From an uncultured Anaerolineaceae bacterium (GTDB lineage Bacteria; Chloroflexota; Anaerolineae; Anaerolineales; UBA4823): a stretch of 64,000 bases of DNA. Where the stretch lies: contig CAZWFQ010000001.1 of assembly GCA_964633225.1 (NCBI GenBank), forward strand, positions 137,477 through 201,476, given 5' to 3'. Shown here piece after piece: positions 1 through 64,000 of the stretch. The notes below the pieces were generated by a model that was not told the origin of the DNA, made no database searches, and saw only the letters and a list, made by a program, of their open reading frames with translations. Every line of letters starts with the position of its first letter. The first letter of the stretch is position 1. The translations under genes and the position numbers were made by a program.

Positions 1-347
1 ATTGTATCGGTGCGGGGTGGGCCGTCGCCCGATTCCCAGTCGCGGTAATCGAGGCCCATCAGTAGCACGGTGACCCGGCTGGCGCCATCCCAGGGCAGGG
101 CTTCGGGCCCAGTGCTGACGGCTTTGGTGGGCTCAGGGGTAGGTGCCGGAGTGCCTTCAAGGTTGGCGGTGGGTGTGGGGTTATATTCAATTGCCAACCC
201 GGGTAAGTCGGTGACGTTGTAAGATACCCAAAAATCATGGGATTTGGCGTAGGCGAAGTAAGCCAGGAACGCCGCGGCCCCCAGGAACAGAATCAGAAGG
301 CCTGTTTTCAGCAGGGTAGATGTCTTACGCATATTGGTTTTACTCAT
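1..347 (-). CDS. LytR-CpsA-Psr (LCP) family protein, second tandem copy; only the N-terminal ~115 aa lie in the window
   Basis: Absent from the ORF track because it has no stop inside the window. Manual reverse-strand translation from the ATG at 347-345 gives MSKTNMRKTSTLLKTGLLILFLGAAAFLAYFAYAK...EALPWDGASRVTVLLMGLDYRDWESGDGPPRTDT. This is a TM anchor followed by the same WDGASRVTVL(L/M)MGLDYRDWE block seen in the upstream LCP gene. Its ATG overlaps the upstream TGA (ATGA at 344-347). Confidence 0.75.
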   Translation of the reverse strand, partial: MSKTNMRKTSTLLKTGLLILFLGAAAFLAYFAYAKSHDFWVSYNVTDLPGLAIEYNPTPTANLEGTPAPTPEPTKAVSTGPEALPWDGASRVTVLLMGLDYRDWESGDGPPRTDT

Positions 348-1780
348 GGCATTGGGTTCTCAGCAGCCCAATCATCGCCGAGCAAAATGGCGATATCCAC
401 TTCGCTGTTGGGATCGTAGCGATTATAGATGCTGCTGGATTGAATGTTCATCATCTCTACAAGGTACTGAACCGTATACGGTTTGCCGCTGTAATCAATT
501 ATGATGGTGTAAGCAGCAACTTCAGTTGCATTGCCCGTGATGGTGACATTAATGCCTTGCTCGCCCAGATAGTTTGCCGTGGTGGCAGCCAGGCCGGGCG
601 TGGTGGTGGCATTCAACACCGAGACGGTAGCGGCTTCAGCCGCCCGCAGATCAGCTGGGTTGCCCACCACAACGGTGGCTGCGGGGCTGACTGCACCAGT
701 GGCAGTGAAGATCTCGTCGCGCAGGGCCCTTACCAGGTCAGGATCGGGCATCAAGATATCAAGCCCATCTGGCGACATGGTGATGGTGACGTGGTCGGGG
801 CCAATGGCGCCGCGGGAAATATTTTCGGCAGGGATCTGTTGGGCCAGCCAGGCCAACTGGATGATCTCTTGCAGGCTGAAGTTGGTATTGATACCCGTCG
901 AGAGGCTGTTGTATAAAACCGGGGCTTTGCTGATCAGGTTGGGCAGCATATCCAGGTTGAGGATCTGGCTGCGGATCGCCAGGATCACTTGCTGCTGGCG
1001 CTGGGAGCGGTCAAAGTCTCCGCCAATGGTATCGCGATTACGCGCATAAGCCAGGGCTGTAGGGCCGTCTAGCACCTGCAATCCGGGTTCGAGCTCCACG
1101 GTATTATCGGGTCCAATGGGGTCCACGCTCATGGCTTCGGCAATTTCAATCTCAACGCCCCCAATTTCGTCGATGAAACTCTCAAAAGCCGAAAAATCCA
1201 CCTGGGCGTAGTAATTGATCGGCACGCCCAGCAAGTCTTCCACGGTCTGGAGCGCCAGGGCCGGCCCACCCCCTGGAACCTCGTACAACTCGCCCAGGTA
1301 ATAGGCGGTGTTGATCTTGCCGTAGTCAAAACCGGGAATGTTGACCCACAGGTCGCGCGGGATAGAAAGGATGCCAGCTGTGCGCGCCACCGGATCCATG
1401 GTGAAGAGGATCATGGTGTCTGTGCGGGAAGGGCCTTCATCTTCCCAATCACGATAATCCAATCCCATCATCAGCACGGTAACACGGCTGGCGCCATCCC
1501 AGGGTGCTGGGGTTGGCCCACTGGCTGCCTGGAGCGGCACATTGAGGTTTACCTGTGCCGAGGCAGCACTGGGGGTACCTTCGGTCAGGGATAAGGCAGG
1601 TTGGGTGGGCAGCGGGTTGCGCGCTGCAATTGCCTCGCGCACTGCCAGGTAGGTGAGGTAGCCTGTAACCAGGGCCGTGATCAAGAATGCGATCAACAGC
1701 CCCCACGCCACCGGGGGCATAGAATGTCTGCGGCGCGTTGGCCGCACGGTATCAGGGTTGGTAGAATGATTTTCGTTCAT
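344..1780 (-). CDS. LytR-CpsA-Psr (LCP) family cell-wall glycopolymer ligase / transcriptional attenuator-like protein
   Basis: 478-aa ORF. It has an N-terminal TM anchor (VAWGLLIAFLITALVTGYLTYL). LCP core blocks follow: VTVLMMGLDYRD, RTDTMILFTMDP, ILSIPRDLWVNIPG, KINTAY. The C-terminal part resembles a LytR_C-like domain. Confidence 0.85.
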   Translation of the reverse strand: MNENHSTNPDTVRPTRRRHSMPPVAWGLLIAFLITALVTGYLTYLAVREAIAARNPLPTQPALSLTEGTPSAASAQVNLNVPLQAASGPTPAPWDGASRVTVLMMGLDYRDWEDEGPSRTDTMILFTMDPVARTAGILSIPRDLWVNIPGFDYGKINTAYYLGELYEVPGGGPALALQTVEDLLGVPINYYAQVDFSAFESFIDEIGGVEIEIAEAMSVDPIGPDNTVELEPGLQVLDGPTALAYARNRDTIGGDFDRSQRQQQVILAIRSQILNLDMLPNLISKAPVLYNSLSTGINTNFSLQEIIQLAWLAQQIPAENISRGAIGPDHVTITMSPDGLDILMPDPDLVRALRDEIFTATGAVSPAATVVVGNPADLRAAEAATVSVLNATTTPGLAATTANYLGEQGINVTITGNATEVAAYTIIIDYSGKPYTVQYLVEMMNIQSSSIYNRYDPNSEVDIAILLGDDWAAENPMP

Positions 1781-1789
1781 TGATGCGTG

Positions 1790-1798
1790 ATTATAACA
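1790..1798 (-). promoter_or_regulatory. Extended -10 promoter element (TGtTATAAT) for the LCP gene, 9 nt from its ATG
   Basis: The reverse strand reads CCTCCA-TG-T-TATAAT-CACGCATCA-ATG(1780). There is no Shine-Dalgarno sequence between the box and the start codon. Confidence 0.45.
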
Positions 1799-1913
1799 TG
1801 GAGGCGTAGATTGAGCAGGGTAGGGTAAAATAAGTGTCTGAATACGGTTGCAAGGTTCGAGCCTACCAAAGAAGACGTTGGATGTTAATAATTAGTTCCG
1901 GGAAAGCCAAGGT

Positions 1914-3923
1914 ATGTCGCTGATCACTGCTGTAGACCTGGCCAAGTCGTTTGGGCAGGTGGACATTTTTTCGAAGATTTCGTTAAGCATTCCCCACCGG
2001 GCGCGCGTTGCCATCGTGGGGCCAAATGGCATTGGCAAAACAACCCTGCTGCGCATCCTGGCAGGTTATGAAGAAGCCTCTGCCGGGACGGTCAGCCGGG
2101 CGCGCAGTTTGCAGATCGGCTACCTGCCTCAAGAGGCCGGGTTTGATGCTACCCATACTTTGTGGGAAGAATGCCTGAGCCCCTTTGCCAGGCTGCGTGA
2201 GCAAGAAGCTGAGCTGGCTCAGTTAGAAGCGGCGATGGCTGACCCGGCCCAAACTGAAGCGGTCTTGGTGCGCTATGGCAAGTTGCAGGCCGAATTTGAG
2301 CATCACGGCGGCTATACATATATCAACCGCATCCAACAGGTCTTGGGCGGCTTGGGCTTCAAAGCCGACGAATTCCATTACCCGCTGCCGCACCTCTCAG
2401 GAGGCCAGCGCACCCGGGCCCTGCTGGCGCGCCTGCTCCTTTCTGAACCAGACTTGCTGATCTTGGATGAGCCAACCAACCACCTGGATATTGAGGCTGT
2501 GGAATGGCTTGAGGGGCATCTCAGCCTTTGGAAGGGCGCCACTTTGATCGTCTCGCACGACCGGTATTTCTTGGATCGGGTTGTGAACACCATCTGGGAG
2601 ATGACGCGCGCTGGCTTTGAAGTGTATCATGGCACCTACACCGCTTATGTACAAACACGCCAGCAGCGCTGGGATCACCGGCAAGAAATCTTTGATTCGG
2701 AACGGGAGCGCTTGCTCAAAGAGATGGAGTATATCAAGCGCAATATTTCCGGCCAAAATGTGACCCAGGCACGCGGCCGGCTGCGCCGCGTGACCAGGCG
2801 CTTACAGGCTATCGAACAGGTGGGTATTGATGCGGTGATGAGCAAGACCTGGGGAGCGCTGAGCGAGGATGTGGATACCACCACCAGTGTGATGGGGGTG
2901 GATGAGGCTGAGCGCCGTGTGCGTTCTCTTTCGCTGCCCTCCAGCCGCCCGCCGCACCTGCACCTGAACCTGAGAGCCGATCAGCGCAGTGGCGAGCTGG
3001 TGCTACGCACCTACGATCTGAAAGTGGGGTATCCGGGCAACTTACTGTTCACGGCCCCGGATATTGAGCTCAGGAGGCAGGAATGCGCGGCCCTGATCGG
3101 CCCCAATGGGGCTGGCAAAACAACTTTTCTAAAGACCATCCTTGAAAAAATCCCCCCCATGGCTGGCGATGTGTTGATGGGTGCCAGCTTGAACGTGGGA
3201 TATTTTGCCCAGGCGCACGAAGATCTACGCCCCGAGCGCACCCTGGCCCAAGAGATTGATGCTGTGGCGCCCCAAATGCTGGTGGCGGATATCCGTCGCT
3301 ACCTGGCGCGCTTCTTGTTCACGGGCGAGGATGTTTTCAAGCCCGTCAGTGTGCTTTCGGGCGGCGAGCGCGGCCGGCTGGCTTTAGCCAAGCTGGCCCT
3401 GACCGGGGCCAACTTGCTTCTGTTGGATGAGCCAACCAATCACCTCGATATTCCTTCTCAAGAGGTGCTGCAAGAGGTGCTGGCCGATTTCCAGGGCACC
3501 ATCTTGCTGGTATCACATGATCGTTACCTGATCGATGCATTGGCCACTCAGATCTGGGAGATCGACGAAGGCCAGGGTGTTCTGCGGTTATTCAATGGCA
3601 GCTACAGTCAGTATAAGGCCGAGCAAGAAGCGGCGCGTGAATCTGCCCGGCTGGCTGAAGCCCAATCCAAGAGCAAGGTGACCCTGCAGAAAACAGGGCT
3701 CAGCTCCGATGAAAAGCGCCGCCGCAAACGCTTGAAAGAAGTAGAAGGGTTGATCGCCGGCCTGGAAGATGAGCAGGCGGTGTTGTCTCGCAAGCTCGAA
3801 AACCCACCCGCCGAACCGGCCAAAGTGCAAAAGCTGGGCAGAGAATATATGCGCGTGCAGAAAGAGTTAGATCAGTTGATCGAAGAGTGGAGCGATTTGC
3901 AGCAAACGGCAGTTGCAGAATAA
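1914..3923 (+). CDS. ABC-F family ATPase (Uup/YheS-like, soluble tandem ABC protein with C-terminal coiled coil)
   Basis: 669 aa. Two Walker A motifs (GPNGIGKTT, GPNGAGKTT), two signature motifs (LSGGQRTR, LSGGERGR) and two Walker B motifs (LLILDEPTNHLD, LLLLDEPTNHLD). No TM segments. The C-terminal tail is Lys/Glu-rich. Confidence 0.9.
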   Translation: MSLITAVDLAKSFGQVDIFSKISLSIPHRARVAIVGPNGIGKTTLLRILAGYEEASAGTVSRARSLQIGYLPQEAGFDATHTLWEECLSPFARLREQEAELAQLEAAMADPAQTEAVLVRYGKLQAEFEHHGGYTYINRIQQVLGGLGFKADEFHYPLPHLSGGQRTRALLARLLLSEPDLLILDEPTNHLDIEAVEWLEGHLSLWKGATLIVSHDRYFLDRVVNTIWEMTRAGFEVYHGTYTAYVQTRQQRWDHRQEIFDSERERLLKEMEYIKRNISGQNVTQARGRLRRVTRRLQAIEQVGIDAVMSKTWGALSEDVDTTTSVMGVDEAERRVRSLSLPSSRPPHLHLNLRADQRSGELVLRTYDLKVGYPGNLLFTAPDIELRRQECAALIGPNGAGKTTFLKTILEKIPPMAGDVLMGASLNVGYFAQAHEDLRPERTLAQEIDAVAPQMLVADIRRYLARFLFTGEDVFKPVSVLSGGERGRLALAKLALTGANLLLLDEPTNHLDIPSQEVLQEVLADFQGTILLVSHDRYLIDALATQIWEIDEGQGVLRLFNGSYSQYKAEQEAARESARLAEAQSKSKVTLQKTGLSSDEKRRRKRLKEVEGLIAGLEDEQAVLSRKLENPPAEPAKVQKLGREYMRVQKELDQLIEEWSDLQQTAVAE

Positions 3924-3945
3924 AGGCTTGTTGTGCTTGGGCTGC

Positions 3946-5538
3946 CTACGGGCTTAAGCAGGCCGGCGATGTTTCTGGAACGACCTGGTATTTGGGGCTG
4001 ATGCTAATATCTTCTAAGAGGGGTAAACTGGCCGAGAAGTAGGCGTTAAATACGACACGGAACGAATTGATTGGAGAGATGTTTTCATAAAGGGACGATG
4101 CCTGGCTTGAAATGCCAGGCAGGTAATATGCATTTAAGATCTCGTAGCGGTTATCATCGCGCCAGCCATGGTCGCCCTGGATAATAATGATCGGCGGCAC
4201 TTGTGACTGGGCAATGATCGTTTGGGCGATCTCGACAATTTTTTGATCGATGAACTGCACCTGGTTGGTATAGCCGCGGTCAATGTAACTGGCATCCGCG
4301 GGCATGGCGTTTTCACCATCGTAGTAGCGAGAATCTTCCATCAAACTGCCGTCTGGGGTGAAGATAAATGGAGGGTGCGGGATAATGATATGGGCAAAAA
4401 CGAACTTTGGGCCAGGGTAAGAAGGTATGGTTGGCAGTTGATCTAAGATGAAACGCTGGCTGCTCATGAAGTAGCTGTACGGGAAGTTGATTTGTTCAAA
4501 TTGGGTGCTTAACAGCCGGCTTTGCGAGTCAACCAGGATCAACCCTGCCGTGCTTTTGATCAGCATGGTTTCGAAAGGCGTCAACCCCTGCAGGATCTCG
4601 GCGTCGCTGCCCAATCGTAAATAAATGTCTGCATCCGATAAACGGCTCCAATCGTAGGTGGTGTCGAAGGCCACTGTCTTGTACCCCATTGCCTCAAGCC
4701 AATGCCGGACGCGGCTTTGTTTGAGCATAACCCAGATATTGTCTTCGGCGCCAGGGGTGTCGTTTGCCCCAGCCAAGAGGGTATTCAGGTAATCCATATT
4801 GAGCGCCGTGGTTAGCGAGCCCAGGGTATAGCTGTAATTGCTGCGGCTGCAATCGGCCACATAAAAGCCTGCTTCTCGAAGCATTTCCATGGCGGGGGAG
4901 TTGTCGTAATTGAAGTCATCCTGTAGAGCGTCACTGCGCGTATGCGAGTCGAGAATGATGTAATAGATATCGGGCAGGGTCTCTGGCATGACAAGGTCGG
5001 CGATTTGTGCATCCGGACCCTGGTACTGCTGGCGTGTTTCAAGGGTTAAAACATTGCTTTTTACCAGGTGGTTGGCGATTTGTAGGGCAGGTAAAGTGAC
5101 CAGGACCAATCCCATGATGTTGAATAAATATGTGTATGCAGCTAACTGCCTGGCGTGCCGCATGATCCAAAGCAGGCCGCCGATAATGAGGATGGCATAC
5201 AGGATGACCAGGTAGCGGTGGCGTCCAAGGATGATACCCTGTATGGTCAGTTTCGATAGTGCCCCATACACATGCCCATAGGAGACGACGACAAAGATAA
5301 TGAAGGATGTCACTAATCCGGCTCGCCCCCAATCGCCCAGCACCAGGCGCGCTAGACCCAGCAAGATTGCTGCACCAGCCAGGGCAAAGGTTAGTGGGCG
5401 CAAGACGACCAGCCAGTTCACCTCAGCAAAATTGTAGGCCAGTAGGTTCAGCACTGGAAAAGCCGCTATCGCCAATGGATAGATCAGCAGCATAGGCCGT
5501 CGTTCAGGGGTGGTATTTTGGCTGCCTGGTGTGTTCAT
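3946..5538 (-). CDS. Polytopic membrane protein with an extracytoplasmic alkaline-phosphatase-superfamily (sulfatase / LtaS-like) domain
   Basis: 530 aa. About five N-terminal TM helices are followed by PDIYYIILDSHTRSD, FVFAHIIIPHPPF and IIIIQGDHGW blocks typical of the sulfatase/LtaS fold. There is no CxPxR formylglycine motif, so a Thr-nucleophile transferase type is more likely than a true sulfatase. Confidence 0.65.
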   Translation of the reverse strand: MNTPGSQNTTPERRPMLLIYPLAIAAFPVLNLLAYNFAEVNWLVVLRPLTFALAGAAILLGLARLVLGDWGRAGLVTSFIIFVVVSYGHVYGALSKLTIQGIILGRHRYLVILYAILIIGGLLWIMRHARQLAAYTYLFNIMGLVLVTLPALQIANHLVKSNVLTLETRQQYQGPDAQIADLVMPETLPDIYYIILDSHTRSDALQDDFNYDNSPAMEMLREAGFYVADCSRSNYSYTLGSLTTALNMDYLNTLLAGANDTPGAEDNIWVMLKQSRVRHWLEAMGYKTVAFDTTYDWSRLSDADIYLRLGSDAEILQGLTPFETMLIKSTAGLILVDSQSRLLSTQFEQINFPYSYFMSSQRFILDQLPTIPSYPGPKFVFAHIIIPHPPFIFTPDGSLMEDSRYYDGENAMPADASYIDRGYTNQVQFIDQKIVEIAQTIIAQSQVPPIIIIQGDHGWRDDNRYEILNAYYLPGISSQASSLYENISPINSFRVVFNAYFSASLPLLEDISISPKYQVVPETSPACLSP

Positions 5539-5568
5539 AGAAAATGATTCAAAACCCCTCTGGGGACA

Positions 5569-5577
5569 TGATACAAT
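5569..5577 (+). promoter_or_regulatory. Extended -10 promoter element (TGaTACAAT) upstream of the Fe-S protein gene
   Basis: TG at 5569-5570 and TACAAT at 5572-5577, 38 nt upstream of the ATG at 5616. A weak TTCAAA lies 18 nt upstream. Confidence 0.4.
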
Positions 5578-5615
5578 TTTATCCGATATGTCTGAAATTG
5601 TGCTGATAGGTTGAT

Positions 5616-6413
5616 ATGGGTTTCTCGCGCCGGATCTTTGATTTTCTACTGAAACTTTGGCCGCTGACCTACCTGGGCTATTGGGTGGGCCGGCAGCCAG
5701 TTCTGGGCTGGTTGGCGCGGCCTTTCTTCAGCACGTACCTCAGTCAGGCCACCATTTTACCTGTTAATGAAGCAATTCCTGTCCCAACTCAGCTCAGCCT
5801 TCCCTATACACTCCTCAAATCTCTGATCGAACGCTCCGATTCGCGCTTCATCCTCTCGGTGTGTATGTGCCGGGATCAGGAAGACTGTGAGCGCTACCCG
5901 CATGAGTACGGCTGTATCTTTTTGGGCGAGGCCGCCCGCAGGATCCATCCTTCCATGGGCCAGGCTGTGGATGTGGAGCAGGCTTTAGCATATGTTCAAC
6001 ATGCCATCGAGCTGGGCCTGGTACCCATGGTTGCTCACTCGATCTACGATTCGGTATTGTTGAATGTGCCGTTCAAGCAGATGCTGGCAGTTTGCTTCTG
6101 CTGCGATTGCTGCTGTGTGGTGCGGCGCGGTTTGCGTACTGGGCCGCCCTCGTTTGGCCAGATCGTGCAGCGGTTGCCTGGCCTGACCGTGTCAGCCAGC
6201 CAGGCCTGCCTGCTGTGCGGGGCTTGCCAGGCAGTTTGCCCGGTGCAGGCGATTACCATGGGGGATGAACGGGCGATAGTGGGCGCCAACTGCAAAGGCT
6301 GTGGAGCCTGCGTAGAGGCTTGCCCAAATGGCGCCATGCTGTTTGCACACGATCAACAGTCAGAAATCTTGGCGGCCCTCATGGCTCGCGTTGAAAGCCA
6401 CAGCAGCATATAG
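5616..6413 (+). CDS. Cysteine-dense iron-sulfur protein with a C-terminal 2x[4Fe-4S] ferredoxin-type domain
   Basis: 265 aa. It has two CxxCxxCxxxCP motifs (CLLCGACQAVCP, CKGCGACVEACP). Additional Cys clusters are CMCRDQEDC and CFCCDCCC (nt 6093-6116). The N-terminus is hydrophobic. Confidence 0.7.
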   Translation: MGFSRRIFDFLLKLWPLTYLGYWVGRQPVLGWLARPFFSTYLSQATILPVNEAIPVPTQLSLPYTLLKSLIERSDSRFILSVCMCRDQEDCERYPHEYGCIFLGEAARRIHPSMGQAVDVEQALAYVQHAIELGLVPMVAHSIYDSVLLNVPFKQMLAVCFCCDCCCVVRRGLRTGPPSFGQIVQRLPGLTVSASQACLLCGACQAVCPVQAITMGDERAIVGANCKGCGACVEACPNGAMLFAHDQQSEILAALMARVESHSSI

Positions 6414-6421
6414 ATGATTTT

Positions 6422-6463
6422 CGGGGAGGGGCGACCACCATACCTGGTGGGCGCCCCTCCCCG
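6422..6463 (+). terminator. GC-rich hairpin between convergent genes (Fe-S gene and uvrA)
   Basis: CGGGGAGGGGCG pairs with CGCCCCTCCCCG (12 bp), and an inner CCACC/GGTGG adds 5 bp, with a 6-nt loop. A TTTT run lies a few nt downstream on the plus strand. Confidence 0.6.
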
Positions 6464-6506
6464 ATCTCCAATTTTCAGAACCCCCCAACTTCCGTCTGGT
6501 TTCTCT

Positions 6507-9395
6507 CTAAGGTTTGCAGATATAAGGCTGTAGGAATTTGCCTGTGTAAGAGGCATCTACCGCACACACCTCTTCTGGGGTGCCTTCGGCAATCAGCGTG
6601 CCGCCGCGGTCGCCGCCTTCGGGGCCAAGGTCGATAATGTGATCTGCCACCTTGATGATATCCAGGTTGTGTTCGATGATGACCACGCTGTTGCCGGCGT
6701 CTACCAGGCGCTGCAAGACCTCAATCAGCTTGTGCACATCGGCGGCGTGCAGGCCAACTGAAGGCTCATCCAGCACGTAGATGGTGCGGCCAGTGGCGCG
6801 CCTCGACAGCTCGCGCGACAGCTTGACCCGCTGGGCCTCACCTCCCGATAGGGTGGTGGCGGGCTGACCAAGGCGGACATACCCAAGCCCCACATCTTGC
6901 AAAGTTTGCAGGCGCGAGACCATATTGGGGAAAGCTTCGAATACTTCCAGGGCCTTGTCCACGGTCATGTCGAGCACATCGGCCACATTCAGGTTCTTGA
7001 AGCGCACCTGCAAAGTTTCGCGGTTGAAGCGTGCCCCATGGCATACGTCGCAGGGCACATACACGTCGGGCAAGAACTGCATCTCAATGCGCAATTGCCC
7101 CTGGCCCTGGCAGGCTTCGCAGCGCCCGCCGTGCACGTTGAAAGAGAACCGCCCGGGCTTGTATCCGCGCACTTTGCTTTCGGGCAATTCAGAGAACAGG
7201 CTGCGTATCTGGTCGAACAGACCGGTATAAGTGCCGGGGTTAGAGCGCGGCGTGCGGCCGATGGGAGATTGGTCGATGTTAATGATCTTGTCGACAAATT
7301 CCATACCATCAATGCGCTCGTGCAAGCCAGGTTGGGTATGTGCGCCGTGTAGTTGCGCCGCCAGGGCTTTGTAAAGGATATCCACCATCAAGGTCGATTT
7401 ACCCGAGCCCGAGACGCCCGTAATGCACACCAGCTCGCCCAGTGGGATGCTGATATCAATGTTCTTCAGGTTATTCTCGCTTGCCCCAACAATCGTGATC
7501 TTTTTGCCGTTGCCGCTTCGCCGTTGGTCCGGAATCTCCACTTGCATTCGTCCAGATAAATAAGCGCCGGTGAGCGATTGTGGGTTTTTGAGGATGTCGT
7601 CCACTGTCCCTTCGGCTACCACCAACCCGCCGTGCTCGCCTGCGCCTGGCCCCAGGTCCAGGATCCAGTCGGCCGATAAAATGGTCTCTGAATCGTGCTC
7701 CACCACCAGCACGGTGTTCCCCAGGTCGCGCAGGCCCTTTAACGTATCCAGCAGGCGGTCATTGTCGCGTGGGTGCAAGCCGACGGATGGCTCATCCAGT
7801 ACGTATAATACGCCCATCAAGCGTGAGCCCACTTGGGTCGCCAGGCGGATGCGTTGTGCCTCGCCGCCAGATAGGGAACTGGCTGAGCGCCGTAGGGTCA
7901 GGTAATCCAGGCCCACATTTACCAAAAAGCCAAGCCGCTCCTGAATCTCCTTCAAGATGCGTTCTGAGATGGCTTGCTGGCGAGCTGTCAGGGGTGTCTC
8001 GGGGCCGTAGATGCGGCGCACCCAATCCAGGGCGCGCAAGATTGGCCATTCGGTGACCTGGATGATGTTAATCTCATCGATGGTGATCGCCAGGGCCTCG
8101 CGGCGCAGCCGGGTGCCCTTGCAGGTGGGACAGGTGCGCATGTTCATGTAAGCTGAAATGCGCTCGCGCGCCGATTCTGAACTGGTCTCGTTGTAACGGC
8201 GCTCCAGGTTGCCAATTACCCCCTCAAACTCGCGGTCATAGTTGAATTCGTGGCCTTTGCCGCTGCGGTAGGTCATGGGGATTTCTTTGCCGCGCGTGCC
8301 GTAGAGTACGATTTGCAGCTTATCCTCGGGCAGTTTCCGCACAGGGGTGTTTAGATCGATCTTATAGTATTCTGCGGCGGATTCCAGGCTTTGCCAATAG
8401 TAGCCGCCTTCTTCGCGCGCCCCATTCCACTCCGTCAGGGCAATAGCGCCTTCTGCCAACGAGAGGTCTGGATCGGGGATGAGCAGGTCGGGGTCAATCT
8501 CCAGCTTGCCTCCCAATCCCTGGCAGTCGGGGCAGGCGCCATGCGGGGTGTTGAAAGAGAAGGTGCGCGGCTCAATCTCTGGCAGCACAGAGCCGTGCTC
8601 GGCACAAGCCAGGTGTTCAGAGAAGTACAGGTCGTGTGGTTCTTGGGCATCGGTGATGTCCTGGACGATCAGGTAGCCATCACCAAATTTGAGAGCTGTT
8701 TCGACCGAGTCGGTCAGACGGGAGAGAAATTGACCGGCTTCCTCGCTGTCGTCTGAATGGTGGACCACCAGGCGGTCTACCACGGCTTCGATGTTGTGGA
8801 TCTTGTAGCGATCCATCTGGATTTCTTCTTCCAGCTCATGCACCTGCCCATCCACCCTGGCCCGCACAAAGCCGGCCTTGCCGATCTCCTCCAGTACGGC
8901 CTGGTGGGTGCCCTTGCGGCCGCGCACCAGCGGTGAAAGGATCAAGAGACGCTTGCCCTCGGGCAGGCCCACGATCACATTCACGATTTCCTCGGCAGAT
9001 TGCTTCGCAACCTGGCGGCCGCATTCAGGGCAGTGCGGTATACCTGCTCGGGCATACAATAAGCGCAGGTAATCGTAGATCTCGGTTACGGTGCCCACCG
9101 TGGAACGCGGGTTATGCGAGACACCTTTTTGGTCAATTGAAACAGCCGGCGATAAGCCTTCGATATGATCTACATCTGGCTTATCCATTTGCCCTAAGAA
9201 TTGGCGAGCATAAGCTGAAAGCGACTCGACATACCGGCGTTGGCCTTCGGCAAAAATGGTATCGAATGCCAGGGAAGACTTGCCTGAGCCAGACAGGCCG
9301 GTGATGACAACCAGCTTGTCACGTGGAATTTCAACCGTAATATTCTTTAAGTTGTGAACGCGAGCACCGACAACGCGGATGGCATTAGAGGTCAT
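6507..9395 (-). CDS. uvrA: Excinuclease ABC subunit A
   Basis: 962 aa. Two ABC modules ([25 protein letters not shown]; LSGGEAQR twice). Zinc-finger cysteines are present ([22 protein letters not shown]...CDVCHG). Confidence 0.97.
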
Positions 9396-9466
9396 AACAG
9401 GTCCAATATCGTCTAGCGAACAAAGAATGAAAGAGTGGGTTATTCTGCCCGGCAGGGCAATTGGGT

Positions 9467-9475
9467 ATTATAGCA
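9467..9475 (-). promoter_or_regulatory. Extended -10 promoter element (TGcTATAAT) upstream of uvrA
   Basis: The reverse strand reads CATTTG-TG-C-TATAAT-ACCC, about 71 nt upstream of the uvrA ATG at 9395. Confidence 0.45.
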
Positions 9476-9574
9476 CAAATGTTTTATAGAGTGGGAAATT
9501 GGCAGGCGTGACCAACCGTCACCCATCTCACCAAACGCGCAGAGCAGGGTATAATTTCTCTTGGAGGTAGAACG

Positions 9575-9880
9575 ATGGGTTTCTTTAAAAAATTGGCCAA
9601 TTTATTCATGCCCCCGGTCGGCGGGGCCAATCCTTATGCTTATTGGGTTGAGGTGCAGTGCAACCGTTGTGGTGAAGTGATTCGGGCGCGGGTGGATTTA
9701 CGCAATGATCTCAGCCCTGAATTTGGGACAGGCGATGTGCCGGTCAGTTATTATTGCCGCAAAGTACTGATTGGTGAACAGCAGTGCTTCAACCAGATTG
9801 AATTGGTGATGAAGTTTGATGGCAAAAGGAAGCTGATCGACCAGGCGGTGACTGGTGGCAAGCTGGTGGAAGACAATTAA
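9575..9880 (+). CDS. Small hypothetical protein with four Cys (possible zinc ribbon)
   Basis: 101 aa. A GGAGGT Shine-Dalgarno sequence lies at 9564-9569. The cysteines are arranged as CNRC...C...C. A strong hairpin follows directly. Confidence 0.6.
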   Translation: MGFFKKLANLFMPPVGGANPYAYWVEVQCNRCGEVIRARVDLRNDLSPEFGTGDVPVSYYCRKVLIGEQQCFNQIELVMKFDGKRKLIDQAVTGGKLVEDN

Positions 9881-9925
9881 ACGCCATCGAGGAGCGGCAT
9901 GACCTGGCGCTCCTCGATGGCGTTT
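9879..9925. terminator. Bidirectional intrinsic terminator hairpin between convergent genes
   Basis: Perfect 18-bp stem: AAACGCCATCGAGGAGCG (9879-9896) pairs with CGCTCCTCGATGGCGTTT (9908-9925). The loop is 11 nt. AAA/TTT at the stem base gives a U-run in both orientations. The hairpin overlaps the TAA stop at 9878-9880. Confidence 0.75.
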
Positions 9926-9940
9926 GATCATCTAGTCAGC

Positions 9941-10510
9941 CTAATGGCCGTAGATGCTCGTATCTTGATGTAAGCTTGACCAGTTGCCCCATTCGGTGAT
10001 GAAAAAAGCGACCGGTTCGAGCTGGATGCCGGCCAGAGGCCCCGTCAGGCCTTTCCCTTTTGCGTTCCAGGCTGTTTCGGTGGCATCCATGATTTTATTG
10101 CCGTCCGATGAGAATGTCAGGCTTTGATTGCCTACCGTGGCTTGAAACGCGGCGGCGTAATTGTTTTCCCGGTCAACGATGACGACGATGGGGGTTTCTC
10201 CAAAGCGATCGTTGATCACCGACAGCCCCTCTGGCATTTCGCTGATCACGTACGCGCGAAATTCCCCTTGGCAGGTGACACCCAAAACTTTTTCGGAGAC
10301 AGCCATGCGGCTGTCTCCTTGTGGTGTTTTGATAGGCGGGGCGTTTGGCGGCAGGGGTATGTTTTCTAATGGCTGCGCAGGTGGGTTCGTATCGGTGTTC
10401 ACCTCGGGGGTGGGGGCAGGTGCTGTGACAGCCCGGTATAAAGCCAGGCTGTATAAGATGACCACCACCGCTGGAATTAGCAATTTCGAGAAATATCGTA
10501 GTTTATTCAT
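9941..10510 (-). CDS. Secreted/membrane-anchored DUF3179-like protein
   Basis: 189 aa. N-terminal signal/anchor (LLIPAVVVILYSLALY). The pattern VINDRFGETPIVVIV...FSSDGNKIMDATETAWNAKGKGLTGPLAGIQLEPV...W..W resembles the DUF3179 family as I remember it. Confidence 0.6.
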   Translation of the reverse strand: MNKLRYFSKLLIPAVVVILYSLALYRAVTAPAPTPEVNTDTNPPAQPLENIPLPPNAPPIKTPQGDSRMAVSEKVLGVTCQGEFRAYVISEMPEGLSVINDRFGETPIVVIVDRENNYAAAFQATVGNQSLTFSSDGNKIMDATETAWNAKGKGLTGPLAGIQLEPVAFFITEWGNWSSLHQDTSIYGH

Positions 10511-10549
10511 ACACCCTCAAAGCTCACTTTCGATGTGAGCCTTTTTCAT

Positions 10550-10558
10550 TGTAGCATA
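10550..10558 (-). promoter_or_regulatory. Extended -10 promoter element (TGcTACAAT) upstream of the DUF3179-like gene
   Basis: The reverse strand reads TTTTA-TG-C-TACAAT-GAAAAAGG. It is followed by a small 5'-UTR hairpin (GCTCAC/GTGAGC) and a GAGGGTG Shine-Dalgarno sequence before the ATG at 10510. Confidence 0.4.
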
Positions 10559-10589
10559 AAACCGAAGCCAATTGAATATCCATCTCTGG

Positions 10590-11000
10590 TTACTTCGGTA
10601 ACTCGTACAATTCTACCATCACGCCGCTGGCGCTCTTGGGGTGAATGAAGGCGTATTTGCGCCCACCATGTCCGGTGCGGGGTTCTTCATTGATTAGTTG
10701 AACACCTTTGGCTTTGAGTTGAGCCAGCATTTCAACAATGTCATCCACTTCCAGGCAAATATGGTGCATGCCGGGGCCGCGCTTTTCCAGGAAACGCGCT
10801 AACCCCGAATCGTCGCTGGTAGGCTGCACCAGCTCCACTTCGCTGCCGCTGACAGGCAAGAAAGCTGTCCGGGCCATTTCAGCCGGGACCTCCTCGATGT
10901 GGGTTAAATCCAGGCCCAGGGCGTCGCGCCAAAAAGAAAGCGGGCCATCCATCTCGTTCACCAGGATGGCGATATGGTCAATCCGTAGTACTTTAGCCAT
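10590..11000 (-). CDS. Methylmalonyl-CoA epimerase (VOC/glyoxalase-fold)
   Basis: 136 aa. IDHIAILV...MHHICLEVDDI...HPKSASGVMVEL is the typical VOC-family epimerase layout. It lies 26 nt downstream of the mutase gene. Confidence 0.8.
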   Translation of the reverse strand: MAKVLRIDHIAILVNEMDGPLSFWRDALGLDLTHIEEVPAEMARTAFLPVSGSEVELVQPTSDDSGLARFLEKRGPGMHHICLEVDDIVEMLAQLKAKGVQLINEEPRTGHGGRKYAFIHPKSASGVMVELYELPK

Positions 11001-11026
11001 AGTTCATTCCTCGTTCACTAAAATAA

Positions 11027-12679
11027 TTATAGCCATGCAGGAGCATGGTATTCTCCCCAGGTCTGGCGCAGCAGGCCGCAGATCTCACCCAGGGTAATAT
11101 CATTTTCAACACATTCAACGAAGAGCGGCAGCAGAGAGTCTGTGCCTTTTGCAGCAGTTTCCAGGCAGGTGAGCAGTTCGCTTACCCGGGCTGCATCGCG
11201 GCGTTGGCGCAGGTCTGCCAGGCGGTCGCGCTGGGCGGCTTCGATGGATGGGTCCACTTTCAGGCGTTCCAACTCCATCTTCTCTTCGACGGTAAACGCG
11301 TTCACACCAACTACCACCTGCTCGCCGCTTTCAACACTGCGTTGGTAATTGTAAGCTGAGTCCTGGATTTCTCCCTGGATATAGCCCCGTTCGATCGCCT
11401 GCAGGGCGCCGCCCATCTCATCAATCTTTTGGATGTAAGCCATGGCCTGGCGTTCGACCTCGTCGGTGAGATGCTCGATGATGTAAGAGCCAGCCAGTGG
11501 GTCGATGGTATCGGCCACGCCAGACTCGTTGGCGATGATCTGCTGGGTACGCAGTGCCACGCGCACTGCCTTTTGGGTCGGCAGCCACAGGGCTTCGTCC
11601 ATGCTATTTGTATGCAGCGACTGCGTGCCGCCCATCACCGCCGCCAGGGCCTGCAGGGTGACGCGCACCACATTGTTCTCGGGCTGCTGGGCAGTGAGGG
11701 TTGATCCACCTGTTTGGGTATGGAAGCGCAGCGTCCATGATGCAGGTTTTTGCGCGCCGAAGCGGTGGCGCATCAGCTTAGACCAGATGCGGCGGGCGGC
11801 GCGGAACTTGGCCACTTCTTCCAGGAAGTTGTTGTGGGCATTGAAGAAGAACGAGAGTTGGCCTGCAAAATCATCCACGTTCAAGCCTGCATCAATGGCA
11901 GCCTGCACGTAAGCAATGGCGTTCGCCATGGTGAAGGCCAGCTCTTGCACCGCGGTAGAGCCAGCTTCGCGGATGTGGTAACCTGAAATGCTGATCGTGT
12001 TCCAGTGCGGCACATTCTGCTGGCAGAAGCTGAACACGTCAGTGATCAGGCGCATAGAGGGCACCGGCGGGAAGATGTAAGTGCCACGTGCCACGTATTC
12101 TTTCAGAATATCGTTTTGGATGGTGCCGCGCAGTTGGCTGGTTTCTACCCCCTGCCGCCTGGCCACTGCAATGTACATGGCCAACAAAACGGCCGCGGGT
12201 GCATTGATGGTCATGCTGGTAGAAACTTTGCCCAGTGGGATCTCGCGGAAGAGGGTCTGCATATCTTCAACCGATGATATTGCCACACCCACTTTCCCTA
12301 CCTCGCCACGCGCAATCGGATCGTCCGAATCGTAGCCGATCTGGGTGGGTAAGTCGAAGGCTACCGAGAGGCCGGTCTGGCCTTGCTCGAGCAGGAAGCG
12401 GTAGCGTTGGTTAGATTCTTCAGCCGTAGCATAGCCGGCATACTGGCGCATGGTCCAGAAGCGGCCACGGTACATGGTGGGCTGGACACCGCGCGTAAAG
12501 GGGTACTCGCCTGGAAAACCAAGCTGTTCCATATAATCGGGGTCAGGGTCAGCCGGGGCGAGCGCGGGCGGCAGCAGCATGCCAGAGGGGGTTTTGAATT
12601 CGGGTTTGCGCTCAGGGCGCTTGGTATTGGCCTGGCGTACATTCTCTAGCCAGCGTTTGTATTCAGTATCGAGGGTCAT
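11027..12679 (-). CDS. Methylmalonyl-CoA mutase, catalytic (large) subunit without a B12-binding domain
   Basis: Blocks [52 protein letters not shown] and [17 protein letters not shown], which retain the Tyr and Arg expected for methylmalonyl specificity. The ORF ends before any DxHxxG cobalamin domain. I chose the ATG at 12679 over the GTG at 12745, because a TATAAT box would sit inside the longer version. Confidence 0.88.
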
Positions 12680-12768
12680 GTTTTTCTCTTCTGGATGGTT
12701 ATGATGATTGTCAATTATATAACCCCATACCGGGGAACTAGTCACTATAGAAAGTATACCTTAATTTG

Positions 12769-12777
12769 TGATAAACT
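12769..12777 (+). promoter_or_regulatory. Extended -10-like element (TGaTAAACT) exactly 6 nt before the ATG at 12784 (leaderless candidate)
   Basis: TTG-TG-A-TAAACT-GGACTC-ATG, with no Shine-Dalgarno sequence. Confidence 0.35.
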
Positions 12778-12783
12778 GGACTC

Positions 12784-13944
12784 ATGAAGATTTTAACGGT
12801 TGATGTTGGCACTGGGACGCAGGATATTTACCTGTACGATTCCCGGGTAGGTTTGGAAAACGGTTTTAAGCTGGTGGCGCCCTCGCCGACCATGATAGTT
12901 CACCGCCGCCTGGCCGCGGCCACTCGCCGGGGGCAGGCCGTTTTGCTGAGCGGGGTGACTATGGGAGGCGGGCCCAGCCAGTGGGCCGCAGAAGCCCATC
13001 TGCGGGCCGGGCTGTCCGTATACGCCACGCCCGATGCCGCCCGCAGTTTTAATGATGACCTGGAGGCGGTCGCCCGGATGGGCATCCGGGTGCTGGGCGA
13101 GGACGAAGCGCTCAGCTTGCCTGCGTCCGTCCTGCGCCTGGAACTGCGCGACTTCGATTTCGCCGCCATCCGGCAGGCATTTGCGCCGTTGGGTGTGGGC
13201 CTGGACGATCTGGACGCCGTGGCCGTGGCGGTCTTTGATCATGGGAATGCCCCGCCGGATGTTTCGGACCGCCAGTTTCGCTTCGATTACCTGAACGACC
13301 GCATCTGCTCTTCAAACCGGCTGAGCGCCTTTGCTTACCGGGCCGAGGCCGTGCCGGCGGCTATGACGCGCCTGCAAGCGGTGGTTGCATCGGCGCAGGG
13401 GTTAGACCTTCCTTTGGTGGTGATGGATACAGCCCCTGCAGCGGTCTTGGGGGCTGCCTTTGATCGGCAGGTTATGGCCCGCGAACGGTTGTTGGTGGCA
13501 AACGTGGGCAATTTTCACACCCTGGCATTTCGGTTGGGGCCGGGCGAGCCGTGGAACCGCCCGGTGGAGGGTGTGTTTGAGCATCATACTGGCCTGCTAG
13601 ATGCCGTCAAGCTGGAAGCTCTGCTGCATGCGCTGGCAGATGGCAGCTTGCGGCACGAAACCGTGTTTAAAGATCACGGCCACGGGGCCCTGGTATATGC
13701 GCCAACGCCGCTGGCATTTGGCGGGGGGGACTTTGATGTGGTGGTGGTGGGCCCGCGGCGCAATCTCTTGAGCCAGGCAGAGACATTGCGTGCATACTTC
13801 CCAGCTCCCTTTGGCGATATGATGCTCGCAGGTTGCTTTGGCCTCTTGGCAGCCGCCGCGCACCTGCTGCCCAACCTGGCAGAAGAGGTGTGGCGTTCGC
13901 TGCGCGGCCAGGTTGGGGCCGCTCCTTGGGAAATTGAAGCTTAA
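12784..13944 (+). CDS. ASKHA-fold (actin/Hsp70/sugar-kinase-like) ATPase, DUF1786-like
   Basis: 386 aa. The N-terminal phosphate-1 motif ILTVDVGTGTQDIYLYD matches my recollection of DUF1786, which is often annotated as a putative pyruvate formate-lyase activating enzyme. This was not verified by search. Confidence 0.65.
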   Translation: MKILTVDVGTGTQDIYLYDSRVGLENGFKLVAPSPTMIVHRRLAAATRRGQAVLLSGVTMGGGPSQWAAEAHLRAGLSVYATPDAARSFNDDLEAVARMGIRVLGEDEALSLPASVLRLELRDFDFAAIRQAFAPLGVGLDDLDAVAVAVFDHGNAPPDVSDRQFRFDYLNDRICSSNRLSAFAYRAEAVPAAMTRLQAVVASAQGLDLPLVVMDTAPAAVLGAAFDRQVMARERLLVANVGNFHTLAFRLGPGEPWNRPVEGVFEHHTGLLDAVKLEALLHALADGSLRHETVFKDHGHGALVYAPTPLAFGGGDFDVVVVGPRRNLLSQAETLRAYFPAPFGDMMLAGCFGLLAAAAHLLPNLAEEVWRSLRGQVGAAPWEIEA

Positions 13945-13945
13945 T

Positions 13946-15052
13946 TTAGCGTGGGATCAGGTGCACTACACTGGCCTTGAAGGATGCCGAGACCGGCAGG
14001 CCTTCGGCCAGGTGCATTTCGCGGGCTGAAGTGCGGGTGATGAGCGCCATCAAAGAGAAGCCGCAGTCTACCACTACGCGTACCAATGGTCCCTGGGGTG
14101 TAAGGGTGTGAACCTTCCCTTGCAGCCTGTTGCGAGCGCTGGAGGCTGCAAGGCGTGGGCTTTGTCCACCGGCCGATGGGTTCTCTGGCGGGTAGAGGGT
14201 TACATCTTCAGGCCGCAGGCAGAACAACACATTCCGACCGACAGGCAGGTCGCTCACGGCTTCTAGGCGCAGGCTGCCGGCCTGTACTACCACCTGACCC
14301 TCCTCTGCCGCCACAATTTGCCCCGGCAAGATCGTCTCTACCCCCACAAAGGCTGCCACTTCGCCATCGGTGGGGGTGCTGAAAACCTGTTCGGGCGAGC
14401 CTACCTGGCGCAGGGTGCCGGCGATCAACACTGCCACCCGTTCGCCCAATAGCAGTGCTTCATCGAGATCATGGGTAATAAAGGCCGCCGTCAGGCGGGT
14501 TTCTTTCAGCAAAGCTTGCAGGTCTTCTAGCAGGCGGGTGCGTGTGGGGGTGTCTAGCGCGCTGAAGGGTTCGTCCAGCAGTAGCAGTTCTGGGTCAAGT
14601 ACAAAGGCGCGGGCCAAACTTACGCGCTGAGCCTCACCGCCAGAAAGCTTGCGGGCTGGGCGGTTGCGCAGGTGCGCCACCCCCAGGCGGGTCAGCCAAT
14701 GCTCCACGCGCCGGGTGATCTCGGGGCGGGGGACGCGTCGGAAGCGCAGCCCTGCGGCAATATTATTGAATACTGAATCATCCAGCAGCAGCGGCTCTTG
14801 CATCACCAGCCCAATCCGCCGGCGGTAGGCCAGGTCGTTCAGGCTGGCCAACGGCTGGCCGCGAAAGCTGATCTGGCCGCTGCTGTGGGGCAGCAGGCCT
14901 GCCAGGGTCAGCAGCAGGGTGCTCTTGCCTGCACCGTTCGGGCCGATGACTGCCAGCACCTCGCCATCTGCGATCGAGAGGGCCGGCACCGAAAGGACAA
15001 CCTGCCCGCCGCGTTGAACTTCTAGTTCCTGGATATCGAAAAGGGTGTTCAT
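13946..15052 (-). CDS. tupC: Tungstate/molybdate ABC transporter ATP-binding protein with a C-terminal TOBE domain
   Basis: 368 aa. Walker A GPNGAGKST, signature LSGGEAQR, Walker B LLLLDEPFSALD. C-terminal TOBE-like tail (LQGKVHTLTPQGPLVRVVVDCGFSLMALITRTSA). ATGA overlap with the permease gene. Confidence 0.85.
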   Translation of the reverse strand: MNTLFDIQELEVQRGGQVVLSVPALSIADGEVLAVIGPNGAGKSTLLLTLAGLLPHSSGQISFRGQPLASLNDLAYRRRIGLVMQEPLLLDDSVFNNIAAGLRFRRVPRPEITRRVEHWLTRLGVAHLRNRPARKLSGGEAQRVSLARAFVLDPELLLLDEPFSALDTPTRTRLLEDLQALLKETRLTAAFITHDLDEALLLGERVAVLIAGTLRQVGSPEQVFSTPTDGEVAAFVGVETILPGQIVAAEEGQVVVQAGSLRLEAVSDLPVGRNVLFCLRPEDVTLYPPENPSAGGQSPRLAASSARNRLQGKVHTLTPQGPLVRVVVDCGFSLMALITRTSAREMHLAEGLPVSASFKASVVHLIPR

Positions 15053-15708
15053 TGATTGGCTTTTGTCTGTTGGCCGCGCTGTTGGATCCAGGTGAGGGCC
15101 GCATTGACCAGGAAAGCCAGGGCTAAGAGCAGGATGCTCAATGCCACAGCCGGGCCGAAATTCCCCTTGCCGGTTTCAAGCACAATAGCCGTGGTAAGTA
15201 CGCGGGTTTGGTAGCGGATGTTGCCGCCTACCATCATTGAGGCCCCCACTTCTGAGATGACACTCCCAAACCCAGCCATCAGTGCTGCCAGCAGGGGCAG
15301 GCGGGCTTCTTTCCACAGCGTCCAGATCACTTGCAGGCGCGAGGCCCCCAGCCCCAGCAGTTGCAGGCGCAGGCGTGGGTCAAGCTGCTGCAGGGCTGCA
15401 GCTGTCAACCCGGTGACCACCGGGGCGGCAATCACGGTTTGTGCAATGACAATGGCGGTGGGGGTGTAGATCAGGCGCAGGTCGCCCAGGGGCCCGCTTC
15501 GCCACAGCATCATCGAAACCAGCAGCCCAACCACCACCGGTGGCAGGGCCATACCTGTGTTGACCAGGCTGAGGGCAATGCGCTGGCCCGGGAACCGTCC
15601 CAACGCCAACAAAGTGCCCAATGGCAGACCGATGAGAAGGCTGATGGCTGTAGCCAGCAGCGAAACTTGTAGTGAGAGGCTCGTCACCTCAAGGATTTCG
15701 GAGATCAT
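15049..15708 (-). CDS. tupB: Tungstate/molybdate ABC transporter permease
   Basis: About 219 aa from the ATG at 15708 and polytopic, with an EAA-like region (GASRLQVIWTLWKEARLPLLAA). The longer TTG start at 15759 lies inside a perfect palindrome and was rejected. Confidence 0.85.
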   Translation of the reverse strand: MISEILEVTSLSLQVSLLATAISLLIGLPLGTLLALGRFPGQRIALSLVNTGMALPPVVVGLLVSMMLWRSGPLGDLRLIYTPTAIVIAQTVIAAPVVTGLTAAALQQLDPRLRLQLLGLGASRLQVIWTLWKEARLPLLAALMAGFGSVISEVGASMMVGGNIRYQTRVLTTAIVLETGKGNFGPAVALSILLLALAFLVNAALTWIQQRGQQTKANQ

Positions 15709-15718
15709 GATGAAGAAT

Positions 15719-15757
15719 GATAACCTATGAGCAGGGCTGCCCCGCTCATAGGTTATC
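15719..15757 (-). promoter_or_regulatory. Intercistronic perfect hairpin between tupA and tupB
   Basis: GATAACCTATGAGC (15719-15732) pairs with GCTCATAGGTTATC (15744-15757). This is a perfect 14-bp stem with an 11-nt GC-rich loop. It lies 9 nt after the tupA stop and 10 nt before the tupB ATG. Confidence 0.55.
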
Positions 15758-15766
15758 AATAAAAGT

Positions 15767-16630
15767 CTATGGGGTAGTCAAGTTGGCTTCGTCTTTGCCG
15801 GCGTCGGGGGTAAAGAGCGGTTCGCCGAATTTATCTACACCGAACTTGCCAATCTCTTTCTGTGTTTCTTCAGAGATCATGAACTGGGCGAAGGCTTTGG
15901 CGCCTTCCAGGTTCATGTTTGGCCACTTTTCAGGATTGACCACAATCACGTGGTAGATGTTCAGCAGCACAGCGTCGCCCTCTACCAGCACGTCCAGGCT
16001 GTATGCACCTTTGTTCGCCAGGTAGGTGGCCCGGTCGGTGAGGGTGTAAGCGCCTTTTTCAGAAGCAATGGTCAGCGTAGCGCCCATGCCCTGGCCAGAT
16101 TCCTGGTACCATTCTCCTGCTGGTTCAACACCGGCTTTGGTCCACAGGCCCAACTCCATTTTGTGGGTGCCCGAATCGTCGCCGCGGGAGATGAAAATTG
16201 CGGAAGCAGCCGCGATCTTCTGCAACGCTTCTGCCGCACTGGCTGTACCGCGAATACCAGCCGGATCGGCGGCTGGTCCGACGATGACAAAATCATTGTG
16301 CATCACCAGGTAGCGCTCAGAACCAAAGCCGTTATCCATGAAAGTCTGCTCAGAAGATGGAGCATGTACCAAGAGTACATCCGCATTGCCTTCTTCGCCC
16401 ATCTTGAGCGCCTGGCCTGTGCCAACTGCCACGGTCTGGACGACGTAGCCGGTCTCTTCTTGGAAGATGGGGACGAGCACATCCAGCAGGCCAGAATCTT
16501 GGGTGCTGGTGGTGGTTGCCAGAATCATGGCTGGGTTTTCTGGGGCAGCCTTGGCGCAGCCAGCAAGCAGCATGCTTAGCAAGACGGCAAGCGAAATCAG
16601 GGTATAGAGACGTGTATGTTTCATGTTCAT
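15767..16630 (-). CDS. tupA: Tungstate-binding periplasmic/lipoprotein component (TupA-type)
   Basis: 287 aa. Signal peptide with Cys (LSMLLAGC). The ATTTSTQDSGLLDVLVP block matches the TupA-type TTTS motif rather than ModA. Confidence 0.85.
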   Translation of the reverse strand: MNMKHTRLYTLISLAVLLSMLLAGCAKAAPENPAMILATTTSTQDSGLLDVLVPIFQEETGYVVQTVAVGTGQALKMGEEGNADVLLVHAPSSEQTFMDNGFGSERYLVMHNDFVIVGPAADPAGIRGTASAAEALQKIAAASAIFISRGDDSGTHKMELGLWTKAGVEPAGEWYQESGQGMGATLTIASEKGAYTLTDRATYLANKGAYSLDVLVEGDAVLLNIYHVIVVNPEKWPNMNLEGAKAFAQFMISEETQKEIGKFGVDKFGEPLFTPDAGKDEANLTTP

Positions 16631-16654
16631 ATAATTCTCCGGGTAAATAGGAAA

Positions 16655-16864
16655 TTAATCAACGGCAATCATGACGTTGGACGCTTTGATCACAGCAAAT
16701 GCTTCGCCGCCTTCTTTTAGATCCAGCGAATCGACCGAGTTGAGGGTAATGATCGAGACAATCTGCGCTCCGCCGGGCAGCTCGATGATGATCTCGGCAT
16801 TGACGGCACCGCGCTTGATCTGAACAACTTTGCCTTTTAGGACATTGCGTGCACTGATCTTCAT
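16655..16864 (-). CDS. mop: Mop/TOBE-domain molybdate/tungstate-binding protein (molbindin)
   Basis: Only the last 69 aa of the 333-aa track ORF are credible: MKISARNVLKGKVVQIKRGAVNAEIIIELPGGAQIVSIITLNSVDSLDLKEGGEAFAVIKASNVMIAVD. The ATG is at 16864, preceded by an AAAGGAAAAAGGA purine-rich ribosome-binding region. Confidence 0.8.
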   Translation of the reverse strand: MKISARNVLKGKVVQIKRGAVNAEIIIELPGGAQIVSIITLNSVDSLDLKEGGEAFAVIKASNVMIAVD

Positions 16865-16925
16865 TTTTTTCCTTTTTCCTTTCAAATAATCGATGCGTTC
16901 AGTTAAATGGTGACAACAGGTACAT

Positions 16926-16954
16926 ATGTTAGCTTCCCTGTTAGAAAGTGTCAA
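16926..16954 (-). promoter_or_regulatory. Sigma-70-type promoter for mop-tupABC (TTGACA-17-TAACAT)
   Basis: On the reverse strand, TTGACA (16954-16949) is followed by a 17-nt spacer and TAACAT (16931-16926). This lies about 60 nt upstream of the mop ATG. Confidence 0.5.
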
Positions 16955-16980
16955 GATTAGAAAACAGGCTTTCCAAACCG

Positions 16981-16989
16981 TGCTACAAT
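16981..16989 (+). promoter_or_regulatory. Extended -10 promoter element (TGcTACAAT) for the divergent regulator gene
   Basis: TG at 16981-16982 and TACAAT at 16984-16989, 25 nt before the ATG at 17015. An AAGGAGAA Shine-Dalgarno sequence lies in between. Confidence 0.45.
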
Positions 16990-17014
16990 ACATCGATTGC
17001 GTAAGGAGAATGAA

Positions 17015-18109
17015 ATGCCAGACGATTTTCTCTACCGCCAGATCGCTGATATGATCCGCCGCGAGATCATGAGCGGCGAGCGTAAGCCGGGCAGCAGGCT
17101 GCCCCCGGTACGCGCCATGACCAAGCGCTGGGGCTGCACCCTGGGCACTGTTCAGCGCGCCTATCATGAACTGGCGCAGCAGGGCCTGGTTACCAGCCGC
17201 GCCGGGCAGGGCACACGTGTGGTCGAGAGGCTGCCTATCCAGGGAGACACTCCCTTGCGACGGGCCGGGTTGGTGCACCGCGCCGAGACATTTTTGTTGG
17301 AAGTGTTGACCGCTGGCTACAGCCCATCTGAAGCTGAAGATGCCGTCCGCCAGGCCTTGGACCGCTGGCGAACCGTGGCGCAGGCGCATCCTGCCCAGGC
17401 TGCTCAAAAGCTGCACTTCGCTGGCAGCCACGACCTGGTGATGGCCTGGCTGGCAAGCCATTTTGGTGAGATTGTCTCCGGTTATGAATTGGAGCTGTTG
17501 TTTTCTGGCAGCCTGGGTGGTTTGATGGCCCTGGCTCAGGGCCGAGCTGACCTGGCAGGCAGCCATCTTTGGGACGAAGAAAGTGATACGTATAACCTGC
17601 CCTTTGTGCGCCGCTTGCTCCCCGGCAGGCGGATGGCTGTGGTTACCCTGGCTCATCGCAGCCTGGGGCTGATCGTCCGCCCTGGCAACCCCGATGGTGT
17701 CACTGGGCTGGCGAGCCTGGTTCAGCCAGGTCTGCGGTTTATTAACCGCCAGGCGGGCTCGGGGACGCGCGTCTGGCTGGATGCCCAGCTACAGCGGGCT
17801 AAAATCTCTCCTCGTTCGTTGATTGGCTATGGCAACGAAATGTTAACCCACTCCGAAGTAGCTCGTGCCATTGCGGAGGGCCAGGCCGATGTTGGATTGG
17901 GCCTGGAGAGCGCGGCGCGCCTTTATGGACTGGATCATATCCCCATGACGCGCGAGCGCTACGACTTGATCATCCCTGAAGAGAACATGGTTTTTCCGGC
18001 GGTTGAAAGCCTGCTGGGATGGTTAACCAGCACCAAGGGCCGGCAAGCCGTCATGGGCCTGGAAGGTTACCAGACTGGAGAAACCGGTACGCTTCAGTGG
18101 GTGGGGTAG
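17015..18109 (+). CDS. GntR-type winged-HTH regulator fused to a periplasmic-binding-protein-like (molybdate/tungstate-binding, COG1910-like) domain
   Basis: The N-terminus LYRQIADMIRREIMSGERKPGSRLPPVRAMTKRWGCTLGTVQRAYHELAQQGLVTSRAGQGTRV is a GntR-type HTH. The C-terminal ~250 aa are PBP-like (GSLGGLMALAQGRADLAGSHLWD...INRQAGSGTRVWLD). It is divergent from mop-tupABC. Confidence 0.75.
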   Translation: MPDDFLYRQIADMIRREIMSGERKPGSRLPPVRAMTKRWGCTLGTVQRAYHELAQQGLVTSRAGQGTRVVERLPIQGDTPLRRAGLVHRAETFLLEVLTAGYSPSEAEDAVRQALDRWRTVAQAHPAQAAQKLHFAGSHDLVMAWLASHFGEIVSGYELELLFSGSLGGLMALAQGRADLAGSHLWDEESDTYNLPFVRRLLPGRRMAVVTLAHRSLGLIVRPGNPDGVTGLASLVQPGLRFINRQAGSGTRVWLDAQLQRAKISPRSLIGYGNEMLTHSEVARAIAEGQADVGLGLESAARLYGLDHIPMTRERYDLIIPEENMVFPAVESLLGWLTSTKGRQAVMGLEGYQTGETGTLQWVG

Positions 18110-18114
18110 GCAGC

Positions 18115-18507
18115 GTGCAAGTATTCATTGCCATGAAGGTCCCCCGCTGCAGCCCGGTTCAACCTGGTGAAGTTGATCCGGTGCAATTGGTTGGGTGGGT
18201 GGCAGATGCTGTCCGCCGGGCAGGGCATACGCCGTTTGTGGCTTACCAAGAGATTGCCCAGCGCGGCCTGAAGCCAAAGGTGTTCATGCCATTCGTGCGC
18301 CAGCAGATCCAGCAGTCAGGGCTGACAATTGTCCTGTATGTTCCTGAATTGCGCGGCGGGCTGATCGAAGAAGGCATTGCCTATGCCGCTGGGGTGCCGA
18401 TCTGGCTCTTGCATTGCCGCGGCCAACGCGTTTCCACCTCAGCCCTGGCTTGCGCTGAGCGCGTGATTGAATATGAGAATTTGGATGACATAAGATTATT
18501 CGATTAA
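18115..18507 (+). CDS. Hypothetical protein (possibly nucleoside 2-deoxyribosyltransferase-like fold); start uncertain
   Basis: This is the in-frame part of track ORF 18019-18507 that does not overlap the regulator gene. GTG at 18115 follows a GGGTGGGG purine-rich tract. Alternative starts are 18097 (GTG) and 18133 (ATG). VFIAMKV...GLIEEGIAYAAGVPIWLL is only weakly reminiscent of that fold. Confidence 0.45.
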   Translation: MQVFIAMKVPRCSPVQPGEVDPVQLVGWVADAVRRAGHTPFVAYQEIAQRGLKPKVFMPFVRQQIQQSGLTIVLYVPELRGGLIEEGIAYAAGVPIWLLHCRGQRVSTSALACAERVIEYENLDDIRLFD

Positions 18508-18577
18508 AATAGGGGTCTGCGTGGCAGCCTGGCGCAGCCAATTTCCTCATGAGTATTATCCAATAAAGGAGTCCGTT

Positions 18578-21500
18578 ATGAAACGACAATACACCAACCG
18601 GCGCTATCTGGATGCTTTGAGCCAACGTGTGCTGGTTTATGATGGCGCTATGGGGACCAGCTTACAGACCCAAAAGTTGACCGCAGAGCACTTTGGCGGC
18701 GAACGGTATAACGGCTGCAATGATTATCTGGTCATTTCTCACCCGCAGGCCGTTGAGAAAGTGCACCGCTCTTTCTTAGATGTGGGTGTGGATGTGATCG
18801 AAACGGACACCTTCCGTGCCAACCGCCTGACATTGGCTGAATATGGCTTGGCCGATCGCACAGATGATATTAACCGCGCTGCGGCCGCCCTTGCCCGGCG
18901 CCTGGTTGACGAATATAGCACGCCACAGCAGCCGCGCTTCGTGGCCGGTTCGATAGGCCCATCGGGCAAGCTGCCTTCGGCCGATGACCCCGAGCTGTCA
19001 AATATCACGTTCGAAGAATTAGCTGATGTCTTCTGCCAGCAAGCCATGGGGTTGATCCAGGGTGGTGTGGATCTGCTGTTGGTTGAAACTTCTCAGGATA
19101 TCCTGGAGGTCAAGGCTGCCATCACTGGCATCCAACAGGCCTTTTCCCAGTCCAACACCTGGCTGCCAGTGCAGGCTCAGGTCACGTTGGATACCACCGG
19201 TCGTATGCTGTTGGGTACGGATATTGGCGCTGCGCTCGCCATTTTGGAAGGCCTGGCAATTGATGTGATCGGGCTCAACTGCTCCACCGGCCCGGATCAC
19301 ATGCGTGAGCCGATTCGCTACCTGGGCGAAAACGCCGCCCTGCCCGTATCTTGCATCCCCAATGCCGGGCTGCCGCTCAATGTAGATGGCGAGGCAGTCT
19401 ATCCCCTGGGGCCAGAACCGTTTGCTGATGCGCTGCTGGAATTCGTGGAAAAACACCACATTAGCGTGGTGGGCGGCTGCTGCGGCACCACCCCGGCCCA
19501 TTTGAAAATGCTGGTGGATAAGTTGAACCGGCGGCCTTCTCCGGCCCGGCCTGCCCAGGCCCTGGCGCAGTTGGCCTCGGCCACGCGGGCCATCCCCATG
19601 CATCAAGAGCCGCCGCCCTTGTTGATCGGCGAGCGCTGCAATGCCCAAGGCAGCAAGAAATTTAAACGCCTCCTGCTGGCGGAAGATTATGATGCTATCC
19701 TTGAGATTGGCCGCGAGCAGGTTGAGTACGGCGCTCACACCCTCGATATTTCCACTGCGGTCACTGAGCGGCCAGATGAAATCGATCTGATGCGCCGGGT
19801 GGTCAAGAAGTTAGCCGCGGGTGTCGAGACGCCTCTGGTGATTGACACCACAGAGATGGACGTCCTGAAAGCGGCCCTGGAGACTGCTCCTGGCCGCTGC
19901 CTGATCAATTCCACCCACCTGGAAGGTGGGCGTGCCAAGGCCGACAAGGTATTTGCCCTGGCAAAATTGTACAATGCCGCGGTCATCGTCCTGACGATTG
20001 ACGAAAGCGGCATGGCCAAGGTGGCGGATAAGAAGCTGGAAGTAGCCCGCCGCATCTATGATATTGCGGTCAATGATCATGGCCTGCGGCCCGATGCCCT
20101 GGTTTTTGATACCCTCACCTTTACCCTGGCTACTGGTGACCCCGAATTCGCCACCTCTGCCATCGAGACGATCGAAGGCATTCGCCTGATCAAGCAAGCC
20201 TTACCCGGTGTGCTGACCTCTTTGGGGGTGAGCAACCTTTCTTTTGGTCTGTCGGCTCATGCCCGCCCTGTGTTGAATTCAGTGATGTTGTATCACGCGG
20301 TGCAGGCTGGCCTGGATATGGCCATTGTCAACCCGGCCCACATCACGCCCTATGCCGATATCCCCAACGAAGAGCGCGAGCTGGCAGAAGACTTGATCTT
20401 CAACCGCCGCCCAGATGCGCTGCAGCGCTACATCGCACACTTTGAAGCCCTGGGCCCGCAGACTGAGACCGGTTCAGCCGTCGATCCGACCGTTTACATG
20501 ACCCCCCAGCAGCGCTTGCATTGGCGCATCTTGCACCGCCACAAGGATGGGGTGGAAGCCGATATTGATGAGATCATTCACAACAGCACCACGCGTCACA
20601 GCACCGCGGTAGAAACGTTGAACACGGTCTTGCTGCCGGCCATGAAAGAGGTGGGTGATAAGTTCGGGGCTGGCGAGCTGATCTTACCTTTCGTTTTACA
20701 GTCGGCTGAGGTAATGAAGAAGGCCGTGGCCCACCTGGAGCAGTACCTGGAAAAGAAAGAAGGTACTTCCAAGGGCCTGGTGGTGCTAGCCACCGTTTAT
20801 GGCGACGTACACGATATTGGCAAGAACCTGGTCAAGACCATCCTGGCCAATAATGGCTACACGGTCATTGATATGGGCAAGCAGGTTCCGGCTGAGACCA
20901 TCATTTCCAAAGCAGCCGAGGCTGGTGCAGATGCGATCGGCTTGAGTGCCTTGTTGGTCAACACATCCAAGCAAATGCCGTTGATCGTCAACGAGCTGCA
21001 GCGCCGCGGGCTCAAGCTGCCCGTGCTGGTGGGCGGGGCCGCCATCAACCGGCGCTTTGGCTGGCGCATACTCTACACAGAATCTGGCGACCTGTACGAG
21101 CCGGGAGTTTTTTACTGTAAGGATGCCTTTGAAGGCCTGTCTGTGATGGATGCTTTGAGCAACCCCCAGGCCCGCCCCGAGTTGTTGGAGCGTTTGCGCA
21201 GCGATGCGGCGCGTGAGACGGAACGCATGAAAACTGAGACCTCAAAAGGCCTGGCCCTTCAGCGGTCGGTGGTCAAGCCCCAGCCTTACGCGCCTGCCCA
21301 GGTGACCTTAGGCCCTCGGGTTGTGCGTTCCATGCCCCTTGAAAGTGTCTTCCAGCACCTGTCTAAGAATGAGCTCTTCCGCCTTTCTTGGGGTGCCAAG
21401 AATGCCCATGGTGAAAAGTGGGAACAACTTAAGGCTGATTTTGAGGCCCGCCTCGATAAAATGCAGCGCGAAGCCCTGCGCACCGGTTGGCTCAAGCCCC

Positions 21501-22069
21501 AGGGCGTGTATGGCTATTGGCCCTGCCAGGCCCACGGCAATGAGCTGGTTGTGTATGCCCCACAGGGTGAGCCGCGCGAGATTGCACGCTTTAAGTTCCC
21601 CCGCCAGGCCGAGGGGGACCACTTATGCCTGGCTGATTACTTTGCCCCTCAAGACAGCGGTCAGATGGACCTGGTGGCATTCCAGGTGGTTACCGTGGGC
21701 CAGCAGGCCACAGAACGCTTCGATCACTGGCAGGAGGCTGGCGATTACTCTGAAGCTTACTACATGCATGGCCTGGCTGTGCAAACTGCCGAAGCTGCCG
21801 CCGAATATTTGCATCTCCACATCCGCCGTGAACTTGGCTTGCCAGAAGACCGGGGTAAGCGCTATTCTTGGGGGTATGCCTCTATCCCTGAGCTGGATGA
21901 TCATCGCAAGGTGTTCGATCTGCTGCCGGCTGAGAGCGATTTGGGCATGAGCCTGACGGCAGCTTTCCAACTCGTGCCAGAGCAGTCCACCGCGGCCATC
22001 GTTGTCCATCATCCTGAAGCCCGGTACTTTACCCTGGGCGAGAGCCGGGTAGATCAGCTTAGCAAATAA
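18578..22069 (+). CDS. metH: Cobalamin-dependent methionine synthase
   Basis: An AAAGGAG Shine-Dalgarno sequence precedes the ATG at 18578. Hcy-binding domain (VGGCCGTTPAH), pterin-binding domain, B12-binding motif DVHDIGKN, and a C-terminal AdoMet reactivation domain. Confidence 0.97.
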   Translation: MKRQYTNRRYLDALSQRVLVYDGAMGTSLQTQKLTAEHFGGERYNGCNDYLVISHPQAVEKVHRSFLDVGVDVIETDTFRANRLTLAEYGLADRTDDINRAAAALARRLVDEYSTPQQPRFVAGSIGPSGKLPSADDPELSNITFEELADVFCQQAMGLIQGGVDLLLVETSQDILEVKAAITGIQQAFSQSNTWLPVQAQVTLDTTGRMLLGTDIGAALAILEGLAIDVIGLNCSTGPDHMREPIRYLGENAALPVSCIPNAGLPLNVDGEAVYPLGPEPFADALLEFVEKHHISVVGGCCGTTPAHLKMLVDKLNRRPSPARPAQALAQLASATRAIPMHQEPPPLLIGERCNAQGSKKFKRLLLAEDYDAILEIGREQVEYGAHTLDISTAVTERPDEIDLMRRVVKKLAAGVETPLVIDTTEMDVLKAALETAPGRCLINSTHLEGGRAKADKVFALAKLYNAAVIVLTIDESGMAKVADKKLEVARRIYDIAVNDHGLRPDALVFDTLTFTLATGDPEFATSAIETIEGIRLIKQALPGVLTSLGVSNLSFGLSAHARPVLNSVMLYHAVQAGLDMAIVNPAHITPYADIPNEERELAEDLIFNRRPDALQRYIAHFEALGPQTETGSAVDPTVYMTPQQRLHWRILHRHKDGVEADIDEIIHNSTTRHSTAVETLNTVLLPAMKEVGDKFGAGELILPFVLQSAEVMKKAVAHLEQYLEKKEGTSKGLVVLATVYGDVHDIGKNLVKTILANNGYTVIDMGKQVPAETIISKAAEAGADAIGLSALLVNTSKQMPLIVNELQRRGLKLPVLVGGAAINRRFGWRILYTESGDLYEPGVFYCKDAFEGLSVMDALSNPQARPELLERLRSDAARETERMKTETSKGLALQRSVVKPQPYAPAQVTLGPRVVRSMPLESVFQHLSKNELFRLSWGAKNAHGEKWEQLKADFEARLDKMQREALRTGWLKPQGVYGYWPCQAHGNELVVYAPQGEPREIARFKFPRQAEGDHLCLADYFAPQDSGQMDLVAFQVVTVGQQATERFDHWQEAGDYSEAYYMHGLAVQTAEAAAEYLHLHIRRELGLPEDRGKRYSWGYASIPELDDHRKVFDLLPAESDLGMSLTAAFQLVPEQSTAAIVVHHPEARYFTLGESRVDQLSK

Positions 22070-22078
22070 GCGGCAGGT

Positions 22079-22690
22079 ATGCCTACCATCCTATTTGCTA
22101 CCCACAATCCCTGGAAAGATCTGCTTTTCAGGCCTGCTTTTGCCGCCTTTGGCTTTGACCTGGAGACGCTGAACGGCCAATCTGCCGCGCTCCTCCCAGA
22201 GAATGGTGCCACTGCCCTCGAAAATGCGCTTGCCAAAGCACGCCAGGTGCATTCCCCCCAGCACCCCTGGACCTTCGGCGATGATGCCGGCCTGTCGATT
22301 GATGCCCTTAATGGCGAACCTGGTCTGCAAACACGCCGTTGGGGGGGGCATTTTTCTGACCAGGTGGATGACCAGACCTGGCTGGATTACCTGCTCTGGC
22401 GTTTGCAAGGTGTTCCAGTCGAAAAGCGCAGTGCCTGCTTCTTTTCGGCCTGGGCGCTTGTGGCCCCAGATGGCAGCACCTATACGCGTCAAATCAAGTG
22501 GCCGTTCATGATTGCCGAGCGCCCGCTGCGCCCCATCAACCCGGGTTCTCCCATCTCATCGGTGCGGATTGGGCCGCCCGATGACCTGGCAAACCGGCAG
22601 GGTGAAATCTTACGTGAGCTGCAAACGTGGGGCATCTTGGCGCAGTTACAAGCCCGGGCAGTTGAGCATATGCCTGCCGGGCAAAAGTGA
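22079..22690 (+). CDS. HAM1/RdgB-family non-canonical purine NTP pyrophosphatase-like protein
   Basis: 203 aa. ILFATHNPWK...FGDDAGLSIDALNGEPGLQTRRW resembles the Ham1 family (ATxNxxK, DDSGLxVDALxGxPG). There are 9-nt gaps to both neighbouring genes. Confidence 0.7.
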   Translation: MPTILFATHNPWKDLLFRPAFAAFGFDLETLNGQSAALLPENGATALENALAKARQVHSPQHPWTFGDDAGLSIDALNGEPGLQTRRWGGHFSDQVDDQTWLDYLLWRLQGVPVEKRSACFFSAWALVAPDGSTYTRQIKWPFMIAERPLRPINPGSPISSVRIGPPDDLANRQGEILRELQTWGILAQLQARAVEHMPAGQK

Positions 22691-22699
22691 GGTGTAAAA

Positions 22700-24607
22700 A
22701 TGGAAACTTTGCCGGTGAATAAATTCATGCAGTTGATTGAGACTTCGCCCACCCCCTTGCTCTCGGATGGGGCCATGGGCACGCTCTTGAATGAGCGTGG
22801 GGTTGGCTTTGACCAGTGCTTTGACGCCCTTAACCTGAGCAGCCCGGCTCTGGTCGGCGAGATACACCGTGCTTATATCGATGCCGGCTCGCAGGTCATC
22901 CAGACCAATACCTTTGGCGCCAACCGCTTCAAGCTGGCTGTTCACGGCCTGGAAGATAAAGTGACTGAGATCAACCGGGCGGGCGTAGAATTGGCCCGCC
23001 GCGTGGCCTTGGCCTCGTTTAAGGATGTGTTGATTGCTGGTGACGTTGGCCCGTTAGGGGTCAGGCTGACCCCCTTTGGGCGTGTTCAACGCGAACAGGC
23101 CCGCCAAGCGTTTGGTGAACAGATCGCTGCCCTCCTGTCGGGCGGCGTGGACTTGCTGATCCTTGAGACCTTTAGCGACCTTTACGAGCTGGAAGAAGCC
23201 CTGGCTGCCGCCCGGGCCTTGTTTGCCGAAGGCCAGCCGGCTGTGCCCTTGGTGGCCTCGATGACCTTCACCCGCGATGATCGCACCCTGCTGGGCGATT
23301 CGCCTGCCAAGATCGCCACCGCGCTGGCGGCTGCGGGAGCTAACCTGGTGGGGATCAATTGCTCTGGCGGCCCAGCTCAGATTTGGCGCATGCTGCGGCA
23401 GATGCGGGCTGCAGTGCCTGGGATGCGCTTCTCGGTGATGCCTAACGCAGGCTGGCCTGAGCAGGTTGGGGGGCGCATCATGTACCCTGCCAACCCCGAT
23501 TACTTCGGCGAATATGCACTGGCTTTTTGCGAAGCAGGTGCCAGCCTGATTGGCGGTTGCTGCGGCACCACCCCGCGCCATATTGCTGCCATGCGCGGCG
23601 CCCTGGATCGCCAGCCTGATGGCTGTGCCCCCACCATCAGCGAGCTGACCCTGCCGGCTGAGTCAGATGAACGCCTGGATGTTTCTGGCTTGCCTTCACG
23701 CCTGGCAGAGCGCCTGGCGGCGGGGAAGTTCGCGATTGCTGTAGAGATGGACCCCCCGCGCGGCCTGGCGGCTCATAAGCTGTTGGCTGGCGCCAGCCTG
23801 CTGGCAGAGGCCGGGGCAGACGTGATCAATGTGGCCGACAGCCCCATGGCGCGCATGCGCATGAGCCCCTGGGCAGTCTGCGACCTGGTGCAGCGCAAGG
23901 TGGGGGTAGAAACGGTGCTCCATTTCCCCACCCGCGGCCGCAATTTGCTGCGCGTGCAGGGCGATCTGCTGGCTGCCCACGCCCTGGGCATTCGCAACGT
24001 GTTTGTGGTCATGGGCGATCCCACAGCTATCGGCGATTACCCCGATGCCATGGATGATTATGACCTGGTCCCCTCCGGGCTGATCAAGCTGATCAAACAG
24101 AATTTCAATGTAGGGATTGACCATGCTGGGGCTGATATCGGCCAACCGACATCCTTCTTTGCTGGTTGTGCCCTCAATTTAGCCCCCCAAGATACAGCCA
24201 CAGAGATCAAAAACTTGCGCCGCAAGCTCAAGGCCGGGGCCGATTTTATCCTGACCCAGCCTGTGTATGAGCCAGAACAAGCCGAGCGCTTTCTGAAAGC
24301 TTATCAAGAAGTGCATGGCCCATTGGATGTGCCGGTGCTGGTGGGTATTTTGCCGCTGTACAGTGCGCGCCATGCGGCTTTTTTGCATAATGAAGTGCCG
24401 GGGGTCTTGATCCCAGATGTGCTGCGCCAACGCATCCAAAATGCAGGCGAAAATGCCGCCCAAGAGGGCGTGCGTATAGCCGTTGAGCTGGCACAGCAGA
24501 TGCGTGCCTGGGCCCAGGGCATCTACTTGATGCCCCAGTTCAGTCGCTACGATCTGGCGGCTGAAATTATTGAGCGTATCAAAGCGCAGGAAAAACCTGC
24601 GCCTTGA
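22700..24607 (+). CDS. yitJ: Bifunctional homocysteine S-methyltransferase / 5,10-methylenetetrahydrofolate reductase (YitJ-like fusion)
   Basis: 635 aa. N-terminal Hcy-binding domain with IGGCCGTTPRH. The C-terminal MetF-type TIM barrel has the blocks FAIAVEMDPPRG, VLHFPTRGRN and DFILTQPVY. Confidence 0.88.
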   Translation: METLPVNKFMQLIETSPTPLLSDGAMGTLLNERGVGFDQCFDALNLSSPALVGEIHRAYIDAGSQVIQTNTFGANRFKLAVHGLEDKVTEINRAGVELARRVALASFKDVLIAGDVGPLGVRLTPFGRVQREQARQAFGEQIAALLSGGVDLLILETFSDLYELEEALAAARALFAEGQPAVPLVASMTFTRDDRTLLGDSPAKIATALAAAGANLVGINCSGGPAQIWRMLRQMRAAVPGMRFSVMPNAGWPEQVGGRIMYPANPDYFGEYALAFCEAGASLIGGCCGTTPRHIAAMRGALDRQPDGCAPTISELTLPAESDERLDVSGLPSRLAERLAAGKFAIAVEMDPPRGLAAHKLLAGASLLAEAGADVINVADSPMARMRMSPWAVCDLVQRKVGVETVLHFPTRGRNLLRVQGDLLAAHALGIRNVFVVMGDPTAIGDYPDAMDDYDLVPSGLIKLIKQNFNVGIDHAGADIGQPTSFFAGCALNLAPQDTATEIKNLRRKLKAGADFILTQPVYEPEQAERFLKAYQEVHGPLDVPVLVGILPLYSARHAAFLHNEVPGVLIPDVLRQRIQNAGENAAQEGVRIAVELAQQMRAWAQGIYLMPQFSRYDLAAEIIERIKAQEKPAP

Positions 24608-24621
24608 TACGTCTGGAAAAC

Positions 24622-24918
24622 TTAGATTGCCGGGGGAATAGGCTCGTCGGAAATGGGAGCCTGGTCTGGCTTCTTGCGCAGCATCACGAAGCCAATGATG
24701 ATGGGGATGATGACGAAAATCAACCCACCGCACACCATGCTCAGGCCTGTGGTCAGGGCAGTGGCGGGGTCGCTGCTGCCGAAGACATTGATCTCAGCAC
24801 CGGGGATCTGGCTGATGGCTGCAAAGAAAGCGCCAAAGCACAGCGCAGACAGGCCCGGGCAGCCGCACAGCAAGCTGGCGGCTACAGTGACGATGATAGC
24901 GGTTTGTTTCTTATCCAT
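24622..24918 (-). CDS. Small hypothetical membrane protein (2 TM)
   Basis: 98 aa with an AAAGGAGAG Shine-Dalgarno sequence. Two hydrophobic helices. It has its own consensus-like promoter. Confidence 0.6.
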   Translation of the reverse strand: MDKKQTAIIVTVAASLLCGCPGLSALCFGAFFAAISQIPGAEINVFGSSDPATALTTGLSMVCGGLIFVIIPIIIGFVMLRKKPDQAPISDEPIPPAI

Positions 24919-24947
24919 GATGGCTCTCCTTTCACTGAGTCCTTATC

Positions 24948-24976
24948 AGTATAGGGGAAAATCGTGAATTATGCAA
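24948..24976 (-). promoter_or_regulatory. Sigma-70-type promoter (TTGCAT-17-TATACT) for the small membrane protein gene
   Basis: On the reverse strand, TTGCAT (24976-24971) is followed by a 17-nt spacer and TATACT (24953-24948). Confidence 0.5.
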
Positions 24977-24980
24977 GCTC

Positions 24981-25025
24981 AAAAAAAAAGAGGTTGTGAG
25001 TGGTTTTTCCCCGCTCACAACCTCT
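24981..25025 (-). terminator. Intrinsic terminator of pheST
   Basis: The reverse strand reads AGAGGTTGTGAGCGG-GGAAAAA-CCACTCACAACCTCT followed by U9. The plus-strand A-run is at 24981-24989. It lies immediately after the pheT stop at 25031. Confidence 0.85.
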
Positions 25026-25030
25026 TTCGG

Positions 25031-27601
25031 TTAACTTCGCAGCTTTGCGCCGGTCTCTTGCTCCAGCCGGCGGATGATCTTCTGGCGCACCTGGGCCACA
25101 TCTTTATCGGTCAGGGTGCGGTCAGAGGCCTGGTAAGTCAGGCTGTAAGCCAGGCTTTTCTTTGCCATGCCAAGCTGCTCAGAACGGTAGACATCGAACA
25201 AGCGTACCTCGGTCACCGTGCGCCCGCCAGCCTGGCGGATCAGCTCCGCCACACGGTCGGCCGGGACGACCTCGTCCACTACCACAGCCAGGTCTTCTAG
25301 CACGGGCGGGAAGGCCGCCACGCTGCTCATTTCGTAGCGCTCAGGCGCCAGGGCCAATAGAGAGGTCAGGTCCAGCTCAGCCGCCAGCACGGCCCCTGCC
25401 GGGAAGTCGTAGCGTTCGCTCACCAGGGGGTGCAGCTCGCCGAACACGCCCAGGGGTTGGCCGCCAATCCACAAGCGGGCGCACTTGCCTGGGTGGAAGC
25501 TGGGGTGTTCAACCGGTTCAATGCGCAGGGCAGAAAGATGCAAGCTGCTTAGCAGCCCTTCCAGCACGCCTTTGAGATCATAGAAATCCATCGGCTCGGT
25601 ATCTGCCTTTTGCCAGCCGGCTGGGCTGCGCGTTCCGGTCATTACAATTGCCAGGTGCAGCAGTTCATCGGGCAAAGCCCCCTCTTCAGAGGCCAGGAAG
25701 ACCGGCCCGATTTCGAATAAGGCCAGGCGTGGGCGCAGGCGGATATTGCGTTCAGCTGCTTCCAGCACGCTCGAAAGCAAGCTGTGGCGCAGCACATTAC
25801 GGTCGCTGGCCATGGGGTTGGCCAGGTACAGGTAAGGCTTATCCTCAGGCGGCGTGCCGGGCGCCACGCGGCGTGCTTCACGGTCTGGGTGGGTCAGCCG
25901 GTAGCTGACGATTTCTGTCAGACCCATTTCAACCAACAGGTCGCGCACCCGTTCTTCACGCTCTAGCGAGGGATTATTGCGTTGGGGGGGCAGGGCATCG
26001 GCCATGCGGGTCTCTGGGATGTGGTCATATCCATAGATGCGGGCGATCTCTTCGATCAGGTCAGCTTTCCCGATCAACTCGGTGCCAATGTCCATGCGGT
26101 GGTCGGGTGCCTGCGCCAGGATGGAGACGCCATCTTGGGTCTTCTTCACCTGGCAACCGAATTCCAGGCTTTCCAGGATTTGGACGATCTGCTCAACCGG
26201 AACGGGGATGCCCAGCAGGCGTTCTACCTCTTGGGGGGTGATCTCTACCTGGGGATCGCTGGCAGGCAGGGGGTAATCGTCTACCAGGCCCTGGCAAATG
26301 GCGCCGCCGCCCAGCATGCGCATCAGCTCCAGGCCGCGGCGCACGCCGCGCTCGGCCATAGCGGGGTGCACGCCGCGTGAGAAGCGGTAGGCGGCCTCAG
26401 ATTGCAGCTTTTGAACACCCATCGTGCGACGGACGTTGATGTAGTTCCAGGCCGCACCTTCCAGCAGGATATTGCGGGTCTGGTCGTTCACCTCAGATTC
26501 TGCCCCACCCATCACGCCTGCGATCGAGAGCGCCCCGGCAGTGTCGCACACCAGCACGCTGAAATCATTCAGGCTGCGTTCTATCCCATCCAGGGTGGTC
26601 AGGCGTTCACCGGCTGTGGCGGTGCGGGTAATGATGGTGGGGGCCTTGCCGCCGGCGCGCTGTAGCAGCACGTCGTAATCGAAAGCATGCAGGGGCTGGC
26701 CGATCTCCAGCATCACGTAATTGGTGATATCCACCAGGTTATTGATGGGACGCATACCTGCCAGCTTGAGGCGACGCTGCATCCAATAGGGGCTGGGGCC
26801 GATCTTTAGGCCCTGGATCAGCCCAAGCACAAAGCGTGGGTTCAGCTCAGGGTTGCTGATCTGGATGCTGGCTTTGCCATCGATGGAAGGGCCCTCAGGC
26901 GTGTAGCTGAAGAAGCCTGGCATAAGGCGCAGCGGCTGGCCGGTGATGGCTGCTACTTCGCGTGCTACTCCCAGGATGCTGGCTGTGCGGGCTGTGTTGG
27001 GCAGGATGGCGATATTGAGCACTGCATCGCCGATATAATCTGCCAGGGGCAGCCCCACCGGGGCTTCATCATCCAGGATGATAATGCCATCGTGTTCTTC
27101 CGAGATGCCCAGCTCTTTTTCCGAGCAGATCATGGAGTAAGATTCAATCCCTCGGATCTTGGCTGGTTTGAGGGTGGTCAGCACCTGGCCGGGCTGGTGC
27201 CCATCGTAGATGCGGGCACCCTGGCGGGCGTAAGCCACCTTGAGCGGCGTGGGCAACGGTCCGCTGCCTTTGAGATGCTGCAAGTTGGGGGCGCCGGTCA
27301 GCACAATGTGCTCGCGTTCGCCATCATCCAGCTTGCACAGCACCAGGCGGTCAGCATTGGGGTGCGGCATCACCTCCGATACCGAGGCAACCACAATCTT
27401 ATCTGGCTCCCAGGATAACCCAGAGAGCTTGGTATCCAGCTTACCGTGCCCTTCTGCCCCCGCCAGGCCGGCAGGCATGGGGAGCCCAACGAGGGTCATT
27501 TCTTCCACTTCCAGCCCGGCCATGGTCAGGCGGTGAGCCAGCTCATCCAGGGGCAGGGTAATATCAACGAAATCTCGTAACCAAGAAATAGGAACTTTCA
27601 T
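25031..27601 (-). CDS. pheT: Phenylalanine--tRNA ligase beta subunit
   Basis: 856 aa with the typical N-terminus MKVPISWLRDFVDI. It lies downstream of pheS after a 48-nt spacer containing an AGAGG Shine-Dalgarno sequence. Confidence 0.96.
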   Translation of the reverse strand: MKVPISWLRDFVDITLPLDELAHRLTMAGLEVEEMTLVGLPMPAGLAGAEGHGKLDTKLSGLSWEPDKIVVASVSEVMPHPNADRLVLCKLDDGEREHIVLTGAPNLQHLKGSGPLPTPLKVAYARQGARIYDGHQPGQVLTTLKPAKIRGIESYSMICSEKELGISEEHDGIIILDDEAPVGLPLADYIGDAVLNIAILPNTARTASILGVAREVAAITGQPLRLMPGFFSYTPEGPSIDGKASIQISNPELNPRFVLGLIQGLKIGPSPYWMQRRLKLAGMRPINNLVDITNYVMLEIGQPLHAFDYDVLLQRAGGKAPTIITRTATAGERLTTLDGIERSLNDFSVLVCDTAGALSIAGVMGGAESEVNDQTRNILLEGAAWNYINVRRTMGVQKLQSEAAYRFSRGVHPAMAERGVRRGLELMRMLGGGAICQGLVDDYPLPASDPQVEITPQEVERLLGIPVPVEQIVQILESLEFGCQVKKTQDGVSILAQAPDHRMDIGTELIGKADLIEEIARIYGYDHIPETRMADALPPQRNNPSLEREERVRDLLVEMGLTEIVSYRLTHPDREARRVAPGTPPEDKPYLYLANPMASDRNVLRHSLLSSVLEAAERNIRLRPRLALFEIGPVFLASEEGALPDELLHLAIVMTGTRSPAGWQKADTEPMDFYDLKGVLEGLLSSLHLSALRIEPVEHPSFHPGKCARLWIGGQPLGVFGELHPLVSERYDFPAGAVLAAELDLTSLLALAPERYEMSSVAAFPPVLEDLAVVVDEVVPADRVAELIRQAGGRTVTEVRLFDVYRSEQLGMAKKSLAYSLTYQASDRTLTDKDVAQVRQKIIRRLEQETGAKLRS

Positions 27602-27649
27602 AATCGACCTCTACAATCAGCGTGCATCCGCGTGGTGGCGCGGTTTCAC

Positions 27650-28675
27650 CTAAAACTGCTCCAAGAAGCGCACATCATTGCCCCAGAAGTAGCGGATATC
27701 TTCGATCTTGTAGCGCAGCATCGCGATGCGCTCTGGGCCCATGCCAAACGCAAAGCCAGAGAACTCCAACGGGTCATAGCCGCCGTTGCGCAGCACGGTG
27801 GGGTGCACCATGCCGCAGCCCAAGATCTCCAGCCAGCCTGTGCCTGAGCAAACCCCACAGCCTTTGCCGCCGCACAAGAAGCATTCCACATCCATCTCGG
27901 CGCTGGGCTCGGTGAAGGGGAAGTAGGAGGCACGGAAGCGTGTACGCACCTGCTCGCCAAACATGCGGCGGGCAAAATCGCTCAGCGTGCCTTTCAAGTC
28001 GCCAAAGGTGATCTGCCGTCCAACTGCCAACCCTTCCACCTGGTTGAATTGGGTCTCTTTGCGAGCGCTGATCTGCTCATAACGGAAACACATCCCCGGC
28101 AGGATGACACGGATGGGCTGGGGCACGTATTCGCGCATCACATGGATCTGCCCTGGCGAGGTGTGGGTGCGCAGCAGCACGCCGGGGGCTGTGGTGTGGA
28201 AGGTATCCCACATATCCCGCGCGGGGTGGTGGGCAGGGATGTTGAGCAGCTCGAAGTTGTATTCGTCTGACTCGATCTCGCGCGAGCGGTAGATCTGGAA
28301 GCCCATATCCGCAAAGATGCGGTAAATTTGCCGTAGGATCTGGGTGGATGGGTGCAGGCGGCCGCGTCCAATTGGCCGGCCGGGCAGGGTCACATCCAGG
28401 CGCTCGGCTGTGAGCGAGCGGGTCAGGGCAGCCTGGCGCATGGCCTCAGATTGTTCTGCCAGGGCGCCCTCCAGCTTGCGCTTGACCTCGTTGGCCCGCC
28501 GCCCGATCAGGGGGCGCTCTTCTTTCGAGAGCTTGCCAAGCTGGTCAAAAGCCTGCATCAGCGGCGCGCTGCGCCCTAAATAGGCGATCCGCCACTGTTC
28601 CAGGCCGGCTTCGTCCTGCACGGCTTGCAGGGCAGCCAGGGCCGCGTTTTCGATCTGTTCCAATTGTGTGAGCAT
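27650..28675 (-). CDS. pheS: Phenylalanine--tRNA ligase alpha subunit
   Basis: Class II motifs FRASYFPFTEPSAE, GCGMVHPTVL and AFGMGPERIAML. I chose the start at ATG 28675 (MLTQLEQIENA...), preceded by GGAGGTG. The longer track ORF runs into the T-box leader. Confidence 0.95.
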   Translation of the reverse strand: MLTQLEQIENAALAALQAVQDEAGLEQWRIAYLGRSAPLMQAFDQLGKLSKEERPLIGRRANEVKRKLEGALAEQSEAMRQAALTRSLTAERLDVTLPGRPIGRGRLHPSTQILRQIYRIFADMGFQIYRSREIESDEYNFELLNIPAHHPARDMWDTFHTTAPGVLLRTHTSPGQIHVMREYVPQPIRVILPGMCFRYEQISARKETQFNQVEGLAVGRQITFGDLKGTLSDFARRMFGEQVRTRFRASYFPFTEPSAEMDVECFLCGGKGCGVCSGTGWLEILGCGMVHPTVLRNGGYDPLEFSGFAFGMGPERIAMLRYKIEDIRYFWGNDVRFLEQF

Positions 28676-29008
28676 GTTCACCTCCGCAAAATAAAAAATC
28701 CCGCCCCAGGCAAGGGACGGGAGGCGTTTCCCGCGGTACCACCCTTGTTGGCTGCATGATTGTGGTAACAATGGCTATCGTTACCTTTTTAGCAGCCCGC
28801 TTTGGCTGACGTATTCATCAGCTCCCCTGGTAACGCCGGGGGTGCGTCCTGAGCTATTAAGCACTCACTTGAGAGGGCTATTCACCCAGGCGGCTCGGGA
28901 GGGAACTTCACGCAGATTTGGCCGGGCGGGGGTTCCAGTCTATGCCGCCCGCTTCCCTGTCGGCTTCTGCAGCGCTACTTTCCTCTTTCTCAGCCTTTGA
29001 AGGTTGAT
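28676..29008 (-). promoter_or_regulatory. T-box riboswitch leader (tRNA-Phe-sensing) upstream of pheST
   Basis: The reverse strand contains an AGUA box (AAAGTAGC), an F-box-like GCGTTACC and the T-box core AAGGGTGGTACCGCGGGAAA (plus-strand 28732-28744 for GGGTGGTACCGCG). The UGGU bulge fits an A73 discriminator. A terminator hairpin and U-run follow. A UUC triplet in GUGAAGUUCCC (28905-28903) is a candidate specifier. Confidence 0.85.
28688..28722 (-). terminator. T-box leader terminator (attenuator) hairpin plus U-tract
   Basis: The reverse strand reads TCCCGTCCC-TTGCCT-GGGGCGGGA followed by TTTTTTATTTT. The GGAGGTG Shine-Dalgarno sequence and the pheS ATG follow. Confidence 0.8.
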
Positions 29009-29014
29009 GTCCTA

Positions 29015-29042
29015 ATTATCTGCAAAATGGGGGTTCTGTCAA
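29015..29042 (-). promoter_or_regulatory. Sigma-70-type promoter for the T-box/pheST transcript (TTGACA-16-GATAAT)
   Basis: On the reverse strand, TTGACA (29042-29037) is followed by a 16-nt spacer and GATAAT (29020-29015). Confidence 0.55.
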
Positions 29043-29070
29043 CCCTTTCTGAAGCAGAGAATACCAAATA

Positions 29071-29099
29071 TTGACTACTCTTTTCTCGTAGGTTATGAT
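29071..29099 (+). promoter_or_regulatory. Sigma-70-type promoter (TTGACT-17-TATGAT) upstream of the PPIase gene
   Basis: TTGACT at 29071-29076, a 17-nt spacer and TATGAT at 29094-29099. A second TATAAT at 29166-29171 sits exactly 6 nt before the ATG at 29178. Confidence 0.5.
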
Positions 29100-29177
29100 C
29101 GAGTAATTCCAGAGAAACTTCATAATCCTTAACCGTAAAACCATGCCAAACACGCTAGTATCAACTATAATTACCCC

Positions 29178-30095
29178 ATGAACTTGCGTATAATCAACTC
29201 AATTGTTTTGGCAGCCTTTTGTTTGCTGCTGGCAGCCTGCAATGGCGAGATCACGGCTCCCACGATTGGTGGAGGCCCATCACCAACTGCGGAGGCACCT
29301 TCGAATGTGCCAGCCACAGAAACCCCCATTCCTACCCCCACGCCCACCCCTGTTCCATTGGCGGCTGTGGTCAATGGCGAAGCGATTACGCTGGAAGAAT
29401 ACCAGGCCAACCTGGGCATGTTCCCGGCCTCATCTGGCACGAATCTGGCAACGGATGCACAACAGATGGTATTGGACGACCTGGTGGACCAGGCCTTGCT
29501 GGCTCAGGGTGCGCGCCAGGCCGGTTTTGTGGTGGATGATGCGGCCTTGCAGGCGCGCTGGGATGCTCTGGCGAACAGCTTGGGTGGCGTACAGGCCTTG
29601 AACGATTGGGCAGCCGCACATGGGTTTTCTGAGCCGCTCCTGCGGGTTGCTTTGCGGCGGGCTGCCGAGGCCGCCTGGATGCGTGACCAAATCATGGCTG
29701 GCGTCGGAGAAGTTGCCGAACAAGCACACGCTCGCCAGATTTTGCTATATAATTCTAGTGATGCAGAACAGGCTTACGCCTGGTTGCAAAGTGGTGTGGA
29801 TTTCGCTGGGTTAGCCGCCGATTATGATCCGCTGGCTGGTGGCGAGCTGGGTTGGTTTCCCAGGGCTTACCTGACTGAAGCGGCGGTCTTGGATGATGCG
29901 ATCTTTTCACTTGAACCCGGCAGCTATACAACAGTGATTGAAACCCGCCTGGGTTTCCACATCATCCAGTTGATTGAGAAGGACGCTGAGCATTTGTTGA
30001 CTCCTGAGGCCCGCCGGATGCTCCAGATGCAAGCGCTGCAAAACTGGTTGGCAGAACAACGCAGCCAGGGTAATATACAAGTGATGCTGCCATAA
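29178..30095 (+). CDS. PrsA/SurA-like parvulin-type peptidyl-prolyl isomerase lipoprotein
   Basis: 305 aa. Signal peptide with lipobox LLAAC. Rotamase block HARQILLYN...GGELGWFPRAYL...GFHIIQLIEK. Confidence 0.85.
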   Translation: MNLRIINSIVLAAFCLLLAACNGEITAPTIGGGPSPTAEAPSNVPATETPIPTPTPTPVPLAAVVNGEAITLEEYQANLGMFPASSGTNLATDAQQMVLDDLVDQALLAQGARQAGFVVDDAALQARWDALANSLGGVQALNDWAAAHGFSEPLLRVALRRAAEAAWMRDQIMAGVGEVAEQAHARQILLYNSSDAEQAYAWLQSGVDFAGLAADYDPLAGGELGWFPRAYLTEAAVLDDAIFSLEPGSYTTVIETRLGFHIIQLIEKDAEHLLTPEARRMLQMQALQNWLAEQRSQGNIQVMLP

Positions 30096-30153
30096 CCCAT
30101 TTCAATAGCGGCTGGCCCGGGCAACAGCCCACTGCCGCTGGGGAGAGAAATTT

Positions 30154-30876
30154 ATGTCTATCAATACTTTTGGTCGTCCAAACATCCGCCGGATTGCCAG
30201 TGAGCGGGGAGATTCCAGTATGACCTGGAATGTCCTGACGGTGGTGGTGCTTATCTTGATGTTGTGTGTCGCGGCTGTCTTCCTGGTGATCTTCATCAAT
30301 CCCGGCGTAGGCATCAATCCCTTCCCGCCGCCAACACTGCCTCCCATTCCGACCATGCCGCCTCCGCCCACTGCCACGGTTACGCCGCGTTTCCAGCTTC
30401 AGCCCTCATGGACGCCCACTGAGCAAAGTGTTCTACCGGTAGAGGCCACACCAGTTGTGGCTGATGCCACCGAGGTGCCCGCCACGCCCATGCCGGGTAA
30501 TTTCAGCTTTGTCTTGCACGCCGGGGATCCTAAATATATTGCGGGCCATCCAGAAGCTGGCTGTAATTGGTTGGGTGTGGCTGGGCAAGCCCTGGATATG
30601 CAAGGCCGGTCGGTGCCTTACCTGTTGGTGCAGATGGGCGGCATGTTTGAGGGTGTGACCATTGATACGGTGATCCAGGTGACTGGCATGGCGCCGGATT
30701 ATGGCAAAGCAGGCTATGAATTCAAGATTGGTGACCGGCCAACCGCCTCCAACGATGCCCTGTGGGTGCAACTGTTGGATGCCCAGCAGTTACCTCTCTC
30801 AGATAAAATCTATTTCGATACCTATACTGATTGCGATAAGAACTTGGTGATCATCAACTTCCAGCAAGTGCGCTAA
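30154..30876 (+). CDS. Hypothetical membrane-anchored protein with a Pro-rich linker and a C-terminal globular domain
   Basis: 240 aa with a GGAGAGAAA Shine-Dalgarno sequence. TM segment VLTVVVLILMLCVAAVFLVIFI, then a PPPTLPPIPTMPPPPT linker. The C-terminal domain is unassigned. Confidence 0.65.
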   Translation: MSINTFGRPNIRRIASERGDSSMTWNVLTVVVLILMLCVAAVFLVIFINPGVGINPFPPPTLPPIPTMPPPPTATVTPRFQLQPSWTPTEQSVLPVEATPVVADATEVPATPMPGNFSFVLHAGDPKYIAGHPEAGCNWLGVAGQALDMQGRSVPYLLVQMGGMFEGVTIDTVIQVTGMAPDYGKAGYEFKIGDRPTASNDALWVQLLDAQQLPLSDKIYFDTYTDCDKNLVIINFQQVR

Positions 30877-30902
30877 GCAATCGGTGGGGCGCATGCTCCC
30901 CC

Positions 30903-30950
30903 AAACAAGCGTGAGGCGGTGCCAATGCATCGCCTCACGCTTGTTTTTAT
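30903..30950 (+). terminator. Intrinsic terminator
   Basis: Perfect 16-bp stem: AAACAAGCGTGAGGCG (30903-30918) pairs with CGCCTCACGCTTGTTT (30931-30946). The loop can add about 3 bp. The stem runs into TTTTTAT. Confidence 0.8.
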
Positions 30951-30986
30951 ATGAATTCCATCCCCCCATTCTGAGGGGGGTAATGA

Positions 30987-31373
30987 TCAAGGGAAGAGCT
31001 TATTCCATAACGGTGGCCCAAGGATGAGCAGGCCAATCAAGATCGATGCCGCTGCTGCAATGAGCACTGCCGCCGCACCGACGTCTTTGCCCACCTTGGC
31101 CAGCTCATGATGCTCCTGGTGGCTGGCCAGGTCCACCACGGCTTCCAGGGCCGTGTTCAGAAATTCTGCGATCCACACCAGCGCAATGGCCAAGAAGATC
31201 ACGGCCCAATCGCTCAGCGAAATGCGCAGCCAGAATGACACCACCACCACGCTCACACTGACCAGCGCATGGATCCAGGCATTGCGTTGGGTGCGGATGA
31301 CATACCACCAGCCAGCGAAGGCATACCGAAAAGCCCGTCCGCGTGACTCGAAGAACTCAACCACAGGCTTCAT
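30987..31373 (-). CDS. dgkA: Diacylglycerol/undecaprenol kinase
   Basis: 128 aa with 3 TM segments. Blocks RNAWIH, EFLNTALEAVVDL and AKVGKDVGAAAVL. ATGA overlap with ybeY. Confidence 0.85.
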   Translation of the reverse strand: MKPVVEFFESRGRAFRYAFAGWWYVIRTQRNAWIHALVSVSVVVVSFWLRISLSDWAVIFLAIALVWIAEFLNTALEAVVDLASHQEHHELAKVGKDVGAAAVLIAAAASILIGLLILGPPLWNKLFP

Positions 31374-31816
31374 AGCTTGGGGGCAGCTTTGCAGCCGAGC
31401 TGTTCTAAAATGACATCTTGGGCAGTTTGCATGATCAGTTTTTCATCCGCCTCGCCATGATCGTGCCCAAGCAGGTGCAGCACACCGTGCACAACCAATA
31501 GCTGCAGCTCGTCCGATAGGGTGTGCCCTCCGGCGGTTGCTTGGGCCTGGGCCCGCGGCAGCGAAATGATCACATCGCCCAGGTAAAGCGCGTCTGAATC
31601 GGGGTCGGTATAACCTGCCGGGAAGGAAAGCACGTCGGTGGGTGCGTCTACGCTGCGGTATTGTTGGTTAAGCTCATGCAATTGCTCATCATCGCCGATC
31701 ACAACGGTCAGTTCGGCATTGGCCGGGGCGGCGCCATGCAGCAAGGTTAACGCTGCAGCGTGTTCAAGTATGCCCGTTTCGATTGTGGATGAGTCAGGGA
31801 TTTCGATATAGATCAT
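31370..31816 (-). CDS. ybeY: rRNA maturation endoribonuclease YbeY
   Basis: HGVLHLLGHDH zinc motif and DVLSFP. I chose the ATG at 31816 (MIYIEIPD...) over the GTG at 31849. Confidence 0.9.
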   Translation of the reverse strand: MIYIEIPDSSTIETGILEHAAALTLLHGAAPANAELTVVIGDDEQLHELNQQYRSVDAPTDVLSFPAGYTDPDSDALYLGDVIISLPRAQAQATAGGHTLSDELQLLVVHGVLHLLGHDHGEADEKLIMQTAQDVILEQLGCKAAPKL

Positions 31817-31856
31817 AGCCTTTTCTCTTGCCTGTTCGAGATAAACCACCGCTCAA

Positions 31857-34016
31857 TCATGATCTTCCAGCCTCTTTACTGGGTTCTTCAGGGGCCGCAT
31901 TTTGGGCCTGGTTCAGTTGGGGGTATTGGATGCGCGAGTGGTAAGCCCCCTGTAGCGTGGTGGTGAAAGATTCAACGATTGTATCCAGGTCGCGCAGGGT
32001 CAGGTTGGTTTCATCTAATTGGCCCAGCGTGCGGCGGCTTTCCACCATGTCACGGATCAGGGTGCGCAGCTCGTCTGCATCTTTGGGCCGCTCGGCGCGC
32101 ATGCGCGCTTCTGCCCCATCGGCCAGCATCAGCAGGGCTGTTTCACGCGACTGGGGGCGTGGACCTGGGTAACGGAAGGCATATTGATCCACTTTACTTT
32201 CATCGCCGCCGTTGGCTTCAACCGCTCGCACATATTGGTAGCGCGTGGTCAGGGTGCCGTGATGTTCGAGAATGAAGTCTTGCAAACGGCGCGGCAGACG
32301 GTATTTGCGAGCCAGGGTGACGCCGTCGGTGACATGGCGGATAATGGTCGCTGCGCTGACCGCCGGGTCCAGATCGTCGTGGGGGTTGATATCGCCGGGT
32401 GGCTGGTTTTCGATGAAAAAATAGGGATTGAGCGCTTTCCCGGCATCGTGATAAAGCGCCCCCACCCGGGCCAACGAGCCGTTTGCGCCGATGTGTTCGG
32501 CTGCCTGCTCGACCAGGTTGGCTAATTGCAGGCTGTGCTGGTAGGTGCCGGGGGCATTGCGCAGGATGTACTGTAAAAGTGGGTGGTCGGGGCGAGAAAG
32601 CTCCACCAACTGAAGCCCGGTGGTCATATCCATAATTTGCGCCAAGAAGTAGTGCAGCAGCAAGCTGATGCTGGTAGAAGCTACGCCGTTGACGACGGAT
32701 GCCCCAGCCAGGGTAGCCAACCCGACCACATCGGCCGTGGGCTGAAGCAGGCGGTAAGTGGTGGCGATCAGCGCGCCCGATATGGCAATGGCAGCCCCGG
32801 CAGCGAAGAAATCGGTGATCCGCCGGGCACGCTGCAGCGCAAAAATGCCAAAGATACTGCTCAAGGCATAGAACATGGTCAGGTCAAGGGCTGAAGGAAT
32901 CTGATAAGCAGCCAGGATTGCCAGGGGCAGGCTGGATATGATTGCCATTTCAGCCCCAAACAGTGCCGCCACGGTCAGGCCATAGGCCATCAGGGGGTAA
33001 ACGTATGGAATTACGGTACGACCAGGGATGATGAGCCGGGCGGCTAGCAGGAAGAAGATGAACAAAGCCAGCAAGACTGCCAGGCTGCGCAGGCCCAAAG
33101 GTGCTTTTACCAGAGCGCCCCGGCGGCGCAGATAGATGGCGATCAATGCACTGACCACCACGGTGATGATTACCGCGCTGAGAATATCTTGCCAGCGCTC
33201 TTCAGGTTGGGCCATGCCGTATTTCTCTAAGGCCTCAAGATCCTGATCGGTGATGACCTGGCCGCGTTGGACGATGTTTTGCCCCGCCACCAAAGAGCGC
33301 ATCACCGGCGGCGTATTTTGGCGGGCCTGCTGGCGGGCGGCTTCTGTCAGATCTTCATTGTAGATGCTGTTAGGGACGATGAAAGCCGTCACCAGTTCAG
33401 CCGTGATATCTGCCTGTTCTTCTGTGAGTGACAGGCTGATCAGCGTGGGCACATTACGCCGGACGTCCTCCAGGCGGTTTTCGCGCACGGTGTTGCGCAT
33501 GACCTGTTCTAGCACCACAATGGCTTCTTGATATACCACTTGCCAGCGTGCTTCGCTGAGGGAAAGAATTGCCAGGCCGGTATCGTGGCTGGTCTGCATG
33601 TATTCCAGGGCAGCCATGTCGGCCAGTTTTTGCTCACTGCTGGCATAACGGTCTGAGCGTACACTGCTGATATAGGCCAGGGCGGCACTCAGGCGTTCGA
33701 GCTGCTGGCGGGCGATCTCGGTATCGGGCGAGGAATAAACCAGGGCTACCGCGTTGGCGGTCAGCTCTTGCTGGCGTTGGGTAAGGACCTGGCTTTCGTA
33801 CGTTAGATCGTAAGGCGCCTCGATATCGTAAGGCGCAACCTGGCCGCTGTAAAGAGAAGCTTCGGCCAGGTTGCCAAACTCAGGCACGATCAGCGCGATA
33901 AAGATCCCACTGCTGAGAAGAAACAGCAACAAGCCCAGCACATAGGAACGCCGGGCAAAAAACTGTTTGAGCAGTGATTGGCCTGAGGGGATCGTTAACG
34001 CATGCAGCGTGCGCAT
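31857..34016 (-). CDS. pgpH: 7TM-receptor HD-domain phosphohydrolase (YqfF/PgpH-like, candidate c-di-AMP phosphodiesterase)
   Basis: 719 aa. An extracellular N-terminal region, seven TM helices, then an HD domain (GALYHDAGK, LEHHGT). Confidence 0.8.
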   Translation of the reverse strand: MRTLHALTIPSGQSLLKQFFARRSYVLGLLLFLLSSGIFIALIVPEFGNLAEASLYSGQVAPYDIEAPYDLTYESQVLTQRQQELTANAVALVYSSPDTEIARQQLERLSAALAYISSVRSDRYASSEQKLADMAALEYMQTSHDTGLAILSLSEARWQVVYQEAIVVLEQVMRNTVRENRLEDVRRNVPTLISLSLTEEQADITAELVTAFIVPNSIYNEDLTEAARQQARQNTPPVMRSLVAGQNIVQRGQVITDQDLEALEKYGMAQPEERWQDILSAVIITVVVSALIAIYLRRRGALVKAPLGLRSLAVLLALFIFFLLAARLIIPGRTVIPYVYPLMAYGLTVAALFGAEMAIISSLPLAILAAYQIPSALDLTMFYALSSIFGIFALQRARRITDFFAAGAAIAISGALIATTYRLLQPTADVVGLATLAGASVVNGVASTSISLLLHYFLAQIMDMTTGLQLVELSRPDHPLLQYILRNAPGTYQHSLQLANLVEQAAEHIGANGSLARVGALYHDAGKALNPYFFIENQPPGDINPHDDLDPAVSAATIIRHVTDGVTLARKYRLPRRLQDFILEHHGTLTTRYQYVRAVEANGGDESKVDQYAFRYPGPRPQSRETALLMLADGAEARMRAERPKDADELRTLIRDMVESRRTLGQLDETNLTLRDLDTIVESFTTTLQGAYHSRIQYPQLNQAQNAAPEEPSKEAGRS

Positions 34017-34036
34017 GAAAACATTTCCTCTGCTGC

Positions 34037-34483
34037 TTATTGCAGCAACTTCCGTACAGCCTGGCTGGCTTGGTCGCCGGTGGCGCGCCCTTGCAGGCGC
34101 GGAACCAGGTTTTTCATCACCTGCCCCATCTCACGAATGGAAGTGGCGCCGGTCTCCGCGATGACCTGGCGTGCCAGTTCTTCTAGCTCTGCGGGAGAGA
34201 TGGATTTGGGCAGGAATTCTTCTAAAATGATGATCTCAGCTTCTGCTGCTGCGATCAGGTCAGGTCGTTGGGCGCGCTCGGCATCTGTAATCGATTCGCG
34301 GCGCGACTTGACTTCCTTTTGAACAATCGCCAGGTAGGCGGTTTCATCCAGTTCTTTGCTGCCAGGCTGCACTTCAGCCAGCTTGATGGCAGCAATGGCC
34401 ATTCGAAGGGTATCTTTGCGCATCTTGTCGCCGGCGCGCAGGGCGTCTTTTAGTGCCTCTTGAAGTTTTGTCTTGGTATCCAT
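34037..34483 (-). CDS. yqeY: GatB/YqeY-domain protein
   Basis: 148 aa. MDTKTKLQEALKDALRAGDK...AIVQKEVKSRRESI...MGQVMK is the typical YqeY layout. Confidence 0.85.
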   Translation of the reverse strand: MDTKTKLQEALKDALRAGDKMRKDTLRMAIAAIKLAEVQPGSKELDETAYLAIVQKEVKSRRESITDAERAQRPDLIAAAEAEIIILEEFLPKSISPAELEELARQVIAETGATSIREMGQVMKNLVPRLQGRATGDQASQAVRKLLQ

Positions 34484-34489
34484 AATGTT

Positions 34490-35782
34490 TTATCGCCTAA
34501 CGATTTGCCCCGATAAGCCATTGGGGCTGTATCCCGTCACATGCACCGGCGTGATCCGGTTCCACCAGCCTGGGGCCGTGTCATTGCCTGGAAGACGGGT
34601 ATGGACGCGCAGGTAATTGCTGGTCAGACCGCCTAAAACCCATTCTGGTCCGTCTGCATCTACGCTTTCCCACAATACGCTGACTTCTTGATCCAGAAAA
34701 GCAACCTGGTATGCCTGGGCGGCCTGCATCAAGATCTGGCGAACCTGGGCACTGCGGGCTTTGCGTACGGCATACGTCACCTGGTCTGGCATGTCTGCCG
34801 CGGCTGTGCCGGGGCGGGCAGAGTAGTTGAAAACATGCCCGCCAGCAAACTGCATCTCTTGAATAAAGGCCAGGCTTTCTTCAAACTCAGCTTCGTTCTC
34901 GCCTGGAAAGCCTACAATGATATCGGTGCTGATTGCCAGGCCTGGGATAGCGGAGCGGGCGGCAGCCAGCAGGCTGGCATACGCAGCCGGGGTGGTCTTA
35001 CGCGCCATGCGCCGCAGGGTGGCGGCACTGCCCGATTGCAAAGGCAGGTGCAGGTGCGGGCACAGGCGCTCATCTTGCCAGAGCTCGAAGAAGCGCTCGT
35101 CAATATCCCACGGTTCCAGAGAAGACAAGCGCAGGCGTGGCACAGTTGTCTTTTCCAACACGCCTTTTACCAGGCAGCCCAAGGACTGGCCTTCGGCAGA
35201 ATCTCGTCCCCAAGATCCCAGATGCACCCCGGTCAGCACGATCTCCTGGGCACCGCCTTGTAGGGCATCTTCCACGTCCGCCAGCACGGCTGGCAGGGGG
35301 CGGCTGCGGGAAGGGCCGCGTGCAATGGTGGTGACACAGAAAGTGCAGCGGTTGTTGCAGCCATCTTGCACTTTGATGAATGCCCGCGTCCGGTGGCGAG
35401 CGCCGGGGATGGGCTGGCGGGCAGCATGCTCCAGGTCAAGTGCCTCTGGTGCCAGTTGCAAGACGTTCGCGACAAGCTGGTCTTTTTCCAGGTTGCCGAT
35501 TACCTGGCTCACGCCTGGTAGGGCAGCCGCCTCGCCAGGCTGTAAGGTAGCCCAACAGCCGGTCAGGATGATCTGCCTGACGCCCTGGCGGGCAGCCTGG
35601 CGTGCCTTTTGGCGTGAGTCTGATGCGGCTTCAGCAGTCACCGCACAGGTGTTGAGCACCACCAGATCCGCCTGCTCTGGGCTTGCAACCAGGTTGTGCC
35701 CTGCCAGGCGAAACTGGCGGGCGTAGATTTCGATCTCGCTTTGGTTGAGGCGACAACCGACTGTATCCAGGTAGACGTTCAT
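34490..35782 (-). CDS. mtaB: MiaB-family radical-SAM methylthiotransferase (MtaB-like)
   Basis: Start MNVYLDTVGCRLNQSE (UPF0004 domain). Radical-SAM motif CNNRCTFC. C-terminal TRAM-like end. The ATG at 35782 is preferred to the longer track start. Confidence 0.85.
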   Translation of the reverse strand: MNVYLDTVGCRLNQSEIEIYARQFRLAGHNLVASPEQADLVVLNTCAVTAEAASDSRQKARQAARQGVRQIILTGCWATLQPGEAAALPGVSQVIGNLEKDQLVANVLQLAPEALDLEHAARQPIPGARHRTRAFIKVQDGCNNRCTFCVTTIARGPSRSRPLPAVLADVEDALQGGAQEIVLTGVHLGSWGRDSAEGQSLGCLVKGVLEKTTVPRLRLSSLEPWDIDERFFELWQDERLCPHLHLPLQSGSAATLRRMARKTTPAAYASLLAAARSAIPGLAISTDIIVGFPGENEAEFEESLAFIQEMQFAGGHVFNYSARPGTAAADMPDQVTYAVRKARSAQVRQILMQAAQAYQVAFLDQEVSVLWESVDADGPEWVLGGLTSNYLRVHTRLPGNDTAPGWWNRITPVHVTGYSPNGLSGQIVRR

Positions 35783-35817
35783 ACAATGTGCGCGGCAATA
35801 TCCGCGTAGAGAAGCGC

Positions 35818-35860
35818 ATCGGGGTGCTGTGAGCCGCCTTGCGCGCTTCAGCACCCCGAT
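35818..35860 (-). other. 12-bp perfect hairpin without a U-tract, between the kinase/lipoprotein string and mtaB
   Basis: ATCGGGGTGCTG (35818-35829) pairs with CAGCACCCCGAT (35849-35860). The loop is 19 nt. On the coding (minus) strand it is not followed by a U-run. Confidence 0.45.
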
Positions 35861-35878
35861 TTAGGCGTTTAGAAAATC

Positions 35879-36529
35879 TTAGGGCTTGCGAACAACCAGG
35901 TTATCAAAGTGAATGTCGCTACCAGCGCCGCCGGTTGACGAGGCGCCTGCAATCAAGCCAATATCACCTGAAGCATAGGCTGTGTCGTTAGCCGAGCCAA
36001 CCAATTGACCATTGACGGTCAAGGTCAGGGTTGAGCCAACGCAGTCGGCCTTGATGTGGTTGGTGGCATTACCCAGGTTGATGGTTTCGGTAGGCTGGTA
36101 CATGTCGGTGCCAAAGAGGCTCAAATCGCCATCTGTGACTTTGCCGATACCGTAGTAGCCATCACTGCTGATCAGGAAGAGATAGAAGTTGCTCTCGTTC
36201 TGATAGCGGCAGATGACGCCAAACAGGTTGTCATCTGGTCCGGCGGCCTTGGTGGCGTCTACTTCCAGGCTCATATCTGTGAAGCTCAAGCCAGGATTGG
36301 CCCAGTAGATTTCATCGGCCTCATCCAGGATGCGGTAATAGCCGTTCTCGTAATCCGTCATCCCTTCGCCATCCACCGAGACTTCGTCCCAGCCACTGTT
36401 GGAACTGGAGAAATCGTCCTGGAACAGGATGTTGGGATCCGATGGGGCGGCCGGGGTTGTGCTACCGCAGGCCAGGATAGCCAGGCTCAGCACCACCACA
36501 ATAGCTGTAAACTGCCAACTTTTCTTCAT
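35879..36529 (-). CDS. Secreted/lipoprotein paralog 1 of the kinase ectodomain
   Basis: 216 aa with an AAGGAGA Shine-Dalgarno sequence. Signal peptide ending LAILAC. The mature part aligns over its full length with ORF 36572-37243 and with the C-terminal 180 aa of the kinase. Shared blocks: LFQDDFS, SGW, NPGL, GPDDN, ICRY, NFY, ISSDGYYG, TLTVNG, GLI.G, FDNLVV.KP-stop. Confidence 0.78.
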   Translation of the reverse strand: MKKSWQFTAIVVVLSLAILACGSTTPAAPSDPNILFQDDFSSSNSGWDEVSVDGEGMTDYENGYYRILDEADEIYWANPGLSFTDMSLEVDATKAAGPDDNLFGVICRYQNESNFYLFLISSDGYYGIGKVTDGDLSLFGTDMYQPTETINLGNATNHIKADCVGSTLTLTVNGQLVGSANDTAYASGDIGLIAGASSTGGAGSDIHFDNLVVRKP

Positions 36530-36571
36530 TTCTTAATCTCCTTATTCGTACATGTTGATGTTAATTGCCTT

Positions 36572-37243
36572 TTATGGTTTGGCGACCACAAAATTATCAA
36601 ATAAGATATCTACCCCGGCTGTCTCGTAAGCTCCTACGATCAGGCCCACGTCGCCGGATGTGAATTCTGTATCGTTTACATCTGCCAGCACCTGTCCATT
36701 TACAGTCAGGGTTAGGCTGCTGCCCGCACACCGCACCTGTAGATGGTTGGTGCTGCTGCCGATCTTTACAATTGTATCGTTAAATCCCAATGATTCCATA
36801 CCAATCAAGAATTCTTCGCCATCGACAAATTTGCTCACCCCGTAATAGCCATCACTGCTGATGGTGAAAAAGTAGAAGTTGGCATCATCTCTGTAGCGGC
36901 AGATGATCCCCAGATCGTTCTCGTCTGGTCCGCCGATCTTGGTGGCATCGACATCAATGAGCACGTCCGATAAGCTTAAGCCTGGGTTGCTCCAGAACCA
37001 CCAACTGGCCTTATTGACCAGGATGCGATACCCGTCATTGTAATAATCATTTGTGGCATCTGCATCTGCGTACCGGTCCCAGCCGCTGTTGACATCTGAA
37101 AAATCATCCTGGAAAAGTACGCTGGGCTGAGGCGTGCTGCCTGGCTGACTGGTTTCTCCAGATGGGATGCTTAACGTCTGGCAAGCCATCGCCAACAAGA
37201 CCAATATGCTTATAGTCAATAGGAAATGACTAGAACGCCTCAT
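36572..37243 (-). CDS. Secreted/lipoprotein paralog 2 of the kinase ectodomain
   Basis: 223 aa with an AGGAG Shine-Dalgarno sequence. Signal peptide ending LLAMAC. It carries the same motif series and ends FDNFVVAKP-stop. Confidence 0.78.
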   Translation of the reverse strand: MRRSSHFLLTISILVLLAMACQTLSIPSGETSQPGSTPQPSVLFQDDFSDVNSGWDRYADADATNDYYNDGYRILVNKASWWFWSNPGLSLSDVLIDVDATKIGGPDENDLGIICRYRDDANFYFFTISSDGYYGVSKFVDGEEFLIGMESLGFNDTIVKIGSSTNHLQVRCAGSSLTLTVNGQVLADVNDTEFTSGDVGLIVGAYETAGVDILFDNFVVAKP

Positions 37244-37279
37244 GTTTGTTACTCCTGGATTCGGAAAATGGCCTAACGA

Positions 37280-39127
37280 TCATGGCTTTGAAACAATAAA
37301 ATCATCGAAGACAATGTCGGTGCCAGCCGTGTTGAAGGTGCCTACGATCAGGCCTGGCACTCCCTCGTTGAAAGTGCTGTCGACGACCTGGGCCAAGCGT
37401 GTACCGTTAGCATATAACGTGAGGGTGTTGCCGACACAATCGGCACGCAGGGTGTTGACGGTCTCGCCCTGGTGGATGACCTGGCTGTACTGCATGCCCT
37501 CGTCAAACACCGTCGTAGAGCCGTTCAACCGTTTCAGGATGGCATAGTAGCCATCGCTGCTGATCACCAGCAGGTAAAAATTTTGATCGTCTTGGTACCG
37601 GCAGATGAGTCCCAAAACGTTGTCGTCGGGGCCAGCCACTTTCTCTGCCTGCACCTCAATGCTGGCATCGGCAAGCTTGACCTCTGTGGTAGCCCAAAAC
37701 CAGGCATTTGGAACATCTACCAGGATGTGGTAACTGCCTCCCTCGTAATTCATCAGGCCGTCGATATCTTGGTATGTGCTCCAGCCGCTTTGCGGGTTAG
37801 AAAAATCGTCTTGGAAAAGGATCGCGCCTGCTGCTGGCAGAGTGCTGGTGGCAGCCATAGGGGTTGTATCATTGGACGGCGGCGTGACGGTGGCTGGAAT
37901 GTTCACAATAGCCGTCGGTTCGGGTGTACTGCTGGGGTTTAATGCCATCCACAGGCTGCCCCCTAAAGCGCTTGCCACGCATAAGACTGCCCCCAAAATA
38001 GCTGCCCCGCCTAATGCCCATACGACCCAAGGTATTTTCTTTGTCTGCTGCCGGGCAATGGCTGGTGAAGATGCAGGGCGTACAGGCGCAGGGGTGCTGC
38101 CGGGCTGGGATGCTGGCGCATGGATTGGTGAGGGAGTGGGCGTGCGCAGTGGGCTAACCGGCTGGGATGGCTGCGGTGTGATGGGGCGGGCTGGACCAGC
38201 CGGCCGGGATGGCGGGGGTGTCATTGGGCGGGCCGCGGCAGATGGTGCTGGAGCGCCGTCCGAATCCGCGGCAGGTGTACGTGTCATGGATGGGCTGGGG
38301 CTGGCATCGGCCTGAATCGCAATTATTTCGAGTGCGCTGGCCATATCACTGGCAGTTTGAAAACGCCTGTCGCGTTCTTTGGCCATGGCTCGTTCGATCA
38401 AATCTTCACAGGCCGCCGGCAGATCAGCTTTGACCGCCAGGATGCGCGGGACGGGGTCAATCAGGTGTTTCATCGCAATGCCCATGGGGGTTGTGGCCTC
38501 GTAGGGCAGCCTGCCTGTCAGCATCTCGAACAGGATGGCGCCCAGGGCATAGATATCGCTGCGGTGGTCAATGTCGCCGTCGCCGCGCGCCTGCTCGGGA
38601 CTCATATAAGATGGCGTGCCGATCAGCGCGTCGCCGGTTAGCGCAACGCTGGCCTCGGCCAGGTGGGCAATACCAAAATCGGATAGATACGCATTGCCGT
38701 GCGGGTCGAATAATATGTTGGCGGGTTTCAGGTCACGGTGGATGATGCCCTTCGAATGTACGTAATCCAGGGCTGATGCCAGACGTGAAAAAATGCGGTT
38801 GGTCTTGTCGATCGGCAGCGGGCCTTGCTTGAGCAAGTCTGCCAGCGAGCCGCCCGGCATATAGCGCATCACCAGGTAAGGCTGGCCGTTCTCGTCGCCA
38901 TAATCGTAAACAGGCACAATGCCAGGAAATTCCAGCGAGGCGATGGTTTGCGCTTCCCGTTCAAAGCGGGCCCGGAACATAGCCTCGTGCATAAACGCCG
39001 CCGGCAAGACCTTGATTGCCACATCGCGCTTGAAACGCGGGTCAATTGCCTTGTAGACTGAGGCCATGCCGCCGCGCCCTAGCTCGGCTTTGATTTCGTA
39101 CCGGTCAATCTTTTGGGGTAACATCAA
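37280..39127 (-). CDS. Hanks-type Ser/Thr protein kinase with a TM segment and an extracytoplasmic beta-rich sensor domain
   Basis: 615 aa. Kinase motifs GRGGMASVYKA, VAIKVL, HRDLKPANIL, DFGIA, SYMSPEQ. A Pro/Ala/Ser-rich linker follows, then the TM segment WVVWALGGAAILGAVLCVASALGG. The C-terminal 180 aa (nt ~37283-37822) are paralogous to the two downstream ORFs. Confidence 0.9.
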   Translation of the reverse strand: MMLPQKIDRYEIKAELGRGGMASVYKAIDPRFKRDVAIKVLPAAFMHEAMFRARFEREAQTIASLEFPGIVPVYDYGDENGQPYLVMRYMPGGSLADLLKQGPLPIDKTNRIFSRLASALDYVHSKGIIHRDLKPANILFDPHGNAYLSDFGIAHLAEASVALTGDALIGTPSYMSPEQARGDGDIDHRSDIYALGAILFEMLTGRLPYEATTPMGIAMKHLIDPVPRILAVKADLPAACEDLIERAMAKERDRRFQTASDMASALEIIAIQADASPSPSMTRTPAADSDGAPAPSAAARPMTPPPSRPAGPARPITPQPSQPVSPLRTPTPSPIHAPASQPGSTPAPVRPASSPAIARQQTKKIPWVVWALGGAAILGAVLCVASALGGSLWMALNPSSTPEPTAIVNIPATVTPPSNDTTPMAATSTLPAAGAILFQDDFSNPQSGWSTYQDIDGLMNYEGGSYHILVDVPNAWFWATTEVKLADASIEVQAEKVAGPDDNVLGLICRYQDDQNFYLLVISSDGYYAILKRLNGSTTVFDEGMQYSQVIHQGETVNTLRADCVGNTLTLYANGTRLAQVVDSTFNEGVPGLIVGTFNTAGTDIVFDDFIVSKP

Positions 39128-39151
39128 GATTATTTTAACATACCCGGCCGC

Positions 39152-40591
39152 TTAAGGGAAATAGTAAGCCAACAGTCGATTGGCTTGTTCAGCCGTCCAA
39201 CTGCCCGGAGCAAGGCTTTCAGCCAGGTCAAATTCTAACTCGGCGCGGCTGGCATCCCCCCGGTAATAGAATACCAGGCCCATGTGCAGGTGTGCGGGGG
39301 CGTAATCGCTGTCAATAGCCAGCGCCCGGCGTAAAAAGCGTTCGGCATTCAGCCAATCTCCCAGGTAGAGCAGGGTCTGGGCCAGGGTATCCAGCGATTG
39401 GGGATCGCTGGGGTTCAGGGTCACTGCCCGGCGGGCAGCAGGCAGCCCTAGTTCCCGTACCTGGATCTGGTACTGCATCGAAAAACCAGCCAACAGCCGC
39501 CAGTACGTTGGGTCGTAGGGGTTGAGCGCAATGGCCCGTTCAAAGTAAGACTGGGCCGTGGGAAGATTTCCGCCCTGGGCATAGGTTTGCCCGATCTCAA
39601 CCAGCAGGATGGGGTTTTGGGGGTCGAGTTGCTGAGCAGTTTGCAGGTATTGAAGGGCCTGTTGGTTGTTGGCATGCCGCTGCCAGTATAAACCTGCAAA
39701 CAGGTTGGCAGACACCGATTGCGGATCGATCTGCAAGGCTTGTTCCAGCTCAGCCAGGCCGTCTGAGGCCCCTGGCACATCCGCCTGCCGGATGTGCTGG
39801 CGGGCCTCGCCCAGGTAAGCCCAGGCCTCGGCATAATCTGGGCGGAGGCCCACGGCCTGGTGAAAAGCCACCGCAGCCATCTGCCACTCATCTAAAGATG
39901 CCAGGGCCCGGCCGCTGGATAGCAGGGTGTAAGCCGGGTCTTCGGGCTGCTGCGCGGCCTGGATGCTGTTCAAGATCTGCCCGGCAGAAAAAGCCCGCCC
40001 AGGGTCGGTAGAGGCCAGTTCCAGGTAAGGGATGGCCTCTTGGGGCTGCCAGGCAGCCAACAGCAGTCCCAGTTGATAGGCAAGCTGGATGTCTGTGGGA
40101 GTCAGGGCCAGGGCAGCTTGCAGGTCTGCGATGGCGGCCGGGTAATCCTGGCGTTGTAAGTGGTAATTTGCCAGGCGCAGGTGGGCTGCAGGTGAAGGGG
40201 GCTGCAACTGGGCGGCTTGCTGCCAGAACGCTTCGGCTGCCAGGGCATCGCCAGATGCCAGGAAAAGATCCCCAAAAGTCAACAAGTCACTTTCGCTCAG
40301 TTGATCGGCCGTGCCGGCTTGCTCGAAAAGCCGCATGGCGCTTTGTAGGTCGCCGGCCTGCAGCGCATGCCGGGCGGCTGAGATCCATAAATCACTGCGC
40401 CAGGGATAGTAAGGCGCAGCTTGCTCCAGGGATGCTGCCGCAGCGCGTGAATCTGCTTGCTGCACTGCCTGTTGTGCCTCGTAGAAGGCCTGGCGGGCAG
40501 CATGGGGTTGTGGCGCCAACCCCAGCAGGGCAATTGCCAGCCCAACCAGGATGGCGCGCAGGGTAGCGGTGATGCGTGCCGATACTTTCAT
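39152..40591 (-). CDS. Membrane-anchored/secreted TPR-repeat protein
   Basis: 479 aa. N-terminal hydrophobic anchor LRAILVGLAIALLGLA. TPR-like repeats run throughout. It lies 24 nt upstream of the kinase gene. Confidence 0.8.
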   Translation of the reverse strand: MKVSARITATLRAILVGLAIALLGLAPQPHAARQAFYEAQQAVQQADSRAAAASLEQAAPYYPWRSDLWISAARHALQAGDLQSAMRLFEQAGTADQLSESDLLTFGDLFLASGDALAAEAFWQQAAQLQPPSPAAHLRLANYHLQRQDYPAAIADLQAALALTPTDIQLAYQLGLLLAAWQPQEAIPYLELASTDPGRAFSAGQILNSIQAAQQPEDPAYTLLSSGRALASLDEWQMAAVAFHQAVGLRPDYAEAWAYLGEARQHIRQADVPGASDGLAELEQALQIDPQSVSANLFAGLYWQRHANNQQALQYLQTAQQLDPQNPILLVEIGQTYAQGGNLPTAQSYFERAIALNPYDPTYWRLLAGFSMQYQIQVRELGLPAARRAVTLNPSDPQSLDTLAQTLLYLGDWLNAERFLRRALAIDSDYAPAHLHMGLVFYYRGDASRAELEFDLAESLAPGSWTAEQANRLLAYYFP

Positions 40592-40599
40592 CGGATTGA

Positions 40600-40605
40600 A
40601 TTATA
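40600..40605 (-). promoter_or_regulatory. -10 box (TATAAT) 8 nt before the ATG of the TPR gene (near-leaderless candidate)
   Basis: The reverse strand reads CCGC-TATAAT-TCAATCCG-ATG(40591), with no Shine-Dalgarno sequence. Confidence 0.35.
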
Positions 40606-40693
40606 GCGGAAAGGCAGCATCGCGGGGGTATAATACGCCAAGATTTTTCAGGTGCGATAACAGCCTACACTGAAAACACTTAGGAGTGAAAGC

Positions 40694-41461
40694 ATGCTGT
40701 TAACGATTGACATTGGAAACACGAATATCACCTTGGGCCTCTATGATGGTGAGACCCTCGGCCCACGCTGGCGCATCGCCACTGCATACGATCACATGCC
40801 CGATGAATACGGTTTGCAGCTTGCCGGCCTGCTTGAGCATGTGGGCGTCAAGCCTGATGCCCTGCACGGCATCTGCCTGGCCTCAGTTGTGCCGCCCCTT
40901 ACGGGCAAGATTGTAGAAGCCTGCGGAACTTACTTAAAACGAGAGCCGTTGGTGGTGGATGCCGGCGTCAAGACCGGCGTACGGGTTCGTTACGAAGATC
41001 CTAAGGCCGTCGGTGCTGATCGTATTGTGGATGCGGCTGCGGTTCAGCGTTTGTACGGCGGGCCAGCTTGCGTGGTAGATTTCGGCACTGCTACCACCTT
41101 TGATGGTATCTCTGCTGAGGGGGAGTACCTGGGTGGAGCCATTTCGCCGGGGATCGGTATTGCTGCTGAAGCGCTCTTCTTGCGCACAGCCAAGCTGCCC
41201 CGCGTTGACCTGCAGCGTCCGCCTTCTGTCATCGGGCGCAATACCGTGCATGCCATGCAATCGGGGCTCTTGTTTGGGTATGTTGGCCTGGTTGAAGGGA
41301 TGGTTAGCCGTTTTTATCAAGAGCTGGGCCCTCAGATGAAAGTCATTGCCACGGGTGGTTTGGCTGAAGTGGTTGCCAAAGAGACCCCTGTCCTACAGAT
41401 TGTAGCCCCCTGGTTGACCCTGGACGGGCTTAGGTTCATCTGGGAGATGAACCGTTCGTGA
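40694..41461 (+). CDS. coaX: Type III pantothenate kinase
   Basis: 255 aa. MLLTIDIGNTNITLGLY, GADRIVDA, VDFGTATTFD. Confidence 0.9.
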   Translation: MLLTIDIGNTNITLGLYDGETLGPRWRIATAYDHMPDEYGLQLAGLLEHVGVKPDALHGICLASVVPPLTGKIVEACGTYLKREPLVVDAGVKTGVRVRYEDPKAVGADRIVDAAAVQRLYGGPACVVDFGTATTFDGISAEGEYLGGAISPGIGIAAEALFLRTAKLPRVDLQRPPSVIGRNTVHAMQSGLLFGYVGLVEGMVSRFYQELGPQMKVIATGGLAEVVAKETPVLQIVAPWLTLDGLRFIWEMNRS

Positions 41462-41482
41462 TACAATGCGCATAACTGGCTT

Positions 41483-42100
41483 ATGAAAACAGATCTCTTG
41501 TTGGGTGACCACGTTGTAGCGATCAAGCATGCGGCTGATGTATTGCAGCATGGCGGGCTGGTTGCTTTCCCTACGGATACGGTGTATGGCCTGGCTGCTC
41601 TCCCTTTTTATGGAGCAATGGTTGAGCGCTTGTTTGCGGTCAAAGGGCGTGTCAATACCAAAGCCATTGCCGTATTGGTGGGCGACATTGCCCATGTGGA
41701 ACGTGTTGCCTATAAAATGACCGGCATCTCTTTGCGCCTGGCAGAGCGTTTCTGGCCTGGTCCTTTGACCCTGGTGGTGCCAGGCAAAAAAGACCTGCCG
41801 GATGTCCTGTCGCAAAATAACAGCGTGGGCGTGCGCATGCCCGATCACCCCCTGGCATTGGCCTTGCTGCGTGAAGTGGGCCCCCTGGCAGTCACCTCTG
41901 CCAACCTATCGGGGCAAGAAAATACCACCACTGCTCAAGAAGTAATGGAGCAGTTGGGTGGTCGTATCCACTTGATCCTGGATGGAGGGCGGGCAACCAG
42001 CCGTGTGCCTTCAACCGTCGTTGATTGCTGTGGACCCGAGTTGAGCCTGCTGCGCGAGGGCCCCATTTCTTTTGACAAGTTGAAAGAAGCCTTAGAATAG
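41483..42100 (+). CDS. tsaC: L-threonylcarbamoyladenylate synthase (YrdC/YwlC/Sua5 domain)
   Basis: 205 aa. FPTDTVYGLAA, KGR...KAIAVLV, SANLSG. Confidence 0.85.
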   Translation: MKTDLLLGDHVVAIKHAADVLQHGGLVAFPTDTVYGLAALPFYGAMVERLFAVKGRVNTKAIAVLVGDIAHVERVAYKMTGISLRLAERFWPGPLTLVVPGKKDLPDVLSQNNSVGVRMPDHPLALALLREVGPLAVTSANLSGQENTTTAQEVMEQLGGRIHLILDGGRATSRVPSTVVDCCGPELSLLREGPISFDKLKEALE

Positions 42101-42101
42101 A

Positions 42102-44363
42102 TCAGTGATTGTCCTTGAGATGCAGCGGCAGCACCACGTGGAACTGGCTGCCGGGACATTTGTCTTCGTCGTGGCCCGGGCTTTCAGCCCAGATCTTGCC
42201 CCGGTGAGCCTCCACAATGCCCCTGGCAATTGCCAGGCCAAGGCCTGGGCCGGCCCCCTTGAATTTGGTGCGCCCGCTGGAATGCAGGGCCAGTTCTCCA
42301 GTTTGGTAGAACTTGGTGAAGACCAGGTCCAGGTATTCGGCAGCGATCCCAATCCCCGTATCCGCCACAATCACCTCAACGCCGCCATTAGGCAGGTTCA
42401 TCTGACCAGGTGAGACAGCAATCCCCGTGATATTGATCTTCCCGCCGTCGGGGGTATATTTGATGGCGTTGATCACCACGTGGTAAAAAACCTTCTTCAA
42501 AGCCTCAGGGTCGCCCTCAATCTCTGGCAGGTCACGCAGTCCTTCAGCTTCCAGGATCAGGTGACGCTCTTCGATCGACTCTTTGAAGCCGCTGATTACC
42601 ATGTGGATGAGCATATGGATCGAAACTGGCTCCACCTTCAATTCCAGAGAGCGCGTGTCGATGCTGGCAATATCGAGCATGCTGTTGACGATCTCGTGCA
42701 AGCGCATAATGCCCGAATAGATTCCGTTGATCAGTTTTGAATGGAAGGCATTCCCACTGATGGTAGGATCTTCCAGCAGCATCTCGTTGTAGCCCCGCAT
42801 CACGGTCAGGGGGGTGCGCAGTTCGTGCGAGGCCACGCTGATAAAATCCGATTTTGTGCGGTCAAGATTCTCTAACTGCACATTGACCTGCTTCAAGTGG
42901 CGGTTGGCCTGCTCCATGGCAGCATAGGCGCGCCGGAAATCATTGTTCAGCCGCATCAGGCTTTCCACCAGGCGGGCGTTCTGCAAGGCCACGGCGGTCT
43001 GGTCAGCCAGGATGGCAAGCAGGGTCAAGTCGTCATCAAAGTAAGGCAGGCCTGAGAGCTTTGGGCCGAGGGCGATCAATCCCACCCAATCGTCTTTGGT
43101 GTAGATGGGCATATAAACGTCAACGCCCAGGCTTGCCAGCCAGCTTTGTTCTTCTGCTGGCGCAAGCTGGAAGCGCGGCTCCAACTCGATATCCGTCTGG
43201 CGCAGAGGTTTGCGGTCTTGGCGGAAATAGGTGGCGATAGGCCCATTTGCCGTTAAGAGGCAGGGCTCAGGCTGGTCCTTTCCCATCCCCTTGGCGCCGC
43301 GTAGCCGGTAGTTCCCGCCGCTGTCTTCGGGCTCATAATCCACCAGGAATAGATAACCGCGCTGGATCTCAATGGCTTCGCTGATCAGCCCCACCGCAAC
43401 CGTAGCCAACAACTCAGGGTCAAGGATATTACTGATGCTCTGGCTGTATTCGCGCAAGATGCGGTTTGGGTCGTACCCTTTGGTAGGCAGGATGCGCTGA
43501 ACGATCTTCTGCGATAAAAGCCCTAGCGGGACCAGCAGTGCCGCCAGGAAGACGGCTACTACGGCCCCTGCCAGGATGGGGTTGTAATCCTGGCGAAAGC
43601 GCTCAAAAATGGGCGGAACCAGCAGCAAACCGGCCAGCAGCACAATTGCCGTCAGGGTGAACATCACCATATAATTCAGTGCCTGGCGTTCTACCCGGCG
43701 GATATCTGGCATGTAGGGACGGACGACGATCGCAGCCACCAAAAGCATCCCTGGCCAGCGCAGAACCCCCCCCCAAGAGTCCAGGCTTACCCAAAAGAGA
43801 ATATCACTGCCCGCAATGATCGCCAGGGCCAGAGACCAGTAATGGGCCCGGTTTTTGACGATCGGCGCCACTGGCTTACGAGAGACGTACACCAGCATGC
43901 CGGCAATGCCAATCAAGAAGCAGGCCCAACCGATCAGCATGATCGCCAGCGTCAGCGTCTGGCGGGTGATGACCCAATCGGTGGCTTGCAACAGCACCTC
44001 GCGCAGGCGGATCAGGTTGAACCCTATAACAACCAGGGCCGCGATCCACACCACGCTCAACACATTAACCAGCCAGGGGCGCCCCAATTTGAACTGCAGC
44101 ACCATGCGCGACAACAAATAAAAGATAATGGTCAGCAGGATGATGCACAGCCATTCAATCGGTTGTATCAGTTCATTGGTCAGCCAGCCAAAGTTATGGG
44201 CCAGTGGCAGCAGGCTGGTCACCATACCAAGCACCAAGAATAGTGCCAGGAGGCGCTGCTTATTCTCCCGCAGGCCGGTCATCTTGATTGCCACCCCCAG
44301 GGTGATGATGTACAAGAGTGCGCCAGCTACGGCAAGGATATCGGTGAATTGAATAGGCATCAT
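42102..44363 (-). CDS. Sensor histidine kinase with a large polytopic N-terminal domain, GAF domain, HisKA and HATPase_c
   Basis: 753 aa with about 9 TM helices. H-box SHELRTPL, G1 DTGIGI, G2 GAGPGLGLAI. No response regulator is adjacent. Confidence 0.9.
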   Translation of the reverse strand: MMPIQFTDILAVAGALLYIITLGVAIKMTGLRENKQRLLALFLVLGMVTSLLPLAHNFGWLTNELIQPIEWLCIILLTIIFYLLSRMVLQFKLGRPWLVNVLSVVWIAALVVIGFNLIRLREVLLQATDWVITRQTLTLAIMLIGWACFLIGIAGMLVYVSRKPVAPIVKNRAHYWSLALAIIAGSDILFWVSLDSWGGVLRWPGMLLVAAIVVRPYMPDIRRVERQALNYMVMFTLTAIVLLAGLLLVPPIFERFRQDYNPILAGAVVAVFLAALLVPLGLLSQKIVQRILPTKGYDPNRILREYSQSISNILDPELLATVAVGLISEAIEIQRGYLFLVDYEPEDSGGNYRLRGAKGMGKDQPEPCLLTANGPIATYFRQDRKPLRQTDIELEPRFQLAPAEEQSWLASLGVDVYMPIYTKDDWVGLIALGPKLSGLPYFDDDLTLLAILADQTAVALQNARLVESLMRLNNDFRRAYAAMEQANRHLKQVNVQLENLDRTKSDFISVASHELRTPLTVMRGYNEMLLEDPTISGNAFHSKLINGIYSGIMRLHEIVNSMLDIASIDTRSLELKVEPVSIHMLIHMVISGFKESIEERHLILEAEGLRDLPEIEGDPEALKKVFYHVVINAIKYTPDGGKINITGIAVSPGQMNLPNGGVEVIVADTGIGIAAEYLDLVFTKFYQTGELALHSSGRTKFKGAGPGLGLAIARGIVEAHRGKIWAESPGHDEDKCPGSQFHVVLPLHLKDNH
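43766..43774 (-). repeat. Homopolymeric G9 (C9 on the plus strand) inside the histidine kinase membrane domain
   Basis: The plus strand reads AACCCCCCCCCAAG, encoding ...SWGGV... on the minus strand. It is the longest G/C run I noticed in the window. Confidence 0.9.
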
Positions 44364-44365
44364 AA

Positions 44366-46858
44366 TTATCCATCAATTGGCGGCTGCTGCCGCAGCGGCA
44401 GGGTGATGTGAAAATGGCTGCCTGGGCATTTTACTTCGTCGTAGCCGGGGCTTTCAACCCATACTTGCCCGCCGTGTGCTTCAACAATACCCAACGCAAT
44501 CGCCAATCCCAACCCTGGTCCACCGCCTTTGAATTTGGTCTTTCCTGTTGAGTGAAGTGCCACCTCACCCGTTTGGAAAAATTTTCGAAAGATCAGCTCG
44601 TTGACCTGGGGGTCTATCCCAATGCCAGTATCGCTGACAACGATCTCTACCCCGCCATCAGCCATCTTGGTTTTACCAGGCGCCAGGGCCTGGCCTGAAA
44701 TTGTGATCTTGCCACCGTCTGGGGTGTATTTTATCGCATTTGTGAGCAAATGGTTAAAGACTTTGCGCAAGGCTTCTGCATCTGCCTCGATGGCTGGTAA
44801 ACCGCGCAGGGATGGTTCAAGATGCAGGCTCTGCTTACGCTCGGTAAGGGCGTTCTTGAGCCCACTGCTTGCCAGCTCAATCAAAGAGGCCAACGAGATC
44901 GGTTCAGGATACAGCCTCAGCTCGCGGTTATCGATCTTGGCCACATCCAGCAGGCTTTCAACGATCTCGTTCAGTCGGTTAGCTCCCGTTTCAATGCCTT
45001 TGAGCAGTGAGAGGTGCTGTTGGTTGCTCTGCAGGCCCGGATCTTCCAACAACATCTGGAGATACCCGTGTAAGACTGTAATCGGCGTACGGAACTCGTG
45101 TGATGCAATGCTGATAAAGTCTGACTTAGCCCGATCCAGGCGTTCCAGGTGGTTGTATGCTGTTTGCAGGGCTTCTGTGCGTTGGTGTACCAGGGATTCT
45201 AGATCCTGGTTGAAGCGTGTGATTTGATTATACAGGCGGGCATTGTTGAGCGCGATCGCCGCCTGGCCTGCAAAGGCCGCTGCCAGCGATACCTCGTCAG
45301 ATGTATAGGCCTCAGGCGTCTGGCGGGTAAGCGAGAGCATGCCAAACACCTCTCCGCGGTGGATCAGGGGGACGCCCAGCCATGCCCTGGCCTGCGGCAG
45401 GTTGTTCACTTGCTGCCAATCGGGGCGTTCCAATACGTCTGCGATGGGCAGGGGCCTCTGCGTGGATGCGATTTCATTAAACACATCGTTCTCGTGGATG
45501 GGTACACGGATGTTTGTGTAGTCAGGCGGGAAGCCGCGCGCCGCGGCAATCTCCAGTTCCTCGCCGCTGCGCAGCATCACCGCGGCCCGGTGATACGAGA
45601 CGATCTCGCTGATGTGTTCCAGGATCTGCTTCAGTACTTCGGCCGGGTCCAGCGAGCCTGATAGGGTGCGTGCTGTATCGTAAAGCGTTTCCACCAGGCG
45701 GCGGCGGTCTTTTTCACTTTCGTACAGAGAAGCGTTCTGGATTGCCGTTGCCACCTGGTCAGCCAGCAGTTGCAAGAAGGGCACATCGTCTTCTCGAAAT
45801 GCCGCCACTTGTTCGCTTTCCATATCCAGCACCCCCAGGATGGTATGCCCCATCTCCAGCGGCAGGGCCAGCTCGGCGCGTGCTTTAGGGATCAACTCGG
45901 TGAACATGTAGCGCGGGTCTTGGGATACATCTTCCACGCAGGCCGGGCGGCGGTGAGCGGCCACCCAGCCGACAATACTCTGTTCACTCACCGTCAGGCA
46001 GAAATCTTGCTGCAGCAAGATCCGGCTGTTTGCCCCGCTGGCGGCCCGTAAGTCCAGCCGGTCGCTGCCAGGCTCAAGCAGGAAAATGCCCACAAAATAG
46101 CAGTTAAACCGCAATTGGATCAATTCGGTCACCTGGTGCAGCAGTGTATCCAGGTCTAGGATTGACGTGATCCGCTGCCCAACCGCCATGCTGGTTGCCA
46201 GCGAGCGCTGTGCATCCTCGGTCGTCCGCAGCACGCCCTCCAACTCTGTCTTGCGGCGCTGATCGAGAAGGCGCAGGGTCTCCAAGTTGTTCAGGGTGCG
46301 CAGCCGGGCTGTGTGGACTACTGCGGACAAGATGCTGCCTGAAAACAATGCAAAACCAAAGTGTAGCCATTCGGGGAATTCGGGCAGGCTTAACACGACA
46401 GCCCCCCAGCTTGCAACCGCCACGACGATGGTCAATACCAGCCAGCGCGTTGAGAGGAACAAGAATCCAATCCCCACCACCACCAGGATCAGGTTGGTGG
46501 TTTGCAGGGGCTGGCGCGTCAAATATAGGTGCATCAGCGCATTGAACAACACCAACATGCTGATCCCAAAGCCCAACGGGTGGGCATACCGCGCTGCGAC
46601 CGGGGCGCGCTTCAGTTGCAGGTAAAGGATAAAGAAGACGATTGCTGTCAGGCTGGCCAGGGTTCCCATAATGCGGGCAACGGCAGGCTCTAAGACCAAG
46701 AAATGGGCCAGGGCAAAGATAACAAACAAAACCCCCAGCGCAGCCGTAACCGGTGGCAAGCTGCTACCGAAATAGCTGTCCAGCGCTAGGCGTAATGCAG
46801 CCTTTTCCTCGCCAGGCGTTGAGGGAATTGGGCGTTCCGCTGTGGTATTGTCGCTCAT
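44366..46858 (-). CDS. Sensor histidine kinase with a polytopic N-terminal domain, two GAF-like domains, HisKA and HATPase_c
   Basis: 830 aa. H-box SHEFRTPI, DTGIGI, GGGPGLGLAI. The transmitter half is clearly paralogous to the downstream kinase. There is a 2-nt gap to it. Confidence 0.9.
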   Translation of the reverse strand: MSDNTTAERPIPSTPGEEKAALRLALDSYFGSSLPPVTAALGVLFVIFALAHFLVLEPAVARIMGTLASLTAIVFFILYLQLKRAPVAARYAHPLGFGISMLVLFNALMHLYLTRQPLQTTNLILVVVGIGFLFLSTRWLVLTIVVAVASWGAVVLSLPEFPEWLHFGFALFSGSILSAVVHTARLRTLNNLETLRLLDQRRKTELEGVLRTTEDAQRSLATSMAVGQRITSILDLDTLLHQVTELIQLRFNCYFVGIFLLEPGSDRLDLRAASGANSRILLQQDFCLTVSEQSIVGWVAAHRRPACVEDVSQDPRYMFTELIPKARAELALPLEMGHTILGVLDMESEQVAAFREDDVPFLQLLADQVATAIQNASLYESEKDRRRLVETLYDTARTLSGSLDPAEVLKQILEHISEIVSYHRAAVMLRSGEELEIAAARGFPPDYTNIRVPIHENDVFNEIASTQRPLPIADVLERPDWQQVNNLPQARAWLGVPLIHRGEVFGMLSLTRQTPEAYTSDEVSLAAAFAGQAAIALNNARLYNQITRFNQDLESLVHQRTEALQTAYNHLERLDRAKSDFISIASHEFRTPITVLHGYLQMLLEDPGLQSNQQHLSLLKGIETGANRLNEIVESLLDVAKIDNRELRLYPEPISLASLIELASSGLKNALTERKQSLHLEPSLRGLPAIEADAEALRKVFNHLLTNAIKYTPDGGKITISGQALAPGKTKMADGGVEIVVSDTGIGIDPQVNELIFRKFFQTGEVALHSTGKTKFKGGGPGLGLAIALGIVEAHGGQVWVESPGYDEVKCPGSHFHITLPLRQQPPIDG

Positions 46859-46906
46859 AGCCCTGCTCTCCCCCTATTATATCCTGTAACCTTTTATTAC
46901 AGGCAC

Positions 46907-47953
46907 TTACCGGGGCACCTCAGTCAAAGGCCAGTTCGGCAGCACATCCATATCCAGCCCATCTCGCTGCCCCGCCAAGAAACGATGGTGCCCTGCCGCT
47001 GCGGCCATGGCTGCGTTATCTGTACACAGCCACAATGGCGGGATGTAGAGGGGGATGTTAGCCCGCATTTGCGCCGATTGGCGCAAGGCCGCGTTGGCCG
47101 ACACGCCCCCCGCGATCAAGATTGCCCGCGCCCCATACTCCGCTGCTGCTCGCATCGTCTTGCTGATCAGCACATCCACCACGGCCGCCTGGAAGCTCGC
47201 CGCCAGGTCAGCCACCGGCAGGGGATTGGCCACCCCTTCAAGGGCGCGCACCTCGCGTAGTACGGCTGTCTTCAGCCCGCTGAACGAGAAATCCCAACGA
47301 TTATCCAGCCAGGCTCGCGGAAAGTTGAAGGCCAGGGGATTGCCGCCTTTGGCGGCTTCTTGGATTGCCGGGCCGCCTGGGTAACTCAGGCTCAGCAGCC
47401 GTGCCACTTTATCAAAGGCTTCCCCAGCCGCGTCATCCAGCGTCGCTCCCAGCCGTTGGTAGCGCAGGTGCTCTGTCATCAGGACCAGCTCAGTGTGCCC
47501 GCCTGAAACGATCAGTGCCACCAATGGGAATTCCGGCGCCGGGCCGCCTTCAGCCTCTGCCGGGTGCAGCCAGGCCGAGTACAGGTGCCCCTCCAGGTGG
47601 TTGATGCCTACTAGCGGCAGCCCGCTCCCCAGCGCCAGCCCCTTTGCCATGTTCATCCCGATCACCAGCGAACCGGGTAGGCCCGGCCCGCGCGTGATGG
47701 CAATGGCATCCACATCGCCCAGCGCCAGGTGTGCCTGCTGTAAGGCCTGTTCAATGATTGGGTAAACGGCCCGGATGTGCTGGCGCGATGCCACCTCTGG
47801 GAAGATCCCGCCAAACTGGGCGTGCAGGTCCACTTGCGAGGCCACCACGTTCGAAAGGATGCGCCGGCCGTCTTCTACCACTGCTGCCGCCGTCTCATCG
47901 CAGGATGATTCAATCCCCAGCATTCTTACCGGAGTAGATGTTTGATCGGTCAT
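46907..47953 (-). CDS. tsaD: tRNA N6-adenosine threonylcarbamoyltransferase
   Basis: GIESSCDETAAAV, HLEGH, GGVSAN. The start is uncertain: ATG at 47980, 47953 or 47923. The homologous N-terminus begins near MLGIESS. Confidence 0.9.
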   Translation of the reverse strand: MTDQTSTPVRMLGIESSCDETAAAVVEDGRRILSNVVASQVDLHAQFGGIFPEVASRQHIRAVYPIIEQALQQAHLALGDVDAIAITRGPGLPGSLVIGMNMAKGLALGSGLPLVGINHLEGHLYSAWLHPAEAEGGPAPEFPLVALIVSGGHTELVLMTEHLRYQRLGATLDDAAGEAFDKVARLLSLSYPGGPAIQEAAKGGNPLAFNFPRAWLDNRWDFSFSGLKTAVLREVRALEGVANPLPVADLAASFQAAVVDVLISKTMRAAAEYGARAILIAGGVSANAALRQSAQMRANIPLYIPPLWLCTDNAAMAAAAGHHRFLAGQRDGLDMDVLPNWPLTEVPR

Positions 47954-47979
47954 TAAGAAAGATGTGTCCTGTACATACA

Positions 47980-49245
47980 TTAAGATCTTGCAACCTGGCG
48001 CCGAGGTCGCGGCGGCCGCATCGGCAGCACCAACTGCATCGGATAGGGTGCAAAGACTTCAAATTTGCCCTCTGCCGTCAGGGTGTAGGTATCCTCTAAG
48101 CGCACGCCCAGGCCGCGCTCGGGGTAGTACAGGCCCGGCTCGATCGTGAACACCACCCCTGGCTCCAGCACATCTGTGCTGCTCGCATTTGCTCCGAACC
48201 AGGGGCGCTCGTGGACGTGCAGTCCCACCCCATGCCCCAGGCTGTGCACGTAGCCAGACTGTGTTTGCGGGTCTGTCTTAATGGTGGGGTGACCCTGCGC
48301 CTCGAACAGCTCGCAAGTCCGCTGCTGGTAATGTTTGCCGGGCATTCCGGGTTTCAATTCGCTGGTCACCTGGTTGTATACACTGAATACATTCTCGTAC
48401 AACGCCAGGGCTTCATCCGTGGCATAGCCCAGGCTCCAGGTACGTGTGAAGTCGTAGAAATAGCCTCCACCTGCCTCGCAGGGGAAAATATCGTAGACGA
48501 TCGTCTGCCCCAGCCGCAGCGCATCGCCGTTAGCGCCCGATGAATGCGGCACACCTGCATCCCGCCCGATGGCGAAGATGGTGCCTTCGGGGTTTTCGGC
48601 CCCGCGCTCTGCCAACCACAAGTTGATGCGCGCCTTCACTTCTCCGATGGTCAGCGGTGAGCCGTCTCGCTTGACCACTACTTCATTTTTTACGTTGTGG
48701 TGGGTAATGAAAGACGCCGTCTCAGCCACCACCTGCGTGGTCACCTTGCCCATCCGGCGGATGCGCTCCAACTCGGCGCTGTCTTTGGTTGCCATGGCTT
48801 CTAACAACACCGGGTCTGTGATCTCGCCCACCACCTCCAGGCCTGGCATGGCCGCTTGCAAGGCGTTGAACAGGGCAAAGGTCGGGCCCACTTCCACCTG
48901 GCCGTACAGGCCCAGCCGCCCCTTGGTGAAGCCATAATCGGTCAGCATGCGTTGGTAGCGCGCCACGCTGGCCTTGAGCATGTCGCCCCTGGTTTCTTTG
49001 AACAGCTCGTGCATCTTATAATCTGCAAGGTTCTTGGTGTGCAGCCCGGTCTTTGATGCTTCGTCCCGTTCCATCGGATAGTGGAAGAGCAGAGGGTCTG
49101 CCCCGCGTTTTTTGATCAAGTCGCCGCCTGTCAGGTGCCCGCCGCCGGTCATGTAATACATGGCGGGGTTGTGCTGGGCTGGTCCTGTCACCAGGATGGC
49201 GTCTAAGTGATGGGTTTCGAGTAGAGAGTCCAGGTGCTTCTTCAC
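47980..49245 (-). CDS. M24-family Xaa-Pro aminopeptidase/dipeptidase
   Basis: 421 aa. Pita-bread-fold metal ligand blocks VYDIFP, HSLGHGVGLHVHE, FTIEPGLY, RLEDT. Confidence 0.85.
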   Translation of the reverse strand: MKKHLDSLLETHHLDAILVTGPAQHNPAMYYMTGGGHLTGGDLIKKRGADPLLFHYPMERDEASKTGLHTKNLADYKMHELFKETRGDMLKASVARYQRMLTDYGFTKGRLGLYGQVEVGPTFALFNALQAAMPGLEVVGEITDPVLLEAMATKDSAELERIRRMGKVTTQVVAETASFITHHNVKNEVVVKRDGSPLTIGEVKARINLWLAERGAENPEGTIFAIGRDAGVPHSSGANGDALRLGQTIVYDIFPCEAGGGYFYDFTRTWSLGYATDEALALYENVFSVYNQVTSELKPGMPGKHYQQRTCELFEAQGHPTIKTDPQTQSGYVHSLGHGVGLHVHERPWFGANASSTDVLEPGVVFTIEPGLYYPERGLGVRLEDTYTLTAEGKFEVFAPYPMQLVLPMRPPRPRRQVARS

Positions 49246-49258
49246 GGGTCACTATCCT

Positions 49259-49891
49259 TTAAAATTTCAATGATTTGATCGTTGGGTCATTCAGCAGGGC
49301 GGTGGTTAGTGCGTCGTGGTTTGCCGGAGAGCCGAAGGCTTCCCAGGTGCAAGACAGCTCAGCCCCTGTCTTTTCTTGCTTATGATTTTTTACCCGCAGA
49401 TGGTGCGTGGAGAACAGCGCATCAACCTGGCGGAATTTTTGCATATCGAATGCAAAGCTCATCTCGTAACAGCGTTCTTCGCGCACCCGGTCGATCATTA
49501 TCTCGATATACGGGAAGAACCACAGCACCACCATCATGATCGCCGCCGCAAAGATCGCCAGCGCATACTGGCCTACCCCCACCCCCATCCCAATCGCCGC
49601 CGTCAGCCAGATGATGGCAGCTGTGGTCAGGCCGATCACGCGGCCTCCGTCTCGCAGCAGCACCCCTGCCCCTAAAAAGCCCACCCCCGTCACCACATTG
49701 GCGGCCACGCGCCCGGGGTCTTTATCCCCGGCGATGATGGAAGAAAAGATGGTGTACAGCGCCGCGCCCACGCAGATGAAAATGATCGTCCGGAAGCCCG
49801 CCGCCTTATCCCGGTATTCGCGCTCCAGCCCGATCAGCCCGCCCAACACCAATGCCAGTAACAATTTTAAAACATCTTCTGTTGCTAACAT
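49259..49891 (-). CDS. MgtC/SapB-family membrane protein
   Basis: 210 aa. GLEREYRDKAAGFRT and four TM helices, with a C-terminal ACT-like soluble domain. Confidence 0.85.
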   Translation of the reverse strand: MLATEDVLKLLLALVLGGLIGLEREYRDKAAGFRTIIFICVGAALYTIFSSIIAGDKDPGRVAANVVTGVGFLGAGVLLRDGGRVIGLTTAAIIWLTAAIGMGVGVGQYALAIFAAAIMMVVLWFFPYIEIMIDRVREERCYEMSFAFDMQKFRQVDALFSTHHLRVKNHKQEKTGAELSCTWEAFGSPANHDALTTALLNDPTIKSLKF

Positions 49892-49903
49892 ATCCTCATC
49901 ACC

Positions 49904-51262
49904 TTATAGCACCCGTCTCACGGCTTCAACTAACATATTATCCTGCTCAGCCAGCACCGTGCGGGGGTCAAAATACACCAGATCGGCTTCCAGCCTTGCA
50001 ATCACTGGCACTGCCAGCCGCCGTAGCCGTTCCATTACCCGGTTCGGTGAGCCCACCTCCAGCGCCAGCACAAAAGTCGGCAGGGTCTCTTCGGGCAGCG
50101 AGCCGCCCCCCACAGTCGATAGGGCCGGCATCACCTGCCCTTGGCCCAGCGCATTCGCCCAGGCCTGGGCCCGCTCTTTCAGCGCTTCTGGCCTGGCTGC
50201 CATCATCCGCCAGATTGGGATCTTAGCCTCAGCTTCATCTTTCAAATAGTGCAGCAGGGTCGCTGAGAGCGCTGCCAGGCACAGCTTATCTGCCCGCACC
50301 GCCCGCGCCAGGGGATGTTTCTTTAATTTGGTCACCAGGTCTTTGCGCCCCACCAGGATCCCCGCCTGTGGTCCCCCCAACAGCTTATCCCCCGAAAAGC
50401 ACACCAGGTCTGCCCCTGCCGCCAGCGATTCGGAGATCGTCGGTTCGTGCGGCAGGCCGTAGTGGGCTGTGTCGATAAAGGTGCCTGAGCCCAGGTCATC
50501 CAACAACGGCAACCCATGTTCGTGTGCCACTTGCGCCATCTCGCTCAGCGTAGGCTCTGCTGTGAAGCCTACAATGCGAAAATTGGAGCGGTGCGCCCTC
50601 ATCAAAAGCTTGGGTGATTGCTCTACAATTGCATCGGCATAATCCGCCAGGTGCACCCGGTTGGTTGCCCCAATCTCAACCAGCCTGGCCCCCGATTGCT
50701 TCATCACATCTGGAATGCGGAAACCGCCCCCGATCTCGATCAACTGTGTGCGGGCAATCAGCACCGGCCTGCGCCGCGCCAGGGCCGTCAACGCCAGCAG
50801 TACCGCCGCGGCGTTATTGTTCACCACCAGGGCCGCTTCGGCTCCTGTCAGGCGCTGCAACAGGCGCTCGGCATGCACCAACCGCGAGCCCCGCTGCCCT
50901 CGTTCAAGATCGTATTCCAGGTTGGAATAACCCAGTGAAACCTCTTGCATGGCCCGCATGGCTGCCTGGCTCATCGGCGCTCGCCCCAGGTTGGTGTGCA
51001 AGATCACTCCGGTGGCATTGATCACTGGCATCAATGATGGCGCCGTCCAATCCACCAGCAATTTCTCTGCTCGCGCCAAAAGCGCATCAACCCCCGGCAT
51101 GGTTTTTGGGGGAGCTGCTCGTACCTCATCCAGGCTGGCGCGCACAGCTTGCAATGCCAGCGGTCGCCCATACGCCGTCACCAGCGCACCGGCTTGTTGG
51201 GTTTGCAGCAGCGCGTCTACTGAAGGAAGGCCCCTCAATCCTGTCATGGTTAGTTTTTCCAC
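49904..51262 (-). CDS. selA: L-seryl-tRNA(Sec) selenium transferase
   Basis: 452 aa. N-terminal LPSVDALL and the PLP-lysine block FSGDKLLGGPQAGILVG. The first codon at 51262 is GTG. An ATG at 51247 would remove the 13-nt overlap with the upstream ORF. Confidence 0.9.
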   Translation of the reverse strand: MEKLTMTGLRGLPSVDALLQTQQAGALVTAYGRPLALQAVRASLDEVRAAPPKTMPGVDALLARAEKLLVDWTAPSLMPVINATGVILHTNLGRAPMSQAAMRAMQEVSLGYSNLEYDLERGQRGSRLVHAERLLQRLTGAEAALVVNNNAAAVLLALTALARRRPVLIARTQLIEIGGGFRIPDVMKQSGARLVEIGATNRVHLADYADAIVEQSPKLLMRAHRSNFRIVGFTAEPTLSEMAQVAHEHGLPLLDDLGSGTFIDTAHYGLPHEPTISESLAAGADLVCFSGDKLLGGPQAGILVGRKDLVTKLKKHPLARAVRADKLCLAALSATLLHYLKDEAEAKIPIWRMMAARPEALKERAQAWANALGQGQVMPALSTVGGGSLPEETLPTFVLALEVGSPNRVMERLRRLAVPVIARLEADLVYFDPRTVLAEQDNMLVEAVRRVL

Positions 51263-51636
51263 TGGCTCCGTTCTGACAGTCTGAGCAAGAACTCAATCAG
51301 CACCAGGCCCACTGCCAGTAAGATTGCCAGGGTCAGGTTCAAGGCGCGTCCGATCTGCAGCCAGGCGATGGTTGCCCCGTAGATGCCAGCCCACAGGCTC
51401 TGCCGCACCACCACACCCGGGGTGGGTGGGGGCAGGCTGGGAAAGCGCAGGTTTAAATACGCCGCTGCCGGCAGGGCCAGCCCGGTCAACCCGATCACCA
51501 GCAAGAAGAAGAACAGCCAGCGCGGCCCCACTGTGGGCAGGGTATAAAAAAACAAGATCAACAGGCCCACAATGCCGGTTAATGAAAGCAGGATCGCCGC
51601 TGGTAAGAATGTGCGTACAGGAGGGGAAGAGTTCAT
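51250..51636 (-). CDS. Hypothetical small membrane protein (4 TM)
   Basis: 128 aa and strongly hydrophobic throughout, with no recognisable motif. Confidence 0.55.
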   Translation of the reverse strand: MNSSPPVRTFLPAAILLSLTGIVGLLILFFYTLPTVGPRWLFFFLLVIGLTGLALPAAAYLNLRFPSLPPPTPGVVVRQSLWAGIYGATIAWLQIGRALNLTLAILLAVGLVLIEFLLRLSERSQWKN

Positions 51637-51663
51637 AGGTTTAATTCTATCATATTCATCTAA

Positions 51664-52536
51664 TCACGGCGTTGCCACGCATCGGAACCCATTCGTCACG
51701 CTCGTCTTTGTCGGCAGGTTGCTTCCGTTTCGATACCCCGTCAATAGCCCGTTAATGCTCCCCCACGATCCACCTCGCATCACCCGGTACGTTCCATCCT
51801 CCGGCCCTGTTGGGTTGCTGTCTGGCGAATTGTCATAATAATCTGCGTCGTACCAGTCGTTCACCCATTCCCATACATTGCCTGACATGTCCATCACCCC
51901 GTATGGACTGGCTCCTTCTGGGTAACTGCCTACCTCGTCCGTATCGCCGATTGAGCAGATGTTGTATCCATTTGCCAGTTCGCAAGTTGGTGTACTGCTT
52001 CCCCAAGGATAAAGACGGTAACTTGTACCCCGAGCCGCCTTCTCCCATTCTGCTTCCGTCGGCAGCCGCTTGTCCCGCCAAGAGCAGTAAGCACTCGCCT
52101 GCTCCCAGCTCACCAATACCACCGGGTAATTATCGTATTTAGGGTTCCCAAAATAATCGTTCCGGCTGTAAGAATTGTCACCGTTCGGTTCTTCACACGC
52201 CCCCGCATCCACGCATTCCACGTATTTGGCGTTGGTCACCTCGTAGATATCGATGTAATAGGCATCTAAATACACCATGTGCAGCGGCATCATATCGCTG
52301 TTTGCACAGTACGAACCGCACCCCATTTGAAAGTCTCCCTTCGGAATCAGCACCATGTTACTCAAATCACGCGGCTCTTCCACCGTTGTTTTTAGCACCA
52401 GCGGCAGGTAAGAGTAAAGCCATACTTCTTGCTGCATGTCGCTCCCCAATGCAGGTATCGCGATAGACATCAGCCCAGCGAACACGAATAGCAGTAGAAC
52501 GGTTAAGCGAATTCTTAAAGCATGGTTATTGTTCAT
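51664..52536 (-). CDS. Secreted formylglycine-generating-enzyme (FGE/SUMF1)-fold domain protein
   Basis: Start MNNNHALRIRLTVLLLFVFAGLMSIAIPALG (signal peptide). Blocks YYIDIYEVTNAKY, LPTEAEWEKAARG, SGNVWEWVNDWY, RVMRGGSW...GFRC. The long N-terminal extension in the track ORF overlaps the DinB gene on the opposite strand and was trimmed. Confidence 0.8.
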   Translation of the reverse strand: MNNNHALRIRLTVLLLFVFAGLMSIAIPALGSDMQQEVWLYSYLPLVLKTTVEEPRDLSNMVLIPKGDFQMGCGSYCANSDMMPLHMVYLDAYYIDIYEVTNAKYVECVDAGACEEPNGDNSYSRNDYFGNPKYDNYPVVLVSWEQASAYCSWRDKRLPTEAEWEKAARGTSYRLYPWGSSTPTCELANGYNICSIGDTDEVGSYPEGASPYGVMDMSGNVWEWVNDWYDADYYDNSPDSNPTGPEDGTYRVMRGGSWGSINGLLTGYRNGSNLPTKTSVTNGFRCVATP

Positions 52537-52702
52537 GGGAATCATCCTTGCCGCATGGCGGCGCATACTACCCAATGCACACCCTGCGGGTGTGCCACTT
52601 TCAAGTATAGCACCATTTATTTGGTTACCTCTTGTAGGACGCCAAACTTCTGCTACAATCACATTATCCTGCTTAAAATTCTCCCCGAAAGGAACATCTC
52701 TC

Positions 52703-53191
52703 ATGCATTCCCCCGGCCCACTTCCCCTCATCGATACGCTTGAGACGAACCAGCGCATGATCCACACTGAGCTGGCTGGCCTTACCCATGTCGAGAGCCT
52801 TGTCCAGCCCAATTTCAACGCCAACTGCATCAACTGGGTCATCGGCCACATCCTCTCCAGTCGCGATACCTGCCTCAAGCTCCTCGAGCTGCCCCCCGTG
52901 CTTTCTGAGGCCGAAACTACCACTTACAACTACGGCTCTGACCCGCTCACTTCCGCCGAAAAGGCCATTCAGCTCTCCGATCTGACCGCCCGCCTGGATG
53001 CCTCTTTTGATGCCCTTGTTCAGGGCTTGCAATCCGTCTCTTCTGCTCAGCTTGAGGTTGAAGCCCAGCTTTGGGATAAACCCCAGCCCCTCGGCGGCCT
53101 GCTGGCCTTCTTCTTCTGGCACGAGGCTTACCATGTTGGCCAGCTCAACCTGCTTCGCCAGGTGGCGGGCAAAAACGACAAGACGATCTAA
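52703..53191 (+). CDS. DinB-superfamily (four-helix bundle, metal-binding) protein
   Basis: 162 aa from the ATG at 52703, preceded by a GAAAGGAA Shine-Dalgarno sequence. NWVIGHI...FFFWHEAYHVGQL is the typical DinB/YfiT His-triad pattern. Confidence 0.75.
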   Translation: MHSPGPLPLIDTLETNQRMIHTELAGLTHVESLVQPNFNANCINWVIGHILSSRDTCLKLLELPPVLSEAETTTYNYGSDPLTSAEKAIQLSDLTARLDASFDALVQGLQSVSSAQLEVEAQLWDKPQPLGGLLAFFFWHEAYHVGQLNLLRQVAGKNDKTI

Positions 53192-53246
53192 CGTTTTGGG
53201 ATAGAAGAATTTTCTCCTTAGAACAGGGTGTAACCGCGGCATGTAC

Positions 53247-53276
53247 TTGCATTTCAAGAATGGATTGTGCTATACT
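53247..53276 (+). promoter_or_regulatory. Sigma-70-type promoter with extended -10 (TTGCAT-18-TGcTATACT) for the TPR gene
   Basis: TTGCAT at 53247-53252, TG at 53268-53269 and TATACT at 53271-53276. The ATG at 53302 is preceded by an AAAGGA Shine-Dalgarno sequence. Confidence 0.55.
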
Positions 53277-53301
53277 GGCAGGCTGAAAGAGAAAAGGATC
53301 A

Positions 53302-54723
53302 ATGAGCAAATTTCAATGGAACAATGATTATTGGCCCCTGCCTGCCGGGCTTGTGGGGCTTGTCCTCTTGGTCATCGCCTTCCTGCGCTTTTGGGCTGGT
53401 GATTGGTCGGTTTTTGCCTATATTGCTGCTGGGGTGGGGGCCCTGGTGCTGCTCTTGGCTTTGGCCTGGTTTGGCTTTGCCTGGCAAAGCGAGCCTGGTC
53501 GAAAGAAGCGCCGCTCAGCGGCTGCTCCCCGCCGTTGGCGTTTTCCCCGCGCCCGTTATTGGGCCTGGGGAGGGCTGGCCCTCTGCCTGGTTGGCGGGGC
53601 GTTAGCGGGTTACTTCCTCTCGCAACAGCGCCAATCCTTTGGTCAAGTGCAGGCCCTGGTTTTTGTCAGCCAGGCCCAGGCTTTGGCCGAGTCTGGCCAG
53701 TATGAGCAGGCGGTTGAAGCGTATACATCTGCCATTGCGCTAGCCCCCAACTCTGTTGAGGCCTTAAATGGCCGCGGCCAGGCTTTTGCTTCCCAGGGCC
53801 TCTATGCCCAGGCCGTCAACGATTTTAATGCTGTCCTTGCCATCGATACCGACCTGCCCCAAACCTATCTCAACCGCGGCGCCGCCTACGCCGCCCAGGG
53901 TGAGTATGCCCGTTCTATCTTAGATTACGACTCTGCCCTGCGTCTTGACGATCAGCTTCTTGAAGCCTACAACAATCGCGGCCTGGCCCACTCGTATCTT
54001 AACGAGATGGAAGCCGCCTTTGCTGATTATGATGCCGCCCTCGCCATTGACCCTCTCTATACCAAAGCCTATACCAGCCGCGGTATGACCTTCAGCTTGC
54101 TCGAAGAATACGAGCTTGCCCTGGCTGATTTCAACAAGATCCTCCAGATCGACCCCCAGAACGTTTCGGGCTACGTTAATCGCGGCAATGTCTATGCCCT
54201 GATGAGCTTCTATGACAAAGCGATTGCTGATTACGATGCCGCCTTGGACATTGACCCCCGCAGTGCTGCCGCCTACAGCCACCGCGGCATGGCCTATGCC
54301 AGGCTTGAACAGTACCAGCAGGCCATTGCCGATTACGATGCCGCCTTGCAGATCGATGCTCAAGATGCCGAAGTGCTCACCAACCGCGGCCTGGCTTACT
54401 TCAGGCTCGGTCAAAACCAACCAGCCCTGACGGATTTCGGCCTGGCGATCCAGGTTGATCCTCAGTATGCCGATGCTTACAACAACCGCGGCATTGCTTA
54501 TGCTGGCATGGAAGAATATGCCCTCGCCCTCGTTGATTTCGACAAGGCCATCGAGCTTGACCCCCAAGATGCCAACCCTTACCTGGGCCGTGGTATTGCA
54601 CATGTCTTGCAGGGTAATTTTGAGCAAGGCGAGAGCGACCTGCGTACCTGCCTTACCCTGTGCTCTGAGGTCCAGGTTTGCGATGCTGCTCAGTCTGCCC
54701 TGAACATGCTTGTCCAGCCTTGA
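53302..54723 (+). CDS. Membrane-anchored TPR protein with ten contiguous 34-aa repeats
   Basis: 473 aa. Three N-terminal TM helices and an Arg-rich loop are followed by ten back-to-back TPR units (my count). They share the recurring signature A(I/L)ADYDAAL.IDP...AY..RG.AY. Confidence 0.8.
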   Translation: MSKFQWNNDYWPLPAGLVGLVLLVIAFLRFWAGDWSVFAYIAAGVGALVLLLALAWFGFAWQSEPGRKKRRSAAAPRRWRFPRARYWAWGGLALCLVGGALAGYFLSQQRQSFGQVQALVFVSQAQALAESGQYEQAVEAYTSAIALAPNSVEALNGRGQAFASQGLYAQAVNDFNAVLAIDTDLPQTYLNRGAAYAAQGEYARSILDYDSALRLDDQLLEAYNNRGLAHSYLNEMEAAFADYDAALAIDPLYTKAYTSRGMTFSLLEEYELALADFNKILQIDPQNVSGYVNRGNVYALMSFYDKAIADYDAALDIDPRSAAAYSHRGMAYARLEQYQQAIADYDAALQIDAQDAEVLTNRGLAYFRLGQNQPALTDFGLAIQVDPQYADAYNNRGIAYAGMEEYALALVDFDKAIELDPQDANPYLGRGIAHVLQGNFEQGESDLRTCLTLCSEVQVCDAAQSALNMLVQP

Positions 54724-54728
54724 GGTGT

Positions 54729-55184
54729 ATGATGAAGATGGGTAAAACGCCAAAGATTGTGATCGGTTTGGTGGGGGTGTTGATCTTCTTTTGCCTGGGT
54801 TTGTTGAGCTGCGGCCTGTTAGGCGATCTCAGTGCTGGCGTCGATATACCTTTGCCGGCCCTGCTCTGCTTTGGTTCCCTGGTCATTTTTAGCCCTATCT
54901 TGATGATCGTTGGCCTGAGTGCCCTCGAAAGGCCCTGGAAGGCAGCCTCTGGCGCTTTCGATTCCTTCTTAGGCACCAGGCGAGCGGTTAAACTGCTCAA
55001 TATTTTCTGGGTTCTTTTCTTGGTCGCCGGGATTTTACTCCTCATCTTTTTTGTCTTGCCGCTGATCGGCCGTGGCGCCATCTTGCCTGAGGAAACCGTT
55101 GCTATGACCACCCCCTTCTTTTTGTTTGTCATCGCCGCTCTTCTTGGCAGCCTCAGTTACTGGCTGGACCGGCGCGACCAATAA
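54729..55184 (+). CDS. Hypothetical membrane protein (4 TM)
   Basis: The ATG at 54729 is preceded by GAGGTG and lies 5 nt after the TPR gene stop. The protein is hydrophobic. Confidence 0.6.
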   Translation: MMKMGKTPKIVIGLVGVLIFFCLGLLSCGLLGDLSAGVDIPLPALLCFGSLVIFSPILMIVGLSALERPWKAASGAFDSFLGTRRAVKLLNIFWVLFLVAGILLLIFFVLPLIGRGAILPEETVAMTTPFFLFVIAALLGSLSYWLDRRDQ

Positions 55185-55195
55185 TCATCTAAACT

Positions 55196-55242
55196 TAAAC
55201 GAGGGTGGGGCGGCGCATCGGTGCGCCGCCCCACCCTCGTTT
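55196..55242. terminator. Bidirectional intrinsic terminator between convergent genes
   Basis: Perfect 17-bp core stem: GAGGGTGGGGCGGCGCA (55201-55217) pairs with TGCGCCGCCCCACCCTC (55222-55238). The loop is the tetranucleotide TCGG. The stem is flanked by AAAC.../...GTTT. Confidence 0.75.
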
Positions 55243-55252
55243 CTGGTTTCAT

Positions 55253-55897
55253 TTAGCTATCTGCCAGGCGCACACCCAGTGTTTCAGGCGCAATACTTAG
55301 CCCCTCAAAATTAGCGAAGCTCAGGTCGCGGAAAGACAACCCCCGGCCTGCCCGCACGTGGTCGAAGAGAACAACATAACTTTCCAGGATGCGCGCCGAC
55401 CAGTCCAAGCCCAATTGAGCCGCCGCCCCTTGAATAGAGGCCCCGTCTGGCCCTTCAATCTCGGCAAAGTGCCCATAAGGCATCTCATCCAGGGTCACCA
55501 GCAGGGGGGCGTCTCCGGTACTTTCCAGGGCTGGCCCTGGCAGGCGGTAAACGGCGCGGTATTTCTCATACATCATAATCACCTGGTACCCCAGGGCTTC
55601 GAGCACTGCTTGCGCAGTAGCAAAATCGCCCACGGTGAATTCCAGCTCTTGGCGCAGGCGTGCACCACCTTGCTCGCTGCCCGGCCCTTTGTAGGTGATG
55701 CAAGCCGCCCGATCTTGGCGCAGGCGCAGCAGGCGATTGCTGTGCAGCAGGTCGAGGCTGGGAGTGTCAAAGCGCAGGTTAACCTCATGCGTGCGCGGCT
55801 GTACTAACACCGCCCCCAGCCCTTCCAGGCGGGCTTGCAGCGCAGGTAGATCAGATAGGTAGAACTTGACTTCCAATTCTTTGCCGCTTTTGGACAT
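55253..55897 (-). CDS. CYTH-domain protein (class IV adenylate cyclase / triphosphate tunnel metalloenzyme family)
   Basis: 214 aa. N-terminal ExExK signature (ELEVKF), then LRLRQD...TYKGP typical of CyaB/ThTPase-like proteins. Confidence 0.78.
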   Translation of the reverse strand: MSKSGKELEVKFYLSDLPALQARLEGLGAVLVQPRTHEVNLRFDTPSLDLLHSNRLLRLRQDRAACITYKGPGSEQGGARLRQELEFTVGDFATAQAVLEALGYQVIMMYEKYRAVYRLPGPALESTGDAPLLVTLDEMPYGHFAEIEGPDGASIQGAAAQLGLDWSARILESYVVLFDHVRAGRGLSFRDLSFANFEGLSIAPETLGVRLADS

Positions 55898-55908
55898 TGT
55901 GTGCCTCT

Positions 55909-56406
55909 CTAGGTCACGCTCAGCATCGTCTCTTTATGTTCCACGCGGTCGCCGGGTTTGATCCGTACCCGGGTTACCTTGCCGGCGCGTGGCGACTTCA
56001 ATTCATTTTGCATCTTCATCGATTCGAGGATCAACAGCACATCGCCTTTTTGCACAGCCTGTCCTTCGCTCACCGGAACCGAGACCACCAGCCCGGGCAT
56101 GGGTGCTTTAAGCTGGTATTCTTGGTGCTCGGCAATGCCATCGCCCAGAGAGCCCCGCAGGCGTTTCTCGCGCTCGTCTTCCACGGTCGCTGAATACATT
56201 CCACCGTGGAACAACACCTGCCACACGTTCTCATCTGGGTACACATGGGCATCATAGGATTTGCCGTCTACCAGCAAGGTGTAAACCGGTTGGTCGCTGA
56301 CGGCCTCGAAATCCACCTGGTACGAGAGGCCGTCTACAATCACATGGTGCTCATCCACAATTTCAACCTGGTATTCCTTGCCGGCAATGGTAGTCAAATA
56401 GCGCAT
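55909..56406 (-). CDS. Biotin carboxyl carrier protein (biotinyl domain)
   Basis: The C-terminal KAPMPGLVVSVPVSEGQAVQKGDVLLILESMKMQNELKSPRAGKV carries the biotinyl-lysine MKM motif. The ATG at 56406 follows a GAGG Shine-Dalgarno sequence, which avoids overlap with the carboxylase gene. Confidence 0.85.
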   Translation of the reverse strand: MRYLTTIAGKEYQVEIVDEHHVIVDGLSYQVDFEAVSDQPVYTLLVDGKSYDAHVYPDENVWQVLFHGGMYSATVEDEREKRLRGSLGDGIAEHQEYQLKAPMPGLVVSVPVSEGQAVQKGDVLLILESMKMQNELKSPRAGKVTRVRIKPGDRVEHKETMLSVT

Positions 56407-56417
56407 GCAGGCCTCGC

Positions 56418-57947
56418 TTACTTGCTCAGCCGTTCCCAGCGGCTGAGCCATTTCCAGTTAGAAGTATCCCGCTCGTTGCGCCGGATCATATGGGCGGAGC
56501 GCTGGGTCTGCTGGTGGGCCACCAGGGTAGCCAGGATGGCGGCGATATCTGGACGCTCGTCCGTTGGCCGGGCTGTGCCGTTTTCTCCATCTGCATCGAG
56601 AGAGAAGCGCTCTTCGATAAAGCGGGTGTCATACTGCCCGGTGATGAAATGCGGCGAGTCCATCAGACGCTGGTGGAAAGAGATATTGTTGCGAACGCCC
56701 AGGATCTTATATTCTTCCAAAGCCCGCCGCATGCGCAAGATGGCTTCGTTGCGCGTCTCGCCCCATACAATGATCTTTGAGATCAGCGAGTCATAATAAG
56801 GAGAGACCTCGAAACCGATGTAAACACCCGTGTCCACGCGCACGCCGGGGCCGGTGGGCAGCAGGGTGTGGGTGATGCGCCCGGTGGAGGGGATGAAATT
56901 GTTGTTGGGGTCTTCGGCGTTGATCCGGCACTCGATGGCGCAGCCATTAAAATGCACGTCTTCTTGCTTGTAGCGCAGCGAGTGGCCGCGGGCAATGCGG
57001 ATCTGTTCTTTAACGATGTCGATGCCAGTGACGATCTCGGTGACCGGGTGCTCTACTTGCAGGCGGGTGTTCATCTCGAGGAAGTAGAAGTTCTTGTTCT
57101 TATCTACCAGAAATTCGATTGTGCCCGCGTTGACGTAATTAATGGCTTGGGCGGCGCGCACTGCCACGCTCCCTAGAGCCTGGCGGAAGGCCTCATCATT
57201 GCCAATGACAGGTGAAGGGCATTCTTCGAGCAGCTTCTGGTGGTGGCGTTGAATCGAGCATTCTCGTTCCCCCAGGTGGATGGCGTTCCCCAATCCATCT
57301 GCCAGGATCTGCACCTCAACATGGCGCGCCCCTTCGATCAACTGCTCGATGTACACGTTGCCATCCCCAAAGGCAGCTTCGGCTTCGCGCCGCGCCGATT
57401 GCAGCAGGGCGGGCATTTCGTCTAGCGAGCCCACCTCGCGCAGGCCCTTCCCGCCGCCGCCCGCTGTGGCTTTGATGAGCAACGGGAAGCCTATCTTAGG
57501 GGCCAGGGCCAGCAGGTCATCATCGTTTAGGGCACCTTCGCCCTCGGTGCCGGGCACCATAGGCACACCGGCGCGGGCCAGGGTGGCGCGGGCCAGGGCC
57601 TTATCGCCCATCGCGGCGATGGAAGACGGGTTGGGTCCGATAAAAACCAGGCCCGCCTGCTGGCATGCGGCAGCAAAATCGGCCCGTTCGGCCAGAAAGC
57701 CGTAACCCGGATGGACAGCTTCGGCCTGGCAGCGCCGGGCGATCTCGAGCACCACATCGGCGCGCAGGTACGAGTCGCGCGACGGCGCCGGGCCCAGGCG
57801 GTAAGCTTCATCCGCATAGCGTACGTGCAGCCCCTGGCGGTCGGCATCTGAGTAGACGGCCACGGTTTGCATGCCCATCTCGCGGCAGGCACGGATGATG
57901 CGTACCGCAATCTCGCCCCGGTTAGCGATCAGGACTTTGTTGAACAT
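56418..57947 (-). CDS. Biotin carboxylase subunit of an acetyl/propionyl-CoA carboxylase
   Basis: MFNKVLIANRGEIAVRI and an ATP-grasp core (GGGGKGLREV, IEGARHVEVQILAD, EMNTRLQVEHPVTE). The ATG at 57947 is preceded by an AGGAG Shine-Dalgarno sequence. Confidence 0.92.
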   Translation of the reverse strand: MFNKVLIANRGEIAVRIIRACREMGMQTVAVYSDADRQGLHVRYADEAYRLGPAPSRDSYLRADVVLEIARRCQAEAVHPGYGFLAERADFAAACQQAGLVFIGPNPSSIAAMGDKALARATLARAGVPMVPGTEGEGALNDDDLLALAPKIGFPLLIKATAGGGGKGLREVGSLDEMPALLQSARREAEAAFGDGNVYIEQLIEGARHVEVQILADGLGNAIHLGERECSIQRHHQKLLEECPSPVIGNDEAFRQALGSVAVRAAQAINYVNAGTIEFLVDKNKNFYFLEMNTRLQVEHPVTEIVTGIDIVKEQIRIARGHSLRYKQEDVHFNGCAIECRINAEDPNNNFIPSTGRITHTLLPTGPGVRVDTGVYIGFEVSPYYDSLISKIIVWGETRNEAILRMRRALEEYKILGVRNNISFHQRLMDSPHFITGQYDTRFIEERFSLDADGENGTARPTDERPDIAAILATLVAHQQTQRSAHMIRRNERDTSNWKWLSRWERLSK

Positions 57948-57971
57948 ACCTTGCTCCTGGTCTTCCTCCAC

Positions 57972-59522
57972 CTAGAGCGGCATGCAGCCGTGTTTCTTAG
58001 GTGGGTTACTATCGCGCTTGTTGGCCAGCATCTCGAGGGCGTTGATCAGCCGGGGGCGCGTTTCGCTCGGCTCGATGACGTCGTCAATGTAACCGCGCCC
58101 TGCGGCTACATACGGGTTGGCAAACTTCTCGGTGTATTCGGCCAACAGCTCGGCCTTACGCTGCTCTGGATCTTCAGCCTGGGCCAATTCTTTGCGGAAG
58201 ATGATGTTCACTGCGGCCTCGGGGCCCATGACGGCGATCTCGGCACTGGGCCAGGCCAGGTTCAGGTCGCTGCGGATGTGTTTGCTGCTCATTACAATGT
58301 AGGCCCCGCCGTAAGACTTGCGCGTTACCACAGTGATCTTGGGCACGGTGGCTTCGCAGTAGGCGTACACCAGCTTGGCCCCACAGCGAATGATCCCGCC
58401 GTGCTCTTGGGCTGTGCCGGGTAAGAAGCCTGGCACGTCTTCAAAGGTGATGATAGGGATGTTGAATGCGTCGCAAAAACGCACGAAGCGGGCCGCCTTC
58501 TCAGATGCCTTGATGTCTAACACGCCTGCCAGGATGGCAGGCTGGTTGGCCACAATGCCCACGCTGTGTCCGCCCAGGCGAGCAAAGCCGATGACAATAT
58601 TGGCAGCGTAGTTTTCTTGGATTTCAAGGAACTGGCGATCATCCACCACCAGGTGGATGATGTCTTTGATATTGTAGGGCTTGGTCGTGTCGGCAGGAAT
58701 GATGTGGTTGAGGGCATCTTCCATGCGCAAAGGGTCATCCTCAGAGAGTGTGAAGGGGGGATCCTCCATGTTGTTCTGTGGAATATAAGAAAGCAGCAGC
58801 CGGATGAGGTAGAGGGCATCTGGTTCTGAGTCTGCTGCCAGGTGACAGACCCCCGAGACCTGCGAGTGTACATCGGCCCCGCCCAATTCTTCGAACGAAA
58901 CCTCTTCGTGGGTCACGGCCTTGACCACCTCGGGCCCGGTGATAAACATGTATGAAGATTTGCGCACCATGACGACGAAATCCGTCAGACCGGGGGAATA
59001 GACGGCCCCGCCCGCACAGGGTCCCATGATCACGCTGATCTGTGGGATGGCGCCAGAGCACAAGGTATTGCGCAGGAAGATATCGGCATAGCCGCCCAGG
59101 GATACAACGCCTTCTTGGATGCGTGCCCCGCCCGAATCGTTCAGGCCAATGACCGGGGCGCCGTTCTTGAGGGCCATATCCATGATCTTGCAGATTTTTT
59201 CTGCATGCACCTCACCCAGGCTGCCGCCAAAGACAGTGAAATCTTGGGAGAAGATGTAAACCAGGCGTCCATTGATGGTGCCCCAACCGGTGACAACGCT
59301 ATCGCCGAGGAATTTTTGCTGGTCGAGATTGAAATCGGTAGTACGGTGGATCACGAAGGCGTCCATCTCGCGGAATGAGCCTTTGTCGAGCAGCAGGTCG
59401 ATGCGTTCGCGGGCCGTCATGCGGCCGCGCTTGTGCTGGGCCTCAATGCGTTCTACGCCGCCGCCCAAGCGGCTTTGGGCGCGCAGGTGGCGTAGTTGTT
59501 GGTATTTTGGATCATCAGTCAT
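57972..59522 (-). CDS. Acyl-CoA carboxylase carboxyltransferase subunit (PccB / methylmalonyl-CoA carboxyltransferase 12S-like)
   Basis: 516 aa. Length and blocks are typical of the family: [60 protein letters not shown]. Confidence 0.92.
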
Positions 59523-60025
59523 ACAACCTCGTGTTCTTGTTGTTCTTCGGCCGGCGCGTGTTCGGCTTGCCGGTTGTCAAAGAAGGCTTTCACTTTCGGG
59601 CGGTTTAAGACCCATACCATCCACGCCAGCAGCGCAATGGTCACGCCGGCGGCAAAGGGCCAATTGGCTGGCAGAAAGGCCTTGCTCAACAGGCCCGTCT
59701 CGGCTGGCAGGCTGGCAGGGTGGTCGGCCAGGAAGATCTGGTCCAGCCAGTAATAGAGTGCGTAGCTCAATGCCAGGGCCTGCATCAGGCGCGGGGCCCA
59801 GGGCAGGCCGCGCAGCATGCCCCAGGCCAGGGGCATACAGGCCAAAGCCCAAACCAATCCGCTTGCAGCCAGGTAAAGGGGAGAGACCGCGGGCAGGGTC
59901 TTTAAGTAGCTCCACTGCTGGAGACTGAGGACAAAACGCAAGAGATTGAACCCGCCAACGGCCAGTGCAAGCAAGGCCAGGATCGTTACGCTGAGTGGAT
60001 GAGGGGATGAAGTGTTGGTCGACAT
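59519..60025 (-). CDS. Hypothetical membrane protein (4 TM) translationally coupled to the carboxyltransferase gene
   Basis: 168 aa. Its stop overlaps the carboxyltransferase ATG (ATGA at 59519-59522). A TATAAT at 60045-60040 lies 14 nt upstream of its ATG. Confidence 0.55.
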
Positions 60026-60148
60026 ATTGAACGCTGCCTATTATAAGGGTTTTTGGTGCCTGGTTTGATAACTTGATAGGAATATGATAGCTTCGATGCA
60101 GGAGATGCCTGGAACAGGGCGGTGCCTGGCAGGCAGTTTCTCACCTTC

Positions 60149-63100
60149 TTACTTAAGCTCGATCTCCCAGACATGGACGTGGGCAGGCTCTTGCTGGTTG
60201 AGATCGTAGAATTCCAGGCGCAGCTTGATGGCGGTGACGGGCTGGTTGAAGGACATCTCAGCCAGGGGTTGCTCCACTGTGCCCTGGATGGTGGTTTCGT
60301 AGGTCTGGGGGTCAGCATCTGGGCTGGCGTAAGCCAGTGCCACCAGGCGCATGTTGGCGCTGCCGATGGTGGCGGTAAGCCCGCTGATGGTGCGGTTGCT
60401 AGGGAAGGTCAGCTCAATCACCAGGGGATTGGCTTCAAGGGTGCGGATCACCGTACCGGGGTTGCCGTCAAATGCCGATGCAGCCTGGCCCATATCTAAG
60501 AGCGAGAATTGCACGGGGATGGACTGCCCATCAATTGAGATCGTATCTTGCTGCAAGACCCGGCGCCGGGCAATTTCTTCAGCCAGCATTTCATCAATGT
60601 TGTCCACATACCGCAGGCGCACAAAGTAAAAGCCAGGCCGCCCATCAGGGTAGGCCAGGGTTTGTTCAACGGTGATATCCTGGAACTTACCACTGCTGGT
60701 GGCACGTTCATACTCTTCGGGGGTCATGACGAAAACGGTGTTCTCGGTCAGCACCAGGTGATTGTTGATGTAGGCGCCGACCACGCCGAGCTGGTAAGGC
60801 GCAGGGTCGGGGGTAAAGAAGCGGGCGACCACGTCGGTGCCGTTGCTCCAATCAGGCGAGACAATGAGACGCGTACCGGGATGGGCATTGGCATAAGTTA
60901 TCACGGCTGGGAAGAGCTGCCGGGCGCCGTACTGCATGCCGCCCAGGGTGTAATCGGTGTACCAGGTTGGGCCTTTGGTGAGGGCATCTTGCAGCATGGC
61001 AAGATTGGTGACCGCCAGGATGGCAGCCAGGAAGATGGAGAGTGCCCGGCTGACATTGGCCGAGGGCGGAAGAACAGCCTCTCCTTCTGCTCCCTTGAAC
61101 AGTGAGAAGGATGAAATGCGAGGCGCAATCCAATCCAAAAGGCGTTCGGCGCCGATGGCGGTGAGCAGCGCAGCCGGGATGACCATGACCAGGATGCGCG
61201 TAATGCCAATCTCAACCAGTGCGGCGCCTGCTGGAGCCGCCAGCAGGGCTGCCAGGATGGCGCGGTGGGCAGGCGAACGCCAATGCTTGAGACAGGCCAG
61301 GATGCCAATGATGATCAGGGGCAGGGTGATGAACGAGATGTGGCCGTAACCTTTCATCAGGTGCCGCACCAGGCCGTTGCCGGCAGGGTTAAACCAGTAA
61401 AGGGGGGTAAGCCCTTTGAGGTATTCTTTGAAATAAGCGCCCAGCTTTTCCAGCGGGCTGAGGGTCGAATACCAGTAAGCGCCCAGGGCTTTCAGGCTGA
61501 CCTCGTTGGCTTCGGGATGAGTGGTCATGAAGCGCAGGTAGGGGACGACCAGCAGGGCCAGCCAGGCCAATGCGCCCACTGCCGCAGGCCGGGTTTCGGG
61601 GCGGCGGAACAGGCTGATGTGGTAGCGCATATCAGACAGCCCCAAGAGAACCCCAGTTACGGCTACCACCATTTGCATGGGGCTGTATGAGTAGAAGGCC
61701 AGCGCCCCGAAGAGCAAAGCAAAGTAAAGCGGGCGAACAGTTTTGCTGCCGGATGTGTTGGGGGATGCGGCTGCGCCTGGAGATGGATTGGAATGATTGG
61801 GCAGGCGGTAGCAGAGATAATAGTAAATAAATAAGGCGTAGAAGGTGACCGCCATGGCATACTCAAAAGCGGTGCGCGAGTGGAGGAACCAGGCCGGGAT
61901 GATTGAGAGGAACAGGGCCCCGCTCCACCAATTCTTTAGCTTGAACGCATCTCGCAAGGTCAGGCTGGCGGCGGCCGCTGCAGCCAGGGTGACGATGGCT
62001 GAGGTGGCTCGGGTGATGAAGACGCTCTTGCCAAAGAGCAGGTAAGACAGCGCGTGAACGTAGACGGTAAAGCCCAGGCGATATTTCCCACCGTTTTCAA
62101 AGAAAGCAGGCAAGAGGTCTTGATCGTAATTCCTAAGCCCATCGCGCAGCAGGTCAGAGGCCAGCATGGTATGGACGGCTTCATCGGTGAAAAAGTAAAT
62201 GGGCCACTCTTGCAGGCCTACCAGGCGGGTGAGCAAGTATATGAAAAGGCCCAGTGCGCAGAGGGTGCCGGCAAGGGAGATGCGCCATGTGGTGGAGCGG
62301 GCAGGCGCCTGGGTGGGAGCAATTGGCGCCGAGACGGCTGAACTCAGCGGCAGTGTGCTGGCAGTCTGGATGTTCACTCGCAGATCGGCGGGTGATGGCT
62401 GGCCGGGTACGCTGCCGGTGGCCTGCGCTGTGACCTGCAAGCCGCTGCCGCCTGGCGGCAGATCGATGTTCAACGCCACGCCTTGCCCGGGTGGAAGACT
62501 GATTGAGAGCGTGATGTTCGCTTCTGCGCCAGGGGCTTCATCATTGTTGGCAGCCTGTTGACCGACGGTGACGGTGTAAGCATGGGATGAAACGACGCCA
62601 GGGACCGCCGCGGGAACGGCAGGAGATGCTTCTGCGGCAGAGGCAGCATCCAAAGAGCGGCTGGCGGCCGCCTCCGGGAGCAGCTCTGGCTGAGCAGCAG
62701 GGATAGCTTGGGCAGCCAGGCGGCGCAGGCTCACACGCCCGATGAAAAGTGCCAGGGCCAGGATGCTGACAGCCAGGCTGATCGCCAGCCCGGCATAAAA
62801 ACTCCCGGGGCGAAAACTGAATTCGTAGTGGTGCAGGCCGGGCTGAATGGCTGTGCCCATGTAGCCGCTGACGTTCAGCAGGGCCTGGGGGTTGCCATCC
62901 ACCGTCACCTGCCAACCGGGGTAGTGGGTAATCAGCAGCACTAACACATCGCCGACCTGTCCAGATGCCATCATCTCGGCGCGGTTGGGGGTTGGAAAAT
63001 GGACCGCTTGTGAAACGACCTGGGCAGGTGTTAACAGGCCCTCGCCAAAAGGACGTTGTAACTCCCTGCCTGCCACGCTGAAAGCCATCGGCAGGGCCTG

Positions 63101-64000
63101 GGGTATGCTGAAGATATTGTAGCCATTCACTTTCGCCACAAACTGTCCACCACTCGGATCGGCCTCATCTTGCGATTGAACGATGTAGTGGGGCGAGGCC
63201 TGTACGGGCCGGGTATTGACGGCACTGCCAGTATCACGAATGTCTGCAAAGTGATACCAGTTCTGAATGAAACGCAGGCCCTGAGAGATGTAAGCATCGG
63301 TCCAGGCGTTGTTGGGGTTGTGGCGGGTGTAATAAGCCTCACCATCCTGCTGGCGCAGCCAACCGGTGACGCTGTAAGCCGGCGCATATTCGTCCTGGGT
63401 GGTGATGATCTGGCGGTTGGTGCGAAAAACATCCATCAGGCCAAGGAGCATGAAAAGGCTCAGGATGACCAGTCCGCTATAGGCCAAGACAGTGTGGTAA
63501 CGTCCCCTGGCTGCCGGGACAGATCCGTCAGTGCGGGCAGCGCCTTCGAATATCCGCCAGAGTGCGTCCAGCCCGATGCCCGCCAGGGTGATGATGGCAA
63601 AGCTGCCAAAAAACAAGATGCGTAAGAGGTGGCGGAATTGGCTGACGAGGCGCGATGTTAACAGGGCCTGGGCCCAGGGCAAGTGCCCGATGCTGATCCA
63701 CCCAACCGCAAGCAGTAAAAGCAGGATGAAGAAAATGAGCACAGCCCGCGGCTGCTTCTTCCATGCCAGCGGCAGCAAAGCCAGGGCCAGGAACGGCGTC
63801 AGACCGATGTAGGCATAGAATTCTTCGCGGGCAGGGAGCTCGCTGTAGGCGTCGGCCCTGGAGGAATCCCTGGATGTGTAGTCGAGAAAAATCTGCTCAA
63901 GGGTGTGCGAGCCTTCTACATTGAGATCTTTGCTGACGCGCGGCCAGAATTGGGCGCTTGGGATGATCTGGACCGCAACCAGGCCCAGGGCGATCAGCGC
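60149..64000 (-). CDS. Giant polytopic membrane protein fusing a YfhO-like module, an ArnT/PMT-like (GT-C) module and a C-terminal beta-sandwich domain; 5' end lies outside the window
   Basis: The track ORF begins at a TTG (63778). My translation of 63779-64000 in the same frame has no stop (ALIALGLVAVQIIPSAQFWPR...), so the gene continues upstream. HYPGWQVTVDGNPQALLNVSGYMGTAIQPGLHHYEFSFRPGSFYAGLAISL is a YfhO-type C-terminus. YFFTDEAVHTMLASDLL plus about 10 TM helices is ArnT/PMT-like. The last ~130 aa look like a galactose-binding-like (F5/8-C-like) domain. Confidence 0.8.
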   Translation of the reverse strand, partial: ALIALGLVAVQIIPSAQFWPRVSKDLNVEGSHTLEQIFLDYTSRDSSRADAYSELPAREEFYAYIGLTPFLALALLPLAWKKQPRAVLIFFILLLLLAVGWISIGHLPWAQALLTSRLVSQFRHLLRILFFGSFAIITLAGIGLDALWRIFEGAARTDGSVPAARGRYHTVLAYSGLVILSLFMLLGLMDVFRTNRQIITTQDEYAPAYSVTGWLRQQDGEAYYTRHNPNNAWTDAYISQGLRFIQNWYHFADIRDTGSAVNTRPVQASPHYIVQSQDEADPSGGQFVAKVNGYNIFSIPQALPMAFSVAGRELQRPFGEGLLTPAQVVSQAVHFPTPNRAEMMASGQVGDVLVLLITHYPGWQVTVDGNPQALLNVSGYMGTAIQPGLHHYEFSFRPGSFYAGLAISLAVSILALALFIGRVSLRRLAAQAIPAAQPELLPEAAASRSLDAASAAEASPAVPAAVPGVVSSHAYTVTVGQQAANNDEAPGAEANITLSISLPPGQGVALNIDLPPGGSGLQVTAQATGSVPGQPSPADLRVNIQTASTLPLSSAVSAPIAPTQAPARSTTWRISLAGTLCALGLFIYLLTRLVGLQEWPIYFFTDEAVHTMLASDLLRDGLRNYDQDLLPAFFENGGKYRLGFTVYVHALSYLLFGKSVFITRATSAIVTLAAAAAASLTLRDAFKLKNWWSGALFLSIIPAWFLHSRTAFEYAMAVTFYALFIYYYLCYRLPNHSNPSPGAAASPNTSGSKTVRPLYFALLFGALAFYSYSPMQMVVAVTGVLLGLSDMRYHISLFRRPETRPAAVGALAWLALLVVPYLRFMTTHPEANEVSLKALGAYWYSTLSPLEKLGAYFKEYLKGLTPLYWFNPAGNGLVRHLMKGYGHISFITLPLIIIGILACLKHWRSPAHRAILAALLAAPAGAALVEIGITRILVMVIPAALLTAIGAERLLDWIAPRISSFSLFKGAEGEAVLPPSANVSRALSIFLAAILAVTNLAMLQDALTKGPTWYTDYTLGGMQYGARQLFPAVITYANAHPGTRLIVSPDWSNGTDVVARFFTPDPAPYQLGVVGAYINNHLVLTENTVFVMTPEEYERATSSGKFQDITVEQTLAYPDGRPGFYFVRLRYVDNIDEMLAEEIARRRVLQQDTISIDGQSIPVQFSLLDMGQAASAFDGNPGTVIRTLEANPLVIELTFPSNRTISGLTATIGSANMRLVALAYASPDADPQTYETTIQGTVEQPLAEMSFNQPVTAIKLRLEFYDLNQQEPAHVHVWEIELK

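Follow-up and report, generated by a model that had tools for sequence, protein, structure and literature searches.

Within a 64,000-nt stretch of DNA from an uncultured Anaerolineaceae bacterium, the whole of which is called the window here, a gene for a Hanks-type Ser/Thr kinase (K) is preceded by a gene for a TPR protein (T) and followed by genes for two predicted lipoproteins (X1 and X2), each consisting of the same domain that the kinase carries at its extracytoplasmic end. This raises the question of what the untethered copies do beside a kinase that has a copy of its own. According to the ORF listing, the four genes are co-directional on the minus strand in the order T, K, X1, X2 (Table 1), separated by 24 nt (27 nt counted from the ATG of K), 36 nt and 42 nt. 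The public gene call of K starts one codon later, at ATG 39124, resulting in 614 aa, and an identical public protein exists (P0390). The short gaps and the Shine-Dalgarno sequences that the X genes possess themselves fit a single transcription unit, and a scan for promoter and terminator consensus sequences inside the string yielded nothing informative. Gene coordinates, gaps and both Shine-Dalgarno sequences agree with the first-pass annotation, as does its count of one tethered and two untethered copies within one tight gene string.

Table 1. Features of the T-K-X1-X2 gene string and its downstream flank, in window positions
Feature	Position	Strand	Details and basis
T (479 aa, signal-anchored TPR protein)	39152..40591	-	ORF
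K (Hanks-type Ser/Thr kinase)	37280..39127	-	615 aa from TTG 39127; ORF
K cytoplasmic kinase domain (aa 10-258)	38354..39100	-	Pfam envelope
K Pro/Ser/Thr-rich juxtamembrane linker (aa ~286-364) and TM helix	37958..38272	-	Sequence and hydropathy
K single TM helix (aa ~365-390)	37958-38035	-	Hydropathy
K extracytoplasmic X-type domain (aa 425-615)	37283..37855	-	Family HMM match; BLASTP to X1 and X2
X1 (223 aa, predicted lipoprotein, one X domain)	36572..37243	-	ORF; lipobox LAMAC, Cys21
X1 Shine-Dalgarno AGGAG	37252..37256	-	Read from sequence
X2 (216 aa, predicted lipoprotein, one X domain)	35879..36529	-	ORF; lipobox AILAC
X2 Shine-Dalgarno AAGGAGA	36537..36543	-	Read from sequence
Stem-loop between X2 stop and mtaB start	35815..35867	-	12 paired positions, 10 perfect; no U tract

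Downstream of the string, the 103-nt gap between X2 and mtaB contains a stable stem-loop (minimum free energy of the gap -41.4 kcal/mol, z = -3.06). The gap is 89% identical between the window and the locus of its closest relative (L045), though synonymous sites differ by ~46-53%, and among the loci checked the hairpin is confined to the window species and this relative. A simple terminator scan did not flag it, and it may serve as an operon end marker or as an RNA stabiliser. In the gene tables of the window and related loci, the neighbours of T, K and X are mtaB, yqeY, pgpH, coaX and sua5.

BLASTP aligned the C-terminus of K with X1 at 46% identity (E 4e-58) and with X2 at 47% (E 1e-56), and X1 with X2 at 48% (E 2e-72). 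The homologous segment of K comprises its last ~190 aa, and the three copies are collinear across the whole domain and each end in KP-stop, bearing out the earlier claim that they are one and the same domain. Some of the shared blocks listed in support of that claim need correction: NPGL is common to X1 and X2 only (TTEV occupies this place in the kinase), the block given as TLT(V/L).NG actually reads LTL..NG, and that given as G(I/V/L)GLI.G is GLI.G in the kinase copy. Conserved features of X include a Cys pair (C115/C172) and an N-terminal LFQDDF strand. Of 63 alignment columns with at least 85% conservation among free X proteins, the ectodomain of K retains 46, and K ectodomains diverge at an otherwise conserved loop (W84/P87/F91, D56, D198); these differences could reflect a different ligand or partner. 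The signal peptides of X1 and X2 end in the motifs on which their prediction as lipoproteins rests, a PROSITE-type lipobox occurs in 134 of 141 complete free X proteins, and its Cys21 is shared by at least 90% of the sequences in alignment A2.

An AlphaFold2 model of X1 (pLDDT 92.1) displayed 14 strands in a two-sheet jelly-roll beta-sandwich, and a Foldseek search against the PDB returned 710 matches at E<=1e-3, all of them ConA-like folds. The best match was the CBM66 module of the Bacillus subtilis levanase SacC (E 3.8e-10), with the CBM66 structures 4b1m, 4azz and 4b1l giving E values of 4e-10 to 3e-9, rmsd of 2.5-3.1 Å and target-normalised TM scores of 0.79-0.84 (0.83 for the best match). 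DUF1080 structures were also among the matches (3imm, E 4.6e-7; 3s5q, 3u1x and 4jqt). As modelled, the X domain is a ConA-like beta-sandwich with a fold nearest to CBM66 and DUF1080 structures, in line with the initial guess of a ConA/LamG-like sandwich. Direct family assignment by Pfam and NCBIfam produced sub-threshold matches only, including one to Laminin_G_3; by hmmscan, X1 and X2 reached 14.1 and 13.7 bits against PF06439, whose gathering score is 26.8, and the K ectodomain had no match to this model. Against the PDB levanase CBM66 chains the X profile scored 14.5-14.9 bits (E 0.1-0.13), and in the PDB it found 3imm at E 6.8e-4, which was also the sole hit of a single X sequence (E 0.013). 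Since relatives retrieved by the X profile at E<1e-60 pass the PF06439 gathering score with 37-54 bits, X is homologous to PF06439, with the window copies lying beyond the reach of that model.

The X profile family comprises 15,866 representative clusters at E<=1e-3. Its members form tandem arrays of 2-13 copies and also occur as appendages of proteases, PD40 propellers, LppX-like lipoproteins and kinases. Among the 150 best family representatives, 13 are kinases, each with 1-4 X domains. The top-scoring representative (P0240) is a fusion of TPRs with three X domains, and its TPRs match the T profile at E 1.2e-6, a weak match for repeats that cross-match easily.

The partners of X at the locus are a TPR protein and a PknB-like kinase. 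T matches TPR_11 (85 bits), TPR_2 (79 bits), TPR_19 (78 bits) and other TPR models, and reaches 49.9 bits against PF23914, for which the gathering score is 42. It consists of TPR throughout, its sole hydrophobic segment lying at aa 3-21, and its N-terminus reads as a single signal-anchor, with K2, R6 and R12 ahead of a hydrophobic stretch; an N-terminal hydrophobic segment is present in 57 of 63 T orthologs, and the TPR region is predicted to be located outside the cytoplasm. K matches PF00069 over aa 10-258 with 172.2 bits (gathering cut-off 31.7), and the catalytic motifs GRGGMASV, VAIKVL, HRDLKPANI, DFGIA and YMSPEQ, read from the translation, are intact. RQQTKK precedes the single TM helix. 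The best NCBIfam match of K is PknB_PASTA_kin (NF033483), which covers the kinase domain, juxtamembrane region and TM helix (model positions 7-369 of 563) at 327.6 bits; unlike PknB/Stk1 PASTA kinases, K stays below the threshold of 450 bits, has no PASTA match in Pfam and carries an X domain in place of the repeats.

All parts of the string evolve under constraint. Against L045, dN/dS was 0.14 for T, 0.09 for the kinase domain and 0.29 for the K linker; the values were 0.11 for the K ectodomain, 0.10 for X1 and 0.057 for X2, the most constrained copy, with 0.11 and 0.06 for the housekeeping neighbours MtaB and YqeY. By this measure T, K and the X copies, both tethered and free, are under purifying selection.

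Across the class, 67 of the 74 informative GTDB Anaerolineae species loci have T as the gene immediately before X. A metagenome search that began with T recovered 57 loci, and at 50 of these T is followed by X, or by K and then X. The typical unit is T with a single free X, placed immediately upstream of mtaB. In seven GTDB loci that have X, even the T profile at E 1e-3 turned up no T. We conclude that T with a single free X is the ancestral, class-wide unit, that T is the most constant partner of X rather than a passenger, and that the kinase is an addition restricted to one sub-lineage. The original description of an ectodomain re-encoded downstream of the kinase is accordingly backwards. 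Trees of X, of MtaB and T, and of the kinases were built by neighbour-joining without support values; in the X tree, X2 groups with the single-copy X of many genomes, and it is X2, not the kinase copy, that is the ortholog of the single X beside T in most Anaerolineae. X1 is an extra paralog common to the closest relatives and groups with the first copies of L045, L007 and L008. Recent local duplication was ruled out as the source of the K ectodomain, kinase ectodomains forming a clade of their own outside all free X, a placement for which a long-branch artefact is possible. Phylogenetic inertia inside a single class could account for part of the T-X-mtaB synteny.

The kinase occurs with one to three free X genes in several gene orders (M, mtaB): T-K(X)-X-M at L008, L038/L088, L048, L051 and L089, T-K(X)-X-X-M in the window and at L045/L094, L090 and L091, and T-X-X-X-K(X)-M at L092 only. 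Every kinase of the K clade found at the locus adjoins at least one free X, so the co-conservation expected by the first-pass annotation is borne out, and of six kinases sampled at 43-56% identity, five lie at a T/X locus. Two loci (L095 and L101) encode a kinase with its catalytic motifs intact that stops just past the TM helix, lacking any ectodomain, while one free X with its own Shine-Dalgarno sequence, signal peptide and lipobox follows. These kinases nest within the K(X) clade, indicating that the tethered copy was lost in two lineages where T and free X were kept. The retention of T and free X beside kinases without an ectodomain lends indirect support to a co-receptor role of free X, the part of the earlier proposal that we carry forward. 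An orthologous K(X) kinase lies away from any T or X at L093, and the distant X-kinases P0286 and P0323 sit in kinase arrays with no T or free paralogs adjacent, so an X ectodomain can work without partners.

These exceptions bear on whether the proteins are coupled at all. A promiscuous extracellular domain may simply have duplicated in tandem, one copy becoming fused to a kinase gene that had arrived at the locus, with the string being kept by descent and its proteins working alone. The size of the family and its combination with many unrelated domains fit such a history, as do tandem X-X pairs without a kinase at L007, L010, L058 and several metagenome loci (tblastn found no kinase remnant in the 780-nt T-X gap of L007, which carries a methyltransferase-like ORF), the location of the L093 kinase elsewhere, and the grouping of kinase-bearing genomes within a single region of the MtaB and T trees, which is consistent with one event and inheritance. 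However, the association has outlasted a reordering of the genes (L092), differing numbers of X copies and the disappearance of the X domain from the kinase, and it holds across kinase divergence down to ~44% identity; strong purifying selection on all parts and the arrangement as an apparent transcription unit likewise argue against independence, and we consider it unlikely. Still less probable is a decoy or antagonist role, in which free X would compete with the K ectodomain for ligand or for T and so damp signalling, with a copy number of 1-3 setting the threshold. The domain with most conserved residues is kept in all copies, the number of free X genes varies among kinase-bearing loci, and co-expression from a tight gene string could set the stoichiometry. 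Against this, the T-X pair is ancestral and found in most genomes whose locus lacks a kinase, so X functions in its own right, and ectodomain-less kinases still adjoin X, where a decoy for an absent sensor makes little sense.

Catalysis by X offers a further alternative, namely that the free copies are PF06439-type periplasm-type enzymes, such as 3-keto-glycoside hydrolases or related glycan cleavers, and that the K ectodomain senses their substrate or product. The weak PF06439 matches of the window copies, the higher scores of their relatives and the DUF1080 structures among the fold matches speak for it, and the PF06439/DUF1080 member BT2157 hydrolyses 3-keto-trehalose, this 3-keto-disaccharide hydrolase belonging to a BT2156-BT2160 system that clusters with Gfo/MviM-type dehydrogenases and a sugar isomerase/epimerase (PMC8121099). 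X shares with BT2157 a ConA-like jelly-roll, a secreted location and a similar strand pattern, the homology being transitive via relatives above the Pfam threshold. Unlike BT2157, the X copies are predicted lipoproteins encoded alongside a TPR protein and a kinase, and no oxidoreductase or isomerase neighbours of BT2156-2159 type, and no partner dehydrogenase genes, occurred at the ~170 loci whose T, K, X and MtaB neighbourhoods were inspected, the gene tables showing only housekeeping genes. Since the best fold match is a CBM, arrangement in tandem and attachment to proteases or kinases is what binding modules typically show, and such neighbours are absent from these loci, the evidence favours a binding module, and we rate an enzymatic role as improbable as that of a decoy. 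CBM66 of SacC (4azz, 4b1l, 4b1m) resembles X in fold, its own feature being that of a non-catalytic glycan-binding beta-sandwich, and CBM66 is marked by binding to the terminal fructose of levan and by being joined to a GH32 enzyme; at 16-18% identity X differs from it in the C115/C172 pair and the LFQDDF strand, and Pfam found no GH32 attached or adjacent to X among the window ORFs.

The reading that we prefer, although we would put it at somewhat below even chances, is that T, X and K form a membrane-surface sensing module in which free X copies act in trans as co-receptor subunits rather than as unrelated enzymes. X would be a lipid-anchored, non-catalytic, lectin-like beta-sandwich that binds a glycan of the cell envelope or the surroundings, and T a signal-anchored TPR scaffold keeping X at the membrane. 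K, a PknB-like single-pass kinase with an X domain instead of PASTA repeats, would dock into the T/X assembly via its own X domain or its membrane-proximal part and turn ligand occupancy or assembly state into cytoplasmic Ser/Thr phosphorylation. Glycan binding, physical contact between T, X and K, and the direction of signalling are what we infer from fold, gene order and architecture. In plants, the transmembrane LysM kinase CERK1 functions with CEBiP/LYM, kinase-less lipid-anchored LysM co-receptors that carry the same glycan-binding ectodomain. The comparison with K and X is one of analogy only, with a different kingdom, domain and anchor chemistry, and implies no homology.

Contrary to the initial impression that the architecture had no described precedent, DUF1080 is reported to be more frequent than any other exclusively periplasmic domain in the single-pass Ser/Thr kinases of Planctomycetota, where TPR is also among the commonest external modules of such kinases (PMC11032199), and X-bearing kinases are found among the best representatives of the X family itself. 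These DUF1080 kinases share the topology of K, with a Hanks kinase in the cytoplasm, a single TM helix and a beta-sandwich of DUF1080 type on the outside. K differs from them in that its X domain belongs to a diverged Chloroflexi branch scoring under the PF06439 threshold, in that the TPRs are supplied by a protein of their own, and in that free lipoprotein paralogs of the ectodomain accompany it in a conserved operon, an arrangement that goes unmentioned in that paper. A further parallel is the glnH-glnX-pknG operon of Actinobacteria (PMC8546545), which likewise joins an external ligand-binding lipoprotein sensor, a membrane component, a Ser/Thr kinase and a TPR element that acts as docking scaffold. 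In contrast to K and T, PknG is soluble and carries its own TPR in the cytoplasm, whereas the predicted location of T is extracytoplasmic; the sensor lipoprotein GlnH belongs to the solute-binding proteins, is unrelated to X and is not paralogous to any domain of the kinase. Literature searches for the T-K-X arrangement in Chloroflexi found nothing.

PASTA domains apart, little is known of what bacterial Hanks-type receptor kinases respond to, and the Anaerolineae, abundant in digesters and sediments, have a poorly characterised envelope biology. Our results flag a conserved TPR-lipoprotein pair in these organisms, and comparative genomics yields candidate partners for a kinase, a TPR scaffold and one to three free copies of the sensor domain. 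Gene-order change, copy-number change and loss of the tethered sensor constitute natural experiments at the locus from which predictions for biochemistry follow. A bolder version of the co-receptor reading, which we regard as rather doubtful, is that ligand sensing for a PknB-like receptor kinase is in fact carried out by the T and X pair: X would serve in trans as the ligand-binding subunit, so that the kinase can dispense with its ectodomain, and the system would be a bacterial counterpart of plant receptor-kinase/receptor-like-protein pairs, probably reporting on an envelope glycan of these filamentous Chloroflexi.

Checking of ORF coordinates placed the signal-anchored TPR protein T, the Hanks Ser/Thr kinase K and the free lipoproteins X1 and X2 on the minus strand, at the positions assigned by the first-pass annotation. 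The successive intergenic gaps are 24 nt (27 nt from the ATG used by the identical public protein P0390, which starts one codon after the TTG and has 614 aa), 36 nt and 42 nt, and Shine-Dalgarno sequences precede X1 (AGGAG) and X2 (AAGGAGA). Pairwise comparison confirmed that the C-terminus of K is homologous to both lipoproteins and collinear across the whole domain: the last ~190 residues of K share 46% identity with X1 (E 4e-58) and 47% with X2 (E 1e-56), X1 and X2 are 48% identical (E 2e-72), and all three proteins end in KP-stop. The conserved blocks listed earlier needed correction: NPGL is present in X1 and X2 but reads TTEV in K, and two further blocks are shorter than claimed.

Features of the window and of related loci; K(X) is a kinase with its own X ectodomain, X a free lipoprotein copy and M mtaB
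Locus	Feature	Position	Strand	Description
Window	T	39152-40591	minus	ORF, 479 aa
Window	K	37280-39127	minus	ORF, 615 aa from TTG start
Window	X1	36572-37243	minus	ORF, 223 aa
Window	X2	35879-36529	minus	ORF, 216 aa
Window	Stem-loop	35815-35867	minus	Strong, no U tract; between X2 stop and mtaB start
Window	Housekeeping block	31857-35782	minus	Directly 3' of X2: mtaB-like radical SAM, yqeY, 7TMR-HDED/HD protein (PgpH-like)
Window	T-box leader RF00230	28710-29000	minus	93.5 bits; gathering score 93
Window	coaX-T gap	40592-40693		102 nt
Window	Second TPR protein	53302-54723	plus	473 aa; weakly similar to T (E 7e-13)
L004/L005	Gene between coaX and T	943-4572	minus	1209 aa, guanylate-cyclase/AAA_16/TPR_MalT
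L007	T-X gap	9172-9949		780 nt; holds SAM-methyltransferase-like ORF
L088, L089	Kinase locus			T-K(X)-X-M
L090, L091	Kinase locus			T-K(X)-X-X-M
L092	Kinase locus	1147-6737		T-X-X-X-K(X)-M, gene order changed
L093	Kinase locus			Kinase at another site; T and X absent nearby
L095	Kinase	2692-4656		Orthologous, without ectodomain; ends a few residues past TM helix
L101	Kinase	2429-4336		Orthologous, without ectodomain; ends a few residues past TM helix

As first described, the signal peptides of X1 and X2 both end in a lipobox Cys, and a PROSITE-type lipobox is present in 134 of the 141 complete free members of the X family. Against Pfam, the X domain gave only sub-threshold matches, to PF06439 (14 bits; gathering score 26.8) and Laminin_G_3. 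An AlphaFold2 model of X1 (34 homologs) is all-beta with a pLDDT of 92.1, and its top Foldseek match in the PDB is CBM66 of the B. subtilis levanase (E 3.8e-10, TM 0.83 on target), followed by the DUF1080 structural-genomics entries 3imm, 3s5q, 3u1x and 4jqt and by other ConA-like lectins and glucanases; the original guess of a ConA/LamG-like beta-sandwich was thus correct. A profile search of PDB sequences agreed weakly (3imm, E 6.8e-4; CBM66, E 0.1), and relatives matched by the X profile at E<1e-60 exceed the PF06439 threshold. Together with the fold and profile matches, these relatives place X in the DUF1080 superfamily as a divergent branch. At E<=1e-3 the family comprises 15,866 representative clusters, a number that falls to 1,511 at E<=1e-30. 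Among the best 150 representatives, the majority carry 2-13 tandem X domains and 13 are kinases with 1-4 X domains; X is also fused to a Zn-ribbon with a PD40 propeller, to an InhA-like protease with MAM, to LppX_LprAFG and, in three copies, to TPRs. In the top-scoring representative, P0240 (1133 aa), three X domains are joined to a TPR region that matches the T profile (E 1.2e-6). P0240 is a potential 'Rosetta stone' fusion of T and X, with the caveat that TPRs cross-match easily.

T consists of TPRs along its entire length with a single N-terminal hydrophobic anchor, in keeping with its description as membrane-anchored. The anchor is kept in 57 of 63 orthologs and, by the positive-inside rule, the TPRs are predicted to face outwards. 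K, too, is what it was taken for, a Hanks kinase with one TM helix: its kinase domain is complete (PF00069, 172 bits in Pfam), with all catalytic motifs present, and is followed by a Pro/Ser/Thr-rich linker, RQQTKK, the TM helix and the external X domain. Of the NCBIfam models, that of the PknB/Stk1 PASTA kinases matches K best, at a score under its cut-off and over the kinase-to-TM part only, so that PASTA repeats are absent from K.

The window belongs to an Anaerolineales (Chloroflexota) genome; identical genes occur on Logan contigs, and the T-K-X-X string recurs in a relative at 84% identity. Similarity to X1 was used to pick 79 GTDB species loci, in which T, X and a MiaB-like radical-SAM gene (mtaB) typically follow one another in this order, often with yqeY and pgpH next. 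Of the 74 loci with sufficient upstream sequence, 67 have T immediately 5' of X and seven genuinely lack it. Metagenome contigs approached from the T side gave 57 informative loci: T is followed by X, or by K and X, in 50, directly by mtaB in four, and by neither in three. In all, more than 150 loci were collected. This reciprocal adjacency makes the T-X pair, not the kinase, the ancestral class-wide unit. The mtaB-yqeY-PgpH block is linked to T-X in most Anaerolineae loci and is followed in one (L001) by ybeY and dgkA. No kinase remnant was found in the T-X gap of the kinase-less relative L007, and the second TPR gene of the window has no adjoining X-family gene.

A kinase stands between T and X only in the window and in five of the 79 GTDB loci (L008, L038, L045, L048 and L051). 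In neighbour-joining trees of MtaB and of T, these kinase-bearing genomes group within a single region, and the ectodomains of their kinases lie outside all free X as a clade of their own; X2 clusters with the universal single copy, and X1 is an extra paralog common to L045, L007 and L008. The first-pass annotation had the kinase ectodomain re-encoded downstream; the direction is the reverse, K having been added later to the T-X pair. A full-length search returned >100 further kinases of KD-TM-X order at 41-81% identity, and six spanning the range were looked up (L088-L093). Kinase and paralogs proved co-conserved in five of the six, one of them reordered, and not in L093; more distant X-kinases occur in arrays of kinases from which T and X are missing. 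The ectodomain-less kinases of L095 and L101 retain intact catalytic motifs, with T upstream and, downstream, one free X, itself equipped with an SD, a signal peptide and a lipobox, and then mtaB. Both nest within the K(X) clade of the kinase-domain tree, which makes loss of the tethered X a secondary event, with T and free X retained. K is an add-on that remains at the T-X locus.

Comparison of the window with L045, a relative with the same string, gave dN/dS values of 0.14 for T, 0.09, 0.29 and 0.11 for the kinase domain, linker and ectodomain of K, 0.10 for X1, 0.06 for X2, and 0.11 and 0.06 for the neighbours MtaB and YqeY. No X copy is decaying, and purifying selection is evident. Free X has 63 columns conserved at 85% or more; the kinase ectodomains retain 46 of these, the Cys pair included, and deviate at D56, the W84/P87/F91 loop (NPGL region) and D198.

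In addition, folding of the 103-nt X2-mtaB gap gives -41.4 kcal/mol (z = -3.06). The gap is 89% identical to that of L045, although synonymous positions diverge by about half, and the hairpin was found only in the window species and this relative, and matched no Rfam family. The T-box leader is the sole Rfam hit in the window; a Phe-tRNA synthetase gene starts in the corresponding direction in L004, and ARAGORN found no tRNA genes across the 64-kb window. The coaX-T interval is an indel hotspot adjoining the locus, occupied by a large gene in the 84%-identical relative (L004/L005) and by small ORFs in L006.

The first-pass annotation knew of no such described system, which holds in part. Among single-pass STKs of Planctomycetota, DUF1080 is reported to outnumber every other exclusively periplasmic domain, and TPR is likewise frequent among external STK modules of that phylum (PMC11032199), so the architecture of K is already a known kind. 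We found no literature description of a conserved operon of a separate TPR protein with free lipoprotein paralogs of an ectodomain, nor of natural loss of a tethered ectodomain copy. Overall, the closest analogy comes from plants, where a LysM receptor kinase is paired with lipid-anchored receptor-like proteins. Among bacteria, the T-K-X locus may best be likened to the glnH-glnX-pknG operon, with its lipoprotein sensor, membrane relay and kinase with a TPR scaffold (PMC8546545).

X could alternatively be an enzyme, as is BT2157, a characterised PF06439 protein accompanied by dehydrogenase and isomerase neighbours (PMC8121099). Such genes are absent from the gene tables of the examined loci, and this absence, the CBM as closest fold, and the tandem arrays and attachment to unrelated catalytic domains all argue for binding rather than catalysis. 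Free X might also act as a decoy for K rather than as its co-receptor, or there may be no coupling at all, the arrangement reflecting duplication and descent. The co-receptor reading is weakened by the partnerless kinase of L093, by synteny evidence confined to a single bacterial class and by neighbour-joining trees that carry no support values. K persists at the T-X locus through rearrangement in L092.

Taken together, the best-supported reading is a T scaffold, an X binding module and a K readout, for which we infer the type of ligand, the physical contacts and the direction of signalling. The original observation is confirmed, and the first interpretation is supported in part, its evolutionary direction being reversed and T becoming a core component. 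X would be a glycan-binding module, lipid-anchored and probably non-catalytic; T would be its extracytoplasmic scaffold; and K, a PknB-like kinase with an X domain where PASTA would otherwise sit, would read out the same T/X assembly, free X serving as its co-receptor in trans. That T and free X are the real sensor of this PknB-like kinase is a tentative proposal, and we consider it rather unlikely.
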